IMG/VR virus record: IMGVR_UViG_3300027111_000003
Reading direction: 5' to 3' (one strand)
Origin: a virus
Length of the DNA: 42,874 bases
Made by a program: the position numbers and the translations under genes. Positions within the stretch are counted from its first letter, which is position 1, and each line of letters starts with the position of its first letter. The notes under the pieces were generated by a model, which was given only the letters and a program-made list of their open reading frames with translations, searched no databases and was not told the DNA's origin. Below are positions 1-42,874 of this stretch, one piece after another.

Positions 1-46
1 GATTTAGGTTCTTCCGTGTTTTCTCTCCGGTAAAGAAGACAATAAA

Positions 47-79
47 CTCAAGGTCCTAGCAAACCTTGGGTTTTTCTTT
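47..79 (+). terminator. Intrinsic terminator upstream of the RNAP gene region
   Basis: Stem CTCAAGGT/ACCTTGGG (8 bp including one G-U) with an 8-nt loop, followed by TTTTTCTTT. It lies about 100 bp downstream of tRNA-Leu in the circular map. A duplicate copy sits at 42794-42826. Confidence 0.75.
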
Positions 80-83
80 GCCC

Positions 84-106
84 TAAATATCTTCTGTATC
101 GGAGAG
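84..106 (+). promoter_or_regulatory. Family-A-type 23-bp motif (variant): TAAATATCTTCTGTATC|GGAGAGA
   Basis: A/T-rich 5' end, a pyrimidine block and a GGAGAGA start region. The 11-mer TATCGGAGAGA recurs at 39492-39502. A degenerate second copy, CTGCGATAGCGGAG, lies at 108-121. Confidence 0.4.
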
Positions 107-147
107 ACTGCGATAGCGGAGTGCCACGTTTTCTGGAGGCTAATCAG

Positions 148-345
148 ATGGAAATAAAGGATATTCTTGCGATAATCGGAACGGTGGCGATTTGGTTCGT
201 TGTGACAATGGCACTCCTCGGGATGACCCTGGTGCCTCTGTCCCTTTTCCTGGAGCAGCAGTGGGAACTGTATCTCCAGCGCCGAAAGGATCGCAAGCGG
301 AGAGAACGAGCAGAACGTAACGCGCTGAAAAAGCTGGAGAATTGA
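148..345 (+). CDS. Small membrane protein with basic C-terminal helix (hypothetical)
   Basis: ATG at 148 is preceded by GGAGG with 7-nt spacing. There is one clear hydrophobic span (ILAIIGTVAIWFVVTMALLGMTLVPLSLFL) and then a K/R/E-rich tail. The track ORF 121..345 uses an upstream non-ATG start. Confidence 0.5.
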   Translation: MEIKDILAIIGTVAIWFVVTMALLGMTLVPLSLFLEQQWELYLQRRKDRKRRERAERNALKKLEN

Positions 346-368
346 GAAGATCGCTCCGCTAACGGAGG

Positions 369-391
369 AATTACCCCTCCATACAGCACAT
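369..391 (+). promoter_or_regulatory. Family-B phage promoter candidate B1 (AATTACCCCTCCATACA|G)
   Basis: The 18-bp stretch 369-386 is identical to 12606-12623. It has T3/T7-group architecture and lies 33 nt upstream of the RNAP ATG. Confidence 0.6.
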
Positions 392-423
392 TCGAACAAC
401 CTTCGAGCAACGATGAGGCTTGA

Positions 424-2913
424 ATGATTACCGAAGACCTATACCAGACCGAGCTTGCCCTTGAGGAAGAAGCTCGGGGCCTGACGATCCAGCGGTTCCA
501 CAGAGAGCATCTCAAGGGAACCTTAGAGGAAACCTTCAGTGAGACCTTTCTTGGTTCTCATCTAATCGGAAACTACCTAGTCCCTTACACTCAGGGCATC
601 TCTGAGTGGCTAAGGGCCTCCAATTCAGGCAAGGCAGGAAGGCGTAGTAGAGCTGCTGTCTTGATCGAACACGTCGATCCGGCGCTCCTCGCCTTCCTGA
701 TGCTGAAAGCCATCCTCAACAAGGTGGGTGTCTACCACGAGGGCAAGTCTTGCTCGTTCACCGGCCTAGCCATCTACGGCGCGGGTCTGGTGCACGACGA
801 GCTCCGCCTCCGGGAGTTCGACGCCGAACACGCCAAGTTGTCTAAGCGCATCCACGCCGACTTCGCCAGCCGCGAGCTGACCAGGTCGAAGCGTGAGGAG
901 TACATGCAGAAGGTCTTCGAGAAGCACGACATGGAATGGTCGGTGTGGACGAAGACCGAGATGGTGCAAGTAGGCACGGCGCTCCTGGATGTCTTCCGGG
1001 CCGTCACGGGTGACATCGAGATCATCACCGAGGGAAGCGGCAAGGGGAAGCGGGACGTCGTCCAGCCCTCCCTCGGCCTCCTCCAGGCGGTCGAGATGAC
1101 CTCGGATCACTGCGAGGCTCTCTTCACCACCTACTTCCCGACCGTCATACCGCCCCGTCCGTGGTCGGTGGACACCCTGGAGACCGGAGGCTACCACAGC
1201 CACCACGTCACCCCGTATCCGCTCGTGAAGGCGTCCAAGAAGGCGTACCGCACGATCCTCCGGGATGCCGTGGAAGCCGGAAAGGTGTCTCGGGTCCTCC
1301 AGGCCGTGAATGGCCTCCAGGACACCCGGTGGTGCATCAATGTCCGAGCTCTGGACGCCATCGAGGCTGTCTACGAGCGCAACATCCCTTGCGGCAAGCT
1401 CCCCCGAGCCGACCGGAAGATACCCGACCCGCCGCCGAAGTCGCTGGAGGGCCTGGACATTGACCACCCTGACGTGAAAGCCTACCGCGTATACTGCTTC
1501 GGCGTTCATGAGAACAACCGGCGCATCATTGGCAAGCGCGTCATGGCGCAGCGAGCCTTCCACCTGGCCCGTAAGTTCTCTCAGTTCGAGGCCATCTACT
1601 TTCCACATGACCTCGACAGCCGGGGCAGGGCTTATCCCAAGCCGTCCGGCCTTAACCCTCAAGGACCCGATTATGTCAAAGGCATCCTTCAGTTTGCGGA
1701 GGCCAAAAGTCTCGGGCAAAGCGGCCTCTTCTGGCTGGGAGTGCACGGAGCTAACTGTTATGGGGAGGACAAGCTACCTCTGGACCAACGCTCGACTTGG
1801 GCGCGAGATAATTTGGAGCTCGCCCGACGTGTGGCCCGGAACCCACTGCAAGAACTCTCATGGACTCGATGTGATAACCCTGTCCAGTTCCTCGCGTGGT
1901 GCTTCGAGTGGGCAGAAGCCCATTCCCTCCAAGACCCGACCACGTACCGGTCGCGACTCCATGTAGACCTCGATGCAACCTGCTCCGGCCTCCAGCACTT
2001 CTCGGCTATGCTCCGGGACAAGGTTGGCGGCTTCCACGTCAACATGACGCCCAACGATGTCCGCCAGGATGTCTACGGGGCCGTCGCCAAGGAAGCGATC
2101 AAGCTGATCGATGCTGACGAGGACGAGGAGAAGGTAACCCTCGCCGACGCCTGGAGAACCTTCGGGATGACCCGGAGCACGACCAAGCGATCGGTGATGG
2201 TCAAGCCCTATGCTGGCACCCGCCAGTCTTGCACGAACTATGTCTCCGAAGCCGTCGAGGACGCCCTGAAAGATGGCGTAGCCCTCCCGGTTCCCCGAGA
2301 GCTCATGTGGGAGTTCAAGATGTACGGGGCCGACAAGGTGTGGAAGGCAATCCCAAAGGTTGTCGTCGCCGCAGACGGGGCCATGCAATGGCTCATGGCG
2401 ATCTCACGCCTGGTCGGTAGGTCACAGCCTAGCCAACGCCGGATCGAATGGGTGACCCCCCTGGGGCTCCCGGTGCACCAGTACAAGTTCGACACCCGGT
2501 CCCGCAGGGTCGAGACGTTCTTTGATGGCGCTCGCATCCAGCCCCGGATCACCGAGGACCTCGATAGCCTCGATCCGAGACAGATGGCTACCTCGGTGGC
2601 CCCCTCGTTCGTCCACTCGCTCGACGCTTGCCACCTCCAGGCAACCCTGAGTGCCGCTATGGACGATGGCATGACCTACTTCGCGGCTGTCCACGATAGC
2701 TTCGGGGTCCATGCTGCCGATGTCGAAAGGTTCACCAGGATCATCCGAGAGCAATTCGTTCAGATGTACGAGGAGCACGACGTCCTGGCCGAGTTCCTGG
2801 AGACAGCCTCGCCGTTGATCCTGCCGGAACTTCGGGAGGAAATCCCGACGTTACCCCCTAAGGGCTCCCTGGACCTCCGGGGCATCCTTGAAAATCAGTT
2901 CTTCTTTTCCTGA
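424..2913 (+). CDS. T7-family single-subunit DNA-dependent RNA polymerase
   Basis: 829-aa ORF. Catalytic motifs are visible in the translation (DLDATCSGLQHF, AAVHDSFGVH), as is a specificity-loop region (GARIQPRI) and a C-terminal FFFS foot comparable to T7 FAFA. Confidence 0.97.
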   Translation: MITEDLYQTELALEEEARGLTIQRFHREHLKGTLEETFSETFLGSHLIGNYLVPYTQGISEWLRASNSGKAGRRSRAAVLIEHVDPALLAFLMLKAILNKVGVYHEGKSCSFTGLAIYGAGLVHDELRLREFDAEHAKLSKRIHADFASRELTRSKREEYMQKVFEKHDMEWSVWTKTEMVQVGTALLDVFRAVTGDIEIITEGSGKGKRDVVQPSLGLLQAVEMTSDHCEALFTTYFPTVIPPRPWSVDTLETGGYHSHHVTPYPLVKASKKAYRTILRDAVEAGKVSRVLQAVNGLQDTRWCINVRALDAIEAVYERNIPCGKLPRADRKIPDPPPKSLEGLDIDHPDVKAYRVYCFGVHENNRRIIGKRVMAQRAFHLARKFSQFEAIYFPHDLDSRGRAYPKPSGLNPQGPDYVKGILQFAEAKSLGQSGLFWLGVHGANCYGEDKLPLDQRSTWARDNLELARRVARNPLQELSWTRCDNPVQFLAWCFEWAEAHSLQDPTTYRSRLHVDLDATCSGLQHFSAMLRDKVGGFHVNMTPNDVRQDVYGAVAKEAIKLIDADEDEEKVTLADAWRTFGMTRSTTKRSVMVKPYAGTRQSCTNYVSEAVEDALKDGVALPVPRELMWEFKMYGADKVWKAIPKVVVAADGAMQWLMAISRLVGRSQPSQRRIEWVTPLGLPVHQYKFDTRSRRVETFFDGARIQPRITEDLDSLDPRQMATSVAPSFVHSLDACHLQATLSAAMDDGMTYFAAVHDSFGVHAADVERFTRIIREQFVQMYEEHDVLAEFLETASPLILPELREEIPTLPPKGSLDLRGILENQFFFS

Positions 2914-2914
2914 A

Positions 2915-2937
2915 ACAATCTCTACGATAACGGAGAT
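2915..2937 (+). promoter_or_regulatory. Family-A 23-bp motif (ACAATCTCTACGATAAC|GGAGAT)
   Basis: Conserved core CGATAACGGAGA. It lies immediately after the RNAP stop, and its GGAG doubles as the Shine-Dalgarno for the ATG at 2943. Confidence 0.5.
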
Positions 2938-2942
2938 AAAGT

Positions 2943-3302
2943 ATGACCACCTTCAAGCCAGGTGATAAGGTTCGCGTGAACCCCACGCAGGAAAATATCA
3001 CGTACTTTCGGGCCAACGCTCCCGGAGTGAGTATACAAGACCCCTTCACGGTAAAAGAACAGAGAGGGTACCTTTTATCATGCGAGGAACTTGCGCAGAG
3101 ACACTACGCTGACAGGTTCTATCTCGTCTCACCACCGGTCGCTGAGAAACCCCGCCAGCTCCTCACGGTTCTCCAGATGGATCGGGCTATCGCCGCCGCT
3201 GGCGGGACCCCGAGTGTCCTCGAAGAGTACCTCGATCGGCCACTCTCGGACTTCATCCAGAACGTCATGGCCCCGAACAGTCTCACCCTCAAGTACAAAT
3301 AA
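2943..3302 (+). CDS. Hypothetical protein
   Basis: 119-aa ORF whose ATG lies 7 nt after GGAG. Coding-like composition; no recognisable motif. Confidence 0.7.
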   Translation: MTTFKPGDKVRVNPTQENITYFRANAPGVSIQDPFTVKEQRGYLLSCEELAQRHYADRFYLVSPPVAEKPRQLLTVLQMDRAIAAAGGTPSVLEEYLDRPLSDFIQNVMAPNSLTLKYK

Positions 3303-3309
3303 CGGGAGA
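3287..3309 (+). promoter_or_regulatory. Degenerate family-A motif (AAATAACGGGAGA)
   Basis: ATAACGGGAGA overlaps the stop of the preceding ORF and supplies the SD for the ATG at 3318. It carries one extra G relative to the core. Confidence 0.3.
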
Positions 3310-3317
3310 CCACGCAG

Positions 3318-3803
3318 ATGCGTGCTTTGATCCTGGCGGCACTCTCCGCCCTGGTAATGACAGCATACGCATACGCAGCCCCTATACCGCCGACCTACAC
3401 GATCTCCGAGGATTTCGGAGGCCGCCTGGACGAATACGAGCACAAGTACAACCGGTGGTCCCGCGAGGGTGCCAAGGTGATCCTCGACGGCATCTGCGGG
3501 AGCGCCTGTACGGTGGTCCTCAGTACCAAGTACAACCTGGATGTCTGTGCGACGGACAGGGCCGAGGTCCTCTTCCACATGCCCTTCATGCTCGACAAGC
3601 ACATGAAGCTCGTGGACACCCCGTACAACCGGGCACTCGCGATGGTGATCTGGCACGACCATTTCCTGCGGGTCCTCCCGCCCAAGATGGCGGCTGTACT
3701 GGAGAAGAAAAAGATACCGAGCGTCTACGAAGGCGCTGAGTACAACGAGATGATCGGATGGAAAGCCCCCGATCTTTTCAAACACGTCAAACCCTGTAAC
3801 TAA
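3318..3803 (+). CDS. Secreted/periplasmic protein with cleavable signal peptide (hypothetical)
   Basis: 161 aa. The N-terminus MRALILAALSALVMTAYAYA|AP is a typical Sec signal. The mature part contains G-x-C-G-SAC and several Cys. It weakly resembles ClpP/SppA-fold periplasmic protein families, from memory only. Confidence 0.75.
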   Translation: MRALILAALSALVMTAYAYAAPIPPTYTISEDFGGRLDEYEHKYNRWSREGAKVILDGICGSACTVVLSTKYNLDVCATDRAEVLFHMPFMLDKHMKLVDTPYNRALAMVIWHDHFLRVLPPKMAAVLEKKKIPSVYEGAEYNEMIGWKAPDLFKHVKPCN

Positions 3804-3823
3804 TTCTCTACGATAACGGAGAA
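3801..3823 (+). promoter_or_regulatory. Family-A 23-bp motif (TAATTCTCTACGATAAC|GGAGAA)
   Basis: Exact core CTCTACGATAACGGAGA as at 2920-2936. It overlaps the upstream stop codon and provides the SD for the ATG at 3830. Confidence 0.5.
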
Positions 3824-3829
3824 ATAACC

Positions 3830-4033
3830 ATGTTCAGCCCGACTACCTCGTCTGCCCTCAAGGACCTCACGAAGTCCCTCGCGAAACTTCGCGCCGCCGC
3901 TTCCGCCGCCAACCGCCGCAAGGAAGCCGCCGATCGTCTTATCTGCGACCTCGTCGCCAAGTCCGAAGCCGAGAAGGCCGAGGTCGACCACGCCCTCCGC
4001 GTGGCTAGTAAGCTGTCCGATCTCCTCGCCTGA
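3830..4033 (+). CDS. Hypothetical Ala-rich helical protein
   Basis: 67-aa ORF directly downstream of a family-A motif/SD. Composition looks like a coiled coil. Confidence 0.6.
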   Translation: MFSPTTSSALKDLTKSLAKLRAAASAANRRKEAADRLICDLVAKSEAEKAEVDHALRVASKLSDLLA

Positions 4034-4057
4034 TCCCCCAATACCCATACCTTTTTT

Positions 4058-4080
4058 CTAATCCCTCCGATAACGAAGGA
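4058..4080 (+). promoter_or_regulatory. Family-A 23-bp motif variant (CTAATCCCTCCGATAAC|GAAGGA)
   Basis: TAAT + CCCTCC + GATAAC architecture, sequence-wise intermediate between families A and B. AAGGA serves as the SD for the ATG at 4087. Confidence 0.45.
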
Positions 4081-4086
4081 AATTCA

Positions 4087-4317
4087 ATGACCCCGACTGC
4101 ACAGATGAAAGCCATCCGCTCGAACACCCGCTACGTGGAGGCTTCCGTCCACTACAACCGCCGCAAGTTTGACAAGAAATACGAGGTTGTCGCTCGCCTC
4201 TACGACGACGCCCTCGAAGACCTCGGCGTTGCCATCGGCGGGGAAGTTGTCCTCGACGTCCGCGAAGACCGCCACGACGCCCTCGAAAGCGTCCGCTTCT
4301 TCCGTAACCAGGGCTGA
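4087..4317 (+). CDS. Hypothetical protein
   Basis: 76-aa ORF with an SD 7 nt upstream. Confidence 0.65.
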   Translation: MTPTAQMKAIRSNTRYVEASVHYNRRKFDKKYEVVARLYDDALEDLGVAIGGEVVLDVREDRHDALESVRFFRNQG

Positions 4318-4325
4318 GGTGGACC

Positions 4326-4613
4326 ATGCGAGCACGTCGCTGCCCCGGTTGCGGGGACCGTTTCTACCACAACCCAGCCGAACCCAAGAACACCTGCCAG
4401 AACTGCGCGGGGGAATACGATCCCACGAAGCAAGCGCAGGAAGACGCGGCGAACATCGCCCGTGTCAACGACTTCCGGGTCCTCGGCAATCGTAAGCAGA
4501 CGGTGGACCTGAAGACCCTTCAGGACGCCCAAAAGGCCGCGTCAGGCGATGACGTGGCGGAACCCAATCAGGTGGCCGCACCGGCTCCGCGAGGCAAGAA
4601 TGCAAAGAGTTAA
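4326..4613 (+). CDS. Zinc-ribbon protein (hypothetical)
   Basis: 95 aa. Has CPGC...17 residues...CQNC near the N-terminus. SD GAGGTGG lies upstream of the ATG. Confidence 0.6.
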   Translation: MRARRCPGCGDRFYHNPAEPKNTCQNCAGEYDPTKQAQEDAANIARVNDFRVLGNRKQTVDLKTLQDAQKAASGDDVAEPNQVAAPAPRGKNAKS

Positions 4614-4869
4614 CCTTCCCTTCTTCGTCACCCGAGTCGATAGCGCCGCCCAGTACGTGGATGACTTCGGCGACCTGCTTGATCTGATCGTGGACCAGTC
4701 CGTGGACGATCCTGATTACCAGACTTTCTCCGAGGCGCTCCAGGACGACTGGAACGACGAGGACCACCGCCTTGAAGTCTTCGGCCCCCACTTCACCGAA
4801 GAGACCCTCAAGGACACGCTCGACCTCTGCGAGGCGGTCGAGGCAATGAACAAAGGCTACATTCTCTAA
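4600..4869 (+). CDS. Acidic hypothetical protein
   Basis: ATG at 4600 with a GAGG SD. 89 aa and very Asp/Glu-rich. The track ORF 4549..4869 begins upstream inside the previous gene. Confidence 0.55.
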   Translation: MQRVNLPFFVTRVDSAAQYVDDFGDLLDLIVDQSVDDPDYQTFSEALQDDWNDEDHRLEVFGPHFTEETLKDTLDLCEAVEAMNKGYIL

Positions 4870-5481
4870 ATGGCAAATCCAGTCCTGACACTCACGAAGG
4901 GTGTCGCAGTCTATCCGGCACTGAACCGCCCGGACACCAAATTCGATGAACTCGGCCAGTACAAGGCTGATGTCAAAATGAGCGCCGAGGATGCCGCTCC
5001 CTTCATCGCACGTATCCAGGCGGTCGCCAAGGAACACATGGGCAAGGTCCTTCCCAAGGCCAAGAACTCGGCCTTCGAGATGGTCCTGAACGACGACGGC
5101 GAGGAGACCGGAGAGGTCCTCTTCAAAATCCGAGTGAAGAACAAGCTCCGCAAGTCTGACGGGAAACTGTGGGACCGCCGACCGCTTATCATTGATGCCA
5201 AGAAGAATGACCTCCCGGTGGATGTCGCCATCTGGGGCGGCACCACGATGCGGGTGCAGCTAGAGGTTTACCCGTGGAACACGGGGGCCAAGAAGGGCAT
5301 CTCGCTCCAGCCGATCATGGTCCAGGTCATCGACCTGAAGACCGGGGGTGGCCGAGGTGATACCGACGCCTTCGATGAAGAAGACGGTTACGAGGCCGAG
5401 GAAGAGAACACGGTCAACAAGAACGCCTTCGACAACGAGGACGATGATGCAACCGTAGATACGGGGTCGGATGACTATTAA
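4870..5481 (+). CDS. Single-stranded DNA-binding protein (T7 gp2.5-like)
   Basis: 203 aa, positioned before endonuclease I. The acidic C-terminal tail (DNEDDDATVDTGSDDY) ends in an aromatic residue, as in gp2.5. Confidence 0.8.
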   Translation: MANPVLTLTKGVAVYPALNRPDTKFDELGQYKADVKMSAEDAAPFIARIQAVAKEHMGKVLPKAKNSAFEMVLNDDGEETGEVLFKIRVKNKLRKSDGKLWDRRPLIIDAKKNDLPVDVAIWGGTTMRVQLEVYPWNTGAKKGISLQPIMVQVIDLKTGGGRGDTDAFDEEDGYEAEEENTVNKNAFDNEDDDATVDTGSDDY

Positions 5482-5866
5482 CAGTCACCGGTTCCGTTCC
5501 GGCCTGGAACGACAGGTGGCCCGTCAGCTAGAGCTGGCGGGTCGCCCCTACGGGTTTGAAGAAGACAAGATCGACTACGTCAAACCCGCGAAGAGGGCCA
5601 AGTACAACCCCGACTTTCACGTCATCAAAAAGCGTGATGGGTCCAAAATGTACATCGAGAGCAAAGGCCGCTTCCTCACCGAGGACCGGGCCAAGCATCT
5701 CCTCATCCGAGATCAACATCCCGAGTTGGACATCCGCTTCGTGTTCCAGAACGCGAACGCCCGGATCAGTAAGACCTCGTCCACCACCTACGCCCGGTGG
5801 TGCACCGACAAGGGCTTCAAGTTCTCCGACAAGGGCATCATCCCAAAAGACTGGTTGAATGAATGA
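5471..5866 (+). CDS. Endonuclease I / Holliday-junction resolvase (T7 gp3-like)
   Basis: 131 aa. By-eye alignment to T7 gp3: FRSGLE, YNPDF, ESKG, HLLIRDQHPELDIRFVF, KGFKFSDK. Confidence 0.9.
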   Translation: MTINSHRFRSGLERQVARQLELAGRPYGFEEDKIDYVKPAKRAKYNPDFHVIKKRDGSKMYIESKGRFLTEDRAKHLLIRDQHPELDIRFVFQNANARISKTSSTTYARWCTDKGFKFSDKGIIPKDWLNE

Positions 5867-6501
5867 GAGTACTCGTTGCCTGTGAATACTCAGGCCGGGT
5901 CCGGGACGCCTTCGCTGCGCTGGGACACTACGCCCTTTCCTGTGACCTACTCCCTACGGAAGCAGAGGGAAACCACTACCAAGGCGATGTATCGGACATC
6001 ATAAACGACGGCTGGGACCTCATGGTTGCCCACCCGCCCTGCACGGACCTCGCGGTCTCCGGGGCTCGCCACTTCGCCGCCAAGATCGCCGATGGTCGCC
6101 AGCAGAGAGCCTTGGATTTCGTCCAGTTCCTCATGGATGCCCCCATCGATCGCATCTGCATTGAGAACCCCATCAGCATTATCAGCAGCCGCATCCGCAA
6201 GCCTGAGCAGATCATCCAGCCGTGGCAGTTTGGTCATCCTGAATTCAAGGCGACGTGTCTCTGGCTCAAGGGTCTCCAGCCGCTCACCCCGGTTAACCCA
6301 TTGGTTCCTCCTACAAAGCCCACAGGTTTCCTTACTCCCGAGGAATATGAGATCGCGTTGAAAGAGTGGCGGGGATGGAACCGAGTTCATCAGCTTCCCC
6401 CCGGTCCCAACCGGTGGAAGGAGCGCAGCCGCACCTTCGAGGGTGTCGCCGCAGCGATGGACGACCAGTGGGGACGTGAAGAACTCAAGGCGGTTGCATG
6501 A
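5863..6501 (+). CDS. Small C5-cytosine-methyltransferase-like protein (no recognisable target-recognition domain)
   Basis: 212 aa. Has motif-I-like VLVACEYSG, motif-IV-like HPPCTDLAVSG (Pro-Cys) and motif-VI-like IENP. ATGA overlap with the upstream stop. Confidence 0.55.
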   Translation: MRVLVACEYSGRVRDAFAALGHYALSCDLLPTEAEGNHYQGDVSDIINDGWDLMVAHPPCTDLAVSGARHFAAKIADGRQQRALDFVQFLMDAPIDRICIENPISIISSRIRKPEQIIQPWQFGHPEFKATCLWLKGLQPLTPVNPLVPPTKPTGFLTPEEYEIALKEWRGWNRVHQLPPGPNRWKERSRTFEGVAAAMDDQWGREELKAVA

Positions 6502-8195
6502 GCGAAGCGATCCAGACGCACCAACCGTGCGACGATTGCGGCTCCTCAGATGCCCTCACGGTCTACGCCGACCACACATATTGCTTCTCCTGTGAAACCC
6601 GAAGGAACACCGATGGCGAATCCAGTCCTGACCATCATTCCCATTCTGATAGCGATGGATCGAACAAAGCCCTATACCGGTGCACCTACTCGGCACTCGC
6701 CAAGCGCAACATCACCGAGGAAACGGCGAGATTTTGGTCCTACGGTCGTACTGATGCTCTCGGGCGCAGTGCTGTCCACTGTGCTAATTACCTTGATCTT
6801 AATCGGCAAGTAGTTGCCCAGAAATTAAGGCTGCCTGACAAGACCTTCCCCTGGACAAACCGAGCGGCCTTCAAGGGTCTCTACGGCCAGTGGCTCTGGC
6901 GGGACGGAGGCAAGCAGGTGGTCATCACCGAGGGCGAGATCGATGCCCTGAGTGTGTCACAAGTCCAGCAGAACAAGTGGCCCGTGGTGTCCCTCGTGGA
7001 CGGCGGGGGCAAGAACGCCGTCAAGCCGATCAAGGAAGCCTACGAGTGGCTCCAGAAGTTTGAGAAGATCATCCTCTTCTTCGACAACGACGACAAGGGC
7101 CGCCAGACGGTCGAGATCGTCAAGCGGATGCTGCCGCTAGGTAAGGTGTACATCGCGTTTGCCCCAGAGGGCTTCAAGGACGCGAATGACATGCTCATGG
7201 CGGGGAAGGGCAAACAGATCATCGATACGATCTGGGGAGCCAAGCAGTACCGCCCTGAGGGACTCGTGAGTGGCTCGTCGGTCATCGATCGTCTCCGCAA
7301 CCGCCCGAAGGTCCAAGCCTATCCGTACCCCGCCTTCATGGAGCAGCTCAATTACAAGACCGGTGGCGGCATCCGCCTTGGCGAACTGGACACCTGGACG
7401 TCCGGGACCGGCATGGGCAAGACGACGATCATTAAGGCCCTCCAGCACCACTACTTCCACACGACCTCCTTCAACCAGGCCCTCATCCACCTCGAAGAAC
7501 CTCTCGAAGACACCGGGGACGACCTGATCGCCTACGAGGTCGCCAAGAGGTTCACCGTGGACGACCCGGACTTTCGGGACACCCTCGAATACTCGACCGC
7601 CGCCGAGAAGCTGTTCCTGGCGAAGGACGAGGAGGGCAACGACCGGCTGCAACTCTATGATGCCTTCGGGTCTATGGAGGACGAGAGCCTCTACGAGATC
7701 ATCCGCTACGCCGCCAAGGCGCAGAACTGCAAGATGGTGTGGCTAGACCACCTCTCCATCCTTGTCTCCGACATGGGCGACGGGGCAGGGGCCGATGAGC
7801 GCAAGCGCATCGACAGCATCATGCACAACCTCAAGTCCCTCACGGTCGAGCTCGGCATCTACGTCGGCCTCATCTCACATCTTAGGAAACCCCCAGGAAA
7901 TGGTAAGTCCTTCGAGCAAGGCGCTGTTCCGTCACTTGATGACCTTCGCGGTTCTGGTGGCATTAAGCAGCTCTCAAATGGTGTCTTCGCTATCTCCCGA
8001 GATCAGCAAGCAACCGACCCAACAGTACGCAATACTTCCACGGTCTCCGTCCTTAAGTGTCGCAAGACGGGGCGGACAGGCACCGCGGATTTCCTGACTT
8101 TCTCGGACGCCACAGGGCGCATCGAGAGAGGCACGGACCCGGCACTCGCCGATAACAAGACTGCCTTTAATGACGAAAGCAACGGAGAATACTGA
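6498..8195 (+). CDS. Bifunctional DNA primase/helicase (T7 gp4-like)
   Basis: 565 aa. Has an N-terminal Cys4 zinc ribbon (CDDCGSSD...CFSC), TOPRIM acidic motifs (EGEIDALS, FFDNDDKG), Walker A GTGMGKTT, and a DnaB-like C-terminal half. Confidence 0.95.
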   Translation: MSEAIQTHQPCDDCGSSDALTVYADHTYCFSCETRRNTDGESSPDHHSHSDSDGSNKALYRCTYSALAKRNITEETARFWSYGRTDALGRSAVHCANYLDLNRQVVAQKLRLPDKTFPWTNRAAFKGLYGQWLWRDGGKQVVITEGEIDALSVSQVQQNKWPVVSLVDGGGKNAVKPIKEAYEWLQKFEKIILFFDNDDKGRQTVEIVKRMLPLGKVYIAFAPEGFKDANDMLMAGKGKQIIDTIWGAKQYRPEGLVSGSSVIDRLRNRPKVQAYPYPAFMEQLNYKTGGGIRLGELDTWTSGTGMGKTTIIKALQHHYFHTTSFNQALIHLEEPLEDTGDDLIAYEVAKRFTVDDPDFRDTLEYSTAAEKLFLAKDEEGNDRLQLYDAFGSMEDESLYEIIRYAAKAQNCKMVWLDHLSILVSDMGDGAGADERKRIDSIMHNLKSLTVELGIYVGLISHLRKPPGNGKSFEQGAVPSLDDLRGSGGIKQLSNGVFAISRDQQATDPTVRNTSTVSVLKCRKTGRTGTADFLTFSDATGRIERGTDPALADNKTAFNDESNGEY

Positions 8196-8197
8196 CG

Positions 8198-8389
8198 ATG
8201 AGTGATCGACACGTAACGATCTCTGACGACGAATACGCAAGCCTCCTAGATGACCGGAAGTGGCGACAATGCCTCGAAGATGGTGGTGTGGACAACTGGA
8301 GCTATTACTTCGAGAGCCTCCAAGTAGGCGGCTACTTCGGCGAAGATAATGATCTCGTGGATGAAGACACACTCTTCAGACACGGATGA
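8198..8389 (+). CDS. Hypothetical acidic protein
   Basis: 63-aa ORF beginning 3 nt after the helicase stop. Confidence 0.5.
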   Translation: MSDRHVTISDDEYASLLDDRKWRQCLEDGGVDNWSYYFESLQVGGYFGEDNDLVDEDTLFRHG

Positions 8390-8759
8390 AACTGACGCGG
8401 TCTTCCACCGCGCCGAGCGGTTGACCCTCGAAGCAACCGCCGAACCCAAACTGCTCCCCCAATACCAAGACGCAATGAAACAAGCCCGAGCCCTTGAAGG
8501 TGCTCCGGGATGGAAAGGAAAAACACGCATGACCCAGGTAGAGAAAATCCTCAATCACATCCAGAAGAACGGCTCGATCACGCAGCGTGAAGCGTACCTC
8601 GACTACAGCATCCAGAGCTTCCACCGCCGCCTCTCGGACATCCGCGAGATGGGCATCAAGTTGCTCCCGGTGACCAAGGTCCATCCGACTACCGGACAGG
8701 AATACACGCGCTACTACCTCGCTGGCTCCAAGGCCAACCAGAAGCCGATCGCCGCGTGA
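8349..8759 (+). CDS. Winged-helix DNA-binding protein (HTH_39-like); start uncertain
   Basis: The C-terminal segment ILNHIQKNGSITQREAYLDYSIQSFHRRLSDIREMGIKL...YTRYYL looks like a phage winged-helix domain. Alternative in-frame ATGs at 8475 and 8529. Confidence 0.55.
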   Translation: MISWMKTHSSDTDETDAVFHRAERLTLEATAEPKLLPQYQDAMKQARALEGAPGWKGKTRMTQVEKILNHIQKNGSITQREAYLDYSIQSFHRRLSDIREMGIKLLPVTKVHPTTGQEYTRYYLAGSKANQKPIAA

Positions 8760-8982
8760 CCTACGGGGAAACCTTTTGGCGCACCGTGAGGCTCAGTCTC
8801 ACGGTTGCCCTCCCGGTCCTAGCGGCCATCCTCCTGTCTTTCTAACGGTGAACGTGATGCGCCTGATCGTTATCCTATTGTTCTCGTTCCTTGTTTTGTC
8901 GGTGGCGAACTTCGTGACCAACGTCCTGCTACTGGTACTGTGAGTGAACGACCACACAAACGAAAACCTACCGAGTGATCTC

Positions 8983-9015
8983 AAGGTCTCACGGCGCGGA
9001 GACCTTCTTATTTTC
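8983..9015 (+). terminator. Hairpin plus T-rich tract in the helicase-polymerase intergenic region
   Basis: Perfect 8-bp stem AAGGTCTC/GAGACCTT with an 8-nt loop, followed by CTTATTTTC. Confidence 0.4.
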
Positions 9016-9110
9016 ACGACCCGCACAGCAATCATCTCCATCGACTTCAAACGTCGGGAGGAGATCATAGCGGCCATTCGTGCTCTGACTTAACATACCG
9101 GGGCAACCCA

Positions 9111-11006
9111 TTGAAAACTTTGATATTTGACATCGAGACCGATGGGTTCCTCGAAACGATGACCCGCGTCCACTCGCTTGTCATCAAGGACCCGGACACT
9201 GGAGACCTTACCTCCTGTGCCGCCGACTACGCCATAGACGGTAGGGCTGTTGAGGACGGACTTCACCGCCTCATGGAAGCTGATCGGATCGTCGGCCACA
9301 ACATCATCAAGTTCGACCTCCCGGCGATCCAGAAGGTTTACCCCTGGTTCACCTATGACCCCTCGAAGGTCTTCGACACCCTCGTCGCCTCGCGCCTCAT
9401 CTGGACACAGATCGTGGACACCGACATGGGCAAGATCAGGGCAGGGACCACCACCCTCCCACCGAAGCTCGCCGGTCGCCACGGCCTGGAAGCCTGGGGC
9501 CACCGCCTCGGGAACTGGAAGGGCGACTACGCGAAGATGATGGAAGACCAGGGCCTCGACCCCTGGGCCGCCTGGTCGCAAGACATGCAGGACTACTGCG
9601 AGCAGGACGTCGAGGTAAACGCCCAGCTCTACCAGCTCATCCTAGACAAGAACTACTCCGAGCAAGCCCTTGAAATTGAACGACGTATCGCGTTCATCAT
9701 GGCTGAGATGGAGCGGACAGGCTTCGGCTTTGACGTCGAGAACGCCGAGAAACTCTATGTCAAGCTCGCCGGTAAACGTGAGGAGCTCTCCCAGGAACTC
9801 CGCAACCTCTTCCAGCCCTGGTTCGTCAAGGACGGGCCGATAAAGGAGCCCAAGAAACCCCTGGCTCGCCTCGGGTACTGGGGCCACAAGAACGACGACG
9901 GCTCCTGGACAGGCTACCCCTTCCAGAAGGTCAAGCTCACTGTCTTCAATCCAAACTCACGAGACCACATAGCCGACCGCCTCATGCGGGTTCGCGGCTG
10001 GAAGCCTACCGAGATGACCCCCGGTGGCAAGCCCAAAGTGGACGAAGATGTCCTCGCTGGTCTCAAGTACCCCGAAGCCCAAGCCCTGACCGACTTCATG
10101 ACGCTCCAGAAGCGTATCGGCCAGTTAGCGGAGGGCGACAACGCCTGGATCAAGCTGGTCAAGGCGAACGGGCGCATCCACGGCTCGATCAACCCAAACG
10201 GGGCGGTCACCGGGAGAGCAACTCACAACACTCCGAATATCGCCCAGGTTCCTAAGGTCGGGACCCTCTACGGGGCCGAGTGCCGTGCCCTGTTCCTCGC
10301 CAAGATGAAGGGCCGGGTGCAGCTCGGCTGCGACGTCTCTGGTCTCGAACTGCGAATGCTTGGTCATTTCATGGCGAAGCACGACGGCGGGGCCTATGGC
10401 CGCGAGGTGATCGAGGGAGACATCCACACGATCAACCAGACAGCCGCAGGGCTCCCCACGCGAGACGATGCCAAGACCTTCATCTACGCCTTCCTATACG
10501 GGGCGGGGGACGGAAAGATTGGCTCGATCATCGGCAAGGGACGCAACGCGGGACGGCTCATAAAGAAGAAGTTCTTTGAGAAGGTCCCCGCTCTGGCGAA
10601 ACTCGTGGAGGGTGTCAAGGCCGCCGCAAACAGCAAGGGTTACCTGAAGGGCCTCGACGGTCGCCTCCTGCACATCCGCTCGGACCACGCTGCGCTCAAC
10701 ACGCTGTTGCAGTCGGCAGGGGCCATCGTGTGCAAGCAGTGGATCATAGAATTCTACGATCTCCTGTCCGAACACGGGCTGCACGACAAGGTTGCTATCG
10801 TGGCATGGGTACATGATGAGTTGCAAATGGAAGTCGATCGGTCGCTCCTCCGGGAGGAACTGAACGACAAAGGCGAGACGGTCATCAAGTCGCTCGTCGG
10901 TGATCTGTGCATCCAAGCGATTGAACGCGCAGGAAATAAACTCGGCATCCGTGTGCCGCTCACTGGTGAATACAAGACTGGAAAGAACTGGAAGGACTGC
11001 CACTGA
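9111..11006 (+). CDS. Family A DNA polymerase (T7 gp5-like)
   Basis: 631 aa. Has Exo I DIETDG and pol motifs CDVSGLELRML, RDDAKTFIYAFLYGAG and WVHDELQ. Only a TTG start (9111) precedes the conserved DIETD. Confidence 0.95.
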   Translation: MKTLIFDIETDGFLETMTRVHSLVIKDPDTGDLTSCAADYAIDGRAVEDGLHRLMEADRIVGHNIIKFDLPAIQKVYPWFTYDPSKVFDTLVASRLIWTQIVDTDMGKIRAGTTTLPPKLAGRHGLEAWGHRLGNWKGDYAKMMEDQGLDPWAAWSQDMQDYCEQDVEVNAQLYQLILDKNYSEQALEIERRIAFIMAEMERTGFGFDVENAEKLYVKLAGKREELSQELRNLFQPWFVKDGPIKEPKKPLARLGYWGHKNDDGSWTGYPFQKVKLTVFNPNSRDHIADRLMRVRGWKPTEMTPGGKPKVDEDVLAGLKYPEAQALTDFMTLQKRIGQLAEGDNAWIKLVKANGRIHGSINPNGAVTGRATHNTPNIAQVPKVGTLYGAECRALFLAKMKGRVQLGCDVSGLELRMLGHFMAKHDGGAYGREVIEGDIHTINQTAAGLPTRDDAKTFIYAFLYGAGDGKIGSIIGKGRNAGRLIKKKFFEKVPALAKLVEGVKAAANSKGYLKGLDGRLLHIRSDHAALNTLLQSAGAIVCKQWIIEFYDLLSEHGLHDKVAIVAWVHDELQMEVDRSLLREELNDKGETVIKSLVGDLCIQAIERAGNKLGIRVPLTGEYKTGKNWKDCH

Positions 11007-11245
11007 TGCAACGCTTTCATCCTGTGCCGGGGTTCCTCGGCATCTCCTACGGAGACATGACGACCAACGCCATCATCTGGGGCATGGACGGGGAGTTCTA
11101 CTTCTACGTCGTCTCCCGAGCGGAGGCCGCCCAGATCGAGGAGTGGCACCAGCGGGACACCCTCGAAGACTGCGTGTCGAAACTCGCCAAGATTCTCCCG
11201 AGGGCATCCAACGATGACCTCTCGATGTTCTGCTGGGGTATGTGA
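11006..11245 (+). CDS. Hypothetical protein
   Basis: 79-aa ORF with an ATGA overlap on the polymerase stop. Confidence 0.55.
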   Translation: MQRFHPVPGFLGISYGDMTTNAIIWGMDGEFYFYVVSRAEAAQIEEWHQRDTLEDCVSKLAKILPRASNDDLSMFCWGM

Positions 11246-11539
11246 TTGATCGGTCCCCTCTTCTTCATTCTAAACATGGACGCCCCTCCCGAGTACCGGG
11301 TGGACCTCTATTGTAGCCGCAAGAGAGTGACCAGGACGCATGTCCACTTTGAGGTCATCAACGGTTGCTGGGACGGACAGATCAATCCCGAAACCGGCGA
11401 GCTCCTAATTAAGGCGACCGGCGGCATCTCTCGAAACAACCGCATCCTCAATGTCTCCCCGCCCAAAAATCGGAGCGGCAACTACAACGATGCAATTAAC
11501 TGGGCCAGGGAATACCTGATTGAAAACTCTCCTGATTGA
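11246..11539 (+). CDS. Hypothetical protein (start TTG 11246 or ATG 11276)
   Basis: 97/87-aa ORF filling the gap before the exonuclease gene. Confidence 0.5.
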   Translation: MIGPLFFILNMDAPPEYRVDLYCSRKRVTRTHVHFEVINGCWDGQINPETGELLIKATGGISRNNRILNVSPPKNRSGNYNDAINWAREYLIENSPD

Positions 11540-12329
11540 CGGCGACATGCTCGTCCACCGGTCCACTGTGGCCGTCGAAAAAGACACCCGGTTCCTCGAC
11601 CGATACCACATCCTGTTTTCGGACGCCGAGAGCGCCTGGAATGTCCTCATGGAAACCCTGGGGGAACTCCAGGACTCCTCGGGCACCTCCGAGGTCCTCG
11701 TCGCCTTCTCTGACCCGGAAGAGAACTTCCGCAAGGGCCTCGTCGGCGGGGACTACAAGTCTCACCGGGCCGGTTCGCGCAAGCCGCTGGCCTACTGGGA
11801 AACCCGGAGGCGGGTCGAGGAGGGCTTCTCCACGATCTGCTATCCGACCTTGGAGGCCGACGACGTGATGGGTGTCCTCATGACCGAGCACCCCGGCGAT
11901 TTCGTCCTCTGGTCCCTCGACAAGGACTTGAAGCAAATCCCCGGTTACCACCTGGTGGACGACGAGGTCATCAAGCGGCCCCTCTCCGAGTGTGACCTCT
12001 TCTTCTACCTCCAGACGCTCGCTGGCGATGTCACCGATGGGTACACCGGGTGCCCGGGCATCGGCAAGGACCGGGCCGAGAAGTACCTCCGGGAGAACCT
12101 CCGGGTTACCCCGGTGAGCCATGAGCTCAAAAGCGGCCCCCGCAAGGGCCAAGTCGAAACGCGATGGGACGAGGGGCTCGCCTCCTCTCCCTGGGATACC
12201 GTGGTGTCCCTATACCAAAAGGCCGGTCTCGGGGAGGAGGACGCGCTCCTCAACGCCCGGATGGCTCGCATTCTTCGCACAGAAGACTACGTGAATGGAG
12301 AAATCGTCCTTTGGACCCCCAACGCATAA
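11520..12329 (+). CDS. 5'-3' exonuclease (T7 gp6-like, FEN/PIN fold)
   Basis: 269 aa. Has N-terminal LLIDGDMLVH and acidic clusters (EADDVMG, SLDKDL). TTG start, because no ATG precedes the conserved N-terminus. Confidence 0.88.
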   Translation: MKTLLIDGDMLVHRSTVAVEKDTRFLDRYHILFSDAESAWNVLMETLGELQDSSGTSEVLVAFSDPEENFRKGLVGGDYKSHRAGSRKPLAYWETRRRVEEGFSTICYPTLEADDVMGVLMTEHPGDFVLWSLDKDLKQIPGYHLVDDEVIKRPLSECDLFFYLQTLAGDVTDGYTGCPGIGKDRAEKYLRENLRVTPVSHELKSGPRKGQVETRWDEGLASSPWDTVVSLYQKAGLGEEDALLNARMARILRTEDYVNGEIVLWTPNA

Positions 12330-12547
12330 CCTCGGACGGCGGATCGTCCAGCTACTATATCCTCCCAGAAGGGGCCAAGGAATTAGGAGACCTCATCGAG
12401 TTCAAAGAAATGGACTTCAATCTCGGTAACATCTTCAAGGCTTGTTACCGACTGGGTGAGAAGAATGACCCGCTGTACGAGATCAACAAGATGGAGTGGT
12501 TCGTCGCCAGACTAAAGGCGCACTACCTCCGAAAGACACAAAAGTAA
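12311..12547 (+). CDS. DUF3310-like protein
   Basis: GSSSYYILPEGAKELGDLIEF...FNLGNIFKACYRLGEK...KMEWFVARLKAHY matches my memory of DUF3310. No ATG is available upstream of the conserved part. TTG at 12311 lies 10 nt after GGAG. Confidence 0.6.
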   Translation: MDPQRITSDGGSSSYYILPEGAKELGDLIEFKEMDFNLGNIFKACYRLGEKNDPLYEINKMEWFVARLKAHYLRKTQK

Positions 12548-12560
12548 CTATCGACACATA

Positions 12561-12587
12561 GAGGGTTCCTTCGGGGACCCTCTTTTT
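12561..12587 (+). terminator. Strong hairpin terminator at the end of the DNA-metabolism block
   Basis: 9-bp stem GAGGGTTCC/GGGGACCCTC with a UUCG tetraloop, followed by TTTTT. Confidence 0.85.
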
Positions 12588-12605
12588 GTTTGTCAAGTAC
12601 AAAAT

Positions 12606-12628
12606 AATTACCCCTCCATACAGAGAGA
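12606..12628 (+). promoter_or_regulatory. Family-B phage promoter candidate B2 (AATTACCCCTCCATACA|GAGAGA)
   Basis: Identical to the T3 consensus AATTAACCCTCACTAAAGGGAGA at 18 of 23 positions. It lies immediately after the terminator and ahead of the structural block. Confidence 0.65.
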
Positions 12629-12639
12629 CACGTAAAGAA

Positions 12640-12822
12640 ATGACGCAAGTTTTTCCTAGTGACGCTAGTTACCCTTCAGTAACCCCTCAACTTATAGAAC
12701 ACCTTTGTAATAAATACCCATTAGAGGGTTTTAAGAATATTCGTTCAGAAGGTGAACTAAAGACATACCAAGGTGCACAAGAGGTCATTGACTACTTGAA
12801 GACACTGCTCGCCCGACAGTAA
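12640..12822 (+). CDS. Hypothetical protein in a low-GC islet
   Basis: 60 aa from the ATG at 12640. The track ORF starts at a TTG inside the terminator T-run. The local A+T-rich composition differs from the flanks. Confidence 0.5.
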   Translation: MTQVFPSDASYPSVTPQLIEHLCNKYPLEGFKNIRSEGELKTYQGAQEVIDYLKTLLARQ

Positions 12823-12831
12823 GGAAAGCCG

Positions 12832-13035
12832 ATGTGTTTCGGTGGTAAGGAATCAAAGGTAGAGGCCCCGCCGCCTCCGGCTGAGACCCTTGAACAGGTG
12901 GCCCCTGAGAAGAAGACAGCCGCAAAGATCAACAACTCCCTGTCCATCGGTACGAAGAAGTACCGCAACGAAAGTGGTCTCGGAACCTCTGGCATGATCT
13001 CGGGTTCACCCTCGGGTCTGTCCCTGTCCAAATAA
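12832..13035 (+). CDS. Small virion-associated protein candidate (gp7.3-like position)
   Basis: 67 aa starting MCFGG. Low complexity with a Ser/Gly-rich C-terminus. SD AAGGA. It sits just before the portal gene. Confidence 0.5.
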   Translation: MCFGGKESKVEAPPPPAETLEQVAPEKKTAAKINNSLSIGTKKYRNESGLGTSGMISGSPSGLSLSK

Positions 13036-13038
13036 CGA

Positions 13039-14682
13039 GTGCCAATGTCTGACCCCGTGAATGACCTCACGGCGGTAGTGGACGCTGACGCCGCGATGTA
13101 CTCCAGGCTGGAGACAGATCGCGAAGACTTTCTGTACCGAGCGCGTGAAAACGCCAAGCTCACCATCCCATCCCTGATGCCACCCGAAGGCCACTCGTCG
13201 GCCTCCCAGCTTTACAAGCCGTGGCAATCGATCGGTTCTCACGGGGTTAACACCCTGACCTCCAAGCTCCTGATGACCCTCCTGCCAGCGAACGCTCCCA
13301 TGTTCCGCTACTCGACAAGCGACCAAGCTATCGAGGAACTGGCCCAGGACAAGAACGTCCGAGCCGATGTCGAGAAGAAGCTCAACGAGATTGAGCGTTC
13401 CGTCCAGGATGAGATCGAAGGTCTCAGTATCCGAGCCGCCCTAGTGGAAGCCCTGAAGCACCTCGTGGTGTGTGGGAATGTCCTGCTATACCTCCCGAAG
13501 TCCGGGAACCTCCGAATTTACCGCCTGGACCGCTACGTCGTCCAGCGAGACTACGAAGGCAACCTCCTTCGTGTCCTCATCAAAGAGACGGTCGCCAAGG
13601 AAACCCTTCCGGCCAACATCCAGGCCATGCTGTCCACCCCGAGTGACCTTCCGTCCGAGAAGGACAAACAGGTCAACGAGAAGGAATACGACGTTTACAC
13701 CGTGTTCACTCGTCAGGGAGACCGCCTGGTTACCCACCAGTCCATCAAGGGCATGAAGCTCCCCGGTTCCGAGGGCTCCTGGAAGGTCGATAAGTCGCCG
13801 ATCATGGCGCTTCGCTGGACCTACCTCCACGATGAAGACTATGGCCGCGCCTACATTGACGAGTACATCGGTGACCTGACCGGCGCAGAGGCCCTCTCGA
13901 AGGCCCTTCGCGAAGCTGCTGCGGCCTCGTCCAAGATTAACCCCATGGTGAACCCTACGGGCCTCACCAGGGCAGTCGACATCGCCAACGCCGAGAACCT
14001 CGAAGTCATCTCTGGCCGCGCCGACGATGTCACCATGCTCCAGTTCGACAAGCAAGCCGACATGCAGGTAACCCAGGTGGTCCTCCAGGACCTCATTACC
14101 CGCCTGTCACACGCTTTCATGATGAACAAGTCCATTCAACGTAACGGAGAGCGCGTCACAGCCGAAGAAGTGCGCACAATGATCTCCGACATTGATGATG
14201 TCCTCGGCGGTATCTACTCGCTGCTCGCCCAAGAGCTCCAGCTTCCATTGGTGGTCCGAATTATCGACCGAATGGAGCGCGAGAAGAAGATACCGAAGCT
14301 GTCGTCCCTCAAGGGAGCCGATGGTAAACCAGTCACTCGACCGAAGATCGTGACAGGTATTGAGGCGCTCGGACGTGGTCACGACTACAACAAGTACATG
14401 ACCCTCGTGAAGGAAGTACTTGCCCCGATCGGTGACGCTGCATGGCAGGAAGTCAATCTCAGCGACTTCATCAAGCGAGCCGCTGTGTCTCTATCCATCG
14501 ATACTGATGGTCTACTCAAGAGCCCCGAAGACAAGCAAGCCGCCCTCGCGCAGCAGCAGGGTCTTCAGCAGGGCCAAATGAACCAGCAGATGCTAATGGA
14601 CGTGGTGAAAGGCGCAACGCCCCAGGTCGCCAAGGTGGCCTCTGAGGGTATCGCTTCTCAAATCACAGGGACACCAGAATAA
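13039..14682 (+). CDS. Portal (head-tail connector) protein, T7 gp8-like
   Basis: 547 aa (GTG 13039; the first ATG is at 13045). Size and position relative to scaffold and capsid fit gp8, and it has an acidic/Gln-rich C-terminus. Confidence 0.92.
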   Translation: MPMSDPVNDLTAVVDADAAMYSRLETDREDFLYRARENAKLTIPSLMPPEGHSSASQLYKPWQSIGSHGVNTLTSKLLMTLLPANAPMFRYSTSDQAIEELAQDKNVRADVEKKLNEIERSVQDEIEGLSIRAALVEALKHLVVCGNVLLYLPKSGNLRIYRLDRYVVQRDYEGNLLRVLIKETVAKETLPANIQAMLSTPSDLPSEKDKQVNEKEYDVYTVFTRQGDRLVTHQSIKGMKLPGSEGSWKVDKSPIMALRWTYLHDEDYGRAYIDEYIGDLTGAEALSKALREAAAASSKINPMVNPTGLTRAVDIANAENLEVISGRADDVTMLQFDKQADMQVTQVVLQDLITRLSHAFMMNKSIQRNGERVTAEEVRTMISDIDDVLGGIYSLLAQELQLPLVVRIIDRMEREKKIPKLSSLKGADGKPVTRPKIVTGIEALGRGHDYNKYMTLVKEVLAPIGDAAWQEVNLSDFIKRAAVSLSIDTDGLLKSPEDKQAALAQQQGLQQGQMNQQMLMDVVKGATPQVAKVASEGIASQITGTPE

Positions 14683-15302
14683 TGGCATCCTTCAGTAACG
14701 CCTTCTCCGCTGCCCGAAAGGCGGGGAAGAAGACTTTCACATGGCAGGGCAAGAGCTACAATACGAAGGTAGCCAAGACCCCCAAGCTCCCTAAGAAGGG
14801 GCCGGTCCCAACCGCCAAGCCTACCGCCAAGACTGGTGCCACGGCTTCCGCCAAGGCCGCAGCTCCCAAGGCTCGGGCCGACTTCCCGAAGCCAGCGAAG
14901 GGCGTAGGCATCGCCAAGCCCGGTTCGCGTATCTCCAAGGCAGTCGCCCGGAAAGAGAACGCCCCGAAGTCCACCGTGAAGTCGGACGCCCCGGCTCCCA
15001 AGCTGGCGGCCCTCGGGAGAACCTCGGGGAAAACCCCGGTTCCCACGTCCAGCCCGAACAAGGCAGACCTCGGGAAATCCACGGGTAAGACCCCGATCCC
15101 CGCGAGCAACCCCCGGAACGCCCCGGCAGTCGGCATCGCCCGTAAGGGGTCCCCGCTGGCCATCGCTGCGCAGCGCCGCAAGGAAGCCCCGGTGAAGGAC
15201 GACAAGCCAATCGACGCGCTCAAGTACAGCCCCACGCCCCTGGCGAAGGCTCACATGGGCGACCTGACTGGCCCGAAGTTCCCGAAGCCGAAGAAGAAGT
15301 AA
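14682..15302 (+). CDS. Lys/Pro/Ala-rich basic low-complexity protein (histone-H1/AlgP-like composition)
   Basis: 206 aa with a TAATG overlap on the portal stop. N-terminal motif FSAARKAGKKTFTWQGKSYNTK is followed by KPxA/KTPxP repeats, including SGKTPVPTSSPN / TGKTPIPASNPRN. Confidence 0.7.
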   Translation: MASFSNAFSAARKAGKKTFTWQGKSYNTKVAKTPKLPKKGPVPTAKPTAKTGATASAKAAAPKARADFPKPAKGVGIAKPGSRISKAVARKENAPKSTVKSDAPAPKLAALGRTSGKTPVPTSSPNKADLGKSTGKTPIPASNPRNAPAVGIARKGSPLAIAAQRRKEAPVKDDKPIDALKYSPTPLAKAHMGDLTGPKFPKPKKK

Positions 15303-15375
15303 CCGTATTTCCCCCGCCCTCTGCCCTAGGCATGGCGGGGCACTCCTTTCTCAACTCCCCCGATAGAGAGCATTT

Positions 15376-16227
15376 ATGTCCAATCATCAATCCACTACCA
15401 TCACAGCCTCGGAGAACACCGGGCCGTCCCTCGAAGAACAGTATGAAGCCCTGAAAGCCGAAGGTCTGGTCTCAGACGATGAAGACGGCGCGACCACCGA
15501 GGCAACCCCAGTTGCTCAAGGGGGAGCAGACGGCGAGCAGGAGGGTGCCGGTAGTTCCGACGATCGCCCCTCCTGGCTCCCGGAAAAATTCGCCACGGTC
15601 GAAGACTACGTCGCCTACGTGAACGAGCTTGAAGCCAAGCAGACGGGCACGACGGAAGAAGACCCGGCTCCCCAGGCGACCCCTGAGGAAACCGCCGCAG
15701 CAGAGAAGGCCGCCGAGAAGGCTGGTCTGGACCTCGGCCAGGTGTCCCAGGAATGGTTCGCCAACGGTGGTCTCAAGGAAGAAACCTATGCCGCCCTCGA
15801 CAAGGCCGGTTACCCCCGCGAGATGGTTGACATCTACATCGAGGGTCTCACGAGCCGCACCACGCAGACGACCAAGCAAGCCTACGACCTCGTAGGTGGC
15901 GAGGAAAGCTACGGTGAGATGATCGAGTGGGCAATCGACAATCTGTCCCCCGAAGACCAGGCGGCATTCGACTCCGCCGTCAACTCCAACAACCCGCGAC
16001 AGGCCATCCTGGCGATCAAGGGCCTCAAGGCCGACTGGGAAGCCGCCCTCATGGCGGACATGTCCGACGAGCCGCAGACCCCTCTTAATGCCAAGGGCGC
16101 TGTCCCTCAGGCCGGTTACGCCTCGCTCGATGACTACATGGAGGACCTCAATGATCCCCGGTACGACAAGAACGAGACCTTCCGCGCCCAGGTAGCCGCC
16201 AAGCTGGCTAAATCCAACATCATGTAA
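15376..16227 (+). CDS. Scaffolding protein (T7 gp9-like)
   Basis: 283 aa. Strongly acidic and helical composition, located between portal and capsid. Confidence 0.8.
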   Translation: MSNHQSTTITASENTGPSLEEQYEALKAEGLVSDDEDGATTEATPVAQGGADGEQEGAGSSDDRPSWLPEKFATVEDYVAYVNELEAKQTGTTEEDPAPQATPEETAAAEKAAEKAGLDLGQVSQEWFANGGLKEETYAALDKAGYPREMVDIYIEGLTSRTTQTTKQAYDLVGGEESYGEMIEWAIDNLSPEDQAAFDSAVNSNNPRQAILAIKGLKADWEAALMADMSDEPQTPLNAKGAVPQAGYASLDDYMEDLNDPRYDKNETFRAQVAAKLAKSNIM

Positions 16228-16235
16228 GGACCTCG

Positions 16236-16466
16236 ATGGTGAGAGACTATGACAAAGAGTACGCGGCCTCTCGCCGTCCCGACCGCCGAGCGGACAACAT
16301 CGCTCGTAAACGTGCCCGTCGAAAGATGATTAAGAAGCACGGAGAGGCGGCCCTCAAGGGCAAAGAGGTCGATCACAAGAACATGAACCCGCAGAACAAC
16401 TCGTTCAGCAACCTGTCTATTATGACCCGCAAGGCCAATCGCAAGAAGCAGCCCAAGCGGAAGTAA
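16236..16466 (+). CDS. Small basic protein with HNH-like (H-N-N) motif
   Basis: 76 aa. KEVDHKNMNPQNNSFSNLSIMTRKANRKK resembles a minimal HNH core. SD AAGGA. Confidence 0.5.
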   Translation: MVRDYDKEYAASRRPDRRADNIARKRARRKMIKKHGEAALKGKEVDHKNMNPQNNSFSNLSIMTRKANRKKQPKRK

Positions 16467-16476
16467 TCCCCTTCAC

Positions 16477-16489
16477 CCCAGGTAACCCC
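16477..16489. repeat. 13-bp direct repeat CCCAGGTAACCCC, left copy (flanks lysis cassette)
   Basis: Exact copy at 17621-17633. Both copies lie about 10 nt after an AAGTAA stop context. Confidence 0.9.
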
Positions 16490-16491
16490 CA

Positions 16492-17040
16492 ATGAAAACC
16501 AGTGCTGCCGGTCGCAAGGCGATCCGCGCTCGCGAGGGCGTTGTCCTCAAGGCATACCGGGATTCGGTCGGCGTCCTGACCATCGGCGTCGGCCACACGT
16601 CCGCCGCAGGTTCCCCCAAGGTTACCCCCGGTCTGACCATCACCGCCACCCAGGCGGACGAGATTCTGTCCCGAGACCTGGCGATCTTCGAGAAGGCCGT
16701 CAACGCCTCCGTAAAGGTCCCGCTCTCCCAGAACGAGTTCGATGCCCTCGTGTCCCTCGCGTTTAACATCGGGGCAGGGGCGTTCAAGAAGTCCACGCTC
16801 GTCCGCGAGCTCAACAAGGGCAACCGGGCCGCTGCTGCCGATCAGTTCCTCAGATGGAACAAGGCCGGGGGCAGGACCCTCAAGGGCCTCGTGAACCGTC
16901 GCCACGCCGAGCGTCTCCAGTTCCTTTCGGGCAAGGCACCAGCCCCAGAGGTTCCCCAGGTTACCCCTGAGAAATCCCGAGGCTGGCTCACCGAGCTCAT
17001 CTTCCGGCTCCTCTCCGCGCTCTTTAGGAGAAAGACATGA
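16492..17040 (+). CDS. Endolysin, GH24 (lambda R/T4 E-type) lysozyme
   Basis: 182 aa. REGVVLKAYRDSVGVLTIGVGHT contains the Glu/Asp/Thr catalytic pattern, and NRRHAE is also present. The C-terminal segment GWLTELIFRLLSALFRRK is amphipathic. Confidence 0.88.
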   Translation: MKTSAAGRKAIRAREGVVLKAYRDSVGVLTIGVGHTSAAGSPKVTPGLTITATQADEILSRDLAIFEKAVNASVKVPLSQNEFDALVSLAFNIGAGAFKKSTLVRELNKGNRAAAADQFLRWNKAGGRTLKGLVNRRHAERLQFLSGKAPAPEVPQVTPEKSRGWLTELIFRLLSALFRRKT

Positions 17041-17240
17041 CACCCGTCATCATCCGCATCCTCCTGCGCTACGGCTCAGGATTCCTGGCCGCCAAGGGCC
17101 TCCTGGCCCCTGAGGTTGGCGTCGAGCTGGCCGAGGACCCGGACATCAATATGGTTCTCCAGGTTCTCTCGGGGATCGTCGCCGGGGCCGCCGCAGAGGG
17201 CTTCTACTACCTCGCCCGTAAGTTCGGGTGGGCCAAGTAA
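17037..17240 (+). CDS. Holin-like small membrane protein
   Basis: 67 aa with two hydrophobic segments. ATGA overlap with the endolysin stop. Confidence 0.55.
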   Translation: MTPVIIRILLRYGSGFLAAKGLLAPEVGVELAEDPDINMVLQVLSGIVAGAAAEGFYYLARKFGWAK

Positions 17241-17615
17241 GTGTTCCTGAAGTTCATCCTTTCGATGTTCTCCGGGCCTCTGGACCGCATCCTCGATACC
17301 GTAGACCGTAAGGTGGACAACGAGACCGCTCGGGAGGAAATCCGCAACAAGACGGTGTCCTCCTACGTCGAGCAGCTCGCTCGGGTGCAGACCTCCAAGT
17401 GGGGATGGGCGCCGCTCCTCTTCTACATCCCGGTGGGCTTCTGGTTCGCCGCAGTTTGCATCTACTCGGTCCTGTGGTGTCGCGATTGCGCCTTCCCGCA
17501 GGAGTGGTCCATCGCCGCCCTCCCGGCATCCCTCAATCCCTGGATAGGCCCGATCATTGGCTCGCTGTTTATCGGCAAGGCCGGTGAGACGATCCTCCGG
17601 GTCCTCCGCAAGTAA
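17241..17615 (+). CDS. Membrane protein of the lysis cassette (resembles 3-TM GTA-type holins)
   Basis: 124 aa (GTG 17241 or ATG 17265). A soluble N-terminal part is followed by hydrophobic spans (WAPLLFYIPVGFWFAAVCIYSVLW, PWIGPIIGSLFIG). The family assignment is from memory only. Confidence 0.55.
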   Translation: MFLKFILSMFSGPLDRILDTVDRKVDNETAREEIRNKTVSSYVEQLARVQTSKWGWAPLLFYIPVGFWFAAVCIYSVLWCRDCAFPQEWSIAALPASLNPWIGPIIGSLFIGKAGETILRVLRK

Positions 17616-17620
17616 ACCCT

Positions 17621-17633
17621 CCCAGGTAACCCC
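17621..17633. repeat. 13-bp direct repeat CCCAGGTAACCCC, right copy
   Basis: Identical to 16477-16489. It also forms the hairpin CCCAGG-TAACC-CCTGGG. Confidence 0.9.
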
Positions 17634-17662
17634 TGGGTGGGCTGTGAAGTATCAGATCAAGG

Positions 17663-17685
17663 AAGATCACCACACTATAGCCGCT
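17663..17685 (+). promoter_or_regulatory. Possible late promoter upstream of the capsid gene (AAGATCACCACACTATA|G)
   Basis: Contains ACACTATAG, identical to the SP6 promoter core, and shares 10 of 18 positions with family B. Single occurrence, so this is weak. Confidence 0.3.
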
Positions 17686-17849
17686 CCTCTTTAGGAGGGC
17701 GATCTCCCTTATGATTTCGAGCAAAACGAATACTCTCAAGTAACCTCAGGTCCCCTCGGGGAATAACCTCCAGATGAAACCGAGTTTTCCGAAGCGAAGT
17801 CACACCGCGCCGCCTTTGCCGCGCACTCTGATTACTTCCGAGAACTTTA

Positions 17850-18821
17850 ATGCCTCAGTCCACAACTACCACTGCTGGTGTACCGGCAGGTCCGTCCCAT
17901 TCGGACAACCTCTACCTGAAGGTCTTCTCTGGTGAGACCATGAAGGTCTTCAACAAGCGCACGGCTCTCAAGGGTCGCCACCGCGAACGCACGATTGCCT
18001 CGGGTAAGAGCGCACAGTTCGCTGCGATCGGCAAGGCCGCCGCAGAATATCATACGCCGGGTAATCTGATCCTCGGTCAGGACATCAACCACGGCGAGAA
18101 GGTCATCACCATCGATGACATGCTCATCTCCTCGACGTTCGTCTCGAACTTCGAAGAGGCCATGAACCACTACGAGACCCGTAGCGAGTATGCCTTCCAG
18201 ATGGGTGACAGCCTTGCTCAGGCGTATGACCAGCACCTCTTTGCTATCGCCACCAAGGCGGCTGTCAACGGCACGACCGGCGCAGTTACCGAGATGGGCG
18301 CTGCTACCGAAGACAAGATCGGTGCCACGCCGACGATCGCCAACATCGTTGACGCAATCTACAACGCCGCTGCCTACTTCGACGCGACGAACGTCCCGGA
18401 CACCGAGCGCACCGCGTTCGTCACTCCGTCCGTCTACTGGGACCTCGTCCAGGACGGCTCGTTCCTCGACCGTGACTTCGGCAACGATGGTAACGGCTCG
18501 CAGTCCAAGGGCGCTGTCTACCGCGCTGCTGGCATCGAGATCGTTCCCTCGAACAACCTCGCGCTGAACTTCGGCGTGGCTACGCTCGCTGGCCGTCAGG
18601 CTGGCTCGGCCACCACGGACTACACCGTAGACGGCTCCACGTCGCTCGTCCTCATCATGCAGAAACAGGCCCTCGGCACTGTCAAGCTGATGAACCTCGC
18701 GACGGAGAAGGAATACCAGGTTGGCCGTCAGGGCACCCTGATGGTCTCCCGTATGGCTTGCGGTCACGGCGTTCTGCGCCCTGAGTGCATCCGCCTGATC
18801 TCCGCGAAGGCCGCCGCCTAA
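17850..18821 (+). CDS. Major capsid protein (T7 gp10A-like)
   Basis: 323 aa. By-eye alignment to T7 gp10: LYLKVFSGE, SGKSAQF, EKVITIDD, EEAMNHYETRSEY. Confidence 0.96.
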   Translation: MPQSTTTTAGVPAGPSHSDNLYLKVFSGETMKVFNKRTALKGRHRERTIASGKSAQFAAIGKAAAEYHTPGNLILGQDINHGEKVITIDDMLISSTFVSNFEEAMNHYETRSEYAFQMGDSLAQAYDQHLFAIATKAAVNGTTGAVTEMGAATEDKIGATPTIANIVDAIYNAAAYFDATNVPDTERTAFVTPSVYWDLVQDGSFLDRDFGNDGNGSQSKGAVYRAAGIEIVPSNNLALNFGVATLAGRQAGSATTDYTVDGSTSLVLIMQKQALGTVKLMNLATEKEYQVGRQGTLMVSRMACGHGVLRPECIRLISAKAAA

Positions 18822-18830
18822 CACTCCATA

Positions 18831-18861
18831 GGGAGGTCCTTAATTGGGCCTCCCTTTTTTT
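18831..18861 (+). terminator. Terminator after the capsid gene (T-phi analogue)
   Basis: 9-bp stem GGGAGGTCC/GGGCCTCCC with a 6-nt loop, followed by TTTTTTT. Confidence 0.85.
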
Positions 18862-18878
18862 CCTTAGGGAGCCTTCCC

Positions 18879-19478
18879 GTGTCAGTTAAGTCCTATACCG
18901 AGCTTGAGGCGGTAAACCTCATCCTAAGAAACATGGGCGAAGCCCCTGTAAACTCCCTTTCAAGTCCCCCGCTGGATGCCTCCGAGGCCCTTGCGACCCT
19001 CCAAGAGACCTCGTTCGAAGTGCAGAAGCGCGGCTGGTACTTCAACACCGAAATTTACCGGCTCTCCCCGGACAACAACGGGAACATCCAGCTCCCGGTG
19101 AACACCCTCCATGTCGAGTCCACAGGGAACTCCAAGGGCACCCGGGTGGTCAGCCGTAACGGCCTCCTCTACCGCATCAAGCCGTTCGACAACGGCCCGG
19201 TATTCGAGGGACCGATGGAGCTCCGCCTGGTTCTCGGGCTGGATTTCACCGATCTCCCGGCATCCGCCCGGTCCTACATCGCCATCCGCGCCTCGCGTGT
19301 GTCCCAGGTCCGCTCGGTGGGCGACCAGATGAGCGCCCAGGACGACAGCCAGGACGAAACCCGGGCCTTCGCCGAGCTCCACGCAGAACAGCTAGCCGCC
19401 GAGCGGCTGTCTCTCAAGAACTCCGTGACGGTCAGCAGTGGCTTGTATGGAGCGTATACGCCTCAGGTAGTCCAGTAA
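18879..19478 (+). CDS. Tail tubular protein A (T7 gp11-like)
   Basis: 199 aa. GTG start 8 nt after GGGAG. By-eye similarity to gp11 (ELEAVNLILRNMGEAPV, QKRGWYFN). Confidence 0.88.
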   Translation: MSVKSYTELEAVNLILRNMGEAPVNSLSSPPLDASEALATLQETSFEVQKRGWYFNTEIYRLSPDNNGNIQLPVNTLHVESTGNSKGTRVVSRNGLLYRIKPFDNGPVFEGPMELRLVLGLDFTDLPASARSYIAIRASRVSQVRSVGDQMSAQDDSQDETRAFAELHAEQLAAERLSLKNSVTVSSGLYGAYTPQVVQ

Positions 19479-21857
19479 ATGACAGCCATCTCCGGTGCCA
19501 TCCCCAACCTCATCGGGGGTGTCTCACAGCAGCCCCGAGAAATCCGGGCACCTAATTCCGCGGAACGCCTCCTCAATACCACCTGTGACGTCGCCATCGG
19601 GCTCACCACGAGGCCGAACGCGCTCCTCCAGGCCATTGTGGGTGACGCCCCGGCCTCGAATTACACGCTTGCCACACACGTCATCCAGAAACCCTCGGGA
19701 AACTTCCAGATCACCGCCTTCAACGGGGCGGTCCACGTCACGAACCTGACGACCGGGGTGACCTCCTCAGTTACCCTTGAGGGTTCCTCGGCGGCCTACC
19801 TCGCTGGCTCCGAGGATCTGGAGAATGTCCTGGACTTTCTGACGATTGGGGATACGACCTTTGTCTACAACAAGGCGAAGACGGTCCTGGCGACAACGAT
19901 CGCCGAAAGTGGCGTCTCAGGGGTCACCGAGGACGGTGTGGTTCGCAAGAGCCCCAACCGCCACTCGACCCTTTGGGTTCGCCAGAGGGCCGGATACAAC
20001 GCCAACTACGGCCTGTACGTAAACGGGGTCCAGAAGGCGAACGTCGTCACCGACACCGAGACCCCTTCGTCCATCGCGGAGTCCATCGTTACCGAGGCGA
20101 CCACCAACGGCATCACACTGTCTCGCCTAGAAGGCAGCGTCGTCTCCGTGACGCATCCCAATGACACTAGCTATATCACCAGCCACGACGATCTCGCGAA
20201 CACCGCCATCTTCGCCTACAACGACGAGGTTACAGAGTTCACCAAGCTGCCCAACTCGGACGTCGAGGGGCGCCTGGTCCTCATTACCCAGTCGGAAGAC
20301 GGGGCCGAGGACGACTACTGGGTCTGGTATAAGAAGGGAAGTTGGCAGGAGACCTACGGATGGGGTGCCTACGAGGTTCCCCAAGCGAGCACCATGCCGC
20401 ATATCATCGTGGATAACGGTGATGGCACCTGGACGATGAAGCCGCATGTCTGGCCTGGCCGTGAGGTCGGGGACAAGGACAGCAACGCCTCGCCGACCTT
20501 CATCAACAAGACGATCAACCGGCTGTTCCTCTATCGAGGCCGGATGGTGATTCTCAGTGACGAGAACTTCATCGCCTCCCAGGTGGGAAACTACGAGAAC
20601 TTCTACCGATCCACCTGTACGCAGCTCCTCGATGACGACCGGATCGACATCGCGTCCCCAAACAGCCGGGGATCGTTCCTCCACACGGGAGAAGAGTTCG
20701 ACGGCAAGCTCCTGCTTTCCAGCAACTTCGACCAGTTCGTGGTGGACAGCTCCGCTGACGACGTCCTGTCTCCGAACACCGTGACGATCAAGAAGGTGAA
20801 CAGCTACCACATGTCGGGTGCTGTCTCGCCGGTCTCGATCGGCCCAAACTTCATCTTCGTGGACGACTTCCAGAACCGGGGCCACGCCCTCCTCAGGGAG
20901 TACCAGGTCGAGCGCGTATTTGGCCGCCAGGTTGCCCTCTCGGTAACCGATCAGGTCCCCGAGTACATTCCGACCGGGGTCTATCAGATGGCCGCCTCGG
21001 CCTCCGATGACATCCTGGCGGTAGTCTCCAAGGGCAACCGTTCGTCTCTCTGGCTTTACAACTACTACTTCAACAACGAAGGCAAGGTCCTGTCCTCGTG
21101 GCAGGAGTGGACGTTCCCCTTCACCGTCTACGGGGTCTCGTTCCTCGATGATCTTCTCCTGATGACGGCGGTTTACAACGGCAAGATCGCCATTGTGTCC
21201 TTCTCGTTCGACTCCGGTGTGGATGAAATCCTCGACAGCGGGGATGTCCTCCTAGACCTCGGGGTGGCCTCCTCGGGGGCAACTCTGGCTTACGACGGGA
21301 CCAACACGATCGTTACTCTCCCATACGCCCTGGCCTCCGACGCGGACCTCGCCCTGTACCGTGGCGTGGTGACGCCGGATAACCCAGGGACCCTCAAGGG
21401 TGGCCGGGTGTTCAAGCCGACCGCCCGGTCTGGTGCCGACATCACCTTCGCCAACGTGGACCTGACCGGCAACGATCTGGTCTTCGGGTTTGCCTTCCGG
21501 TTCTACTGGAAGCTCAATCCGATCTATGTCCGTGACCGAAACCTCGTGGCTATCCAGGATGGCCGCCTCCAGCTCCGCAACGTGTCTTTCCTCTTCAACA
21601 ACTCAGGACCCTTCGATGTCCTGGTGACCCCGCTTGGCCGGGATACCTACCGCGACCGCTACACCGGCATCTTCGTCGGCGCTCAGTCTACTCCTCTGGA
21701 CAAGCTGAACATCGGTAGTGGCGAGTTCCGCTCCGCCGCCTATGGCGAGGGGGACAAGGTCGGGATTGAAGTCGAAGCCTACACGCCGTGGCGCGTCCGG
21801 TTCTCCTCCCTCGAATGGGACGGGGCCTACAGGGGACGCAAGAAAAGGACTACCTAA
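19479..21857 (+). CDS. Tail tubular protein B (T7 gp12-like)
   Basis: 792 aa. Follows the gp11-like gene directly and starts with the typical N-terminus GGVSQQP. Confidence 0.9.
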   Translation: MTAISGAIPNLIGGVSQQPREIRAPNSAERLLNTTCDVAIGLTTRPNALLQAIVGDAPASNYTLATHVIQKPSGNFQITAFNGAVHVTNLTTGVTSSVTLEGSSAAYLAGSEDLENVLDFLTIGDTTFVYNKAKTVLATTIAESGVSGVTEDGVVRKSPNRHSTLWVRQRAGYNANYGLYVNGVQKANVVTDTETPSSIAESIVTEATTNGITLSRLEGSVVSVTHPNDTSYITSHDDLANTAIFAYNDEVTEFTKLPNSDVEGRLVLITQSEDGAEDDYWVWYKKGSWQETYGWGAYEVPQASTMPHIIVDNGDGTWTMKPHVWPGREVGDKDSNASPTFINKTINRLFLYRGRMVILSDENFIASQVGNYENFYRSTCTQLLDDDRIDIASPNSRGSFLHTGEEFDGKLLLSSNFDQFVVDSSADDVLSPNTVTIKKVNSYHMSGAVSPVSIGPNFIFVDDFQNRGHALLREYQVERVFGRQVALSVTDQVPEYIPTGVYQMAASASDDILAVVSKGNRSSLWLYNYYFNNEGKVLSSWQEWTFPFTVYGVSFLDDLLLMTAVYNGKIAIVSFSFDSGVDEILDSGDVLLDLGVASSGATLAYDGTNTIVTLPYALASDADLALYRGVVTPDNPGTLKGGRVFKPTARSGADITFANVDLTGNDLVFGFAFRFYWKLNPIYVRDRNLVAIQDGRLQLRNVSFLFNNSGPFDVLVTPLGRDTYRDRYTGIFVGAQSTPLDKLNIGSGEFRSAAYGEGDKVGIEVEAYTPWRVRFSSLEWDGAYRGRKKRTT

Positions 21858-22333
21858 TGCAATACGTGATCCGGGGGGTCCGGGAGGGCGACCTCCCGTA
21901 TCTCACCGACAACCTCCGTGGGGCCGACACCCGCGAGCTCATCGCCACATATGGGAACACCCGGTTCCTCGAAGGTCTCACCCGCTCTGTCTCCGCCTCC
22001 GACGAGGTGCAGCTCTGCGAGGGCGACGGGCTCCCGATGGTCCTCTGGGGCATCTATCAAATCTCTTCGCTTTCCGCAGTCATCTGGTGCTGCGCTACCC
22101 CTCAAGTGACAAAGTTCCGTCTCCCGTTCGTCCGAGAGAGCCGCGCCATCTTCCGGCGCTGGTTCACCGAGCGTCCCGAGTTGCAGACCTTAATCAACTT
22201 CTCCCACGCCAAGAACGAGCTCCACCACCGGTGGCTGCGTACCTGTGGCGCGACTGTCTTCCCAAGTGTGCCCGTGGGGCCTCTAGGTGAACCCTTCAGT
22301 CCCTTCGTAATTCGGAGAGAGCACTATGTGTGA
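21857..22333 (+). CDS. Internal virion / assembly protein at the gp13 position (hypothetical)
   Basis: 158 aa from the ATG at 21857, with a TAATG overlap on the gp12 stop. The track ORF 21788 extends into gp12. Confidence 0.6.
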   Translation: MQYVIRGVREGDLPYLTDNLRGADTRELIATYGNTRFLEGLTRSVSASDEVQLCEGDGLPMVLWGIYQISSLSAVIWCCATPQVTKFRLPFVRESRAIFRRWFTERPELQTLINFSHAKNELHHRWLRTCGATVFPSVPVGPLGEPFSPFVIRREHYV

Positions 22334-22787
22334 CCTCGGTATCGTTCTCGGCCTCGCGGCTGGTGCTGCCACCGCAGTCGGTGAAGCTGACGCGGCTAAG
22401 AAGAACACCCGCATGATTCAGCAGCAGAAGAACCTCGAATACGCCGCCCAGGAGCGCGAGCGTCTTGTCGAGACCGATGCTGCAAACAAAGAAGGCGCTC
22501 AGGCGCAGCTCGAAGCAGACCGTGTAGCCTCAACCGTCCGCGCAGCCGGGGAGGGGATGGGCGGGTCTACCGCTGTAGAGCGTAACGCCGAGCAGCAGCG
22601 CCAGGGTGCCTTGTCCATCGCCAACGCGAAGGATCGGACTCAGGCCGCCAACGCCAATTACGCGATGGCAGGAAAGAACACCCAGATCGCCGCCCAGAAC
22701 CGCATCAACACCATTCAACCCAACCCCTTCACGATGTTCGCGAATGTGGCGACCTCGGGTCTTCAAGGATATGGAGCCTTTAAATAA
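22326..22787 (+). CDS. Internal virion protein B (gp14-position)
   Basis: 153 aa. The hydrophobic N-terminus MCDLGIVLGLAAGAATAV is followed by a Gln/Ala-rich helical part. Confidence 0.65.
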   Translation: MCDLGIVLGLAAGAATAVGEADAAKKNTRMIQQQKNLEYAAQERERLVETDAANKEGAQAQLEADRVASTVRAAGEGMGGSTAVERNAEQQRQGALSIANAKDRTQAANANYAMAGKNTQIAAQNRINTIQPNPFTMFANVATSGLQGYGAFK

Positions 22788-24772
22788 TGGCAGCGCCACA
22801 GCAGTCCACCGTTCCGGTCTACAAAGAGACCTCGAACATTCCGAACCCGAACACCGCCTATTTCCAGTATGACGCCAGGGACACCCCAGGGGCCGCCCTC
22901 GGGAAGCTCCTCGGGGTCTCCGTCGATGCCATTCAGAAGAAGAAGCAGATCGATGAGAAGGGTCCCTCCCAGATGGAGACGGAGCAGCTCGCTGCCCTGG
23001 CCTCTGTAGGGGCCGAGCGTGACCGCCTGAAGCTGGCGGGAGGCCAGACGATGTTCGGTATCCTCAAGGACCCGGACTCCTCTATGGACTCCTATGAGCT
23101 CAACAGGGGCCGCAGGGACGCCGACCTATACGCCGGAAAGCTCCGCGACGAGTATGCCGCCTCCGGGCTGGCCGACAACGACGACCCCAAGGCGTTCGCC
23201 GAGTTCGTCAAGATGAAGCAGCAGGAACTCTTCGAGGGCTCCCTGAAGGGTTCCGATCCGTCCTACTACCACGGCTTCCTAACCCGTGTCTCCTCATCCT
23301 TCGAGGACATGGCGAAGGCCCACGCCGGTAACCTGGACAGCTTTATTTCTTCCAAGAACAAACTGGCGATGGAGAGCCGGATCGAGGCCAAGGTCGGGAT
23401 CGACATGGCTACCGCCAAGGAGACCTCGGCGTTCGGCGCGTTCATGAACGAGATCATCGGCGTCGAGAGCGGGGGTAATTACAACGCCTTCCACGGCAAC
23501 GGCAACAACAGCCGGGTCCGCTTCACCGACATGACGATCCAGCAAGTCCTGGATTGGCAGAAGAACGGCGACTGGAAGCGTCTAGGCGCTGGCAGTTCCG
23601 CAGTCGGCAAGTACCAGTTCATCGAGGGCACCCTGAGGGAAACCGTCCGGGCCTCGGGGATTGACCCGAACGCCAAGTTCACCCCCGCCGTCCAGGACAA
23701 GCTCATCATGCACCGCCTGTTTACCACGCGGAAGATGCAGGACTATCTCGAAGGCAAGATTTCCGACGAGGAGATGGTGGACCAGCACCTCGCAACCGAG
23801 TTCGCCGGTCTCAAGAAGACGGATGGTCGCGGCGTGTACGACGGAGACGGCCTCAACAAGGCGTCCCTGTCTGCCCGTAGGACCATCGCCGCCCTCCAGC
23901 GGTTCAAGGATGCCTACATGCGGGACCCAGCAAGTGTCGTTACGAAGGCAGAGGATGGTAAGATCATCATCGGCGGAGCCCAGCCCTCGGCTATCAGCTC
24001 CGAGATCGAGAACTCCGAGAAGGAGTTTGGCCTCCCACAGCCGGTGGTCCGAAAGGCCGCAGCCAACGCCATCGTCAAGATGCTCGAAGCTGACCCGGCG
24101 ATGGCCGAGAGGGATGACCTCGAAGACATCATGGCGAACGCCAAGCTCTCGATGTCCGAGCGTGCCACCGTCACCGACGTCCGGGACCGCCTCCGCAAGG
24201 AGAACGAGACCAAGGGCCAGATCGCCGAACGCGAGAGGGAAACCCAGCTCGTCACCGCAGCCGACAAGTTCGTCCGCTCTGGCGACCAGGAGGCACTAGC
24301 GGAAGTCCGTAAGGCCAACCCCGAGGTCTACCAGAAGCTCCTGTCTCTCGAAGCCAGCTCCCCGGCGAACCCGGACGACATGGCCGAGAGCAATCTGATG
24401 TTCATGGGCCGGTTGAACTACGATGACCCCGAGACCCCCGTGGTTACCATGAGGGCCTACTCGGACGGCCTCATTAACAAGACCACCTACGCCAAGATCA
24501 TGCGCCAGTACGACACCGTCCAGGCCGCCAAGGATGTCCTCGACCTCCCAGGGGTGGACGCCTTCGTCAGCACGATGGAGGCGAGCCTCCCGGTCACCGT
24601 CCGCAAGCAGTTCAAGGAAGGTCTGGCGACAGCCGTCACCGATCTGAAGGAACAGAACGACGGGAAGCGTCCGCCTATCACCACGATCATGGAAGAGGCG
24701 CAGCGCATCCACACGCTCCTAGCGTCCGCCGGTCAGGCGGAGGCTCAGAAGCTCATGTCTAAATACGATTAA
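22787..24772 (+). CDS. Internal virion protein (gp15-position) with lytic-transglycosylase (SLT)-like domain
   Basis: 661 aa. IIGVESGGNYNA ... AVGKYQF ... matches the SLT catalytic Glu-Ser and GxxQ pattern, at about nt 23430-23790. Confidence 0.8.
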   Translation: MAAPQQSTVPVYKETSNIPNPNTAYFQYDARDTPGAALGKLLGVSVDAIQKKKQIDEKGPSQMETEQLAALASVGAERDRLKLAGGQTMFGILKDPDSSMDSYELNRGRRDADLYAGKLRDEYAASGLADNDDPKAFAEFVKMKQQELFEGSLKGSDPSYYHGFLTRVSSSFEDMAKAHAGNLDSFISSKNKLAMESRIEAKVGIDMATAKETSAFGAFMNEIIGVESGGNYNAFHGNGNNSRVRFTDMTIQQVLDWQKNGDWKRLGAGSSAVGKYQFIEGTLRETVRASGIDPNAKFTPAVQDKLIMHRLFTTRKMQDYLEGKISDEEMVDQHLATEFAGLKKTDGRGVYDGDGLNKASLSARRTIAALQRFKDAYMRDPASVVTKAEDGKIIIGGAQPSAISSEIENSEKEFGLPQPVVRKAAANAIVKMLEADPAMAERDDLEDIMANAKLSMSERATVTDVRDRLRKENETKGQIAERERETQLVTAADKFVRSGDQEALAEVRKANPEVYQKLLSLEASSPANPDDMAESNLMFMGRLNYDDPETPVVTMRAYSDGLINKTTYAKIMRQYDTVQAAKDVLDLPGVDAFVSTMEASLPVTVRKQFKEGLATAVTDLKEQNDGKRPPITTIMEEAQRIHTLLASAGQAEAQKLMSKYD

Positions 24773-24781
24773 AGGTAATCT

Positions 24782-27700
24782 ATGTCCAATTGGGAACCGC
24801 AGAAGGATGGGACGTTCCTCCCGTCCGCTGACCTTATGGCGCGTGTTCGTGCCAACCCGCAGCAATATCCTGATGCGGTCTCCGACTTCGCCAAGATCAC
24901 TGGCAAGTCTGAACAGGAAGTCCAAGACATCATCGACAACCCGGGGTCCTCGGGGTTCTTCGGGACCCTCGGGGGCATCGGCGTGGACATCGGCCAGGGT
25001 GCCGTCAAGTCCGCAGCAGTAGCAGCCGAAAACCTCATCCCCGAGAGCATCTTGGGGGAGGGCACGGGCCAGGAGATGCGAGACTTCGCACAATCCATGG
25101 ACCCGAAGTTCGAGAGTGAAAAGAGTGTAGGCGAAGTCATCGCCGAGGGTGCCGGTCAGGCGCTCCCGACCATCGCCGCGACCATCGGAACCGGTGGGTG
25201 GGGAGGCGTCCTCATCGGCGCTGGCGTTGCCACGCTGACCTTCGAAGACGAGGAGAACCTCGCCAACGTGATGGAAGAGGTTGCCCCCGGGATCACCCCG
25301 GACATCCTCGTGGTTCAGCCCGACGACGATGAGTTTACCTCCAAGTCCAAGGCCCTCGTGACCAACATCCTCACCGACGCCGCCTTCATGGGCACCTTCA
25401 GTATCGCCGGGAAGGCCATCAAGGCGCTCGCCCGTGGCGCTCCGGTCGAAGAGATCGAAGTCATAGCGAAGGAAGCGGACGAGCTGGTCGGCACGAGTTC
25501 CCTCCCGGTTTCCCAGGTGGAGACCCTCTCCAAGACAGCCGCCCGGAAGCGCCTCGCGCAACAGGCCGAGCTCCTGGAGGCAACCGGAAAGTCCGTTCTC
25601 CCCGACGCGCCAGACCCGACGCTCCGCAAGGCATTCCACGACAACGTCTTCAATTCCTTCAAGCGTCTCTCCGAGCGTTCGGGGGAAGTGAATGAAGGTC
25701 TGGACGCCTTCCGCACCGCTCGCAAGGCGGACCTGGTCTCCTATGCCGACAATGTCCTCCAGGCGATCACCCGAGGGGACCACGAGGCCGTCCTAGCGAA
25801 CCTGAAGAAGGGCGTGGTCGCGAACAACTCCCTCGAAGCCGCCTACATCAACCCATTCCAGAACGCCGTCCTCAAGGAAACCATGAGGAGTCTCAGCGAT
25901 AGCTTCGATGAAACCATCAAGTTGATCCGCGAGGACCCCTCGATCAAGACCAAGGCCGCCTGGAAGCAGACGATGGCGCAGTTCAGCGACACCGTGGGCG
26001 AGATTGGCGAGCTCTACCGGCTCTACGGCTCCTCTGCCTCCTACCAGCTCCTCGACCGCAAGGGTCTCCTGCCGAATGGCGGGTTTGAAGAGGTGCTCCA
26101 GGCGGAGAAGTGGGCCAAGGAAGCCTACAAGGACCTCGGGTTCGACCTCTTCTCGGACAAGATCGAGTTCGTTACAGCCAACGCGCTGAAGTGGGATGAG
26201 CTCGGCATCGACGTCACTCGGGTACTCCCCGAGCTGGACGACATGTTCGCCAAGTTTGACGTCGAGCGTCAGGGCGTCCTCGCCAACCTGCGCCAGAACG
26301 CCACGGCCAAGCTCACCCCTGAGCAACGCATGGCGGCCACGGCGTCCTTCGTCCGCATGGTCAAGGACATCCAGTCCGCAGCCCTCCTCGGGCAGCTCTC
26401 CACGACCGGCCTCGAAGTGGTCTCGAACACCCTGAACAACCTGCTTCTGCCTTTCATGGAGCACGGCCTCGCCAAGGGCAACTTTGCTCGCGCCGGGGCG
26501 GAATACGCTGGGTACGCCTCGGCCTTCAAGACCGCAGCGTCGATCGCCAAGAAGACCTTCGTCAAGGGCAAGGGCGTCCTGGACGACTTCGACCTCACCG
26601 AGGGGGCTCACTCCTCGATCCTCGACTACGAGGGCCTCGCCGGGAAACCCCTGAGGCTCCTGATGGTGCGCATGTTCAAGTTCGCCACGGACCTCTCTCT
26701 GGCCTCCTCGGAGTTCTGGAAGTCCACCCGGGCCTTCGGTCTCGCCTACGCAGACGGTCTGGAGCTCGCGCTCAAGTCCGGCAAGGGCAGGGTCCACGCG
26801 AAGCAGGTTGCTCGCGAGTTCGCCCAGCAGCAGTTCGATGACAGTGGCCGCCTGGTCAACGTCATGTACCGCAACGATGTCTCCAGGACCTCCTGGCAAC
26901 AGGCATTCGATACCCGCTACGCCACCGGCAAGTTGGCCCAGTCCGTGGACAACATCCGTAACAGGGACGACTTCCCCGGCCTCATGGCTCGCTCGGCCAT
27001 CCCGTTCTTCAGGACGCTGGTCAATATCGGCTCCGATGCGATGCAGTACATTGTCCCTCCGGGGATGCCAGCGGCTCTCCGGGCGATGTCCAAGACCAAG
27101 CAAGGCTCGTGGCTCCAGAAGGTCCCTAAGACCCTCAAGGCCCTCGATGATTTCACCGGGGTCAACGGCTCCGCCGCACAGGCCCGGGCCATCGGACGCC
27201 ACCGGCTCGGCATGACCCTTACGGCCTCCGTCCTGGGTGCCGTGGCTCTCAATGACAACATCGAGATCACGGGTGCCTCGGGGACCAAGCGATGGGATGC
27301 GAAGAAGCGAGCATTCGAAGAGTACCCGCCGAACTCGATCATCATCAACGGGGTTTCGACCGATCTCAACCGTCTCCTGCCCTTCTCGGCCCCGCTCATG
27401 CTGGCCGGGATGCTCAGGGACATGGAGATCGAAAGCCAGCTCCAGATGAAGGACGGCAACTACAGCGCCGATAACTCGGTGTTCGATGACCTCCTGAACT
27501 ACGCCCCGGCCCTGGTCTACACCAGCCTGACGCTGTTCCAGGACAGTGCCGCCGCCCAAGGCGTCTTCGATCTGGCAACCGCCGTTGACGAGGCGATGAC
27601 CGAGGGTGACCCCGGCGCTCTCGTCCGGTACGCCCAGAGCTACGCCAAGCAGTATACGCCTGGTGCTCTGAAGATGGCCGCCAAGTCCACGAACCTCGAA

Positions 27701-28450
27701 CAGTACGAAGGCTTTGACTTCTACTCCAGCTTCCTCGCCTCGGCGGGTCTGCCGGTGGGATTCAAGCGTCTCGACTTCCTCGGGGAACCCATCGTCCACG
27801 GCATTGGTCGCGGTCTCGATCCTCTGAACATGAAGCAGCTCGACGTGTCCTCACCGGTACGGAAAGAGTTCGTCTTCCTGAACAAGGTCGAAGGACTGGC
27901 CCTGGTGCCGCCCAAGCCCGACGCTGTCTTCGACAAGCCGTTCTGGCGAGCAATGGGTATCGACGTCGGCGGAGCCTTCTCCTCGGCCCAGATGCCCTCC
28001 CTGGTGACCCTCAAGACCACCTCGGGCAAGAACGGGTGGGATGCCTACCGCGAATACCTCTACGAGGGCCGCACGTCGGAAGACGAGCTGGTGTCCACAG
28101 GTTCCCAAGGGGATCGGTACGACATCGGCAAGGTGCTCATCAAGAAGGGCGAGAGCTTCAAGGACGCAGTCAGCCGTCTCGTGGAGGAGCCCTCCTACCA
28201 GTCCCTCACGCCCGACGCTCGCGTCAAGGCATGGAACGCTGTCTTCGGCTACTTCAAGAAGCAGTCTAAGGACCAGCTCAAGGACGAGCTCGTGGTTAAC
28301 CCCGAGGTCTTCGAGGGAAGCCGCTACGGCACCCCGATCCCAGTAGCATCCACTCTATCCGACACCTCCAAGGCCGCTGAGGCCCTCGGGGTCGGCATTC
28401 AGCAAACCGAGGGTTCACCCCTGGATGCTGCTTTTGCGATTAAAAAGTAA
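24782..28450 (+). CDS. Internal virion protein D (gp16-like ejection protein)
   Basis: 1222 aa. The largest ORF, in the position preceding the tail fibre. Confidence 0.85.
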   Translation: MSNWEPQKDGTFLPSADLMARVRANPQQYPDAVSDFAKITGKSEQEVQDIIDNPGSSGFFGTLGGIGVDIGQGAVKSAAVAAENLIPESILGEGTGQEMRDFAQSMDPKFESEKSVGEVIAEGAGQALPTIAATIGTGGWGGVLIGAGVATLTFEDEENLANVMEEVAPGITPDILVVQPDDDEFTSKSKALVTNILTDAAFMGTFSIAGKAIKALARGAPVEEIEVIAKEADELVGTSSLPVSQVETLSKTAARKRLAQQAELLEATGKSVLPDAPDPTLRKAFHDNVFNSFKRLSERSGEVNEGLDAFRTARKADLVSYADNVLQAITRGDHEAVLANLKKGVVANNSLEAAYINPFQNAVLKETMRSLSDSFDETIKLIREDPSIKTKAAWKQTMAQFSDTVGEIGELYRLYGSSASYQLLDRKGLLPNGGFEEVLQAEKWAKEAYKDLGFDLFSDKIEFVTANALKWDELGIDVTRVLPELDDMFAKFDVERQGVLANLRQNATAKLTPEQRMAATASFVRMVKDIQSAALLGQLSTTGLEVVSNTLNNLLLPFMEHGLAKGNFARAGAEYAGYASAFKTAASIAKKTFVKGKGVLDDFDLTEGAHSSILDYEGLAGKPLRLLMVRMFKFATDLSLASSEFWKSTRAFGLAYADGLELALKSGKGRVHAKQVAREFAQQQFDDSGRLVNVMYRNDVSRTSWQQAFDTRYATGKLAQSVDNIRNRDDFPGLMARSAIPFFRTLVNIGSDAMQYIVPPGMPAALRAMSKTKQGSWLQKVPKTLKALDDFTGVNGSAAQARAIGRHRLGMTLTASVLGAVALNDNIEITGASGTKRWDAKKRAFEEYPPNSIIINGVSTDLNRLLPFSAPLMLAGMLRDMEIESQLQMKDGNYSADNSVFDDLLNYAPALVYTSLTLFQDSAAAQGVFDLATAVDEAMTEGDPGALVRYAQSYAKQYTPGALKMAAKSTNLEQYEGFDFYSSFLASAGLPVGFKRLDFLGEPIVHGIGRGLDPLNMKQLDVSSPVRKEFVFLNKVEGLALVPPKPDAVFDKPFWRAMGIDVGGAFSSAQMPSLVTLKTTSGKNGWDAYREYLYEGRTSEDELVSTGSQGDRYDIGKVLIKKGESFKDAVSRLVEEPSYQSLTPDARVKAWNAVFGYFKKQSKDQLKDELVVNPEVFEGSRYGTPIPVASTLSDTSKAAEALGVGIQQTEGSPLDAAFAIKK

Positions 28451-28459
28451 CAACATTTC

Positions 28460-30850
28460 ATGGCAACCAGCATTACGTACCCGGATCAGACCGGGGCGCA
28501 GAGTACCTACGCCATCCCGTTTGAGTATCTCGCCAGGAGCCACGTCAAGGTAACACTCGACGGGGTCCTCCTGGAGAGTGGCGTCACTTTCCTCTCTACG
28601 TTCATGCTCTCCATCTCCCCGGCTCCGGTCGGGGATTTGAAGGTCTACCGAAAGACCCCGAGGGACGAAACGATCAACGTCTACACGGACGGGTCGGTCC
28701 TCCTCTCGGACGAGCTGAACGCCTCGTTCATTCAATCCGTTTTTATCTCCCAAGAAGTAGGAGAGGTTGCAGACGACACGGCCTCCCGTGGGTGGGTAAC
28801 CTCTAACTTTGGAGACGGTGGGACCATCCAAAAGGGAACCCTCGGTCAGCTCGCTAAGTACGACGACGAAGGTAACCTTGTACCCACCTCCGTGATCTTA
28901 GACCCTGCCACGGGTTCTGGGTTCATGGTTAGAACGGCGTACGATCCCTCTGAAATCGCCAAGGACGCTTATGACACGTCCAATCATAAGCAACTCGTCT
29001 TCGATAACATCGCCACCAAGAACATCCCGGCCCCCGTGACCGGTTTTTCTACCTTCGGGCGTAACGACCTGGGCGACGGCGGAGGTGCCCACTGGCACAC
29101 GATTTCTACACCGTCCCCTGTGGAACCCTGGCACAAACAGAGTGCCGATGGGCGTTGGTGGCAGATTTCGAAACAGCGGCTCGATGTCCGCATGTTCGGA
29201 GCGAAGATTGATGGCGTTACCGACGACTCCGCTGCGATCAACGCTGGTCTGAGACTGAGTGCCCTTTACGGGGTCGAGCTGTTTCAACCTGCGGGGACTT
29301 CGATGCAGGGGTCAACCATCACGCTACCTAACGGGACCTCCTGGGTGGGCTTCAACTATCTTTCCGTGGTCAAGAAACTGGCGTCCTTCAACGGAGTCGC
29401 GGTCCAATCCGAAAACTTCGCGTCATTGACGGGAACTGGCGATGCGTTCGCGTCAGGGGTTCCTGAGAGAGTATGCATTAAGTACATCACGCTTGATGGA
29501 AACTATCAGAACACCGAGCGTACAGCGTATGTTCAGACAGGAGGCGAAGGTCTCCAAATCTATGCTCGAAAGATACAGCTCCACCTTCGAGTCTTTAATA
29601 TGCAGGGCGTTGGGGTGTGGTTGGAGTGTTCTACGGGTAACGGCCCGACGCCTCTTCAGCCCGGATTTTCCCGTGAAGCTGAAATCATTCTGTACACGCA
29701 CCAGACGCAATACGAAGGTCTGGTCTTCAAGGGACCTCCTGACGTCCGTCTCGATTGGGTTCTTACGGCGGATGCCGGTTCCCGGATAATTGCGGAAGAA
29801 TCGAATGGGAAGATCAGCTCTCCCACATACGGGACTGTCAATGGAAACCAAACATACGGTGTGGTCATTGATGGTAAAGGTGCCGAAGTCGGCGAAATAC
29901 ATACCTTCGGCTGCTACGCTGGCGGGGGAATACACTGGCTTAATGGAGGCCGCATCAACGCCAACCTCCTCATGGCGGAAAGCTGCCTATTCGGGGGTAT
30001 TAAAATCTCCGGGTCGGCCCTGGGAACTATCAGTAAGCTCGATGTTCACAGGACCGGTGGCTTTGGCGGAGATACCACGCCTGACTTCATCTATGAAGGC
30101 ACAGGCAGCAACAACAGAGGCGTCGAAATTGGCGTACTGAGTTGCTACCGCCAGAATGCTGCGCACACGGGAGCTAGAAATGGTGTCCACGTTACCGGGG
30201 ATTTCTTCCGCGTCGGCGTCCTCTGTGTAGACCTGGGCAGCACAGCAACAGCCGGTCACGGCCTCTACATCGACAACGACCAGGCCCAGTGGATCACCAT
30301 TGGCAGCGGCGAAGTTGCTCGTTGTAAGGGGACCGCAGCGGATGGTCTACCATCAGCCGGTGTATACCGTAAGACAACCGGAAACGGATCGATGATTCGT
30401 ATTGCGTGTGATGTTCGTGATTGCGATGTTGCCTTCCGGTCTGTAGGGACCCCGCGTGTCGAAAACATTGACATACAGTTCTTTCTGGGCGTAGGTCAGC
30501 TCCCCTTCGACGGGGACGCCAGGACCCAGGTTGCACAGCGATGGGATATTAGTGGTGTAGTTAACGGCGTACAGAAGTCCTCCAGGTTCGTTGGCTTGAC
30601 AGCGGCTTTTGCTTCTAACAACATTACTGAACAGGCCCTTACCGTGGCGCACAACCTCATCTATGCGCCGCCATTCGGGAAGTACCACGCGACTGGCCTG
30701 GTGGACACCCCAACCGATATGTCCGATGGGGATGTTGGTTATTTCCATGTATCCGGCGCGGACGCAACAAACGTCACCGTCGTGTTCAAAATGGCTACGG
30801 CGAACAGTTCGGACACTGCCCCGCGTGTCAGCGTAACTGCGGAGATTTGA
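28460..30850 (+). CDS. Tail fibre/tailspike: T7 gp17-like N-terminal adaptor plus beta-helix (pectate-lyase-like) domain
   Basis: 796 aa. N-terminus TYAIPFEYLARSHVKVTLDG is typical of T7-type fibre anchors. LDVRMFGAKIDGVTDDSAAINAGL is the classic start of a right-handed beta-helix depolymerase. The C-terminal two-thirds are visibly lower in GC. Confidence 0.88.
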   Translation: MATSITYPDQTGAQSTYAIPFEYLARSHVKVTLDGVLLESGVTFLSTFMLSISPAPVGDLKVYRKTPRDETINVYTDGSVLLSDELNASFIQSVFISQEVGEVADDTASRGWVTSNFGDGGTIQKGTLGQLAKYDDEGNLVPTSVILDPATGSGFMVRTAYDPSEIAKDAYDTSNHKQLVFDNIATKNIPAPVTGFSTFGRNDLGDGGGAHWHTISTPSPVEPWHKQSADGRWWQISKQRLDVRMFGAKIDGVTDDSAAINAGLRLSALYGVELFQPAGTSMQGSTITLPNGTSWVGFNYLSVVKKLASFNGVAVQSENFASLTGTGDAFASGVPERVCIKYITLDGNYQNTERTAYVQTGGEGLQIYARKIQLHLRVFNMQGVGVWLECSTGNGPTPLQPGFSREAEIILYTHQTQYEGLVFKGPPDVRLDWVLTADAGSRIIAEESNGKISSPTYGTVNGNQTYGVVIDGKGAEVGEIHTFGCYAGGGIHWLNGGRINANLLMAESCLFGGIKISGSALGTISKLDVHRTGGFGGDTTPDFIYEGTGSNNRGVEIGVLSCYRQNAAHTGARNGVHVTGDFFRVGVLCVDLGSTATAGHGLYIDNDQAQWITIGSGEVARCKGTAADGLPSAGVYRKTTGNGSMIRIACDVRDCDVAFRSVGTPRVENIDIQFFLGVGQLPFDGDARTQVAQRWDISGVVNGVQKSSRFVGLTAAFASNNITEQALTVAHNLIYAPPFGKYHATGLVDTPTDMSDGDVGYFHVSGADATNVTVVFKMATANSSDTAPRVSVTAEI

Positions 30851-30861
30851 TCCCGCTAGAC

Positions 30862-30884
30862 GGCCTCCCCGAAAGGGGAGGTCC
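30862..30884 (+). terminator. GAAA-tetraloop hairpin after the tail fibre gene
   Basis: 9-bp stem GGCCTCCCC/GGGGAGGTC followed by a pyrimidine-rich tract rather than a pure T tract. Confidence 0.45.
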
Positions 30885-30910
30885 TTCTTCCTATTAAAAG
30901 TATCCATTCT

Positions 30911-31138
30911 ATGGACCCCTCAATCCTTAACGAACTCCAGCGATCCCTCGGACGCATCGAGGGCAAGCAAGACGCCCTCCTGTTGAACCAGGACCGCCTC
31001 CGGGAGGACTACGACACGATCCGCAAGGACGTGGACGGTCTCCGCTTCCGGCTCAACACATACTCCGGGGCGCTGGCCGCAGTCGGAACGATTACGATGC
31101 TGTTCAAGGACCGCCTCACTCAAATTTTCCTCGGGTAA
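30911..31138 (+). CDS. Hypothetical coiled-coil protein with C-terminal hydrophobic segment
   Basis: 75 aa, at the position of T7 gp17.5, but I see no sequence similarity. Confidence 0.55.
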   Translation: MDPSILNELQRSLGRIEGKQDALLLNQDRLREDYDTIRKDVDGLRFRLNTYSGALAAVGTITMLFKDRLTQIFLG

Positions 31139-31141
31139 CCC

Positions 31142-31378
31142 ATGAGTGCCGCTTCCCAAGACCTGATGGCCCGGTTGCACGGCGTCGTTGCCGAGGAGCT
31201 GATGAACCGTATTAAGGATGGTACGGCAACCGCCGCAGACATCTCGAACGCCATCAAGTTCCTTAAGGACAACGGCATCGAAGCACGGGCCGACAAGAAT
31301 GCCGCCGTGGCCTCTCTGGCCTCGCAGTTCCCGACGTTTCACGACGAAGAGGAACAGGCCCTCCGGGGCAAACACTGA
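31142..31378 (+). CDS. Terminase small subunit (T7 gp18-like)
   Basis: 78 aa, immediately upstream of TerL. Has the ...AIKFLKDNGIEA motif typical of gp18-type proteins. Confidence 0.7.
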   Translation: MSAASQDLMARLHGVVAEELMNRIKDGTATAADISNAIKFLKDNGIEARADKNAAVASLASQFPTFHDEEEQALRGKH

Positions 31379-31435
31379 TGATCTCAGGGGGACCTTCGGG
31401 TTCCCCGGGGGTCCTTCTCCTCCCTGAGCACTCCC

Positions 31436-33163
31436 TTGTCCTACAAGAACGCCTTGAAGTCCTCCACCGCTGGTGTCGAGGCCGATCCTCTGCGATCCGA
31501 TTTCCGCAAGTTTATGTGGCTGGTCTGGAAGTACATCAACCTCCCGGACCCGACCTCCACCCAGTACGACATCGCCCGGTTCCTCCAGACCGGTCCCAAC
31601 AAGATTTGCATCGAGGCTTTCCGAGGTGTCGGCAAGTCCTTCATCACCTCGGCCTTCGTGCTCTGGGTTCTGTACTGCAATCCACAGATGAAGATCATGG
31701 TTGTCTCCGCCTCGAAGAACCGAGCGGACAACTTCGTGACCTTTACGCTCCAGCTCATCAACCTGATCCCCGAGCTCCATCACCTGAAGCCCAAGCCGAG
31801 CCAGCGGTCCTCCCGCGTCGAGTTCGACGTCGGCCCAGCGGAGCCCGATCAGACCCCCTCGGTGTTCGCCAAGGGCATCGATAGCCAGCTTACTGGTGGC
31901 CGTGCAGACATCATCGTCTCCGACGACGTCGAGGTCTGGAACAACTCCCAGACGGTCGCTGCCCGAGACCAGTTGATCGAGAAGACCAAGGAATACTCCG
32001 CTATTCTGAAGCCGCTCGACCACGCCCGGATCATCTACCTCGGGACCCCTCAGACCGAGGACAGCATCTACAACAAGCTGCCTGAGACCTTCACGAAGCG
32101 CATCTGGCCCTCCCAGGTTCCCACGAGGGACGAGAGACCAGGCTACGGCGACGACCTCGCTCCGCTTGTCGAGGCGATGTACGAGGCCGGGAAGTACGGC
32201 TACCCCGTGGACCCCGAGCGGTTCGACATGGACGAGCTCATCGATCGCAGGGCCGAGTATGGCGCTGCTGGCTACCAGCTCCAGTTCATGCTCAACACGA
32301 AGCTCTCCGACGAGGAGCGCTACCCGCTGAAGCTCAAGAATCTCGTGGTCACCCCGGTTCCCCCGGTGAAGGCCCCGTACGACATCCACTGGCTCCCGAA
32401 CCCCGACAGGCTCCTCAAGGACCTCCCGCTCTACGGGATGGCCGGGGACAAGTACTTCTCCGCCGCTGGACACTCTGCCCAGTTCGAGGACTACCAGCAC
32501 CGCGTCATGTCTATCGACCCCTCGGGCCGGGGCAAGGACGAGACCGGCTACGCAGTCGGCTACATGCTCGCCTCGAACATCTGGGTCCCCAAGGCCGGTG
32601 GTCTACAGGGAGGCTACGACACCGAGACCCTCGATGCCCTCGTGGCGATCGCCAAGGTTCACAAGGTGCAGACCATCGTCATCGAAAGCAACTTCGGAGA
32701 CGGTATGTTCGGGAAGCTGCTGGAACCGGTCCTCCTGAGGGCTGGCGTGACAGCCGAGATAGTCGAGGTACGATCTACCTCTATGAAGGAGCATCGCATC
32801 CTGGACGTACTGGAGCCCGTTATATCGCAGCACCGTCTCATCGTTGACCCGAGTGTCATCGAGGACGACCATAACTCGATCCAACAGTACGAGGGCCTCA
32901 TCCGCTCGCACAAGAGCCTCTTCCACCAGATGACCCACATCTGCCGGATGAAGGACGCCCTGCGCCACGATGACCGCCTGGACGCCCTAGCGATGCTCGT
33001 GGGCTACTTCACGGAGCTGATGAACCAGGATGCCCAGAAGACGGCAAACCTCGTCCACGCCGAAGCTATGGCCGCAGAAATAGCCAAGCTGCATCTCAGT
33101 CCCCTGAACAAGCACTTCGTTAACTCGAAGGTAACTTGGGGAGGCAAGAGTGGCCTCATCTAA
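31436..33163 (+). CDS. Terminase large subunit (T7 gp19-like)
   Basis: 575 aa. The N-terminus DFRKFMWLVWKYINLPDPTSTQYDIARFLQTG aligns by eye to T7 gp19. Has Walker-A-like FRGVGKS and nuclease-half acidic motifs. Only TTG 31436 or CTG 31424 precede the conserved N-terminus. Confidence 0.95.
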   Translation: MSYKNALKSSTAGVEADPLRSDFRKFMWLVWKYINLPDPTSTQYDIARFLQTGPNKICIEAFRGVGKSFITSAFVLWVLYCNPQMKIMVVSASKNRADNFVTFTLQLINLIPELHHLKPKPSQRSSRVEFDVGPAEPDQTPSVFAKGIDSQLTGGRADIIVSDDVEVWNNSQTVAARDQLIEKTKEYSAILKPLDHARIIYLGTPQTEDSIYNKLPETFTKRIWPSQVPTRDERPGYGDDLAPLVEAMYEAGKYGYPVDPERFDMDELIDRRAEYGAAGYQLQFMLNTKLSDEERYPLKLKNLVVTPVPPVKAPYDIHWLPNPDRLLKDLPLYGMAGDKYFSAAGHSAQFEDYQHRVMSIDPSGRGKDETGYAVGYMLASNIWVPKAGGLQGGYDTETLDALVAIAKVHKVQTIVIESNFGDGMFGKLLEPVLLRAGVTAEIVEVRSTSMKEHRILDVLEPVISQHRLIVDPSVIEDDHNSIQQYEGLIRSHKSLFHQMTHICRMKDALRHDDRLDALAMLVGYFTELMNQDAQKTANLVHAEAMAAEIAKLHLSPLNKHFVNSKVTWGGKSGLI

Positions 33164-33200
33164 GACAAGGAAAGGGGAGACAAAAGTGAAGACAAGTCTG

Positions 33201-33230
33201 TTGACTTCTTCTACTCTTCTGTGCTACCCT
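33201..33230 (+). promoter_or_regulatory. Host-type promoter candidate P1 (TTGACT-N18-TACCCT)
   Basis: CTGTTGACTTC is shared with P2. First of three TTGACTTC elements. Confidence 0.4.
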
Positions 33231-33347
33231 ATCTAACTTAAAGATAACTTAGAGACATCCTAGGTTATCTTAGGTTTATTACTAGTTAGATAAGAGTAGT
33301 ATAATATCTTAGGTTACCCCAGAGGTTCCCCCGGAGATAACTTAGAG
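33211..33347. repeat. A+T-rich repeat cluster (interrupted inverted repeat and ATCTTAGGTT / GATAACTTAGAG direct repeats)
   Basis: CTACTCTT...ATCTAACT (33211-38) pairs with AGTTAGATAAGAGTAG (33284-99). ATCTTAGGTT occurs at 33267-76 and 33306-15. GATAACTTAGAG occurs at 33243-54 and 33336-47. Confidence 0.85.
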
Positions 33348-33441
33348 TGAACCACGAGTTCCCTCCGGGTTCCTCCGACGGGCTTCCTACTACTCTCTCC
33401 CATACTTGGTTTGATGTATCGATTTACTTTCCCCCAGAGAG

Positions 33442-33470
33442 CCCTCAGGAGTCCCTCAGGGACCCTCTGG
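33442..33470. repeat. Three helically phased copies of CCCTCAGG/CCCTCTGG (10-11 bp spacing)
   Basis: Copies at 33442-49, 33453-60 and 33463-70. This is the reverse complement of the motif in the array at 33850-33941. Confidence 0.85.
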
Positions 33471-33849
33471 GCTACCACCGTAGCCGAGCACCCCCAGAAC
33501 GCTCTCCACGGGCTCCTGTGGGCGATTACGGGGCACATGGAGGTGCACCCGAGGGTTACCCGGGGGAACCCCGCGACCTTTTTCTGAAAAATCTGCATCC
33601 CTGTATCATATATACCCACAACCTACAATCCCCCCGTGGCCCCCTGTAGAGCAACCTGGAGTGCCCTATACGGCACGACCAACCGGCACAGTCTCCACTA
33701 AGTGATTGATTTCATTAGGGTACACATTAGATGTAGTATCGGTTAGGGCCGACGAGGGCGGGGATAACCCCAGGTTTCCCGGGGTTTCCAGCCTTCTATG
33801 TCTATACATATTCAAGCCTCCGTGTCCCCTCCCACATTTTTTCCCTCCA

Positions 33850-33941
33850 GGGCAACCTGAGGGCACCCCGAGGGCAACCGAGAGTCCACCGCTCCCATGT
33901 CATCCGGTTCCCTCCAGGGTCACCGAGGGGTCACCGAGGGG
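33850..33941. repeat. Five 11-bp tandem units GGGYMMCCNGA (3 + 2 copies)
   Basis: GGGCAACCTGA, GGGCACCCCGA and GGGCAACCGAG at 33850-82. GGGTCACCGAG occurs twice at 33917-38. Confidence 0.85.
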
Positions 33942-34112
33942 ACTAACTATCTATCACGTTATGTTACACTCTGTAACAATTCACCTCGTAAAGCTGCTGG
34001 ATAGCAGCGTACATCCAACCAAGCATATATAGCACACGCGCATAACGCACGGTTCCAATCCTATACCGATGGCCCCTCAGCGCAGCCGCTCAAACTTTCT
34101 TCGATAAGCCTG

Positions 34113-34141
34113 TTGACTTCGATAACGGAGATATGCTTATC
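34113..34141 (+). promoter_or_regulatory. Host-type promoter candidate P2 fused to a family-A core (TTGACTTCGATAACGGAGA)
   Basis: The -35 hexamer TTGACT is directly followed by CGATAACGGAGA. A possible -10 (GCTTAT/CTTATC) lies 16-17 nt downstream. Confidence 0.45.
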
Positions 34142-34350
34142 TGTAGTCACGGTGATCGAAAGAGAAACCGGGCAGAGGTCCTCCGGGGTCTCTGAGTTCT
34201 TCGAAATCGATAGATGGTCTCTTTGAGTTACCTCAAGGTCTCCACCGGTTCACTGGGTCTCAACCGCTCAACCTGCTACGGCAAACAGAGTACTGAGAAG
34301 CTGGAAAACACGGCAGGACAACAAACCAAGAGAAAGCCTCAAAATAGGGA

Positions 34351-34378
34351 TTGACTTCGATAACGAAGCGAATACAGT
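34351..34378 (+). promoter_or_regulatory. Host-type promoter candidate P3 (TTGACT-N16-TACAGT) fused to a family-A-like core
   Basis: TTGACTTCGATAACGAAG followed by TACAGT. It has the same -10 flavour as the regulator promoter at 39906. Confidence 0.5.
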
Positions 34379-34707
34379 TAGACACAACAGAGCGGCGGCG
34401 GCAGAGCGCTAAAGCGGATCGGATGGAAACTCCGAGTGTTCTTTGAAAATCAAATAGGGAAGTGTGGACATGTCCAAAGCACGTAGTGCGGAGGGGCGGC
34501 CTGGTAAACCGCAACGGGAAACCGTGTGTCCACTACGATAACCCACGAAATGGCTCCCGCGTCCAAAGCGTCGGAGTAAGTGCAGTGCATACTAGCCACG
34601 GGTCTTAGGTCCATACTAAGTGTCCCGTGTTTCCATTACCTTCGATTGTCTTAGCCAACCGCAGCATTTGCGGTTCGTTAAAGCAATCCAACCGGGGAGC
34701 ACCTCAA

Positions 34708-34995
34708 ATGACCGTCACAATCAAAACCGATAACAAATGGAAAGACTTCAAGTACGCCAACGAGGTTCCGGCAAAGGTCCTCGCGTCACAGTTCGACCAC
34801 CTGGAGGACGAAACTGATGGTTTCATCCTATACCGTGGCCGCTGGTATCACCTTTCGGACTTCATGCGCGTTCCTGAAGGGGCGGAGGACTTGAAGGGCT
34901 GGCATGGTTACGCCGGTGATAGTTTCTTTAGTGGCGTCCTCATCAAAGTGAGCCGCGACGGCGAGCAATATATGATTGCCACGCATTTGTCCTAA
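34708..34995 (+). CDS. Early protein, hypothetical
   Basis: 95 aa from the ATG at 34708, 8 nt after GGGGAG. The track ORF starts upstream at a non-ATG codon. First gene downstream of P1-P3. Confidence 0.65.
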   Translation: MTVTIKTDNKWKDFKYANEVPAKVLASQFDHLEDETDGFILYRGRWYHLSDFMRVPEGAEDLKGWHGYAGDSFFSGVLIKVSRDGEQYMIATHLS

Positions 34996-35014
34996 TCTCT
35001 GCGATAACGGAGAG
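34992..35014 (+). promoter_or_regulatory. Family-A 23-bp motif (CTAATCTCTGCGATAAC|GGAGAG)
   Basis: Overlaps the upstream stop codon. Its downstream sequence GAGAGACACG is shared with family-B copy B2. Confidence 0.5.
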
Positions 35015-35026
35015 AGACACGCGATC

Positions 35027-35119
35027 ATGTCCACCTTCATTCCCCTCGCAAGTATCACCGCGATTACCCTCGCGGTTCTCCTCTCGGTTGGCGCGTTGGT
35101 ATTCTATGCCGATCGGTAA
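35027..35119 (+). CDS. 30-aa hydrophobic micro-protein (candidate)
   Basis: MSTFIPLASITAITLAVLLSVGALVFYADR. A single TM-like span, starting 13 nt after the family-A motif. Below the ORF-track size cut-off. Confidence 0.4.
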   Translation: MSTFIPLASITAITLAVLLSVGALVFYADR

Positions 35120-35147
35120 AGCACTCAAATCCCTGGAGATAACTCAG

Positions 35148-35480
35148 ATGGACATCGATTTTAGCACGGCAACTGCCATCGGCATCATTAACCGATCAAT
35201 CCTTATGCATCCGTCTCTTTTCAGGGATGCCGTGATGTCCCGCTATCAGGAGGACATTGGCTATGCGTCCAAGTCCGAAGGCCGCACCCGTCAAGCCGTT
35301 CTCGCAAGTGCCGACGCATCCCTTCGAGGATATAACATCGTGGCGGAGGGATACCAGATCGATGCAATCGACATGGCTTCCGGTATCATCCTGCTTAACA
35401 TCGCGTGTAAGCTCCAATGCATCCCAGCGTATGTCAGGACGGCAGCAGCCCTCCGCACTTGGCCGGGCGACGACGTCTAA
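35148..35480 (+). CDS. Early protein, hypothetical
   Basis: 110 aa from the ATG at 35148, 8 nt after GGAGA. The track ORF starts at 35088 with a non-ATG codon. Confidence 0.55.
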   Translation: MDIDFSTATAIGIINRSILMHPSLFRDAVMSRYQEDIGYASKSEGRTRQAVLASADASLRGYNIVAEGYQIDAIDMASGIILLNIACKLQCIPAYVRTAAALRTWPGDDV

Positions 35481-35500
35481 TTCCCTGCGATAACGTAGAG
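35478..35500 (+). promoter_or_regulatory. Family-A 23-bp motif variant (TAATTCCCTGCGATAAC|GTAGAG)
   Basis: Overlaps the stop at 35478-80 and is followed by a structured leader. Confidence 0.45.
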
Positions 35501-35581
35501 ATAACCTGTACCGATTGTCTTATCGGCCCCTCGGGTAACCCCTGAGGCGCCCATTAAGTTAATCCAACGGGAGCAACGATC

Positions 35582-35743
35582 ATGCCGCTTCACCTTCTGT
35601 ATGCCGAGGAAGAACTTGTCGCCAAATGGCAGCGCCATGCCGCCTACTTCTATGCGCAGTGGAAGGCGTGGGGCGACCGCGACCACCTCGCAGCGTATCG
35701 CCGGTATTCCCAGATGGCCCTGAAGGTCCTCACCGAGTGCTAG
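35582..35743 (+). CDS. 53-aa helical early protein (candidate)
   Basis: ATG is 7 nt after GGGAG. MPLHLLYAEEELVAKWQRHAAYFYAQWKAWGDRDHLAAYRRYSQMALKVLTEC. Not in the track (under 60 aa). Confidence 0.45.
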   Translation: MPLHLLYAEEELVAKWQRHAAYFYAQWKAWGDRDHLAAYRRYSQMALKVLTEC

Positions 35744-35816
35744 TGCGATTGTCTCTGATACACCTCGCGTGTCTCCTGGTGTTAACCATCGGGTTTCTCG
35801 CGGGTGAAACTGTGTT

Positions 35817-35839
35817 CTAATCTCTCCGATTGTGAAGGG
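35817..35839 (+). promoter_or_regulatory. Degenerate family-A motif (CTAATCTCTCCGATTGTGAAGGG)
   Basis: The upstream half is identical to family A; the downstream half has diverged. Confidence 0.3.
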
Positions 35840-35849
35840 AACCTATACC

Positions 35850-36341
35850 ATGCCTATCACCGCTGACGACCTCGTCCGCCGCGAAGTGTTCTATTGCGTG
35901 TCCTCGCTTGTCTCGACGCTGGCGCAGGGTTCGGGAGCCATAATCGGCGACCGCGACCTATCGTCGCTCACCGAGCAAGCCTTCGAGCTCGCTTGCCCCG
36001 TTGATGATTACGAGCGCGCCGCCCGTCAGGAGGGCTGGAAAACCGCCGACATGACGCCGGGGATGCTCATCAACGAAACCACCTACGGGGAGAGCCAACC
36101 AGCAGAAGCGTTCTACGGCACCTGGGAGGAGCTTTGCGAGCGTTTCGACATCGAACCCTATCAGCGCGAAGTGTTCGAGCACTGGATTGTCTCCGATTGG
36201 CTCGCCGACAAGCTCGCCGAGCACGGGGAGAAGGTGGACAAGGACTTCGCCGGGTTAACCGTGTGGGCTCGCACGACAACCGGTCAGGGCATCGCTTCCG
36301 ATAGCGTCATCGAAGCAATCGTCGCCGACATCAACAAATAA
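35850..36341 (+). CDS. Early protein, hypothetical
   Basis: 163 aa from the ATG at 35850. The conserved-looking C-terminal part is EVFEHWIVSDWLADKLAEHGE...VWARTTTGQGIASDSV. I cannot name the family. Confidence 0.65.
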   Translation: MPITADDLVRREVFYCVSSLVSTLAQGSGAIIGDRDLSSLTEQAFELACPVDDYERAARQEGWKTADMTPGMLINETTYGESQPAEAFYGTWEELCERFDIEPYQREVFEHWIVSDWLADKLAEHGEKVDKDFAGLTVWARTTTGQGIASDSVIEAIVADINK

Positions 36342-36361
36342 CCGAGGAGAGGTGTGTCCGA

Positions 36362-36550
36362 ATGCCTACGATAACGGAGACAACAGGTCTCACCACAGAA
36401 GCCCTCGAAGCTGTCATCGAGGAGCTCCGCGCCAACGATAGTCCCCTGGTGCCTGGGATAACCGTGAGTAACCAGCGGCGGATACCCGTTGTGGACTTCT
36501 ATTTCCCAAGGCTGTGGGGGGGCCCACCCCGACCTCCTCGTTGTCGATGA
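36362..36550 (+). CDS. Short ORF, possibly the true N-terminus of the following large protein (frame change at a G7 run)
   Basis: Strong SD (GAGGAGAGG) 9 nt upstream of the ATG at 36362. The ORF overlaps the +1 frame ORF, which is open from 36489. G7 lies at 36516-36522. Confidence 0.35.
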   Translation: MPTITETTGLTTEALEAVIEELRANDSPLVPGITVSNQRRIPVVDFYFPRLWGGPPRPPRCR

Positions 36551-36584
36551 CATCGAGGTCCTCGGCCTCCGGGAGGTGTCCCAG

Positions 36585-38216
36585 ATGATGTACGGGGTCT
36601 CAATCCAGCACATCTACGCGGATGTCATCCCCGACGAAATTCCAACCAACATCCCCGTTGATGCAACCAAGGGTCTCACCGCCGTGACCGAAGTAACCGC
36701 AAGTGCACCTATACCGTCCACCGTAGTTACCTCCGAGGGCCGGGTCCGTCCCGCGTTGCCCGAGGGCATCCGGTATTACGACGATACGAACGACCACATC
36801 ACCATCACGGATGACGCGGGGTGCCCTGAGGGTGCCTTCTGTGATGAGAGCACGTCCACGTATGCCTATAAGTATCCCACAGACAGTAATGTGTATCGTG
36901 GGCCGTTGTATAACGGCATAACGGACCCCTCACTGTTTACAGGCGGCCAGCGCCTCCACATCCTGCGGCATCCGACACACGCCACGTATTTTAGGAGCGG
37001 GGATGACGACCACCCGATGTTGTTCTCCTCCAAGGATAACGGCATGAACCCGTGGCACGGACACTCGTGGTACTCCACCCATTGGCTGCGCTGGATTGAA
37101 CACATGCCAGCCCCATCCAAGGATCACCCTGGGCTCCTGATGTACTTTCAGACCCCTACGAAACGCGCTCGCAACATTCGCACCCCCATCAAGCCCGGGA
37201 AATACCTCAAGAAATACTTCGGCGACATTCTCGGCGAAGAGGAAATCAACGACCTCGCGGTCAAGTGGTCCAACATGGCCAGCCCCGCGAAACTCTCGGT
37301 CACCCAGGATGCCGACGAGATCGAGAGGGTCTATAAGGGCAAGCACAACGGCTCGTGCATGCACTTCGCTCATGACAGCTACGATGGCAATCAGCACCCG
37401 GCTCGTGCATATGCTGGCCCGGACCTCGCCACGGCGTACATCGGGGCGCTGGACTGCGCGGACGCACGTTGCCTCGTGTGGCCCGAGAAGAAACTCTATT
37501 ACCCGAAGTTCTACGGGGACTATCGCCGCATGGAAGATGCCCTCCAGGACGCCGGGTACACCCGTGGTCGCGAGGAGGACTTCATTGGCGCTCGCATCCA
37601 ACGCCTCCCGTACAATAAGACCTTTGTGGTCCCCTACCTCGATGTCGGCGGCTGTGTCGAAGACAACGGGGAGTATCTGGTGATTTCCTATGACGGTATT
37701 AACTGCCGGGAAACCGAGGGCCTTGCCCATACCGGACGGACTTGCGCCTATGATGGGGAACGCTACCCCGCAGACGAGATGACCTACGTACAAGATTACG
37801 GATGGGTGGCGAACGAAAACCTACACTCGTGCGGGGAGTTCTTCGAGTGCTCTGTGGTGGGTGATTGGTTCTGCGAACGTGATCGTCGGGACAGTCCCGA
37901 GGATTACCCGGTGTCCAGCGCAGCAGTGGTATACCATTCCCGCCAGATATTCTACTGCGATGCTACCGAAATGTACTACCCATTGAACATCTTCAATCCG
38001 GTTCAGATGGCTAACGGGGAAACTTGGGAGCAGGACTACTTCAATGACCACGGGGTGACCTGTGATTTCTCCAGAGATAACTACCCGTCCTCTCAGGTCA
38101 TCTACCTTGACAACGGCAAGGTGGTCGCCGACGACCTGATTGACCTGGATAACCCCGAGTATCTGGCTTTTGCTGGCCTGGATGTCTCCGTTATCGAAGA
38201 GGTAGAGGCGGCTTAA
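36585..38216 (+). CDS. Large Cys/aromatic-rich early protein, unknown function
   Basis: 543 aa from the ATG at 36585 (SD GGGAGG). Has many Cys, Trp and Tyr and a GSCMHF motif. I recall no catalytic signature for it. Confidence 0.75.
   Translation: MMYGVSIQHIYADVIPDEIPTNIPVDATKGLTAVTEVTASAPIPSTVVTSEGRVRPALPEGIRYYDDTNDHITITDDAGCPEGAFCDESTSTYAYKYPTDSNVYRGPLYNGITDPSLFTGGQRLHILRHPTHATYFRSGDDDHPMLFSSKDNGMNPWHGHSWYSTHWLRWIEHMPAPSKDHPGLLMYFQTPTKRARNIRTPIKPGKYLKKYFGDILGEEEINDLAVKWSNMASPAKLSVTQDADEIERVYKGKHNGSCMHFAHDSYDGNQHPARAYAGPDLATAYIGALDCADARCLVWPEKKLYYPKFYGDYRRMEDALQDAGYTRGREEDFIGARIQRLPYNKTFVVPYLDVGGCVEDNGEYLVISYDGINCRETEGLAHTGRTCAYDGERYPADEMTYVQDYGWVANENLHSCGEFFECSVVGDWFCERDRRDSPEDYPVSSAAVVYHSRQIFYCDATEMYYPLNIFNPVQMANGETWEQDYFNDHGVTCDFSRDNYPSSQVIYLDNGKVVADDLIDLDNPEYLAFAGLDVSVIEEVEAA
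38184..38202 (-). promoter_or_regulatory. Inverted copy of the family-A core (CTCTTCGATAACGGAGAC on the minus strand)
   Basis: The exact 11-mer CGATAACGGAG lies on the minus strand, inside the 3' end of the 36585..38216 CDS. Confidence 0.35.
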
Positions 38217-38259
38217 CGTCGCCTCCCTCAAACCTATACCAAACTTAGAGGAGGCCGAC

Positions 38260-39270
38260 GTGGCCAAACTGACCGCCGACGAAAAAACGATCCTCGACAT
38301 GTTCCAATACATGCGTCCCTCGGGGACACCTATGGAACAAGTCTTCATCGATCGTTTCCTGACGCCCCTGGGGTTCACCCGAGACCCCTTCCGTAATCTC
38401 GTCCTGACCGTGGGCGACCGGCCTAACATCCTGTGGTCCTCGCATATGGACACCGTCCATCGGGAGGAGGGCATCCAGCCCCTCCACTATGACGGGGAGT
38501 TCCTGGAGATCGGCAAGAAGGCCAAATCAAGTACCTGCCTCGGCGCTGACGACACGGCGGGTATCTGGATTATGACCGAAATGGTCAAGGCGGGTGTCCC
38601 CGGGGTCTACGTCATTCACCACGGGGAGGAGATCGGTTGCAAGGGGTCTCGGGCACTCGCCAAGGGAAACCCCGAGTTCTTCGAGGGCATTGATGCGGCC
38701 ATCGCGTTTGACCGGATGGGATACAACAGTGTCATCACTCACCAGATGGGAGCTCGAACCGCCTCGGATGCCTTCTCGGCCAGTTTCGCGGATGCCCTCG
38801 ATGATGCCCTGGGGATAGACGCGGGGTTCAAGGCGGATGACGGAGGAGCCTACACCGATACAAACGAGTACGCGGACATCGTCTCCGAGTGCACGAATAT
38901 CTCGGTTGGCTATCACAGTCAGCATAGCCGCAACGAAAACCAGCACGTTCCCTTCCTGATCGCCATGCGCAACGCGATGGTACGGATGGACCTCTCGGCC
39001 CTCGTCTTCGCCAGGGACCCCTCTGTGGTCGATTACGCGGGGTCCTACGGGTTCTACCGGGGCTACAAGTCCCTCTTCGATGACGACCCCTGGGATGACC
39101 CGAACAACTACGTCATCCCGGACAGGCGCTCGGACGATAGCATCGAGGAGGTCATCAAGGCGTACCCGGAGATCGTCGCGGCGATCCTCCACTCCTACGG
39201 GTTAACCCGGACGATGCTCCTCGATGAGATCGCCGAGGTCTACGGGGAGGAGGCGCTGATTGCAAACTGA
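38260..39270 (+). CDS. M28/M20-type zinc metallopeptidase-like protein
   Basis: 336 aa. GTG start 6 nt after GAGGAGG. The metal-ligand pattern SHMDTVH, LGADDTAG, HHGEEIGCKGS, GGAYTDTNEY and GYHSQHSRNE is typical of co-catalytic zinc aminopeptidases. Confidence 0.75.
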   Translation: MAKLTADEKTILDMFQYMRPSGTPMEQVFIDRFLTPLGFTRDPFRNLVLTVGDRPNILWSSHMDTVHREEGIQPLHYDGEFLEIGKKAKSSTCLGADDTAGIWIMTEMVKAGVPGVYVIHHGEEIGCKGSRALAKGNPEFFEGIDAAIAFDRMGYNSVITHQMGARTASDAFSASFADALDDALGIDAGFKADDGGAYTDTNEYADIVSECTNISVGYHSQHSRNENQHVPFLIAMRNAMVRMDLSALVFARDPSVVDYAGSYGFYRGYKSLFDDDPWDDPNNYVIPDRRSDDSIEEVIKAYPEIVAAILHSYGLTRTMLLDEIAEVYGEEALIAN

Positions 39271-39312
39271 AATGACGTGCAACCTATACCCTTCACAAGG
39301 AGATCATCGATC

Positions 39313-39483
39313 ATGGTGCGCATTTATGAAGAGTTCTGGACCCGCCAGGAGGCGGCTGAATACCAGCGGTTTTATATTACTAATTACCCGCCGAGAACCC
39401 TCGGGACTGTCCTGACGATCATGCGTGATCGCATAGCAGGTATGTGGGTTGTAAGCGGCCATCGCTTTCCCACTCCTGGATGA
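39313..39483 (+). CDS. Early protein, hypothetical
   Basis: 56 aa from the ATG at 39313, 9 nt after AAGGAGA. The track ORF begins at a GTG at 39277. Confidence 0.5.
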   Translation: MVRIYEEFWTRQEAAEYQRFYITNYPPRTLGTVLTIMRDRIAGMWVVSGHRFPTPG

Positions 39484-39502
39484 GACCTCGCTATCGGAGA
39501 GA

Positions 39503-39536
39503 ACTAGACCAGATGGACTAGTCCACTGACTTTTTT
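39503..39536 (+). terminator. Possible terminator closing the early block
   Basis: Imperfect hairpin ACTAGACC-AGAT-GGACTAGT, followed 8 nt later by TTTTTT. Confidence 0.4.
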
Positions 39537-39731
39537 GGCTTGGACTCTTGAGAATGAGTCTAAAGTGTGGCTAATACATTTGCGTTAACCCTCTCTTCAC
39601 GTTTGGAGGACACGGCGACGGTACAAAGTGGCGCTGCAAATACGCACGAGTCCGTCGTCCCTTGAGTGAGAATGCGGCACCTGAATTTGACGAGGAGGAG
39701 GCCGACAACTTGTTGAAAGAACTAATGGAAA

Positions 39732-39884
39732 ATGAAAATTGAATTCTACAACAGCGAAGGCGAAAAAATTCGCGTCGAAATTCTCGACACGGATGACTAC
39801 TGGGAGGCATGTGAGATCGGGCATACCTACCTAGAGGAACATCGGATAGAGGGAGCGGAGGACTTCCACCTACCCGAAGATTGA
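39732..39884 (+). CDS. 50-aa acidic ORF in a low-GC spacer (weak candidate)
   Basis: MKIEFYNSEGEKIRVEILDTDDYWEACEIGHTYLEEHRIEGAEDFHLPED. Only a weak SD. Confidence 0.3.
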   Translation: MKIEFYNSEGEKIRVEILDTDDYWEACEIGHTYLEEHRIEGAEDFHLPED

Positions 39885-39905
39885 GTGTTCCTCTTGTGTT
39901 CCCAG

Positions 39906-39934
39906 TTGACGCTGTGAGAGGTGGGGTTTACAGA
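39906..39934 (+). promoter_or_regulatory. Host-type promoter for the regulator-integrase operon (TTGACG-N17-TACAGA)
   Basis: Good -35 and 17-nt spacing. It lies about 30 nt upstream of a strong SD (CAGGAGAG) and the ATG at 39966. Confidence 0.5.
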
Positions 39935-39965
39935 GTAGAGACCTTTTCACTACAGGAGAGAAAAC

Positions 39966-40343
39966 ATGGGGACCGAGAGAGACACGATTGGGCGGTTAAT
40001 TAACGCCTTGCGACTGTTCAACAGGATGGACACAAAGATGCAGGTGTCTACCATCCTTACCTTCTTAGAAGTTGCAGCCGCAGACCTGGACAAGCGAGAC
40101 CTTTCAATGAGGGAACTGGAAAAACGCATCGGGTTCACCTCGGGGGTCGCCTCCAGGAACGCCTACTACTGGGGCGAGGGTACAAAGGAAATGCGCGGAG
40201 GTCGGCAGTTGATCGACGTGCGAATGAGTCGTCAAGACCACCGACTGAGAGATTTGGTTCTAACCAACAAGGGAAGGGCCTTCCTCCACACTCTGATAGG
40301 AGAGGACAATGGCGCGGCAACGCGGGAAGAAGTACCAGGCTGA
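39966..40343 (+). CDS. MarR-type winged-helix transcriptional regulator (candidate lysogeny repressor)
   Basis: 125 aa. LSMRELEKRIGFTSGVASRNAYYW ... DHRLRDLVLTNKGRAFL fits the MarR wHTH-plus-wing pattern. It overlaps the integrase start by 35 nt. Confidence 0.65.
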   Translation: MGTERDTIGRLINALRLFNRMDTKMQVSTILTFLEVAAADLDKRDLSMRELEKRIGFTSGVASRNAYYWGEGTKEMRGGRQLIDVRMSRQDHRLRDLVLTNKGRAFLHTLIGEDNGAATREEVPG

Positions 40344-41277
40344 CGTCGTAATCGACGGGGTTCGTAAGCGCCCCACCTTTGCGACGTTGGCAGAAGCAGA
40401 AGCCTATGAACGGGCTATTGCAAACGGGCTCCCCGCCGCCGGGGTGTCTACCTTCAAGAAGTTCCACGAGACCCACTTCGAGTTCATCTGGGGCGACAAC
40501 AATGCCCCCGAGGCAACTCAGTTCAACCTGGGCTCCCTGGACAAGTTCATTCCAGCCGACAAGCCGATCGCCGAGATCACCGCCCCTTACATCATCGACC
40601 TCGTGTCGCGGATGAAGAAAACGGGTATCTCCAATGCGACGATCAATCGCCGCTTATCGGCCTTGTCGAAACTCCTGAAACACGCGGAGAAACTCGAACT
40701 CACCCGGAAGCCCCCGATAGGTTTCCTGCGGGAGAACGAGGGGCGCGACCGCGTCCTATCCCGTGTCGAGGAGCAGAAGATGTTCCAGTTCTTCGACCAC
40801 ATGGGGATGACCCTCTCGGGGGCCATCGTGCGGTTCCTCCTGTACACCGGGTGTCGCCTCGGGGAGGTCTTCACGCTCGACCGGGACCGAGTGAGCGACG
40901 GACGGGTGACCTTCCACTACACCGTTACCAAGACGAGCAAGACGCGGCTGGTGCCCCTGATAGGCCCCGCGAAGGACGCCTGGACCCGCGTGTGCGGCAT
41001 GACGAACAACCCGTATCCCTTCGCGGAGATGCCGAGGGATACTTTCAGGGACCACTGGAACCGCTTCCGGGAGCACATGGATGCCCTGGACGATCCCCAG
41101 TTCGTCCCTCACATGCTGCGGCACACATGCGCCTCGCGGCTTGTCTCGAAGGGCGTCCCGTTGCCCCAGGTCATGCTGTGGATGGGACACCGGAATATTC
41201 AAACGACCATGCGGTATTCCCATCTGGCCCCGAAGGACCTCGATGGTGCCGCAAAGGCGCTCCTGGAGGATGCGTGA
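40309..41277 (+). CDS. int: Tyrosine recombinase / phage integrase
   Basis: 322 aa. Has Arg I (YTGCRLGE), H-x-x-R (HMLRHTCASRL) and a catalytic Tyr context (GHRNIQTTMRYSHL). Confidence 0.95.
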   Translation: MARQRGKKYQADVVIDGVRKRPTFATLAEAEAYERAIANGLPAAGVSTFKKFHETHFEFIWGDNNAPEATQFNLGSLDKFIPADKPIAEITAPYIIDLVSRMKKTGISNATINRRLSALSKLLKHAEKLELTRKPPIGFLRENEGRDRVLSRVEEQKMFQFFDHMGMTLSGAIVRFLLYTGCRLGEVFTLDRDRVSDGRVTFHYTVTKTSKTRLVPLIGPAKDAWTRVCGMTNNPYPFAEMPRDTFRDHWNRFREHMDALDDPQFVPHMLRHTCASRLVSKGVPLPQVMLWMGHRNIQTTMRYSHLAPKDLDGAAKALLEDA

Positions 41278-41660
41278 TGATAACCGAGAAAGACATTAAC
41301 CGTTTGGCCTATGTCGCTTGTAGAGCATTAGACGTCCCGACTGTCTCTACCCACATGGAGGCGGTTATGGTTGCACTAAGTAGAGAGCTCCGCTCCTGCC
41401 TTCTCGATAAGCCGGAGGCGGTAGAGGCTCCCGAAGGGATGGACGACATTCTCGCCGAGCAATCCGAGGTGAATGTCCTGCGGCCCGGAGAGAAATGGAG
41501 GCTCTTCCCCAAGAAGGCGCCGGGAGAAGTGGACAGAGACCCGGTTTACCGCGAAGCCAGCCGGCAACTGAAACCGCTACGGGACGCCATGTTCTCCACC
41601 CCCGCCGATACGGACGCCGCGCAGAGCGGGGAGAGCGGCTTCAAGGCTGAACGCACCTGA
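41277..41660 (+). CDS. Hypothetical protein translationally coupled to the integrase (possible recombination directionality factor)
   Basis: 127 aa from the ATG at 41277, with an ATGA overlap on the int stop. The upstream part of track ORF 40851..41660 is an alternate frame of int. Confidence 0.5.
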   Translation: MITEKDINRLAYVACRALDVPTVSTHMEAVMVALSRELRSCLLDKPEAVEAPEGMDDILAEQSEVNVLRPGEKWRLFPKKAPGEVDRDPVYREASRQLKPLRDAMFSTPADTDAAQSGESGFKAERT

Positions 41661-41862
41661 AGTAAGCCATGAGGTTCTTCGCGTCGTGTAACTGCGCGAC
41701 CTTCCCGTACTTCTGACAATGAGCGTCCGCATTGCTTTGCGCCGCTCCAATATTCAGGTTCCCTACCATCGTGTAGGTGATCCCGGCAGAGTTCCCGGTG
41801 CCCGACCCGGCGCACCCGGACAGGCTGACTAGTGCTGCTAGGGCGATCATCGCATAGCGCAT
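41641..41862 (-). CDS. Small lipoprotein (moron candidate), the only convincing minus-strand gene
   Basis: 73 aa. MRYAMIALAALVSLSG|C is a signal peptide plus lipobox. SD GGGGGAA lies 8-9 nt upstream on the minus strand. Two Cys in the mature part. Confidence 0.7.
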   Translation of the reverse strand: MRYAMIALAALVSLSGCAGSGTGNSAGITYTMVGNLNIGAAQSNADAHCQKYGKVAQLHDAKNLMAYFRCVQP

Positions 41863-41946
41863 TCTTGAAATTTCCCCCTTGAGAAAACCTACGGCTAACG
41901 TGATCGCGCTGCGATTGCAAGGCCGATAACCTATGGAGCTGTTGAA

Positions 41947-42318
41947 ATGAAACCTATGCCTGGAGCAGGACTTGCCTTGCCAATCGCTGAAGCCATGAAA
42001 CAGCTCGCCGCCGCCGAGGCGGAAGCGATTTCTACTCTCAAGAAGGTGCAAGCTAAGTGCGACCACCAGATCGTATCTGAGATGCCGTGGCGAGCTGGAA
42101 ATTACTTTGGAAGCCGGGCGGCGCACCGCATCTGCAACCATTGTAGACTGATCGAGGAAGGCTCTCACTGGAGCGGCGGCTCTGTTTGGTCGAGACACGA
42201 CTACGGGGAAGCTGATCTAGGAAATACCCCGGGACGAATTGTCTTACCCATCGACAGTGACGAATTCTGGAAAATGCGGACGGAGGGCGGGATGGGCCTC
42301 CTAGGGGGAGCAGCATGA
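41947..42318 (+). CDS. Hypothetical Cys/His-containing protein
   Basis: 123 aa. SD GGAG 8 nt upstream. Has a CDH...CNHC pattern. Confidence 0.55.
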   Translation: MKPMPGAGLALPIAEAMKQLAAAEAEAISTLKKVQAKCDHQIVSEMPWRAGNYFGSRAAHRICNHCRLIEEGSHWSGGSVWSRHDYGEADLGNTPGRIVLPIDSDEFWKMRTEGGMGLLGGAA

Positions 42319-42530
42319 AGGCTTGCAAGGACTGCTGTTTCTATGACCAGAGCTGGGGAGCCTCGTGTAACCGACCCGAGCTTCGAAGGTTTGATTTGGT
42401 TGACGGGGAGCTCCCTTCCTATCCCCATCAAAATCGAGAGGACGAGGACAAATGCGGCCCCGAGGCGAAACTCTTCGAGGCTCGGTCTCGACCAGGAAAC
42501 TGGTGGCGATCCTTCTGTTCTCTGGCTTGA
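42315..42530 (+). CDS. Small Cys-rich hypothetical protein
   Basis: 71 aa with an ATGA overlap on the upstream stop. Has the pattern CKDCC...C...C...C. Confidence 0.55.
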   Translation: MKACKDCCFYDQSWGASCNRPELRRFDLVDGELPSYPHQNREDEDKCGPEAKLFEARSRPGNWWRSFCSLA

Positions 42531-42565
42531 CCCCCAGGCAACCCTGTGAGATACCGCGCACCATC

Positions 42566-42650
42566 GCGGGTGTGGCGGAATTGGCAGACGCACTTGGTTT
42601 AGGTCCAAGCGCCGCAAGGCGTGGGGGTTCAAGTCCCTCCATCCGCACCA
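42566..42650 (+). tRNA. tRNA-Leu (anticodon UAG), type II with long variable arm, CCA encoded
   Basis: Manual cloverleaf. Acceptor stem GCGGGTG/CATCCGC. Anticodon stem CTTGG/CCAAG with loop TTTAGGT. Variable arm GCC-GCAA-GGC. T arm GGGGG-TTCAAGT-CCCTC. A73 followed by CCA. Confidence 0.9.
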
Positions 42651-42655
42651 AAATT

Positions 42656-42698
42656 CTTGTGCCAACGCTGTGCCAAACGGTGCCAGACACGGCACAAG
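42656..42698. repeat. Phased GTGCCA repeats (3 direct, 1 inverted) just 3' of the tRNA: candidate attP arm-type protein-binding sites
   Basis: GTGCCA starts at 42659, 42670 and 42680 (11- and 10-bp spacing). CTTGTGCC (42656-63) is inverted with respect to GGCACAAG (42691-98). Confidence 0.6.
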
Positions 42699-42747
42699 GT
42701 ATCGCCGGGAACCCCTGGAAACCCTGAGTTTCTTGGTGTTCTCAATT

Positions 42748-42874
42748 GATTTAGGTTCTTCCGTGTTTTCTCTCCGGTAAAGAAGACAATAAACTCAAGG
42801 TCCTAGCAAACCTTGGGTTTTTCTTTGCCCTAAATATCTTCTGTATCGGAGAGACTGCGATAGCGGAGTGCCAC
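42748..42874. repeat. Terminal direct repeat, copy 2 (identical to 1..127)
   Basis: Exact duplicate of the first 127 bases. Confidence 0.95.

Follow-up and report, generated by a model that had tools for sequence, protein, structure and literature searches.

The DNA analyzed here (hereafter, the window) is a stretch of 42,874 nucleotides from a temperate, T7-like, integrating phage of Rhizobiales bacteria. It consists of a circular assembly of 42,747 bp plus an assembler overlap of 127 bp. Positions 1-127 are an exact duplicate of 42748-42874, so the terminator and the palindromic motifs near the start of the window are physically single and lie about 145 nt 3' of the tRNA-Leu gene carried by the phage. 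A true direct terminal repeat of 127 bp was considered and rejected: other assemblers returned the same phage at 42,777 and 42,887 bp, that is, the 42,747-bp unit plus k-1 (k = 31 and k = 141, respectively), which identifies the repeat as an assembler overlap. The first base of the window coincides exactly with the att core; presumably, this is a branch point of the assembly graph, at which free and integrated forms of the phage coexist. The region of interest extends from this core to the start codon of a single-subunit, T7-type RNA polymerase (RNAP). Its features, and those elsewhere in the window that bear on their interpretation, are collected in Table 1.

Table 1. Coordinates of genes, predicted control elements and attachment-site features in the window; scores in bits refer to the D1 weight matrix described in the text.
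Feature	Position	Strand	Remarks
att core GATTTAGGTTCT	1..12 (= 42748-42759 physically)	+	matches anticodon loop of host tRNA-Leu(UAG)
O0 CTCTCCGGTAAAGAAGAC, degenerate D1 member	23..40	.	14.3 bits; aligned orthologues CCCTACGATAACGACGAC (L081), CTCAACGTAAACGAAGCC (L088)
Putative intrinsic terminator, 11-pair hairpin then T-run	44..79	+	kept with compensatory changes
O1 ATCTTCTGTATCGGAGAG, decayed D1-like site	89..106	.	10.9 bits; A-like motif 84-106 of the original prediction
O2 GACTGCGATAGCGGAGTG, D1 site	106..123	.	16.2 bits, above 20/20 shuffles; second copy of the original prediction
Small membrane-protein gene, 65 aa, basic C-terminal tail	148..345	+	GGAGG ribosome-binding site 135-139
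O3 CGCTCCGCTAACGGAGGA, D1-like site touching -17 of PB1	352..369	.	13.4 bits
PB1, AATTACCCCTCCATACAG, -17 to +1	369..386	+	predicted phage-polymerase promoter; B1 of the original prediction
Single-subunit T7-type RNAP gene, 829 aa	424..2913	+	phrog_414, E = 4e-224
Strong D1 between RNAP stop codon and next gene	2920..2937	+	25.1 bits
Strong D1 before gene 3830-4033	3806..3823	+	25.1 bits
Strong D1 before gene 4087-4317	4063..4080	+	22.8 bits
Predicted strong intrinsic terminator, end of PB1 unit (RNAP and replication genes)	12560..12590	+	UUCG loop
PB2, predicted late-class promoter, initiating GAGAGAC, before structural genes	12606..12623	+	without D1 site
Early host-type promoter candidate, TTGACT then D1 in spacer	34113..34132	+	24.5 bits
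Early sigma-70-like promoter TTGACT-N16-TACAGT, D1 in spacer	34351..34378	+	promoter scan; D1 22.6 bits
MarR-like winged-helix regulator gene, overlaps integrase gene	39966..40343	+	phrog_9665, E = 6e-14
Tyrosine integrase gene	40309..41277	+	phrog_1, E = 1e-58; PF00589 on source contigs
Phage complete tRNA-Leu(UAG)	42566..42650	+	98 nt 5' of att core

The polymerase, which is preceded by a GAGG ribosome-binding site at 415-418, matches T7 RNAP structures with E = 2e-110. The small gene upstream of it proved to be a real reading frame. It has a ribosome-binding site; comparison with a near-identical copy in a prophage shows five synonymous codon changes and one non-synonymous change; and homologous small proteins are found at the same position in relatives. 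The N-terminal part of its product is hydrophobic. Near the other end of the window, the regulator gene overlaps the gene of the tyrosine integrase, and this pair follows the early genes and precedes the RNAP gene on the circular map. The regulator has a DxRx5LTxxG wing motif and a recognition helix that is conserved in relatives. About 45 of its top 50 Foldseek matches belong to the MarR family, at weak E values of 0.16 to 2 and for a model with a pLDDT of 63.6, while the Pfam search with this protein gave no match. It should be noted that a PDB sequence search with the regulator returned pentatricopeptide-repeat matches that were spurious, containing zero significant stretches, and these were discarded. 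The protein is a candidate repressor for the palindromic sites described below, with a weak assignment to the MarR family. A scan of IMG/VR with the regulator for more relatives found none.

The integration target is the host tRNA-Leu(UAG). Identity to three attL contigs (L001, L081, and L088) starts at window position 1, and identity to an attR contig (L085) stops at 42759; joining the two junction halves rebuilds a host tRNA that is recognized as tRNA-Leu(tag), 85 nt long. The arrangement differs from a classical tRNA-restoring attachment site in that just 12 bp are shared, and the tRNA search at the junctions detected none at attL and none formed at attR. In place of restoration, the phage supplies a complete tRNA-Leu(UAG) of its own, which agrees with the reconstructed host tRNA at 68 of 85 positions; tRNA was also the sole match of an Rfam scan of the whole window. 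GTGCCA-type repeats resembling integrase arm sites lie on both sides of the core, at 42659-42695 and 120-126.

The first line of evidence on the control of the RNAP gene is the repetition of the motif immediately before it. The original prediction had placed a T3-like motif, B1, at 369-391; this motif is present, and the window contains two exact copies of the initial 18 nt, AATTACCCCTCCATACAG, at 369 (PB1) and at 12606 (PB2), with 0.01 copies expected. No further phage promoter above chance was found in the window. Eight more copies of the motif occur at equivalent places in three relatives; the motif precedes both the RNAP gene and the structural genes in L081 (three copies) and in L088 (two copies; this relative was obtained by a metagenome scan). 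Orthologues of PB2 are found at 22242 in L081, at 14215 in L088, and in L223. The motif has a three-part layout, AATTA-CCCCT-CCA-TACA-G, with an A/T-rich segment at -17..-13, a specificity segment at -12..-8, a TAnA element, and a purine at +1. The promoters of T3, T7 and K11 have the same three-part outline, and their specificity changes reside at -12..-10 and in the specificity loop of the polymerase. B1 agrees at 14 of 18 positions with the T3 promoter consensus.

The second line of evidence is the joint change of promoter and polymerase in one relative, L002. All three of its promoter copies read ATTAGGGC, with CCC replaced by GGG at -12..-10, a replacement found only in this phage; its specificity loop reads ASRQVKTFFDGSMIQPR, as opposed to RSRRVETFFDGARIQPR. 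Radical loop changes at the equivalents of T7 residues 744, 749, 755, and 756 are likewise confined to L002; among them, the R at 744 has become A, the E at 749 K, and the R at 756 M. Because L002 is a single lineage, this co-variation counts as one event. Scanning IMG/VR for the GGG variant added the late promoter of L002 and four unrelated chance matches, and the scan with the promoter pattern for more relatives gave 46 loci, of which the real ones were two already-known contigs. The exact copy at 12606, the occurrence of the same motif at the same places in relatives, and the joint change of promoter and loop in L002 make B1 very probably the cognate promoter of the phage polymerase, and the polymerase gene can, in that case, drive its own transcription. 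By analogy with T7 and T3, transcription from PB1 would start at G386 and leave a leader of 37 nt before the RNAP ATG.

PB1 could also be a plain middle-operon promoter, perhaps a replication-origin promoter like phi1.1A/B of T7, with the level of RNAP set by the host and with feedback and bistability of no importance. PB1 is indeed the sole phage promoter for the 12 kb of replication genes that extend to the terminator at 12560, and the additional early-class promoter found right after the RNAP region in L081 and L002 suggests that this class serves mainly the middle genes. However, the promoter is kept 5', not 3', of the RNAP gene in all four phages in which the region is visible, a promoter of the PB1 type invariably has a D1 site beside it, experimental mapping in phage LUZ100 showed the same placement, and any PB1 transcript necessarily contains the RNAP reading frame. 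We therefore deem a role confined to the middle operon unlikely. A milder variant, in which PB1 exists mainly for the replication genes and the polymerase transcribes its own gene incidentally, may apply.

The palindromic sites near PB1 belong to a family, here termed D1, that is defined by the imperfect palindrome CTnCG-WTAA-CGnAG. A weight matrix trained only on relatives finds nine D1 sites above 22 bits in the window; the same matrix reached 12.8-15.3 bits in 20 shuffles. O0 to O3 are four candidate sites flanking the promoter that precedes the RNAP gene, and three of these four score under the top shuffle value. Two of them had been listed in the original prediction as a promoter-like motif, A, at 84-106 and its degenerate second copy at 108-121. 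The ranking is the reverse: O2, the second copy, scores 16.2 bits and agrees with 13 of the 14 bases of the family core, whereas O1, the first, is within chance at 10.9 bits, below the range of the shuffles. O1 does align with strong palindromes in two relatives, the perfect TCTACGTTAACGTAGA of L081 and TCTACGTTAGCGTAGA of L088. The other two family-like sites, O0 and O3, had been overlooked.

Elsewhere, D1 sites are found in the spacers of TTGACT...CTAGAT-type promoters, and the TTGACT-D1 arrangement recurs in L169, L170, and L171. The D1 core ends 5-6 nt before the ATTA of the promoter in six of six early-class phage promoters from four phages, and D1 is missing from four late phage promoters. 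Conservation of the sites is palindromic as far as T(-10)/A(+10). This symmetry and the placement at promoters, together with the regulator gene beside the integrase, suggest that the D1 sites are probably operators for the MarR-like regulator. Separately, D1 was considered as a sigma-70 promoter in itself and rejected, manual inspection of the sites showing no consistent -35 element at the right spacing.

A purely symmetric operator does not explain two further properties of D1, namely its orientation (22 sites read ATAA and 2 read TTAT) and the several sites that double as ribosome-binding sites, as does the GGAGA of the site at 2920 for the gene that follows RNAP. D1 might instead act in RNA, either as a hairpin hiding a ribosome-binding site or as a site for a translational repressor or processing nuclease, and not as a DNA operator. 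Such a role would account for the bias toward the transcribed strand and for the right half, CGGAGA, which serves three genes as Shine-Dalgarno sequence, 6-7 nt ahead of their start codons; several copies are also able to form hairpins of 5-6 bp. On the other hand, the variable positions of the putative stem show no co-variation (P = 0.06-0.75), with non-pairing A/G and C/A combinations common; D1 also occurs in promoter spacers and 5' of phage promoter starts, outside the transcript of the promoter concerned, and no Rfam family matches it. An exclusive action of D1 in RNA is, in our opinion, distinctly unlikely, and operators bound by the regulator remain the preferred reading.

Upstream of O1, the original prediction had recognized an intrinsic terminator at 47-79. 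The element is there, as a hairpin at 44-73 with 11 pairs, four of them G-C, followed by TTCTTTG; its folding energy is -12.9 kcal/mol (z = -2.8). The terminator-like pattern by itself occurs at chance level, with 3 sites in 3.5 kb against 2.6 expected. The element shows zero differences from the prophage copy L001, and hairpin and T-run are both retained in the two diverged prophages, L088 and L081, the latter from Rhizobiales isolate AFS086343; 4 of the 11 stem pairs have changed on both sides, and the T-run is present throughout, in three sequences in all. A hairpin with a U-run whose pairing is kept by compensatory changes points to an intrinsic terminator. Its strength is probably moderate, since the stem has only four G-C pairs; the stem is A/U-rich. 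In the attL of L001, L081, and L088, the 5' half of the host tRNA-Leu points toward the RNAP gene, and the hairpin is the first feature past the 12-bp core. Thus, the terminator is placed where the host tRNA promoter would run into the polymerase gene, and the idea that it shields this gene from read-through fits the arrangement.

The hairpin could, alternatively, be an element of the attP arm that binds or bends for recombination proteins. It does lie within that arm, 32 nt from the core (counting from the final base of the core to position 44, where the stem begins), and the arm-like GTGCCA repeats occur on both flanks of the core. What is conserved, however, is the pairing and the T-run, not the sequence; a terminator is annotated at the equivalent place in Rhizobium phage Pasto, and in LUZ100 a mapped terminator separates the lysogeny module from the RNAP gene. 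We consider a recombination element very improbable and retain the terminator.

Positive feedback on RNAP had been envisaged through B1 or through the A motifs. It is structurally possible through B1; the A motifs are not promoter-like. That the A motifs, and D1 in general, form a second promoter class for the phage polymerase, placing several cognate promoters before the RNAP gene, is scarcely credible: D1 has a superficially T7-promoter-like outline (TAAT...GGAGA) and is strongly oriented on the coding strand before many small genes, but it is conserved symmetrically, as an imperfect palindrome, shares no common sequence with the B promoter, abuts phage promoters, lies within TTGACT-type promoter spacers of the sigma-70 type, is missing from 30 kb of replication and structural genes, and is essentially unchanged in L002 despite the changed specificity loop and the change of all B promoters in that phage.

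No convincing sigma-70 promoter was found in the window between the terminator and the RNAP gene, and a sigma-70 scan of 1-3500 gave one chance-level site only, within the small gene. A -35-like hexamer reads TTGCCC here and TTGACA or GTGACA in relatives.

The sequence itself shows the elements, both attachment junctions, the two exact promoter copies, and the joint variation of promoter and specificity loop among phages; the functional assignments (start sites, terminator efficiency, identity of the repressor, feedback and bistable behavior) are inferred from it and would combine as follows. Integration would bring the promoter of the host tRNA-Leu, along with the 5' half of that tRNA, to a point 34 nt 5' of the terminator (from the last core base to 47, the first base of the terminator as originally delimited), and transcription would be stopped there in the prophage. 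A dimeric repressor, probably the MarR-like protein, would occupy the palindromes and keep the host-type early promoters and PB1 off. Upon infection or derepression, host polymerase would make a little RNAP, the first of it by read-through of the terminator or from a weak promoter at about 78-106. RNAP would then fire PB1, giving transcripts of its own gene and of replication genes spanning about 12 kb, as far as the terminator at 12560 (a stem of 10 pairs, a UUCG loop, and a T-run; folding z = -4.4), and the transcription of the RNAP gene from PB1 would close a positive feedback loop. RNAP would also fire PB2 and, through it, the late genes. We consider it reasonably probable that 1-423 combine the right attP arm with the control region of an operon of RNAP and middle genes, governed by such self-promotion and repression.

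A more far-reaching version holds out, in our estimate, only a slim chance of being correct. It would reduce the lysis-lysogeny decision to one autocatalytic RNAP node, insulated by the terminator from the strong promoter of the tRNA gene that integration has split, and held by a single repressor at -17, with D1 exerting dual control at DNA and RNA. The strict orientation of D1 is the reason for including control of translation at the RNA level; at the DNA level, D1 would provide operators or roadblocks. In this version, the repressor sites are the D1 sites dispersed over the early region, which downstream of the RNAP gene coincide in part with ribosome-binding sites. Its one-node part would extend the hypothesis formulated for LUZ100, while a dual role of D1 in DNA and RNA would be new.

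The contrast with T7 drawn in the original prediction, that T7 has no cognate promoter in front of gene 1, is sound only as regards the position directly before the gene and is otherwise overstated. T7 carries the cognate promoter phiOL at nt 405, upstream of the early region and at the left genome end; natural T7 is not known to have another one immediately in front of gene 1. An engineered T7 autogene, with the polymerase under its own promoter, reportedly shows autocatalytic expression and is reportedly tolerated only with lac repression and lysozyme. The polymerase of the present phage is only remotely related to T7 RNAP. Here, a natural T7-type polymerase gene appears to be placed on its own promoter, with known integration junctions, and to be controlled through a repressor site whose position is constant. 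The promoters with CCC and GGG at -12..-10, each with its own polymerase (82% identical), form a potential orthogonality pair, useful for learning how specificity-loop residues read the promoter and for synthetic circuits.

An RNAP gene behind a terminator, repressor-type sites and its own promoter would be self-amplifying and lockable, an arrangement proposed earlier for related temperate T7-like phages. The closest known system is Pseudomonas phage LUZ100 (Putzeys et al. 2023, PMC10134795), in which a phage-specific promoter was mapped upstream of RNAP by ONT-cappable-seq and a terminator was found after the integrase. According to the LUZ100 model, host read-through seeds RNAP, RNAP amplifies itself, and MarR represses the promoter (PMC10134795). 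PMC10134795 credits Boeckman et al. 2022 with the proposal, made for temperate T7-like phages, of MarR sites flanking the promoter that precedes RNAP. Both LUZ100 and the present phage are of the temperate T7-like type and encode a MarR-like regulator and integrase in one operon, a tRNA-Leu beside the integrase, a terminator between the lysogeny module and RNAP, and a promoter directly before RNAP. They differ in the class of their bacterial hosts and in the number of phage promoters (eight in LUZ100 and two here). The promoter was mapped by ONT-cappable-seq in LUZ100, whereas here it is deduced from repeats and co-variation; conversely, integration is documented here by junction contigs, whereas stable lysogens of LUZ100 were not obtained. 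Unlike LUZ100, the present phage has a small membrane-protein gene between terminator and promoter, and candidate operators at fixed spacing.

The same synteny is seen in Rhizobium phage Pasto (MT708545), with early genes that include a zinc peptidase, an HTH regulator overlapping the integrase gene and then, as here, tRNA-Leu, an annotated terminator, a membrane-protein gene, and the RNAP gene. For phages of the Pasto type, the same proposal of regulator sites flanking the promoter has been made (Boeckman et al. 2022, Virology 568:86, as reported in PMC10134795). The Pasto RNAP is 34.6% identical and its regulator about 25% identical to those described here; its tRNA is on the opposite strand, and its palindromes differ in sequence (GTCAC...GTGAC type). 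The order of integrase, tRNA-Leu(TAG) and RNAP is also the same in the HTVC019P-type pelagiphages HTVC011P and HTVC025P, which infect marine SAR11 hosts, as described in passages of Zhao et al. 2018 (preprint, 10.1101/410191). In HTVC025P, these passages state, the host tRNA is disrupted and unrestored, its function presumably being taken over by the phage tRNA; an analysis of promoters, terminators or operators is absent from them (10.1101/410191). The circuit of the LUZ100 type has thus been published before, and the proposal of MarR sites is a general one for temperate T7-like phages. The present phage is another case and overturns nothing known; it supports a logic of MarR-type repression, terminator and self-promotion that is shared by temperate T7-like phages of Pseudomonas, Rhizobiales, and SAR11.

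The T3-like motif upstream of the RNA polymerase (RNAP) gene (B1), which the original prediction held to be possibly read by the phage enzyme, is supported as a cognate phage promoter by an exact second copy, by copies at equivalent places in relatives, and by co-variation with the polymerase specificity loop in prophage L002. The window contains exactly two copies of AATTACCCCTCCATACAG: PB1 (369–386), which lies 37 nt upstream of the RNAP ATG, and PB2 (12606–12623), which lies in a non-coding gap directly past a strong terminator (12560–12590) and upstream of the structural genes; no further site of this type in the window scored above chance. The sequence agrees at 14 of 18 positions with the T3 consensus, and its outline is that of the T7 family. 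The copies in related prophages (three each in L081 and L002, two in L088) include two conserved classes: early promoters initiate with GCAC, and late promoters initiate with GAGAGAC and have an A/T-rich upstream block. In L002, ATTAGGGC replaces ATTACCCC in all three copies, and only there are R, E, and R changed to A, K, and M at the equivalents of T7 positions 744, 749, and 756, the loop being otherwise conserved. Such concerted change of every promoter and of the loop reading them is what would be expected of a polymerase-promoter pair, judging from the sequences of this single lineage. Transcripts from PB1 necessarily take in the RNAP gene and then about 12 kb of replication genes. The statement that T7 has no cognate promoter in front of gene 1 is correct for the region directly before that gene, but overlooks phiOL, a cognate promoter upstream of the early region. 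The third-position G+C content of the first ORF past the late promoter (12641–12823, 60 aa) is unusually low (~0.35 vs ~0.8 in its neighbors); this ORF is conserved in L081 and L088.

The family-A-like motifs (D1), also proposed as RNAP promoters, are not polymerase promoters, since D1 is an imperfect palindrome, (AWT)nnCTnCG-WTAA-CGnAGnn(AWT), occupies, in five phages, the spacer of host promoters of the TTGACT...CTAGAT type, ends 5–6 nt before the ATTA of all six early-class phage promoters while being absent from the four late ones, and is unchanged in L002. The AATTA behind the T3-like appearance of B1 is partly common to the outer arm of O3, the D1-like site (352–369) abutting PB1. The palindrome could also be read as an RNA stem; no co-variation between D1 variable positions was found, and T/A conservation is symmetric at plus and minus 10, a pattern that favors a dimeric DNA-binding protein over such a stem. 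A repeat finder returned eight D1 copies. A matrix trained on relatives only gave nine window sites above 22 bits (2920, 3806, 4063, and 34115–38201), i.e., in those parts of the early region that flank the lysogeny module; the replication and structural genes (30 kb) contain none. Within 1–423 there are four weaker sites (23–40, 89–106, 106–123, and 352–369), only 106–123 outscoring all shuffles.

The D1 orientation is strongly biased across phages (center ATAA 22 times vs TTAT twice); at several sites, GGAGA within D1 serves the next gene as its ribosome-binding site, and the right half-site is the ribosome-binding site for three genes past the RNAP gene. Neither feature is accounted for by a symmetric operator. 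In L081 (12858–12890) and L002 (3125–3160), the gene immediately following the RNAP gene is itself followed by an additional early-class promoter with abutting D1; no such promoter is present in the window, where the genes at that place differ.

The protein binding D1 is likely the 125-aa regulator whose gene overlaps the integrase gene. It has a PHROG 9665 match, a MarR-type wing motif, and a recognition helix conserved within the group; the evidence for the fold is weak. T7-like prophages of Mesorhizobium genomes (L172–L174) encode a regulator 56% identical to this one, the recognition helices being nearly the same. Their chromosomal integration site is a different one, adjoining a methyltransferase gene of the protein-L-isoaspartate O-methyltransferase family (PF01135), and they contain a few D1-like sites, one of them just upstream of the regulator gene.

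Features of the window and its relatives
Feature	Position	Remark
T7-type RNAP gene	424–2913	T7-like genes for replication, structure, and packaging come next
Regulator-integrase pair	39966–41277	
tRNA-Leu(UAG)	42566–42650	
att core	1–12 = 42748–42759	
D1 sites, orientation/ribosome-binding observation	2920–2937, 3806–3823, 4063–4080, 34997–35014, 35483–35500, 36364–36381	
L001, tRNA split	1–100	
L081, tRNA split	9545–9595	in Rhizobiales isolate AFS086343; RNAP identity 86%
L085, tRNA split	12258–12500	
L002/L171		RNAP identity 82%
L003/L169		RNAP identity 80%
L088		RNAP identity 76%

The near relatives are prophages; RNAP identity to the nearest cultured phages is at most 40%. In three contigs (L001, L081, and L088), the 5' half of a host tRNA-Leu(UAG) is joined to phage DNA exactly at position 1, the tRNA and RNAP gene reading in the same direction. 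A 94-kb contig, L085, retains window identity to 42759, beyond which come the 3' half of the tRNA and the genes for trigger factor and glycine cleavage. The att core is therefore the 12-bp GATTTAGGTTCT in the anticodon loop. When joined, the host halves give an 85-nt tRNA-Leu(tag) call, and no rebuilt tRNA was found at attL or attR. Thus, the prophage splits the host tRNA in its anticodon loop via only a 12-bp core, and the phage carries a complete tRNA-Leu(UAG) of its own, 80% identical to that of the host and 98 nt from the core. A preprint on pelagiphage HTVC025P (Zhao et al. 2018, 10.1101/410191) reports this strategy too, again with a trigger-factor gene as neighbor. GTGCCA repeats, three direct and one inverted upstream of the core (42659–42695) and one downstream (120–126), may be arm-type integrase sites; similar repeats lie by tRNA-Leu in phage Pasto (8288–8330 and about 8536–8561).

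Positions 1–127 exactly repeat 42748–42874. Other assemblies contain contigs of this phage of 42,777 and 42,887 bp, lengths equal to a 42,747-bp unit plus k-1. The assembly is thus circular and the repeat an assembler overlap, so that the terminator and D1 motifs physically follow the phage tRNA at a distance of ~145 nt. Both window and overlap start at the first att-core base, which suggests that the assembly graph branched there because the sample contained both free and integrated forms.

The anatomy agrees well with the proposal that the polymerase gene is shielded from the host tRNA promoter: a hairpin with T-run (44–73; dG -12.9 kcal/mol) is the first feature past the attL junction and is identical in prophage copy L001. 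The terminator pattern by itself is not above chance. The hairpin is kept in L081 and L088, where the flanking CUCA/UGGG and T-run are retained and the stem interior is altered yet paired, both sides having changed in 4 of 11 pairs. In the circular form, it would terminate the integrase and tRNA transcription unit. A strong hairpin with T-run (18830–18855) immediately follows the major capsid gene, the place occupied by the T-phi terminator in T7. The ~1.5-kb non-coding, repeat-rich region after the terminase gene (33164–34700; e.g., AGATAACTTAGAG, GGTTATCTTAGG, and runs of CCCTCAGGG-like units) probably includes the virion genome ends, with the early host-type promoters after them. The sole clear minus-strand gene (41641–41862), within the lysogeny module, encodes a 73-aa protein beginning with a lipoprotein-type signal, MRYAMIALAALVSLSGC, making it a candidate gene for lysogenic conversion or exclusion.

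In a lysogen, the terminator and repressor-occupied sites would hold the RNAP gene silent despite the adjoining tRNA promoter. A little host-made RNAP would ignite PB1, establishing positive feedback, and would activate the late genes from PB2. The first RNAP could be the product of a weak promoter or of read-through; at the position occupied by TTGACA or GTGACA in relatives, only TTGCCC is present in the window. We infer that such a circuit would be bistable.

This circuit is essentially that mapped or proposed for Pseudomonas phage LUZ100, with a phage-specific promoter upstream of the RNAP gene, a terminator past the integrase, a MarR-integrase operon, and a model of positive feedback plus MarR repression (PMC10134795); that the RNAP promoter might be flanked by MarR sites is an idea which the LUZ100 authors credit to Boeckman et al. 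2022 (PMC10134795). Pasto shares synteny with the window, including an annotated terminator and membrane-protein gene upstream of the RNAP gene. The window circuit is thus a well-supported further example of an already known type, to which it adds promoter/specificity-loop co-variation, documented junctions at both attL and attR, and candidate operators at fixed spacing.

Follow-up and report, generated by a model that had tools for sequence, protein, structure and literature searches.

A family of pseudo-palindromic candidate repressor operators in a temperate T7-like phage

The window, i.e., the whole 42,874-nucleotide stretch of viral DNA analyzed here (IMG/VR record IMGVR_UViG_3300027111_000003), contains a family of repeated motifs that is real and far above chance expectation. 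These motifs are probably pseudo-palindromic DNA operators, about 13 in number, that would keep a temperate T7-like prophage silent; their likeliest binder is the MarR-like protein encoded at positions 39966-40343, acting as a dimer. An earlier note on this DNA had suggested a second class of phage promoters and mentioned a repressor or activator operator as a fallback; it is this fallback that is favored by the symmetry of the motif and its overlap with promoters. The mapped candidate operators lie on both host-type early promoters, against the promoter of the RNAP gene, and at most gene junctions within the early and class II regions.

The repeated motif is a palindrome of 20 to 24 bp. Its symmetric consensus, derived from 39 copies in six related phages and prophages, reads A-W-T-S-N-C-T-N-C-G-W-T to the left of the center and A-W-C-G-N-A-G-N-S-A-W-T to the right, with the half-site T-S-N-C-T-N-C-G-W-T. 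In the count matrix of these 39 copies, base identity is retained, with two-fold symmetry, at positions ±1, 3, 4, 6, 7, and 10, and the intervening positions are free and frequently unpaired. Perfect CTTCGTTAACGAAG palindromes are present in the relative L002. The center of the motif is flipped to TTAT at the syntenic sites L199:12858 and L202:3009, as well as at position 38189 of the window. On the coding strand, the center is biased, with 25 ATAA versus 3 TTAT among the 39 copies. This bias is not predicted by a purely symmetric operator; it may stem in part from the common descent of orthologous copies.

All six of the copies previously described as clear (at 2915, 3801, 4058, 34992, 35478, and 36359) are indeed present and comprise the biggest repeat family found by a repeat search of the window. 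In an 18-mer search, all of them lie on the plus strand in the same reading direction, and allowing up to 3 mismatches yields 7 matches in the window versus 0.02 expected. A symmetrized 24-bp PWM, built from the relatives only and then run over the window, identified 13 sites with scores of at least 14 in 42.7 kb (∼3.0 per 10 kb) versus 0.059 per 10 kb in other T7-like loci (2.56 Mb); the maximum score in shuffled sequence averages 9.3. The PWM gave no sites scoring at least 12 either across the 19.6 kb of flanking host sequence or in the replication and late region (5446-34111), in agreement with the earlier remark that the motif is missing from the late region. An exact-pattern scan of IMG/VR returned mostly single chance matches; the only relevant one, L117, is the same contig as L003. 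The sites in the window, for which no strand is assigned, are as follows.

20-43, medium site, PWM score 18.6, just inside the left end of the prophage and directly before the terminator at 44-73
86-109, medium site, score 17.2, following the terminator, with g148 and the RNAP gene downstream (the copy formerly placed at 84)
349-372, candidate operator CTCCGCTAACGGAG, score 17.9, its right end sharing positions -17 to -14 with the phage promoter of the RNAP gene
2917-2940, candidate operator, score 30.1, between the RNAP stop codon (2913) and the ATG of g2943, right half CGGAGA being the Shine-Dalgarno sequence
3803-3826, candidate operator, score 28.4, between g3318 and g3830, Shine-Dalgarno sequence in the right half
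4060-4083, candidate operator, score 29.6, before g4087, Shine-Dalgarno sequence in the right half
5422-5445, medium site, score 14.4, inside the SSB gene, at its 3' end
34112-34135, candidate operator, score 26.1, over the -35 box (TTGACT, 34113-34118) and spacer of promoter P1
34350-34373, candidate operator, score 30.4, over the -35 box and spacer of promoter P2
34994-35017, candidate operator, score 24.6, between the early genes E34708 and E35027
35480-35503, candidate operator, score 28.7, directly after the early gene E35148 (stop codon 35478-35480)
35819-35842, weak or degenerate site, score 10.5, near the null maximum of ∼9.3, before E35850
36361-36384, candidate operator, score 29.6, over the first codons of ORF 36362
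38181-38204, candidate operator, score 25.0, TTAT center, in the last codons of E36585 and 67 nt before the M28-like peptidase gene
39481-39504, weak site, score 10.1, after E39313

Three of these sites (20-43, 349-372, and 5422-5445) had been overlooked in the earlier note. The copies reported there at 34119, 34357, and 38184 are genuine, but their description as core-only is wrong, given their full-strength scores, and the minus-strand label of the 38184 copy is meaningless because the site is a palindrome. Among the copies listed as degenerate, the one at 84 is a real site of medium strength and those at 35817 and 39486 are borderline, whereas those at 108 (score 2.4) and 3287 (score -16.3) are unsupported.

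Several of the sites are conserved in position. The site orthologous to 2917-2940 is retained in 5 of 5 relatives, with its palindromic positions invariant; homologs of g4087 in L199, L002, and L003 are preceded by sites orthologous to 4060-4083; and strong copies placed similarly to 5422-5445 are found at L002:4803 and L003:7198. Seven sites (2917, 3803, 4060, 34994, 35480, 36361, and 38181) are located at gene junctions that contain no recognizable promoter. The motif is clustered upstream of the RNAP gene and fills nearly every short intergenic gap of the early and class II regions. In these gaps, the stop codon of the upstream gene often lies in its left end, as with the TAA codons at 3801-3803 and 34993-34995, which run into the sites 3803-3826 and 34994-35017, respectively, and the Shine-Dalgarno sequence is formed by its right half. 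The role of GGAG as a Shine-Dalgarno sequence had been recognized previously and is borne out by the spacing, the site center being 14.5 to 15.5 nt before the ATG codons at 2943, 3830, and 4087. At the end of the early operon, the site 39481-39504 is followed by a hairpin (read by eye) and a T6 run.

The phage promoter proper is a different sequence. It is associated with the following features.

369-386, plus strand, phage-RNAP promoter AATTACCCCTCCATACAG, preceding the RNAP gene and predicted to drive the RNAP and class II genes
424-2913, plus strand, gene for a T7-type single-subunit RNAP, with tblastn matches to Autographiviridae RNAPs and the Pfam RNA_pol domain on identical copies
12606-12623, plus strand, late phage promoter, directly after the terminator at 12560-12583 and without an operator

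The two exact copies of AATTACCCCTCCATACAG, at 369 and 12606, compare with 0.01 expected; its layout is T3-like, judging from the T3 consensus. Another candidate promoter, CACCACACTATAGCC at 17668, was dropped, as it occurs in a single copy, at chance level. As in the window, the palindrome adjoins the RNAP-proximal phage promoter, with overlap at -17 to -14, in all 5 relatives that have the RNAP upstream region, including L199, L002, L202, and L203 (with a degenerate core in L203; the L003 contig begins at the RNAP gene and is outside this count), and never adjoins the late promoter. In L002, the promoter sequence ATTACCCCTCC is changed to ATTAGGGCTTC, alongside the R692A, E697K, and R704M replacements in the specificity-loop region of the RNAP, and the palindrome is unaltered.

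The palindrome also covers the -35 box and the spacer of two sigma70-like early promoters, P1 and P2, at 34113 and 34351. In the promoter scan, P2 (34351-34378) consists of TTGACT, a 16-nt spacer, and TACAGT. In both promoters, TTGACT occupies operator positions -11 to -6, an arrangement that is kept in L282 and L283, where the TTGAC and CGATAACG elements of the P1 site are conserved as well. Similar GTTGACT/ATTGACT sites are found in L284 and L288.

The predicted binder of the palindrome is encoded in the lysogeny region of the window, which includes two overlapping genes.

39966-40343, plus strand, MarR-like winged-helix protein of 125 aa, candidate repressor, overlapping the start of the integrase gene
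40309-41277, plus strand, tyrosine integrase (Pfam PF00589, E value 1.5e-21)

The phage is temperate and integrates into the host chromosome: on one contig, an integrated copy lies beside the tig and gcv genes of the host, its junction being located after tRNA-Leu, and the prophage junction lies near position 42759 (equivalent to 12). A locus search with the 575-aa early protein found nothing. The MarR-like gene adjoins the integrase gene in every relative in which that region is present, and the best-conserved segment of its product is SGxASRNxYYW. Profile searches matched MarR-family PDB chains weakly, on the wing motif (E value about 1e-3, specifically 1.2e-3), and the top 14 Foldseek hits were all MarR proteins, also weak (E values of 0.16 or worse, with an AF2 model that had a pLDDT of 63.6 and a 3-sequence alignment). 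In the Pfam search of 20 early and class II proteins, the MarR-like protein had no match at an E value of 0.01. The wHTH protein gp7 of phage Pasto, encoded in the same position, aligns with it (hhalign, 91.6%), with a sequence identity of only ∼24%. Sites for MarR proteins are typically palindromic or pseudo-palindromic and ∼16 to 24 bp long, which suits a winged-helix dimer; the motif described here is a palindrome of the right length that overlaps core promoter elements. In L288 and L289, operator-like sites immediately precede the MarR-like gene; the putative promoter of this gene in the window has no clear site.

Such an arrangement suggests how the prophage could be silenced. The bound repressor would be expected to occlude the host RNAP and the phage RNAP at their respective promoters, and the operator at -17 to -14 of the RNAP-gene promoter would check an otherwise autocatalytic RNAP loop. 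The sites in the intergenic regions might serve as roadblocks or as cooperative anchoring sites. Their overlap with stop codons and Shine-Dalgarno sequences could simply reflect squeezing of a 24-bp site into minimal intergenic spacers.

Binding of the same operators by some other protein, such as a regulator from the Rhizobiales host or a small phage protein (e.g., the 50-aa product of 39732-39884), is an unlikely alternative. The case for a symmetric DNA site does not hinge on the identity of the binder, the MarR-like assignment is statistically weak, and the 50-aa gene is likewise kept across the relatives. However, the 19.6-kb host flank is devoid of the sites, and the motif tracks the clade that carries the MarR-like protein of the window, whereas Pasto, with its divergent version of this protein, has a different palindrome. 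As for the 50-aa protein, it is very acidic and therefore unlikely to bind DNA.

Another doubtful option is that the sites are bifunctional, acting in the DNA as operators and roadblocks to the T7-type single-subunit RNAP and in the RNA as hairpins that mask the Shine-Dalgarno sequences of early and class II genes. If so, the lytic program would be silenced at two levels, and the strand bias of the ATAA center, together with the overlap with ribosome-binding sites (which is also seen in Pasto, with its unrelated palindrome), would be of functional significance instead of merely resulting from genome compaction.

A purely RNA-level element, i.e., an mRNA hairpin whose 3' arm is the Shine-Dalgarno sequence and which mediates translational coupling or repression or is recognized by an RNA-binding protein, appears improbable. 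It could account for the CGGAGA or CGAAGG right halves that form the Shine-Dalgarno sequences of g2943, g3830, g4087, and their orthologs, for the frequent presence of the upstream stop codon within the left end of the motif, and for the orientation bias of the center; besides, the palindrome of Pasto similarly overlaps an annotated RBS. For some copies, the folding energy is -5 to -8.6 kcal/mol (z scores of -2.6 to -3.7), there is a small surplus of complementarity within copies (170 versus 152; P value of about 0.003), and the slight excess of covariation has a score that is reached in only 1 of 500 shuffles. However, three of the eight stem pairs (±5, ±8, and ±9) are broken in 46 to 59% of the copies, so that base identity, rather than pairing, is conserved. 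The observed pairing of 75.6%, compared to 71.4% after shuffling, is almost wholly due to column composition, and A.C mismatches on the transcribed strand outnumber G.U pairs (49 versus 23). For the copies at 4058, 36359, and 34110, folding is no stronger than that of shuffled sequences; the copies at P1, P2, and the phage promoter are in a fixed register with promoter elements; a promoter spacer would not be transcribed from its own promoter; and an Rfam search of the whole window matched only a tRNA. The hairpin was thus rejected as the primary explanation after permutation, pair counts, and folding. The hairpin noted earlier at 2915 and 3801 was a partial view of the palindrome, but its reading as an RNA structure is weak, in view of the same unpaired positions.

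The original proposal of a second class of T7-group promoters, with transcription starting at the G of CGGAGA, is highly improbable: it draws on a superficial likeness (an A/T-rich upstream part, ATAAC, and GGAGA), on the position after the RNAP gene, and on the plus-strand location of all clear copies, but the two-fold symmetry and the center flips contrast with an asymmetric promoter of single orientation, there is no common register with the T3-like promoter of this genome, the palindrome stays the same in L002 despite the changes in the promoter and the RNAP loop, and the motif extends into the upstream end of the real promoter and is missing before all late genes (5446-34111).

Reading the motif as a set of repressor operators avoids the mis-annotation of an abundant motif as the phage promoter, while the real promoter is found only twice (369 and 12606). 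It also provides a sequence-level map of how a temperate T7-like phage could hold its autocatalytic RNAP loop off. How lysogeny is controlled in Autographiviridae is still mostly a matter of hypothesis (PMC10134795), and the mapped sites make it directly testable. The operator and its predicted repressor, combined with the orthogonal RNAP-promoter pair of this phage, could also be of use in synthetic biology.

A comparable mode of control, in which a MarR-like repressor binds on either side of the promoter preceding the RNAP gene, has been put forward for temperate T7-like phages (PMC10134795, citing Boeckman et al. 2022, Virology 568:86; see also PMC11321410), and the window fits as a further predicted case of such control. 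As the model is presented in the LUZ100 paper (PMC10134795) and in PMC11321410, it shares with the window a MarR-like gene directly upstream of the integrase gene. Further shared features are a phage-specific promoter before the RNAP gene that creates a positive feedback loop, a tRNA-Leu gene adjoining the lysogeny module, and the proposed repressor sites flanking the RNAP promoter. Compared with the model as conveyed by these citing papers, the window has sites also on the host-type early promoters and at ∼8 further intergenic or gene-end positions. The operator sequence itself is clade-specific: phage Pasto has the same genomic layout but a different palindrome, TAGTCAC-N6-GTGACTA, and the window PWM found no sites in it.

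The presence of many repressor sites across short intergenic regions, in addition to the true promoter operator, resembles the stoperators of cluster A mycobacteriophages (PMC9283540). Those of the L5 gp71 type, however, are asymmetric, 13 bp long, and orientation dependent, and are bound by a monomeric two-domain repressor (PMC9283540), whereas the sites in the window are 20- to 24-bp palindromes suited to a dimer and occur only in the early and class II regions. Silencing by stoperators has been proposed to proceed via blocked elongation (PMC9283540); a comparable roadblock may operate in the window. The 23-bp promoters of the T7 group (T7, T3, and K11) are similar to the motif in their length and GGAGA-like 3' end, but the motif differs from them in its symmetry, its register, the lack of covariation with the RNAP, and its absence from the late genes. 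An analogous layout is that of the T7lac promoter of the pET vectors, where the palindromic operator of a dimeric/tetrameric repressor is likewise set against a promoter of a single-subunit RNAP. That construct is engineered, with the operator downstream of the start site, whereas in the window the arrangement is natural and the candidate operator lies over the upstream AT-rich end of the promoter (-17 to -14).

The phage is temperate. Its circular assembly (bases 1-127 recur at 42748-42874) represents a T7-like podovirus of ~42.7 kb, with the SSB and endonuclease I among its class II genes and an RNAP that is <40% identical to every GenBank phage RNAP, the nearest being those of Roseobacter CRP phages, Mesorhizobium phage Lo5R7ANS, and Rhizobium phage Pasto. 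The same phage was seen both as ~43-kb contigs and integrated within a 94-kb contig, where homology stops near window position 42759, just past the tRNA-Leu gene, and is followed by the host tig and gcvPHT genes. The main features of the window are as follows:

44-73, 12560-12583, and 18830-18855, terminators
369-386, phage promoter, first copy, preceding the RNAP gene
424-2913, single-subunit RNAP gene
12606-12623, phage promoter, second copy, after the terminator at 12560-12583 and ahead of the late genes
40309-41277, tyrosine integrase gene
42566-42650, tRNA-Leu gene

The prophage junction lies ~110 nt past the tRNA-Leu gene (window 1-127 and 42566-42759; L363:12601-12794), which places the RNAP gene of the prophage at its extreme left end, away from the early promoters. 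There, this gene is shielded by an operator-like site (20-43), the first terminator, and another site (86-109), in that order. The sole clear minus-strand gene (41641-41862), whose 73-aa product carries a lipoprotein-type signal (…LVSLSGC…), is probably a moron or exclusion gene expressed from the prophage.

Five related genomes were recovered via their RNAPs (69 to 86% identical): L199, a prophage of Rhizobiales bacterium AFS086343; the IMG/VR contigs L002/L283 and L003/L282; and the metagenome contigs L202 and L203. In L002, the orthologous sites of the repeated element are perfect palindromes, CTTCG(T/A)TAACGAAG, which changed the reading of the motif. Copies were then picked by the 8-bp core alone, CG(ATAA/TTAA/TTAT)CG; after removal of 5 probable chance or coding matches, 39 copies from six genomes gave a two-fold symmetric count matrix, A(-12) W T(-10) S N C(-7) T(-6) N C G W T / A W C G N A(+6) G(+7) N S A(+10) W T (the slash marks the centre). 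Base identity is conserved at positions ±1, 3, 4, 6, 7, and 10, while positions ±5, ±8, and ±9 are unconstrained.

The six clear copies listed in the earlier note were borne out: an 18-mer search allowing up to three mismatches returned 7 matches versus 0.02 expected, and these copies form the largest repeat family of the window. A symmetrised position weight matrix (PWM), trained on the relatives only, recognized nine strong sites (centres 2928.5, 3814.5, 4071.5, 34123.5, 34361.5, 35005.5, 35491.5, 36372.5, and 38192.5), four medium ones (31.5, 97.5, 360.5, and 5433.5), and a few borderline ones. The degenerate copies proposed at 108 and 3287 did not pass. The absence of the motif from the late region held, as no score of at least 12 was found between 5446 and 34111. 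Site density is ~3.0 per 10 kb in the window versus 0.059 per 10 kb in other T7-like loci (2.56 Mb); 19.6 kb of host flank have no site scoring at least 12.

The sites are placed with a consistent geometry. In the sigma70-like early promoters P1 and P2, the TTGACT -35 box (34113 and 34351) falls on positions -11 to -6 of the operator, which therefore spans this box and the entire spacer; P2 was also called by the promoter scan (TTGACT, 16-nt spacer, TACAGT). This arrangement is kept in L282 and L283, and similar GTTGACT/ATTGACT sites are present in the related sequences L284 and L288. The phage promoter closest to the RNAP gene shares its positions -17 to -14 with operator positions +9 to +12 in the window, and the same overlap is seen in L199, L002, L202, and L203 (the latter with a degenerate core); the L003 contig begins at the RNAP gene. 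The late phage promoter is always free of an operator, in the window and relatives alike. Sites cluster within ~400 bp ahead of the RNAP gene, with 3 in the window and 4 in L199 and L202. Other sites occupy minimal intergenic gaps, often with the upstream TAA stop within the left end, and, as had been noticed earlier, double as Shine-Dalgarno sequences, the right half reading CGGAGA or CGAAGG and the ATG following 14.5 to 15.5 nt past the centre. Symmetry, enrichment, promoter geometry, restriction to particular regions, and the temperate lifestyle of the phage are thus established by observation. What had been the fallback reading, a repressor or activator operator, is supported, and the earlier observation is largely confirmed and extended.

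Several other features were observed. The 1.5-kb non-coding stretch after the terminase gene (33164-34700), which has repeats of the GGTTACCCC/CCCTCAGGG type, is the probable location of the virion DNA ends, as it is in Pasto. It also contains a third TTGACT box (33191), this one with no operator. A well-conserved segment of ~240 nt between P1 and P2 (GTCACGGTGATCGAAA..., CACGGCAGGAC) could be a leader or small RNA. The ORFs 36362-36550 and 36489-38216 overlap in different frames around a seven-G run at ~36518, so that a single large early gene could be split here by a frameshift, either programmed or due to a sequencing error.

The motif might instead act as an RNA hairpin. A slight surplus of within-copy complementarity (reached by 1 of 500 shuffles) and the heavy skew of the centre to ATAA on the coding strand are in line with this, although part of the skew may stem from the common descent of orthologous copies. 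However, treating the motif as a helix pairs 75.6% of cells versus 71.4% with columns shuffled, so that pairing follows almost entirely from the consensus, and three of the eight stem pairs are open in 46 to 59% of copies. Mismatches of the A.C type (49) are more frequent than G.U pairs (23) on the transcribed strand, whereas selection on an RNA helix would produce the reverse. Predicted folds reach -2.7 to -8.6 kcal/mol, with 3 of the 9 tested no better than shuffled, and the asymmetric centre is inverted, reading TTAT, at syntenic sites of L199 and L202, as well as at window position 38189. An Rfam search of the whole window gave no match to the motif. All this favors a DNA site.

The phage promoter itself, AATTACCCCTCCATACAG, has exactly two copies in the window (369 and 12606, versus 0.01 expected) and resembles the T3 promoter AATTAACCCTCACTAAAG. 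The same two positions are found in each relative, wherever the sequence covers them; in L199 and L002, a third copy follows the homologue of the gene at 2943. In L002, the promoter is ATTAGGGCTTCATACAG (L002:196, 3138, and 12012), differing from that of the window (ATTAGGGCTTC versus ATTACCCCTCC), and its RNAP specifically differs at R692A, E697K, and R704M, in the region corresponding to the T7 specificity loop; the two phages thus offer naturally occurring variants of promoter and RNAP specificity as a pair. Since the palindrome is unchanged between these genomes despite the changes in promoter and RNAP, it is not read by the phage RNAP, and its interpretation as a second promoter class, put forward in the earlier note, is rejected. 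The copy at 3287 (CAAGTACAAATAACGGGAGA, window 3279-3310) is similar to the box that precedes the late promoter (GTCAAGTACAAAATAATTACCCC, near 12590); because L199 and L002 retain an operator and a phage promoter at the matching position, it may be a decayed promoter.

The candidate operator-binding protein is the 125-aa product of the MarR-like gene (39966-40343), which overlaps the beginning of the integrase gene and is kept together with it in all relatives, more distant ones included. Its best-conserved segment is SGxASRNxYYW. A Pfam search with this protein gave no match; a profile of eight homologues matches MarR-family structures on the wing motif (E ~1e-3), and the matches to a low-confidence AF2 model, though weak, are nearly all MarR proteins. 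In hhalign, the protein matches Pasto gp7, annotated as winged-helix and encoded at the same position, with 91.6% probability. The related sequences L288 and L289 have operator-like sites just upstream of the MarR-like gene. In the window, TTGACG, a 17-nt spacer, and TACAGA (39906-39934) precede the MarR-like/integrase operon without an operator, a possible host-type promoter read by eye and not called by the scan.

We infer that, in the lysogen, the MarR-like protein would bind the operators as a dimer, occluding the host RNAP at P1 and P2 and the phage RNAP at the promoter that would otherwise make RNAP expression autocatalytic; it might also stop read-through at gene junctions. Sites would be unnecessary in the late region, given that it would be silent without the RNAP.

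A scan of the Pasto genome (MT708545, L370/L371) did not find the window palindrome. Pasto has its own, TAGTCAC-N6-GTGACTA (550, 696, 1299, 3531, 5033, ~8686, ~8766, 8866, 11854, and 12368), with copies in the early region, ahead of the wHTH gene, on both sides of the RNAP gene (clustered upstream of it and immediately following it), and across a class II ribosome-binding site; the late region has no credible copy. The layouts are alike and the palindromes are not, as expected if repressor and operator co-evolve. By eye, the Pasto palindrome also resembles the T7 promoter core, so that it is at most a putative operator counterpart.

The dispersed intergenic sites might act similarly to mycobacteriophage stoperators; however, the latter are by definition asymmetric, 13 bp long, and bound by a monomeric repressor (PMC9283540), and the window sites fail on these counts. 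The LUZ100 study described the same gene order and a phage promoter before the RNAP gene (PMC10134795). The hypothesis that a MarR-like repressor binds sites flanking the RNAP-gene promoter is credited to Boeckman et al. 2022 in PMC10134795 (see also PMC11321410).

Follow-up and report, generated by a model that had tools for sequence, protein, structure and literature searches.

An 18-bp sequence, AATTACCCCTCCATACAG, occurs in two exact copies in the 42,874-nucleotide stretch of viral DNA analyzed here as a whole (the window) and is very probably a promoter for the RNA polymerase (RNAP) that the same phage encodes. The best explanation, which we hold with high confidence on sequence grounds, is that it would be the cognate promoter of a T7-type RNAP, its two copies opening two polymerase-dependent transcription units. 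The repeat, its placement, its conservation and its covariation with the polymerase were computed in silico; initiation at the G, feedback and repression are what we infer. The features on which the argument turns are the following.

369–391, + strand: early copy of the putative promoter, −17 to +6, with its core at 369–386 and a predicted start at G386
12606–12628, + strand: late copy, −17 to +6, with its core at 12606–12623, a predicted start at G12623 and a predicted initial transcript GAGAGA
424–2913, + strand: single-subunit T7-type RNAP gene, 829 amino acids (Pfam RNA_pol, E 4e-100)
2494–2544, + strand: specificity-loop codons, TRSRRVETFFDGARIQP, placed by two alignments and a blind covariation scan
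12560–12593, + strand: terminator with a UUCG-loop hairpin and a T-run, ending the replication-gene unit directly 5' of the late promoter
17850–18821, + strand: major capsid gene (Pfam Gp10A-like match)
18830–18865, + strand: terminator, a strong hairpin and T-run right after the major capsid gene, at the position of T7 T-phi

An earlier note on this DNA had reported the identical core at 369–386 and 12606–12623, and a scan of the window bears it out: both copies are exact and on the + strand, and the window holds no third copy at up to three mismatches. About 0.01 matches are expected by chance, and none of 100 window shuffles contained two. When up to 6 of the 18 positions were allowed to differ, no degenerate extra copies were found, the additional sites all falling within genes (the best at 38079, with 5/18 mismatches). 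An exact 17-mer was also matched in unrelated viral contigs, a few chance matches being expected at the size of the collection. Both copies are intergenic and share the orientation of the genes, which comprise RNAP, primase-helicase, DNA polymerase, exonuclease, portal, scaffold and capsid, all on the + strand.

The note had further likened the 23-mer at 12606 to the T3 promoter consensus. Recomputation returned the same 18 of 23 positions, the top score of the window on both strands, with a runner-up at 15/23. Since 30 mononucleotide shuffles scored 14–17 (maximum 17), the T3 likeness is real yet alone just modestly over chance, and by itself it is suggestive, not decisive. The motif reads AATTA / CCCCTC / CATACA / G; it contains the CTC at −9 to −7 and the CC at −11/−10 that had been singled out as T3-like, and it has a tripartite layout, with an AT-rich stretch at −17 to −13, a variable one at −12 to −7, a TA-rich melting region and a G at +1. 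Across 15 related genomes the variation of the motif is concentrated at −12 to −7.

The placement of the copies, which the note had described as just upstream of the RNAP gene and right after a strong terminator at the head of the structural block, proved accurate. Between the end of the first copy and the RNAP ATG there are 38 nt, and the gene has an ordinary Shine-Dalgarno sequence. The second begins 23 nt past a 10-bp GC-rich hairpin and T-run (12560–12583) and sits 18 nt upstream of the first small gene of the structural block. In the 10 genomes from which a late copy was recovered, a GC-rich hairpin lies 2–25 nt 5' of that copy in 10/10 (dG −16 to −27 kcal/mol), followed by a T-run in most of them. 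A minus-strand terminator-like hairpin overlapping the second copy (12630–12609) was dismissed because it needs G-T pairs and downstream bases that are absent at the first copy. The 234-bp non-coding gap 5' of the capsid gene (17616–17849) is without a promoter copy.

The polymerase itself belongs to the T7 family of single-subunit RNAPs. A clade profile matches the T7 RNAP chains of the PDB at E 7e-192, and the window RNAP is 33% identical to T7 and T3 RNAP, 35% to that of phage Pasto and 39.6% to the closest RNAP from a cultured phage. The note had placed the specificity loop by eye at about nt 2480–2560, and its peptide SRRVETFFDGARIQP is indeed encoded at about 2500–2544. It had also called for a proper structural alignment of the loop. 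Two improved alignments were made, one with L-INS-i on 20 sequences and the other by matching a profile HMM of 48 sequences to the T7 RNAP chains 1aro/1cez. Both give the proposed register, with a one-residue deletion falling in the hairpin turn. A quick 5-sequence MAFFT alignment, which had put a Val at T7 N748, is superseded by L-INS-i, the profile HMM and the covariation described below. The four base-reading positions are as follows.

2506–2508, + strand: R695, equivalent to T7 R746
2512–2514, + strand: E697, equivalent to T7 N748 (Asp in T3)
2533–2535, + strand: R704, equivalent to T7 R756
2539–2541, + strand: Q706, equivalent to T7 Q758

The Arg and Gln residues that the note expected to read −9 to −7 are thus conserved in both alignments, and the acidic residue that it saw at the N748 position is E697, by both better alignments and by covariation in 15 genomes.

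Relatives were drawn from viral, metagenome and genome collections, complemented by contig look-ups, and the resulting clade set comprises 15 genomes with 52–100% RNAP identity. A nucleotide search of cultured phages returned no close relative, the best match being 73% over 660 bp to a Mesorhizobium phage fragment. Each relative carries its own version of the motif at syntenic sites, and the copies within one genome agree.

L094: ATTACCCCTCCATACAG, 2 copies, identical to the window
L003: ATTACCCCTCCATATAG, at least 1 copy
L174: ATTACCCCTTCATACAG, 3 copies
L002: ATTAGGGCTTCATACAG, 3 copies (three matches in a 42.8-kb contig in the exact 17-mer scan of the collection)
L177: AATTAGGTGCCCATACTG, 2 copies
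L181: ATTAGGG(A/G)CCCATACAG, 2 copies
L180: ATTACCCCCTCATAATG, 2 copies
L179: TAAAAACCTGCCATACAG, 2 copies
L183: AATTAAA(T/G)CTTCATAGAA, 2 copies
L182: AATTTCCCCCTCATATTG, 3 copies
L178, L189, L190 and L191: one early copy each

The early copy lies about 40–60 nt 5' of the RNAP gene in L094, L174, L002, L177–L181, L183 and L189–L191, and about 300 nt 5' of it in L182. Copies of the early type are mostly followed by CACAT or CACAA (exceptions: CACTAC in L094 and CTCGCC at one L182 copy), and those of the late type by AGAGA or AGATA (exceptions: GAACAA in L179 and TAGAGA in L183).

Two further observations concern the number of copies and the mosaicism of these genomes. One or two extra promoter copies lie just 3' of the RNAP gene in L174 (12870), L002 (3137) and L182 (12769 and 13131), so the promoter number varies between 2 and 3 among phages 82–86% identical in RNAP. 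A second contig of the window phage (L001) encodes a 100% identical RNAP protein; its DNA is 99% identical to the window over 1–5874 and 86–95% over about 6.5–11.2 kb, and the distance separating its two promoter copies is smaller by about 720 bp (compared region 5875–11520). This divergence points to a recent exchange of modules within the replication genes.

Comparison of the motif versions with the loops provides the main evidence for the promoter reading (residues are numbered as in T7). At 746, 748, 756 and 758 the window has R, E, R and Q, L002 has Q, K, M and Q, and L181 has R, K, I and K. Among the 15 genomes, Arg or Lys at 746 goes with −7C in 7 and Gln with −7T in 8, with no exceptions. 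At 748, Glu or Asp accompanies −11C (8/8), Lys accompanies −11G (4/4) and Asn accompanies AA(G/T) at −12 to −10 (2 genomes), again without exception; at both −11 and −10, E697 pairs with CC and Lys with GG. Gln at 758 is found with −8T in 7 genomes and with −8G in one, and Lys with −8C in 7. Arg at 756 goes with −9C in 6/6 cases, and several genomes keep −9C though residue 756 is not Arg; together with the single Gln758/−8G case, this means that the code is not one-to-one everywhere.

A blind scan of 549 variable RNAP columns, run on 11 of the clade genomes, returned residue 695 as the sole column that partitions with −7, and residue 697 as the sole one that partitions with −12. In the identity matrix the −7 states are mixed across the two sub-clades, which indicates several independent changes rather than one inherited change. 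Predictions made beforehand also held: from its loop (Q, E, I, K), L182 was expected to carry −7T, CCC and −8C, and AATTTCCCCCTCATATTG was found in three copies; −7T and −8C were likewise found in L189 and L191, as predicted. The 15-genome covariation confirms the proposed loop register (R695=R746, E697=N748, R704=R756, Q706=Q758). The T3-like promoter reading advanced in the earlier note is upheld by position, by orientation, by the conserved terminator-promoter pair and by concerted change within each related genome.

An RNAP-promoter recognition code has been derived by genome mining of T7-like phages (Zhu et al. 2025, PMC11880802). In that work residue 748 is coupled with −11/−10, 756 with −10/−9, 758 with −8 and 746 with −7; the preferences include Asp with C, Lys with G and Arg746 with −7C, and the 746/−7 combination scarcely varies, 91% of pairs having R and C. 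The residue-base couplings and preferences of the present clade agree with that set. Unlike it, the clade switches repeatedly between R/C and Q/T at 746/−7, with one K/C case, and the frequent Gln/−7T state may be regarded as a mild extension of the published code.

The window is the complete genome of a temperate T7-like phage. Its lysogeny and attachment features are listed below.

39966–41277, + strand: lysogeny module, a regulator gene overlapping an integrase gene
39966–40343, + strand: predicted transcriptional regulator, 125 amino acids (phrog_9665, 5.6e-14)
40309–41277, + strand: tyrosine integrase (Pfam Phage_integrase, 1.5e-21)
42566–42650: intact phage-borne tRNA-Leu(TAG), about 100 bp from the attachment site
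1–12, + strand: attachment-site core GATTTAGGTTCT, also at 42748–42759, forming the junction with the anticodon loop of the host tRNA-Leu(TAG)

The integrase is 31% identical to that of Pasto (E 1e-36); the regulator is barely similar to its Pasto counterpart (25%, E 0.004) and has no Pfam MarR match. An Rfam search detected tRNA only. The same phage is seen both free and integrated in Rhizobiales genomes. A 94-kb bacterial contig (L186) encodes the identical RNAP, with MnmG and YjiS genes upstream, and at the junctions in L186 (about 2458–2590) and L174 (9553–9590) the 5' half of the host tRNA is joined exactly to window position 1. Integration thus splits the host tRNA-Leu(TAG) gene with no restoration, and the phage brings a complete replacement tRNA-Leu; in the prophage, RNAP is the leftmost large gene. 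Bacterial genes lie upstream in L174, L178, L179, L180, L181, L182 and L189. In L185 and L187 the genes follow the order integrase, tRNA, RNAP of the circular form. Bacterial isolates seem to carry two of the relatives: L174 comes from Rhizobiales bacterium isolate AFS086343, and an RNAP with the specificity loop of L002 is assigned by NCBI to Rhizobium sp. Leaf341. The integrase and regulator genes, together with the integrated and circular forms, identify the phage as temperate. A 127-bp terminal repeat (1–127 = 42748–42874) starts exactly at the integration junction; because window position 1 is exactly that junction, the repeat is probably an assembly overlap at a graph branch point and not a virion end.

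Other elements of the region deserve mention. A terminator-like hairpin at 44–73 (= 42791–42820), kept in L174 (about 9620–9650), separates the attachment junction from the RNAP control region. It would stop read-through coming from the truncated host tRNA gene in the prophage, or from the lysogeny operon in the circular form. Downstream of this hairpin, as far as the RNAP gene, no convincing host promoter was seen, and a sigma-70 match at 149–176 was set aside, being inside a small ORF. In the Aminobacter prophage L182 (9890–9998), the phage promoter is about 300 nt 5' of the RNAP gene and a good alphaproteobacterial sigma-70-type promoter, TTGACGA-N14-TCTAGAAC, lies just 5' of that gene, offering a possible host-driven route to the first RNAP message. 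The early/lysogeny region of the window also encodes, at 36489–39270, a 575-aa protein without family match and an M28-like zinc peptidase, and the same order is found in Pasto (a hypothetical protein of 516 aa and a zinc peptidase) and in L190.

A second repeat family, which we call D1, abuts the early promoter. Its consensus is CTAATCTCTNCGATAACGGAGA, with the core TCTNCGATAACGGAGA, CG[A/T]TAACG, and the window holds 28 matches where 1.25 are expected. The interval from the attachment junction to the early promoter contains four sites (24–39, 90–105, 107–122 and 353–368).

353–368, no strand assigned: D1 site GCTCCGCTAACGGAGG, a palindrome abutting −18 of the early promoter, candidate operator
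2911–2936, 3797–3822, 4054–4079, 34106–34131 and 34354–34369: other D1 sites
34988–35013, 35474–35499, 35813–35838, 36355–36380 and 38185–38200: further D1 sites

Most copies end in a ribosome-binding site, 6–10 nt 5' of the ATG of a small early gene. D1-like palindromes also stand 5' of the early promoter copies in relatives, whose versions show symmetric changes (TCTACGTTAACGTAGA in L174, TCACTCCGTTAGCAGTGA in L181); a D1-like site precedes each extra post-RNAP promoter copy, and at the corresponding place (2911–2943) the window has a D1 site alone. D1 was considered as the true phage promoter and rejected: it has just 6–11 positions in common with the 18-mer or T7, is palindromic and is without relation to the RNAP loop in relatives. 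Inspected by eye as a host promoter, D1 showed no consistent −35/−10 pattern. D1 could be a repressor operator or a “stoperator”, or else an RNA hairpin masking translation starts. That it would be the operator of the regulator encoded next to the integrase is something that we infer only.

Taken together, these elements suggest the following mechanism. The 18-mer would span −17 to +1 of the promoter, with initiation at its final G. The specificity-loop hairpin would read the major groove from −12 to −7, R695 contacting the −7 C:G pair, E697 reading CC at −11/−10, R704 the −9 C:G pair and Q706 the −8 T:A pair, while AATTA (−17 to −13) would be the AT-rich upstream contact and CATACA the melting region. 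From G386 the early copy would drive RNAP and the replication genes, this unit ending with the terminator at 12560, and since a promoter for the phage RNAP would then act on the RNAP gene itself, positive feedback is predicted. From G12623 the late copy would restart transcription into the structural and packaging genes, with a partial stop after the capsid gene.

Since the phage is temperate, a self-amplifying early copy would have to stay silent in the lysogen. Silencing is probably exerted through the palindromes abutting the promoter, bound by the integrase-adjacent regulator, and integration between the lysogeny/early operon and the RNAP gene probably also cuts read-through. More tentatively, and with rather low confidence, the early copy, the D1 cluster and the attachment site could together act as a lysis-lysogeny switch that depends on genome topology. 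While the genome is circular, host transcription of the regulator-integrase operon could run on past the tRNA and terminator and reach the RNAP gene; such a leak would ignite the self-amplifying promoter, and integration would remove that input. The D1 sites by the promoter and before about ten early genes, where they overlap ribosome-binding sites, could silence the leak, acting either as operators or “stoperator”-like roadblocks or as RNA hairpins over translation starts.

Several features count against the promoter reading, among them the modest excess of the T3 match over shuffles, the positions at which the code is not one-to-one and the search that found no convincing host promoter for the first RNAP message. 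The window contains only two copies (three in some relatives), to be compared with about 13 promoter copies per genome in typical T7-like phages (PMC11880802), and at −6 to −2 the motif has CATAC where the T7 group has a highly conserved CACTA. Four other readings of the repeat were weighed. The early copy might mainly prime DNA replication and not polymerase auto-amplification, a reading compatible with cognate promoter function that we consider unlikely. According to the T3 annotation, the primary origin of T3 adjoins promoter phi1.05, beside gene 1; T7/T3 promoters just after gene 1 serve the primary origin, and L174, L002 and L182 have their extra copies just 3' of the RNAP gene. Against this, copy 1 is directed towards the RNAP gene, from which a 38-nt leader with an ordinary Shine-Dalgarno sequence separates it; there is no origin-like AT-rich tract after it, and the window is without a post-RNAP copy. 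We rate as very unlikely that the 18-mer is no promoter and instead the site of another phage protein, be it the lysogeny regulator or the integrase/excisionase at arm-type sites. The phage is temperate and does encode a regulator and an integrase, and copy 1 is about 370 bp from the attachment junction; yet the motif lacks symmetry and runs in the direction of the genes wherever it occurs, copy 2 is 12.6 kb away from the attachment site and lies at a conserved boundary between terminator and structural genes, the changes in the motif track RNAP residues 695 and 697 uniquely among the 549 variable columns, and the palindromic D1 family is a better operator candidate.

Lower still we place the idea of a promoter for the host RNA polymerase, with sigma-70 or an alternative sigma factor, even though the first transcription of the RNAP gene must come from the host enzyme and copy 1 is the sole conserved element just 5' of that gene. 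A sigma-70 scan found nothing at either copy, no −35/−10 arrangement being present, and the motif covaries with the phage polymerase, not with the host. L174 and the window phage (integrated as L186) use the same host tRNA-Leu target, and L174 has −7T where the window phage has −7C. Least probable of all, in our judgement, is a functionless repeat arising by chance or as a scar of module exchange. Having two copies only would suit it, as would the mosaic structure of the relatives, for which L001 is the example. Against this stand the chance expectation given above, the retention of the positions down to 52% RNAP identity while the flanking DNA diverged, and the structured, predictive nature of the variation within the motif. 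What tells most strongly against the last three readings is that the motif covaries with the phage polymerase rather than the host.

The analysis yields what would be the first transcription map for an uncultured lineage of temperate T7-like Rhizobiales phages, made of two terminator-bounded, polymerase-dependent units. It also checks the recognition code independently, on prophages and metagenomes, and the code predicted promoters in genomes that were still unexamined at that point. The Arg/−7C to Gln/−7T switching, together with the E/K (CCC/GGG) and Q/K (−8T/−8C) pairs, suggests ready-made orthogonal polymerase-promoter sets for synthetic biology, and the clade may supply natural, mutually orthogonal pairs. 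Finally, how temperate T7-like phages remain silent is a question to which a self-driving polymerase promoter in one of them is relevant.

With T3 and T7 promoters, the window motif shares the 18-bp span from −17 to +1 and the G at +1, and the GAGAGA after the late copy recalls GGGAGA. With the T3 promoter in particular it shares AATTA at −17 to −13, CC at −11/−10 and CTC at −9 to −7; the window RNAP has an acidic residue at 748 like T3 RNAP (Asp in T3, Glu here), and Arg, Arg and Gln at 746, 756 and 758 like T7 RNAP. The differences are equally clear: the polymerase has only 33% identity with those of T7 and T3, and the hairpin turn of its loop lacks one residue; the motif has C at −12, and CATAC instead of ACTAA/ACTAT at −6 to −2; the window has two copies as against 10–17; and a copy stands upstream of the polymerase gene, which in T7 and T3 is served by host promoters. 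The T3 promoter proper (AATTAACCCTCACTAAAGGGAGA, Teetrevirus) was rejected as an assignment on the 18/23 agreement, the three mismatches in −6 to −2 and the 33% RNAP identity. “T3-like” denotes a common recognition code, not kinship, the window motif apparently working like a T3 promoter at −11/−10 without being one.

A promoter by which the RNAP gene drives itself has already been described in the temperate T7-like phages LUZ100 and Pasto, and the present motif would be another such promoter. In the Pseudomonas phage LUZ100, the phage-specific promoter phi1 was mapped experimentally directly 5' of the RNAP gene, with a positive-feedback model and a MarR-like repressor proposed to bind beside the promoter (PMC10134795); a self-driving promoter 5' of the RNAP gene of Pasto is cited in the same paper. 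Copy 1 is, like phi1, directly 5' of the RNAP gene. The window shares with Pasto (a Rhizobium/Agrobacterium phage, MT708545) the order integrase and regulator operon, tRNA-Leu, terminator, small membrane ORF and RNAP, and with both phages a tyrosine integrase beside an HTH/MarR-like regulator and attachment at a tRNA gene. It differs from Pasto and LUZ100 in the promoter sequence, and in that the window phage splits the host tRNA in its anticodon loop and carries a replacement tRNA-Leu.

Follow-up and report, generated by a model that had tools for sequence, protein, structure and literature searches.

A lysis module in a variable scaffold-capsid slot of a T7-like phage, and a possible hairpin origin of its flanking 13-bp repeats

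Introduction

Lysis of the host by phage T7 involves the gp3.5 amidase, the gp17.5 holin and the gp18.5/18.7 spanins. In the viral record IMGVR_UViG_3300027111_000003 (42,874 nucleotides; the whole stretch is referred to below as the window), a preliminary description made from the letters alone placed a lysis cassette elsewhere, downstream of the scaffold gene and ahead of the major capsid gene, with identical 13-bp direct repeats on either side. The repeats were taken for a duplicated junction left by insertion or exchange of the cassette, a shared regulatory element being offered as the alternative. The locus therefore raises the question of how lysis genes came to occupy this position in a T7-like genome and whether the repeats record the event.

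Results

Lysis genes of a T7-like genome

The window codes for a single-subunit RNAP (PF00940, 4e-100), T7 primase-helicase, DNA polymerase A, T7 SSB and endonuclease I, and its structural and packaging genes comprise those of the portal, a T7 scaffold, a Gp10A capsid, tube, nozzle and T7 tail fibre proteins and terminase. By its single-subunit RNAP and the T7-type order of its replication and structural genes, the genome is a member of the Autographiviridae (T7-like phages). The portal, scaffold, capsid and tail tube A/B genes follow one another as in T7, the tail fibre gene is followed by the small (terS) and large (terL) terminase genes, and a T-phi-like terminator stands behind the capsid gene.

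Profile matches bore out the gene content given in the preliminary description, i.e., a small HNH-like gene, a GH24 endolysin gene and two genes of membrane proteins between the scaffold and capsid genes (Table 1), and the latter three can be regarded as a lysis cassette at a position unlike that in T7. The motif E15-X8-D24-X5-T30 could be read off the translation of the endolysin, which ends in a cationic amphipathic helix; no signal or SAR segment, nor any other hydrophobic segment, was found in it by hydropathy analysis. The start of the gene of the 67-aa protein overlaps the endolysin stop codon (ATGA). Hydropathy revealed a single clear TM segment in this protein (residues 36-56) and a TM segment at residues 56-81 of the 124-aa protein. 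The PF23987 score of the 67-aa protein lies under the cutoff of the family; its positional counterpart in the sister phage locus L012 scores 28.1 bits, above the cutoff. A small ORF that could start from a GTG at 17637, after the right repeat copy, was rejected, its frame not being kept in L008.

Table 1. Features of the window discussed in the text
Feature	Position	Strand	Evidence
T7 gp9-type scaffold (capsid assembly) gene	15376..16227	+	PF05396 2.6e-13, phrog_1052 3.5e-46
HNH_3-like gene, 76 aa	16236..16466	+	PF13392 1.3e-8
Left junction spacer with 13-mer copy 1 (16477-16489)	16467..16491	+	
GH24 muramidase endolysin gene	16492..17040	+	PF00959 2e-48, phrog_7 2e-65
67-aa holin-like membrane protein (Pam3 gp28 / Phage_holin_10 type)	17037..17240	+	PF23987 22.6 bits, under the 27-bit cutoff
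124-aa membrane protein, phrog_12264 family	17241..17615	+	phrog_12264 2e-24
Stem-loop closing the cassette, ACCC-U-CCCAGG-UAACC-CCUGGG-U-GGGU	17617..17641	+	dG -17.2, z -2.6
Capsid-gene leader, structured and conserved; right backbone anchor	17642..17849	+	fold z -3.2
Major capsid gene, T7 gp10A-like	17850..18821	+	PF21703 2.6e-62
Canonical intrinsic terminator 3' of the capsid gene (T7 T-phi position)	18830..18865	+	10-bp stem + T7 run
75-aa ORF where T7 has gp17.5 (holin), flanked by the tail fibre and small terminase genes	30911..31138	+	phrog_1103 8e-4 (family of unknown function)
Third TAACC-loop hairpin, CCCGGG-TAACC-CTCGGG	33546..33564	-	16/19 identical to the copy-2 hairpin
Second TAACC-loop hairpin, GGC-C-CCUCGGG-UAACC-CCUGAGG-C-GCC	35525..35551	+	dG -18.1, z -3.2

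The absence of a T7-type amidase from the replication block and of a spanin-like pair, both of which had been pointed out beforehand, agreed with our searches. None of 10 ORFs of the block matched Amidase_2, and tblastn with sister-phage amidases was negative. The BOESR1 protein annotated "endolysin; inhibits RNA polymerase" also found no match when used as a gp3.5 probe; its sequence is not amidase-like and the result is hence uninformative. The limited tests for spanins, tblastn with sister-phage Rz and Rz1 proteins and a lipobox scan, were likewise negative, the latter yielding no plausible lipobox ORF on the whole + strand. In comparison with T7, the window thus has no amidase at the gp3.5 position and no detected spanins, and carries a GH24 muramidase in a module located between the equivalents of genes 9 and 10.

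Neither the cassette nor the adjoining ORFs gave a transposase or integrase match in Pfam and PHROG, and no terminal inverted repeats were found there. The GC and GC3 of the cassette are the same as those of the backbone, so there is no compositional mark of recent import. No σ70-like site was detected upstream of the cassette, and an Rfam scan of positions 16200-17900, which included the capsid leader, found no family at E<=1.

A variable slot in sister phages

The scaffold gene is the left backbone anchor of a variable slot. On the right, homology to L008 restarts in the alignment directly 3' of the stem-loop that closes the cassette. The HNH-like gene is found, at 58-96% amino acid identity, in every sister locus that reaches the region (the truncated L013 excepted), including those with an empty slot, and at the equivalent site in the T7-like phages Roseobacter phage CRP-804 and Pelagibacter HTVC011P; it is therefore a backbone gene and not cassette cargo.

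The slot of L007 and L008 houses genes for an Amidase_2 protein, a TM protein, an Rz-like protein and a lipoprotein, and that of L011 two tRNAs. No inserted gene is present in L009, L010, L014 and L077, ARAGORN predicting one tRNA-Ala in the gap of L009. In two loci, the interval between the scaffold and HNH-like genes is occupied, by GH24, Phage_holin_10, Rz-like and lipoprotein genes in L012 and by GH108 and GTA_holin_3TM genes in L079. Sisters with an empty slot have a GH19 lysis cassette, which also includes phrog_12264 and TM protein genes, beside terS, i.e., at the T7 gp17.5 position. The 75-aa ORF at this place in the window has no TM segment at the hydropathy threshold used, and the equivalent place in L100-L102 contains genes for a GH19 endolysin, a phrog_12264 protein and a 59-aa TM protein. 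Within one clade, with capsid identities of 64-100%, the lysis module accordingly occurs at three positions, with or without spanins, and four unrelated peptidoglycan hydrolases (GH24, GH19, GH108 and Amidase_2) are used.

The slot and the adjacent one between the scaffold and HNH-like genes are a recombination hot spot, in which sister phages have one of four lysis cassettes without mutual homology, tRNAs or no insert at all. The part of the preliminary description that had the cassette inserted or exchanged is borne out by these sisters, those with an empty slot keeping their lysis genes beside terS, and exchange of cassettes at the slot is well supported. In kind this is common phage mosaicism; the hot spot itself is unusually clear.

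Elsewhere, the scaffold-capsid interval contains a tRNA-Asn in RHEph01 and in Pseudomonas phage LUZ100 (OP329100, PMC10134795). The LUZ100 interval also has small accessory ORFs, labelled terminators T13-T15 and one labelled phage promoter, and can therefore be viewed as a regulatory and accessory slot; unlike the window, it carries no lysis genes, and its elements have no sequence relation to those described here. The Ralstonia phage BOESR1 (Autographiviridae, Gyeongsanvirus, OR367448) resembles the window in having a holin (phrog_1356, 7e-15) and an Rz-like spanin (phrog_1275, 5e-16) gene between scaffold and capsid, but it has no recognisable endolysin gene in the interval and, by tblastn, no HNH-like gene, and there is no relation between its proteins and those of the window.

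Relatives of the cassette

The identity of endolysin homologues falls from 100% directly to 70%, the nearest non-self ones including lysozymes encoded by Sinorhizobium, Brucella and Shinella prophages. Homologues of the phrog_12264 protein with 80-87% amino acid identity, accompanied by an endolysin of about 65%, are located on IMG/VR contigs that have no T7-like structural genes in the fetched flanks, and other contigs of roughly 40 kb with endolysin homologues of 66-68% identity are not T7-like. A metagenome scan added two new loci only. In the genome collection, a first scan with a single protein retrieved nothing, and an alignment-based scan retrieved prophage matches only.

An endolysin gene of the GH24, GH19 or GH108 type ends within 1.5 kb upstream in 40 of the 57 loci that contain a homologue of the 124-aa protein. 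The trio of endolysin, small TM protein and phrog_12264 protein was found in Sulfitobacter pCB2047-C, Rhizobium RHph_X2_25 and Bradyrhizobium ppBeUSDA76-2, as well as in prophages of Xanthobacteraceae, Rhizobiaceae and Rhodobacterales. These cassettes agree with that of the window in gene order and protein families, the proteins of ppBeUSDA76-2 being 52%, 40% and 53% identical to its products. The cassettes of alphaproteobacterial temperate phages differ from that of the window in that they belong to non-T7 genomes and usually have, after phrog_12264, a fourth small TM gene that is absent here; the 13-mer is found at neither of their ends. Judging from these similarities, the closest homologues of the cassette appear to be those of non-T7 contigs and the remoter ones those of temperate alphaproteobacterial phages; a direction of transfer is something we can only infer. 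Among the loci collected here, phrog_12264 is confined to cassettes in which no spanin was detected. Its assignment as a distant member of GTA_holin_3TM (PF11351) was considered and rejected (hhalign probability 2.9%; Pfam scans of 10 members negative).

Two haplotypes of the left junction

The cassette, in either of two forms, is present in all 16 contigs whose capsid protein is identical. The left junction of the window is present in about five independent contigs. In the other form, a co-circulating haplotype of about 98% identity (L006/L081 type), the same cassette is accompanied by the right 13-mer copy only (L006, L081, L085, L088 and L089), and a 64-codon ORF takes the place of the left junction spacer. 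This is the only large indel between the haplotypes in the region compared; it abuts the left copy, and the motif is not present at both its ends. The 64-codon ORF has no Pfam or PHROG match and no homologue in any fetched locus, so the indel cannot be polarised; nor, since the collections contain no relatives of about 91-98% identity, can either junction, with the ORF or lacking it, be taken as ancestral.

The 13-bp repeats and a family of TAACC-loop hairpins

The sequence CCCAGGTAACCCC is indeed present as exact direct copies at 16477-16489 and 17621-17633, bracketing the cassette. Both copies are intergenic, coincide with the two breakpoints of backbone homology and immediately flank the inserted segment, copy 1 lying 11 nt behind the HNH stop codon and 3 nt before the endolysin start, and copy 2 lying 6 nt behind the last stop codon of the cassette. 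The additional statement that each follows an AAGTAA by about 10 nt is correct for copy 1 (10 nt); for copy 2, the distance is 5 nt only. The identity between the copies covers exactly 13 nt, and the sequences on either side are unrelated.

Exact 13-mer repeats are common in the genome (115 repeated 13-mers), and near-copies of the motif lie inside the endolysin gene, with 1 mismatch at 16955 (encoding PQVTP) and 2 mismatches at 16616 (PKVTP). In 2000 shuffles of the intergenic DNA, which amounts to 3.6 kb only, the expected number of 13-mers common to two different spacers was 0.06 per genome and, within 1.5 kb, 0.0035. All other shared intergenic 13-mers come from a 22-nt promoter-like family that has no copy near the cassette. 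The flanking repeat is thus more than simple chance, with the caveat that the null model ignores shared functional motifs.

Copy 2 covers the stem-loop that closes the cassette from its inner 5' arm through the loop to the second base of the 3' arm. This hairpin is kept in both haplotypes and is not followed by a U-tract. At the equivalent place, every sister has a stable stem-loop, whose position is kept and whose sequence is different. The 17-mer of the copy-2 hairpin also tops terminator-like hairpins followed by T-runs in 7 other viral contigs. Two further hairpins with a TAACC loop were identified in the window. The one at 35525..35551 has GGTAACCCCTG in common with copy 2, is located 26 nt downstream of a promoter-like element and is conserved in all variants; the one on the - strand lies in a non-coding stretch past the large terminase gene. 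The family has three full members only, with stems that are alike rather than clearly covarying, and lacks the U-tract of true intrinsic terminators.

Copy 1 is unstructured (dG -2.5, z -0.14 for 16467..16491) and corresponds to half a hairpin, the 5' arm and loop without a full 3' arm. Its AGG stands 9 nt before the endolysin ATG, and copy 1 is predicted to double as the Shine-Dalgarno (SD) spacer of this gene. Similar spacers, CCCAGGAAATCCC-GTG and TCAGGGAAATCCC-ATG, precede the L007 amidase and L020 lysozyme genes, respectively; in L007, the closest outgroup, the same left junction matches the motif at 11 of 13 positions. The exact 18-mer of the left junction was found nowhere else in IMG/VR.

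Discussion

Origin of the repeats

We somewhat favor an account in which a lysis module sits in a variable slot and the 13-mers derive from hairpins, one copy being whole and the other half, with no target-site duplication involved. The regulatory alternative of the preliminary description thus fits better than its duplicated insertion junction: the right copy is half of a terminator-type hairpin from a small family and the left one would be a truncated version serving as SD spacer. The right stem-loop would bring the preceding transcription unit to an end immediately ahead of the capsid leader. The left copy may be a hairpin that lost its 3' arm; since it is unable to fold, transcription and translation would pass into the endolysin gene, for which its AGG would provide the SD sequence. 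The identity of the two copies most likely reflects common descent of such punctuation hairpins, to the extent that 13 nt can indicate it, and the hairpins may have acted as short recombination joints.

An insertion footprint would require that the cassette entered as a unit, through a staggered cut or a single circle crossover at a 13-bp core, that the core was duplicated and that insertion of the 64-codon ORF later removed the left copy from the L006 type. The copies have the properties expected of such an event, being exact, direct, intergenic and located at both breakpoints of homology, with a low chance expectation and a junction that recurs in independent contigs, and the partial match at the left junction of L007 suggests that the motif may be native to the backbone target. 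Were this the case, an empty site should hold one CCCAGGTAACCCC between the HNH stop codon and TGGGTGGGCTGTG, i.e., AAGTAATCCCCTTCACCCCAGGTAACCCCTGGGTGGGCTGTG, yet the 13-mer was found in none of the five empty or tRNA-bearing sites (L009, L010, L011, L014 and L077), a weak test given that their capsid proteins are only 77-80% identical. The flanking repeats of the other cassettes of the hot spot, moreover, do not exceed 7 nt, both copies occur in only one of the two haplotypes, related non-T7 cassettes have no 13-mer at their ends, no integrase, transposase or terminal inverted repeats accompany the genes, and the right copy is independently explained as a hairpin. We consider an insertion footprint distinctly improbable. 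An insertion or mini-circle origin would also predict 1,144-bp circles with the junction mp124-stop...CCCAGGTAACCCC-CAATGAAAACC, a circle or tandem-duplication junction reading CGCAAGTAAACCCTCCCAGGTAACCCCCAATGAAAACCAG.

Coincidence, with the left 13-mer a mere SD spacer (C-rich, with an AGG at about 9 nt), the right one half of a GC-rich hairpin and their identity devoid of historical or mechanistic meaning, is possible but doubtful. It would agree with the abundance of repeated 13-mers in the genome, with near-identical spacers in front of unrelated first genes (L007 and L020), which permit convergence of the left copy, with near-copies in coding sequence that P-x-V/A-T-P peptide linkers account for, and with an identity that stops at exactly 13 nt. 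The intergenic null expectation argues against it, as does the fact that the left copy goes beyond an SD-like core, since it repeats the hairpin from the 5' arm to the second base of the 3' arm. It is very improbable indeed that the copies are binding sites of a regulatory protein or RNA, or a long-range pair, that time the lysis genes relative to scaffold and capsid. Genes 9 and 10 of T7 are very highly expressed, which by analogy makes insulation of a cassette lying between their counterparts plausible, and a related hairpin is found in a 5' UTR, just past the promoter-like element. The L006-type haplotype, however, manages without the left copy, long-range complementarity extends over 6 bp only, the local hairpin being far more favourable, and the sequence is not conserved in sister phages.

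A bolder extension of the hairpin-derived account takes the TAACC-loop hairpins for portable recombination joints. In T4-type phages (Arbiol et al. 2010, PMC2839356; Comeau et al. 2014, PMC4122927), PeSLs are short repeated regulatory stem-loops, each comprising a σ70 promoter and a proven terminator and present in dozens of copies, that flank variable genes in hyperplastic regions; recombination from PeSL to PeSL shuffles modules, and indels between close relatives abut PeSLs. By analogy, the module may have recombined, via a mini-circle or a donor, into a terminator hairpin behind the HNH-like gene, with breaks possibly supplied by the HNH nuclease, and one truncated and one intact hairpin would have been left behind. 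Such breaks would open both flanks of the HNH-like gene to incoming lysis cassettes and tRNAs throughout the clade. The window differs from the T4-type phages in having three hairpins and a half copy, with neither a promoter at the cassette nor a U-tract and with no sign of mini-circles, and we consider the extension unlikely. If correct, it would provide a defined mechanism by which T7-like phages relocate and swap whole lysis modules.

Proposed lysis route and implications

The module would be transcribed together with the late structural genes. As judged from family matches and hydropathy, which also underlie the roles proposed for the two membrane proteins, the 67-aa holin-like protein would permeabilise the inner membrane and the cytoplasmic GH24 muramidase would then degrade the wall. 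Since no spanins were detected, disruption of the outer membrane may be left to the phrog_12264 protein and/or the amphipathic tail of the endolysin.

Recombination mediated by hairpins would, if true, be a testable mechanism of module exchange; if it is not, the locus illustrates that insertion is only weakly supported by short flanking repeats when nothing else points to it. The position of lysis genes is not fixed in T7-like phages, and annotation of such genomes should include a search for lysis genes between scaffold and capsid. The phrog_12264 family, uncharacterised and consistently linked to endolysins, is a candidate for the missing outer-membrane or holin-accessory function in phages of alphaproteobacteria.

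The Lysis Cassette and Its Neighbours

The open reading frames (ORFs) and family matches found between the scaffold and capsid genes agree with the gene content given in the preliminary description. The rest of the window encodes a T7-like genome, with a single-subunit RNAP, T7 primase-helicase, DNA polymerase A, T7 SSB, endonuclease I and T7 tail fibre, as well as portal, tube, nozzle and terminase genes. The GC content of the three-gene cassette (endolysin, holin-like and phrog_12264 genes) is indistinguishable from that of the backbone. Elsewhere, an ORF lacking a Pfam match occupies the T7 gp3.5 position, and the 75-aa ORF at the T7 holin position, kept in the comparison contigs L096-L099, could encode either a tail-fibre accessory protein or an additional holin-like factor.

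Features of the window and of comparison loci (L-numbers)
Feature	Position	Remarks
T7-type scaffold gene	15376-16227	PF05396
HNH_3-like gene, 76 aa	16236-16466	
Left 13-mer	16477-16489	+ strand
GH24 lysozyme (endolysin)	16492-17040	PF00959, 2e-48; C-terminus …WLTELIFRLLSALFRRKT
67-aa protein	17037-17240	Pam3-gp28 holin family PF23987, sub-threshold (22.6 vs 27 bits)
124-aa membrane protein	17241-17615	phrog_12264, family without assigned function
Stem-loop	17617-17641	dG -17.2
Right 13-mer	17621-17633	+ strand
Capsid leader, ~190 nt	17642-17849	
T7 gp10A-type capsid gene	17850-18821	
TAACC-loop hairpins	35525-35551; 33546-33564	second on minus strand
U-tract terminators	12560; 18830	
CTAATCTCTNCGATAACGGAGA, 22 nt	2911-2936, 3797-3822, 4054-4079, 34106-34131, 34988-35013, 35474-35499, 35813-35838, 36355-36380	eight copies
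AATTACCCCTCCATACAG, 18 nt	369-386; 12606-12623	exact repeat
212-aa ORF	5863-6501	between endonuclease I and primase-helicase; T7 gp3.5 (amidase/lysozyme) position
75-aa ORF	30911-31138	T7 gp17.5 (holin) position; predicted coiled-coil N-terminus, weakly hydrophobic C-terminus
Identical ends, 127 bp	1-127; 42748-42874	
64-codon ORF, MKPSHTRGASFPVFWDEC…	L006 4452-4646	also in L081, L085, L088, L089
GH24 endolysin	L012 605-1246	C-terminus …LIQLLLEFIKRFLKK
GH19 endolysin	L100 6948-7721	C-terminus …VLKIIVKLIVTLLRIVLKK
phrog_12264 locus	L100 6948-8258	
GH19 endolysin, 85-aa GTA-holin-like protein	L099 7741-9723	small-terminase position
tRNA Met+Asn	L011 5656-5807	slot
Possible tRNA-Ala	L009 884-956	slot
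tRNA-Asn	L004 5699-5769; L005 4077-4152	slot

Since the endolysin carries no signal or SAR segment, it would be holin-dependent. As described previously, no spanins were found in the window, and for this reason disruption of the outer membrane would be assigned to the phrog_12264 protein and/or to the C-terminal amphipathic helix of the endolysin. A similar helix is present in the GH24 endolysin of L012 and in the GH19 endolysin of L100, being hydrophobic and cationic in the latter. Clade endolysins of differing catalytic fold (GH24, GH19) all have at their C-terminus a short helix of cationic amphipathic or hydrophobic character, which may be a common membrane-targeting or outer-membrane-active tail.

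Contents of the Scaffold-Capsid Slot in Sister Phages

Sister phages were retrieved by capsid-anchored and terminase-anchored searches (capsid identity 64-100%). The HNH-like gene is followed by GH24, holin-like and phrog_12264 genes in the window and L006, and by Amidase_2, TM protein, Rz-like and lipoprotein genes in L007 and L008. It is preceded by GH24, Phage_holin_10, Rz-like and lipoprotein genes in L012, and by GH108 and GTA_holin_3TM genes in L079. Two tRNAs are found in L011, and no gene is inserted in L009, L010, L014 and L077, with a candidate tRNA-Ala detected by ARAGORN in the L009 gap. These differing contents lend good support to the proposal that cassettes are swapped at a hot spot. 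All of these sisters carry the HNH-like gene, which is also found at the same position in Roseobacter and Pelagibacter T7-like phages; it thus belongs to the backbone rather than to the cargo.

tRNA genes recur in this interval of various T7-like phages, including the deposited RHEph01 and LUZ100 (tRNA-Asn), which argues that the slot is a general accessory landing site. Ralstonia phage BOESR1 likewise uses it, for holin and spanin genes. In three contigs with an empty slot (L100, L101 and L102), a phrog_12264 homologue lies directly upstream of the small terminase gene, i.e., at the T7 gp17.5 position; in L100, the only one of the three seen in detail, it is located between the GH19 endolysin and a 59-aa TM protein. 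L099 carries endolysin and holin-like genes at the small-terminase position.

Related Cassettes in Other Phages

Homologues of the 124-aa protein (80-87% identical) and of the endolysin (~65%) were found in viral contigs whose fetched flanks lack T7-like structural genes. The endolysin / small-TM / phrog_12264 order is also seen in Bradyrhizobium phage ppBeUSDA76-2, Sulfitobacter phage pCB2047-C, Rhizobium phage RHph_X2_25 and one integrase-bearing contig, and at 40 of 57 loci with a phrog_12264 homologue the end of a GH24, GH19 or GH108 endolysin gene lies no more than 1.5 kb upstream of it. Such cassettes usually contain a fourth small TM gene that is absent from the window, and the 13-mer was not found at either end of them. 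The identity of endolysin homologues falls from 100% directly to 70%, with nothing between. The genome matches are prophage regions of Xanthobacteraceae, Bradyrhizobium, Mesorhizobium, Shinella and Rhodobacterales, which points to an alphaproteobacterial host.

Origin of the 13-nt Repeats

The sequence CCCAGGTAACCCC indeed occurs exactly twice in the window, and identity between the copies stops at exactly 13 nt. The spacing of ~10 nt from an AAGTAA context, claimed for each copy, does not apply to the second one, where it is only 5 nt. The right copy constitutes the inner 5' arm, the loop and the first two 3'-arm bases of a stable stem-loop (ACCC-U-CCCAGG-UAACC-CCUGGG-U-GGGU), immediately 3' of which homology to the backbone of the sister L008 restarts. 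Every sister has a stable stem-loop, different in each, at the corresponding site between the last ORF and the conserved capsid leader. Two further TAACC-loop hairpins with very similar stems are located in non-coding DNA of the window and kept in all variants. The exact 17-mer CCCAGGTAACCCCTGGG was found in seven other viral contigs; because each copy there is lengthened by further G-C pairs and a T-rich run comes after it, these hairpins look, by sequence, like intrinsic terminators. A U-tract is absent after the window hairpin; true U-tract terminators are present at two other sites.

The left copy runs from the 5' arm through the loop to the second base of the 3' arm and is unfolded (dG -2.5). 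The AGG within it precedes the endolysin ATG by 9 nt, and comparable spacers stand in front of unrelated first genes in L007 (11/13 identical) and L020.

All 16 public-assembly contigs with an identical capsid protein have the window cassette, in two forms. The window form, 100% identical in L080, contains both 13-mers. The second (L006/L081), ~98% identical, contains the right 13-mer only and has a 64-codon ORF between the HNH-like and endolysin genes. The stop codon of this ORF overlaps the endolysin start (ATGA), and no homologues were found in Pfam, PHROGs or any fetched locus. The left 13-mer is contained in a patch of ~15 nt of non-homology immediately 5' of the endolysin ATG. The window and L006 differ at ~2 positions per 100 nt across 12-19 kb, with zero differences over ~1.5 kb (17500-19000) spanning the cassette end, leader and capsid gene; this tract suggests recent recombination or a sweep.

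The repeats had been read as an insertion footprint. This reading is unsupported: one haplotype has the right copy only, none of the empty sites of sisters carries the motif, and no flanking repeats longer than 7 nt were found at other cassettes of the clade. Pure coincidence is a serious rival, as 115 13-mers are repeated genome-wide and the pair is not beyond chance on that scale. In shuffled intergenic DNA (3.6 kb, 33 spacers, crude gene calls, shared functional motifs ignored by the model), 0.06 spacer pairs with a common 13-mer are expected per genome and 0.0035 within 1.5 kb, and so the pair deserves explanation; the only other 13-mers shared between spacers belong to the 22-nt promoter-like family. 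Near-copies (1-2 mismatches) are concentrated in the scaffold and endolysin genes. Since these share a reading frame, in which they encode P-x-(V/A)-T-P linkers, they reflect a protein-level effect.

In the view that we favour, both repeats represent a terminator-type punctuation hairpin, intact in one copy and truncated in the other. The latter would be unable to block lysis gene expression and would double as the ribosome-binding spacer of the lysis genes. By analogy with PeSLs, the repeated stem-loops that act as recombination joints in T4-type phages according to PMC2839356, such hairpins may also have served as joints for recombination.

Other Regulatory and Terminal Features

The motif CTAATCTCTNCGATAACGGAGA is built like a T7-type phage RNAP promoter. 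Its copies are confined to the early and replication regions, with none in the structural region; late-gene promoters are therefore different or absent. The repeat AATTACCCCTCCATACAG precedes the RNAP gene by ~40 nt and recurs just 3' of the 12560 terminator, ahead of the portal region; it may act as a promoter or other regulatory site.

The capsid leader is conserved clade-wide (L008-L014, L077, L079, L012). It contains a hairpin, CGCTCCTC-TTTAG-GAGGGCG, for which GGAGG-GCGA-TCTCC is an alternative pairing; a tetraloop hairpin that precedes ATAACC and shows compensatory changes; and a final hairpin ahead of the RBS. No Rfam match was obtained for the leader, which could act as a promoter/attenuator or as a translational operator for the capsid gene.

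The identical ends of the window resemble the k=127 overlap that an assembler leaves on a circular contig more than they do true terminal repeats. The physical genome ends are better sought in the long non-coding region that follows the large terminase gene (~33164-34600).

Implications

Modular exchange of lysis cassettes is already well known, and the location of lysis genes between the scaffold and capsid genes is not new, since at least one Autographiviridae genome has been deposited with this annotation. The new elements are a clear hot spot, where a single clade shows four types of hydrolase and three genomic positions, the association of phrog_12264 with lysis cassettes, and the derivation of the repeat from a hairpin, the reading that we favour.

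Follow-up and report, generated by a model that had tools for sequence, protein, structure and literature searches.

The stretch of DNA analyzed here (IMG/VR record IMGVR_UViG_3300027111_000003, 42,874 nucleotides, hereafter the window) belongs to a temperate, Pasto-like phage of the T7 type, and its early region carries an ordinary copy of a widespread, catalogued module that recurs across many phage groups. The module consists of a gene for a large multi-domain protein (gene 1) and, directly downstream, a gene for a predicted binuclear-zinc hydrolase of clan MH (gene 2), and comparisons across viral loci support the view that the two form a genuine functional pair. The account of the pair that we favor, to which we assign a probability of about 0.3, is that of a two-subunit device that would serve host takeover by processing protein termini, and whose large subunit would be kept short-lived by an ssrA-like tail.

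Locus and Reading Frames

Both genes lie on the plus strand of the early region, upstream of the RNA polymerase gene and in the same order as in phage Pasto, as the first-pass annotation of this DNA had placed them. It had also called them the largest early genes, which they are (the next largest ORF there is the integrase, 322 aa), and both are real, with best homologues at E = 1e-186 for gene 1 and 1e-157 for gene 2. The two ORFs are separated by 44 nt. The features of the locus are as follows.

36362–36550, plus strand: 62-aa ORF with its own GAGGAG ribosome-binding site, in a frame different from that of gene 1
36516–36522, plus strand: G7 homopolymer; loss of one G would join the frames of the 62-aa ORF and gene 1
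36585–38216, plus strand: gene 1, 543 aa, multi-domain, PHROG 13313/6980 (function unknown); from the ORF list, homologues and an AlphaFold2 model
36717–36974, plus strand: gene 1 N-terminal beta-rich domain, residues about 45–130, variable among homologues; from model secondary structure and alignment
37032–37700, plus strand: gene 1 conserved core, residues 150–372, about 220 aa
37350–37367, plus strand: GSCMHF motif, gene 1 residues 256–261; from alignment
37707–38144, plus strand: putative LIM-like zinc-ribbon array, gene 1 residues 375–520; from weak Foldseek and Pfam LIM matches
38145–38213, plus strand: flexible acidic tail of gene 1, ending ...VIEEVEAA; low pLDDT at the C-terminal end
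38249–38255, plus strand: gene 2 ribosome-binding site, GAGGAGG, intergenic
38260–39270, plus strand: gene 2, 336 aa, predicted cytoplasmic clan-MH binuclear-zinc exopeptidase (PHROG 4191; Pfam M28), start codon GTG at 38260
38260–39033, plus strand: gene 2 catalytic domain, residues 1–258, with H62, D64, D97, E123, E124, D151 and H222
39043–39132, plus strand: gene 2 disordered linker, residues 262–291; model pLDDT below 50
39133–39267, plus strand: gene 2 small C-terminal helical domain, residues 292–336; from model and alignment

The gene 1 start codon is the ATG at 36585, with a GGAGG 8 nt upstream, and public gene callers return the identical 543-aa protein (P0001, 100% identical); the same frame is also open from an alternative TTG at 36489, which would give 575 aa. 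The first-pass annotation had begun the pair at 36362, a position that proves to be the ATG of the separate 62-aa ORF in another frame. This small ORF weakly resembles the N-terminus of a 601-aa homologue, P0003 (E = 0.01 in a search of 7 sequences; 29% over 52 aa). It is a small gene of its own or else a leftover or second copy of the gene 1 N-terminus. The G7 run reads the same in the window and in the four independent assemblies set beside it, five sequences in all, and the break between the two frames therefore cannot be ascribed to an assembly error. Promoter-like sites in the early region are no more frequent than in shuffled sequence, and terminator-like sites, which are in excess there, are uninformative on the gene pair.

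A Module Shared by Many Phages

The linkage of the two genes is seen from either side, with the partner present in about 95% of evaluable viral loci. Starting from gene 1, the peptidase lies directly downstream on the same strand in 66 of 70 evaluable IMG/VR loci, the distance from the end of the gene 1 ORF to the first profile-matched peptidase residue being mostly -25 to +170 nt, and the two genes often overlap. Starting from the peptidase, the gene 1 core is found in 70 of 73 loci, in 65 of them directly upstream, and a 71st locus has a divergent copy that the profile missed. The co-occurrence across phage genomes that would be expected of a pair is thus borne out, and the window has the same layout, with the gene 1 core directly upstream of the peptidase on the plus strand. 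No third gene is conserved across the paired loci.

The closest named relative is Rhizobium phage Pasto (MT708545), in which gp004 (hypothetical) and gp005 (zinc peptidase) are orthologues of gene 1 and gene 2, with 41% identity over the conserved part of the former and 53.5% for the latter. Pasto shares the early-region context as well, namely an HTH regulator, an integrase, tRNA-Leu and a downstream RNA polymerase, and its gp004 likewise ends in ...EAA; directly upstream of the pair, however, Pasto has an ArdA-like gene where the window has an unrelated ORF of 169 aa. The genes are also adjacent in BDU-MI-1 (121 kb), Klebsiella SU503 and Pectobacterium PP90. In Klebsiella Drulisvirus (KP34p10/p11; SU503 gp11/gp12) and Pectobacterium Phimunavirus (PhiM1_09/10; PP90 gp08/gp09) one finds the same two families in the same order, with gene 1 ending in AA, but identity to the window pair is only 20–35%, and those phages are strictly lytic. 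There, too, the pair adjoins primase and helicase genes and is followed by a third conserved small gene (SU503 gp13, PP90 gp10) that is absent from the window. Genome papers on KP34-like and PhiM1-like phages already count the peptidase and its upstream hypothetical gene as conserved early genes (PMC4411677, PMC6115819); a literature search for a described function of the pair found none. An exception to the linkage is Thermus phage P23-45, which has a distant peptidase homologue with no large partner gene beside it.

In light of this distribution, the earlier view that such peptidases are uncommon in podovirus early regions is not supported: the family is PHROG 4191, found in 366 GenBank phage records, the profile of which matches gene 2 at E = 1.1e-69 (residues 7–255 to profile positions 4–253 of 342). 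The suggestion that this part of the window hides an undescribed system could still be correct for the module, although nothing is special to the window copy.

Gene 2, a Predicted Zinc Exopeptidase

The complete co-catalytic zinc ligand pattern (HxD, D, EE, D/E, H) that the first-pass annotation had read in gene 2 is present in full, and it withstands proper alignment: H62, D64, D97, E123, E124, D151 and H222 are invariant in 62 homologues and also in 7 distant phage homologues, marine and Thermus phages among them. Gene 2 scores 24.1 bits against Pfam Peptidase_M28 (PF04389), above the gathering cut-off of 21.3 (E = 3.4e-5), and many of its homologues carry a precomputed PF04389 match. The neighboring families score below their cut-offs, at 20.7 bits against 23.2 for M42 (PF05343), 13.1 against 24.6 for M20 (PF01546) and 35 against 274 for the PepT-like TIGR01883.

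The structural model (pLDDT 89.6) points the same way. A Foldseek search, as the first-pass annotation had proposed, recovered the alpha/beta aminopeptidase fold of clan MH, with 219 PDB matches at E of 1e-3 or better, those listed being all clan MH enzymes or the fold-related glutaminyl cyclase. The best matches are M42 TET, PepT, CPG2 and DapE (E = 1e-11 to 1e-8), with acetylornithine deacetylase and PahZ2 also among the nearest structures, at sequence identities of only 13–20%. M28, M42 TET and the M20 enzymes PepT, CPG2 and DapE share with gene 2 both the fold and the HxD, D, EE, D, H ligand set. M42 and M20 enzymes carry a separate lid or dimerization domain; in the gene 2 model, by contrast, the catalytic domain is continuous, with no lid, dimerization or inserted PDZ-like domain, and is followed instead by the disordered linker and the small C-terminal helical domain. 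The latter is conserved (P303, L310, G314) and is a candidate docking module. From sequence and model, then, gene 2 is predicted to encode a clan-MH binuclear-zinc hydrolase with its catalytic residue set intact, and it is probably cytoplasmic, because no signal-like hydrophobic stretch is visible at its N-terminus. Substrates of clan-MH enzymes are often small amides rather than proteins.

Gene 1, a Large Protein with a Conserved Core

The first-pass annotation had found no signature that it could name in gene 1, and more sensitive searches agree. Neither single sequences nor an 80-member profile finds a match in Pfam, NCBIfam, PADLOC or the sequences of the PDB; a Pfam scan of 29 unusually long family members reveals no fused domains; and the full-length AlphaFold2 model (mean pLDDT 88.4), run through the same proposed Foldseek search, has no PDB neighbor at E of 1e-3 or better. 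The description of the protein as rich in Cys, Trp and Tyr is partly true, with Tyr at 7.4%, Cys at 2.4% and Trp at 1.8%. Its GSCMHF motif, noticed at the outset, lies within the conserved core, and no other element of the family is as strongly conserved as its Ser-Cys-Met. In this core, shared by at least 4,481 clusters at 50% identity, C258, M259 and D353 are invariant and S257, H271, P272, D280, R295, W299, P300, K302, Y310, G311, D312 and R337 nearly so, a pattern that probably marks a catalytic or ligand-binding center.

The resemblances of the gene 1 model to known folds are best treated as leads only. Foldseek returns many weak matches to GNAT-fold transferases, with probabilities of 0.2–0.5 and a best match at E = 0.34 (probability 0.51); there is no Pfam match, and the nearest approach to the Q/RxxGxG/A cofactor motif, K-F-Y-G-D-Y, is without the final small residue. 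Lower-ranked matches include arginyl-tRNA protein transferase (ATE1) and an aminoacyl-tRNA-dependent peptide synthase. Matches to LIM domains in the PDB are also weak (E = 0.09–0.3), and Pfam LIM matches occur in 8 of 80 family members (best 0.003), the window protein not being one of them. A LIM domain comprises two zinc fingers with eight conserved Cys/His/Asp ligands. LIM and other binuclear treble-clef zinc fingers are built of repeated CxxC...CxxC units, as is the C-terminal region of the gene 1 family, but these matches are sub-significant, and at the positions where most homologues have CxxC pairs the window protein has mostly a single Cys, His or Asp. A tblastn search of phages with the Cys-rich zinc-ribbon segment gave no match. 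BFVD phage proteins labelled 'Amidoligase enzyme' or 'LIM domain containing protein' match part of the model, and we infer that the part held in common with the 'Amidoligase enzyme' proteins is the zinc-ribbon region.

Several catalytic assignments for gene 1 were considered by eye and rejected. The Glu of 'WPEKK' is not conserved, as a PD-(D/E)xK nuclease would demand; the Cys does not stand at the N-terminus of a helix, nor does the spacing fit a papain or transglutaminase Cys-His-Asp triad; the spacing is also wrong for the R-S-E or H-Y-E of ADP-ribosyltransferases; and sortase, E2 and Ada motifs were set aside as well.

The Gene 1 Tail

The tail of the gene 1 protein in the window and its closest relatives reads ...FAGLDVSVIEEVEAA. 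An Ala-Ala ending occurs in 103 of 208 family members, including all four named phage orthologues, and in 48 of 120 peptidases, as against 3 of the 52 other plus-strand ORFs of the window. ClpX recognizes the ssrA tag and Caulobacter CtrA by a C-terminal Ala-Ala, and the end of gene 1 resembles that of the ssrA tag. In both cases a free C-terminal (L/V/E)-A-A would sit on a flexible tail, but ssrA/CtrA-type degrons have L or V at position -3, where the AA-ending family members have E (34), L (30) or V (15) and the window protein has E; the putative degron of the window protein, ...EAA, fits the ClpX signal less well than ...LAA would. No tmRNA is present in the related loci with which host ssrA tags could be compared. 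Low-GC marine members of the family are without AA and end in EEEE or ELELD[AVI].

One might suppose that an acidic, AA-ending tail is simply a by-product of the downstream ribosome-binding site. This is ruled out for the window, since the gene 2 ribosome-binding site is intergenic, and for the majority of AA-ending loci, in which gene 1 and the peptidase are separated by a positive gap; in the marine loci, where the genes overlap, such a constraint may account in part for the EEEE tails.

A different tail motif, resembling the clamp-binding QLxLxL/QLxLF, is found in the last 20 residues of 38 of the 208 family members, 16 of which fit the strict consensus as against 0.17 expected from shuffled tails, and in only 1 of 120 peptidase tails. 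The beta-clamp motif (QL[SD]LF or QLxLx[LF]) is absent from the gene 1 tail in the window.

Proposed Function and Alternatives

In the terminus-processing account, the two genes would constitute an obligate early-gene cassette, the products of which would work jointly, probably in a complex. Target recognition would fall to the large protein, through its zinc-ribbon array and N-terminal domain, and the exopeptidase would trim the free end of a protein or peptide inside the infected cell. Residue conservation in the gene 1 core suggests that it may hold a second catalytic center and so contribute a second reaction. With its ssrA-like ...EAA end, the large subunit would be degraded by ClpXP, and its activity would therefore be short-lived. 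Such a cassette would be an early-acting host-takeover device like the T7 gp0.7 kinase (T7K) in position and logic. The latter, also encoded in the early region, couples a catalytic to a targeting part and modifies host proteins early and broadly (PMC13645617), but it serves as a working analogy only: the pair has no homology to it, the chemistry would be terminus hydrolysis rather than phosphorylation, and T7 uses one polypeptide where the cassette has two. Jumbo phages, for their part, carry genes for ClpS adaptors, which are predicted to feed into host proteolysis (PMC7824862). Counting against terminus processing are the degenerate zinc ligands of the ribbon array in the window, the small-amide habit of clan MH, the EAA rather than LAA ending, the marine members without AA and the partnerless P23-45 homologue.

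A bolder form of the proposal, which we consider doubtful, is that the pair represents a new host-takeover machine, in which a targeting subunit of new catalytic fold, with a Cys/His/Asp/Arg center, and an exopeptidase would together rewrite the termini of host proteins, for example creating or destroying degrons or disabling parts of the replisome. Host hubs would be reached by way of the conserved C-terminal tail of that targeting subunit, ClpX via ...AA and, in some lineages, the beta sliding clamp via QLxLxL.

The small-amide preferences of the enzymes nearest gene 2 (DapE, CPG2, acetylornithine deacetylase and PahZ2 all act on such compounds) lend themselves to quite another reading, in which the gene 1 core, amidoligase- or transferase-like, would synthesize or bind a short peptide or amide-linked compound, and the MH-clan enzyme would hydrolyze that product, or a host-derived N-acyl amino acid or dipeptide, for precursor supply or signal destruction. 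The weak gene 1 matches to GNAT, arginyl-tRNA protein transferase and the peptide synthase, together with the 'Amidoligase enzyme' proteins, agree with this, as does core-gene status in several genera (PMC4411677, PMC6115819). None of the GNAT and transferase matches is significant, however (E of 0.3 or more); gene 1 has no recognizable acetyl-CoA or ATP-binding motif and no Pfam match, and the zinc-ribbon array and conserved free C-terminal tail suggest macromolecular partners; we regard a metabolic role as rather improbable. The anti-host function on which the first-pass annotation had dwelt, that of an anti-defense module inactivating a host immune protein or degrading a peptide immune signal, appears unlikely. 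It would suit the early position of the pair, the intact catalytic residues of the hydrolase and the ArdA-like anti-restriction gene directly upstream in Pasto, but the corresponding ORF in the window is not ArdA-like, and specific support is lacking, there being no PADLOC match and no similarity to a named anti-defense family or protein. We know of no defense system that requires an exopeptidase for its defeat. Anti-defense genes are usually patchy accessories, whereas the pair belongs to the core of entire genera and of phages of widely differing type, a status more typical of host takeover or housekeeping.

The clamp-like tails raise a further option, in which gene 1 docks on the host beta sliding clamp and blocks or redirects replication while the peptidase acts on a replisome component. 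The excess of strict motifs over shuffled tails, their near absence from peptidase tails and the location of the pair just upstream of primase and helicase genes in KP34-like and PhiM1-like phages are in keeping with it, and MuC of phage Mu uses a clamp-binding motif (PMC12867686); yet the motif occurs in only 18% of the gene 1 family and is missing from the window protein and its closest relatives, and we judge this option to be quite unlikely. That the two genes are functionally independent neighbors, as the solitary P23-45 homologue might hint, or that the peptidase is a catalytically dead scaffold, is very improbable: roughly 95% adjacency from either gene, across unrelated phage backbones, and the invariance of every metal and catalytic residue largely refute both.

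Significance

Few early-gene sets share the range over which this pair is conserved: it spans Klebsiella Drulisvirus (with phage-therapy candidates among its members), Pectobacterium Phimunavirus, podophages of Vibrio, Shigella, Pseudomonas and Caulobacter, temperate T7-like phages of rhizobia and many phages of marine origin. The gene 1 family is missing from Pfam and NCBIfam and has a confidently predicted structure without a solved neighbor, and its tail motifs lead to concrete hypotheses on ClpXP and the sliding clamp. To learn what the intact exopeptidase and its obligate partner do in early infection would fill a gap in our picture of host takeover by non-T7 Autographiviridae. Were the takeover-machine proposal true, it would amount to a previously unseen mechanism of early infection, and a general one, because the pair is core in Klebsiella Drulisvirus and many other podophages.

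Two adjoining genes of one cassette

The 543-aa protein with a GSCMHF motif (residues 256-261 of gene 1) and the peptidase beside it, both proposed in the first-pass annotation, do exist, and public gene callers predict a protein identical to the larger product. Its start had been placed at 36362, a position that instead belongs to a 62-aa ORF in another frame. The locus reads as follows:

35832-36341: 169-aa ORF directly 5' of the pair
36362-36550: 62-aa ORF in a frame other than that of gene 1, just upstream of it, with its own ribosome-binding site
36585-38216 (+): gene 1, 543 aa, ATG start with GGAGG in front
38260-39270 (+): gene 2, 336 aa, GTG start
36930-37793, 37821-38474, 38527-39192 (-): antisense ORFs of 217-287 aa over both genes

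As had been noted, genes 1 and 2 are the two largest ORFs in the early block; they are spaced by 44 nt, and a GAGGAGG lies between them. Loss of one G from the G7 run at 36516-36522 would fuse the frame of the 62-aa ORF with that of gene 1, and the run is taken as real because the window and four independent assemblies agree on it; frameshifting or slippage there may join the two. The 62-aa ORF weakly resembles the N-terminus of longer gene 1 homologues, and the likeness of the two start-site contexts (GAGGTGTGTCCGAATG vs GAGGTGTCCCAGATG) suggests a partial duplication. Antisense ORFs of the same kind are found again in related GC-rich loci and fall into common clusters; we read them as by-products of coding-strand composition rather than as genes.

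Co-occurrence across relatives bears out the pairing. The genes adjoin in Rhizobium phage Pasto, the 121-kb Bradyrhizobium phage BDU-MI-1, Klebsiella phage SU503 and Pectobacterium phage PP90. A search with the conserved core of gene 1 returned 74 IMG/VR loci, 70 of which have enough downstream DNA for judgment, and 66 of those have the peptidase immediately 3' of the core on the same strand, its first profile-matched residue usually -25 to +170 nt from gene 1. Conversely, the core is present in 70 of 73 evaluable loci found by way of the peptidase (65 directly upstream, five divergent), and one of the three loci scored as lacking it proves to hold a divergent member. The pair is thus an obligate cassette, its genes often overlapping. 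Because the core is rare in species-representative bacterial genomes (eight loci, mostly Mesorhizobium and other Alphaproteobacteria), the module is essentially viral.

Peptidases of this kind had been called uncommon in podovirus early regions, which does not hold for several Autographiviridae lineages: by tblastn, 366 of 50,697 phage records contain the peptidase (230 Klebsiella, 51 Pectobacterium, 42 Vibrio and others), and a hypothetical-peptidase-hypothetical series (KP34p10-p12; PhiM1_09-11), in which the sole name is "putative peptidase", is among the genus-conserved early genes (PMC4411677, PMC6115819). Clustering of all neighbouring ORFs revealed no third conserved partner gene. Klebsiella and Pectobacterium phages carry 3' of the peptidase a third conserved small gene of about 141-155 aa, starting MSKFKVGD... 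(7220-7687 in L003, the Klebsiella locus; 4962-5387 in L004, the Pectobacterium locus); it matches no family, and the window has no equivalent gene.

The phage that carries the pair

The remainder of the genome is laid out around these features:

424-2913: T7-type RNA polymerase (PHROG 414, E = 4e-224)
31436-33163 (+): 575-aa ORF, last of the long gene run
33200-34600: gap of ~1.4 kb after the putative terminase gene, without convincing genes
39966-40343 (+): HTH regulator, in the closing part of the early block
40309-41277 (+): tyrosine integrase, in the closing part of the early block
42566-42650: tRNA-Leu gene, at the end of the block

We read the 575-aa ORF as a putative T7-type terminase large subunit, its homologue in a related locus matching the Pfam T7 terminase domain. 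The gap that follows has lowered GC (0.51-0.53) and solely short overlapping ORFs on both strands, and is probably the genome-end region with terminal repeat and early promoters, as in Pasto; downstream of it comes a block of small and medium ORFs on the + strand. Pasto, a member of the Autographiviridae, has the same gene order, which in its linear genome runs terminal repeat, early genes, gp004 (hypothetical), gp005 (zinc peptidase), HTH, integrase, tRNA-Leu and RNA polymerase. From this match we infer that the window represents a temperate T7-type phage of the Pasto kind in circularly permuted form. In the linear genome the pair would lie upstream of the RNA polymerase, and by this synteny the early position first assigned to it is probable.

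Contigs of about 43 kb hold the same phage at 99.5% identity, and it is also seen integrated in a 94-kb bacterial contig (L079), adjoining the trigger-factor gene. The junction falls at window position 42759 (window 42566-42759; L079 8307-8500 and beyond), and past it come a stretch resembling the 3' end of a host tRNA gene and, after that, the trigger-factor gene (tig). The 169-aa ORF next to the pair sits where Pasto has an ArdA-like anti-restriction gene, to which it shows no similarity; its sole match, a weak one, is PHROG 26364, of unknown function.

The large protein

Gene 1 finds no match in Pfam, NCBIfam, PADLOC or the PDB sequences, and only PHROGs 13313 and 6980, neither with an assigned function. 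Its earlier description as rich in Cys, Trp and Tyr is partly right, at 7.4% Tyr, 2.4% Cys and 1.8% Trp. The family alignment, conservation and a confident AlphaFold2 model (pLDDT 88.4) yield the following anatomy:

residues 1-40: disordered segment
residues 45-130: variable beta domain
residues 150-372: conserved core
residues 375-520: zinc-ribbon array, most CxxC pairs decayed to single ligands in this phage
residues 521-543: acidic tail, ending ...VIEEVEAA

Within the core, C258, M259 and D353 are invariant, and S257, H271, P272, D280, R295, W299, P300, K302, Y310-G311-D312 and R337 nearly so. The model matches no PDB chain at E ≤ 1e-3; LIM domains come closest (E about 0.1), and GNAT-fold transferases are numerous at probabilities of 0.2-0.5. 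In BFVD, by comparison, 24 phage proteins match at 1e-3 or better, from Klebsiella KpV48, Shigella Buco, Pectobacterium Nobby, Vibrio DE17, a Pseudomonas phage, Caulobacter Lullwater and marine phages, and all named ones are "Uncharacterized protein". Weaker, partial matches to phage proteins called "Amidoligase enzyme" and "LIM domain containing protein" span about 120-130 columns at 3.5-4.3 Å, the shared portion presumably being the zinc-ribbon part. A search with a profile of the core alone, at E ≤ 1e-3, retrieves 4,481 clusters at 50% identity from 1.84 billion representative proteins; the family is large and uncatalogued.

The peptidase

Gene 2 scores above the Pfam cut-off for M28 and below those for M42 and M20, and matches PHROG 4191 ("peptidase", E = 1e-69) and PepT-like PDB sequences (E = 2e-5). 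The zinc ligand set was rightly called complete: H62, D64, D97, E123, E124, D151 and H222 show no variation among 62 homologues, nor in an alignment with Pasto, BDU-MI-1, SU503, PP90, a low-GC marine phage and gp56 of Thermus phage P23-45. The AlphaFold2 model (pLDDT 89.6) matches M42 TET aminopeptidases, PepT, CPG2 and DapE at E = 1e-11 to 1e-8. In it residues 1-258 form an unbroken catalytic domain that lacks a separate lid or dimerisation domain; after it come a disordered linker and a small helical domain, which is conserved. From residues and model we conclude that gene 2 encodes an intact clan-MH hydrolase, probably cytoplasmic, as no signal-like hydrophobic stretch is visible at its N-terminus. 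Members of this clan cleave either free termini or small amides.

Conserved C-termini

Ala-Ala ends 103 of 208 gene 1 family members, with E, L or V at position -3 in 79 of the 103, and all four named phage orthologues; only 3/52 other + strand ORFs of the window end so. Among peptidase homologues the figure is 48/120 (40%), often as ...YGVxxAA, and where the peptidase ends in AA its partner does too in nine cases of ten; the window peptidase itself ends ...EALIAN. Only lineages with a GC of at least 0.48 show the AA ending. Low-GC marine gene 1 members end in EEEE or ELELD[A/V/I], to which a ribosome-binding-site constraint may contribute because the genes overlap there; in the window the gene 2 site lies between the genes, outside the gene 1 tail. 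That a free C-terminus is conserved implies that something recognises it. In the ssrA tag and in CtrA, an ...(L/V/E)AA end is what ClpX reads; besides ClpX, the partner exopeptidase is a candidate reader.

Possible function

Gene 1 combines a zinc-ribbon array with a polar centre and a free tail that are both conserved; gene 2 has an intact exopeptidase-type residue set. We tentatively propose, with a probability of about 0.3, that early in infection the two proteins would act jointly on the termini of proteins or peptides, the large protein supplying specificity and its tail turnover or docking. Precedents are the T7 early kinase for phage manipulation of host proteins (PMC13645617) and the ClpS adaptors encoded by jumbo phages for manipulation of proteolysis (PMC7824862).

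A role in small-molecule or peptide metabolism is rather unlikely. Anti-defence is a slightly poorer prospect: the first-pass reading was sound in that the pair is real, early and conserved in its catalytic residues, but the pair is not rare, and its standing as core genes across genera speaks against so narrow a function. Clamp-directed replication interference, which we consider improbable, would draw on a beta-clamp-binding-like QLxLxL or QLxLF in 38 of 208 gene 1 family tails (18%; for example QLSLPL or QLELDL, ending 2-6 residues before the C-terminus). The strict consensus occurs in 16 tails vs 0.17 expected from shuffled tails, and the motif is far above a body-of-protein control as well; it is found in 1/120 peptidase tails and is absent from the window gene 1 protein. 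That the genes are independent of each other is very hard to credit given the obligate cassette, although the distant homologue gp56 ("metal-dependent hydrolase", 4441-5325 in L164, the P23-45 locus), with all catalytic residues, has no large partner gene alongside, so the peptidase can stand alone in remote lineages.

Joint action on termini is the reading we prefer. The window carries a new member of a catalogued module, and its copy adds little beyond family-wide features; it is the module itself that is worth experiments.
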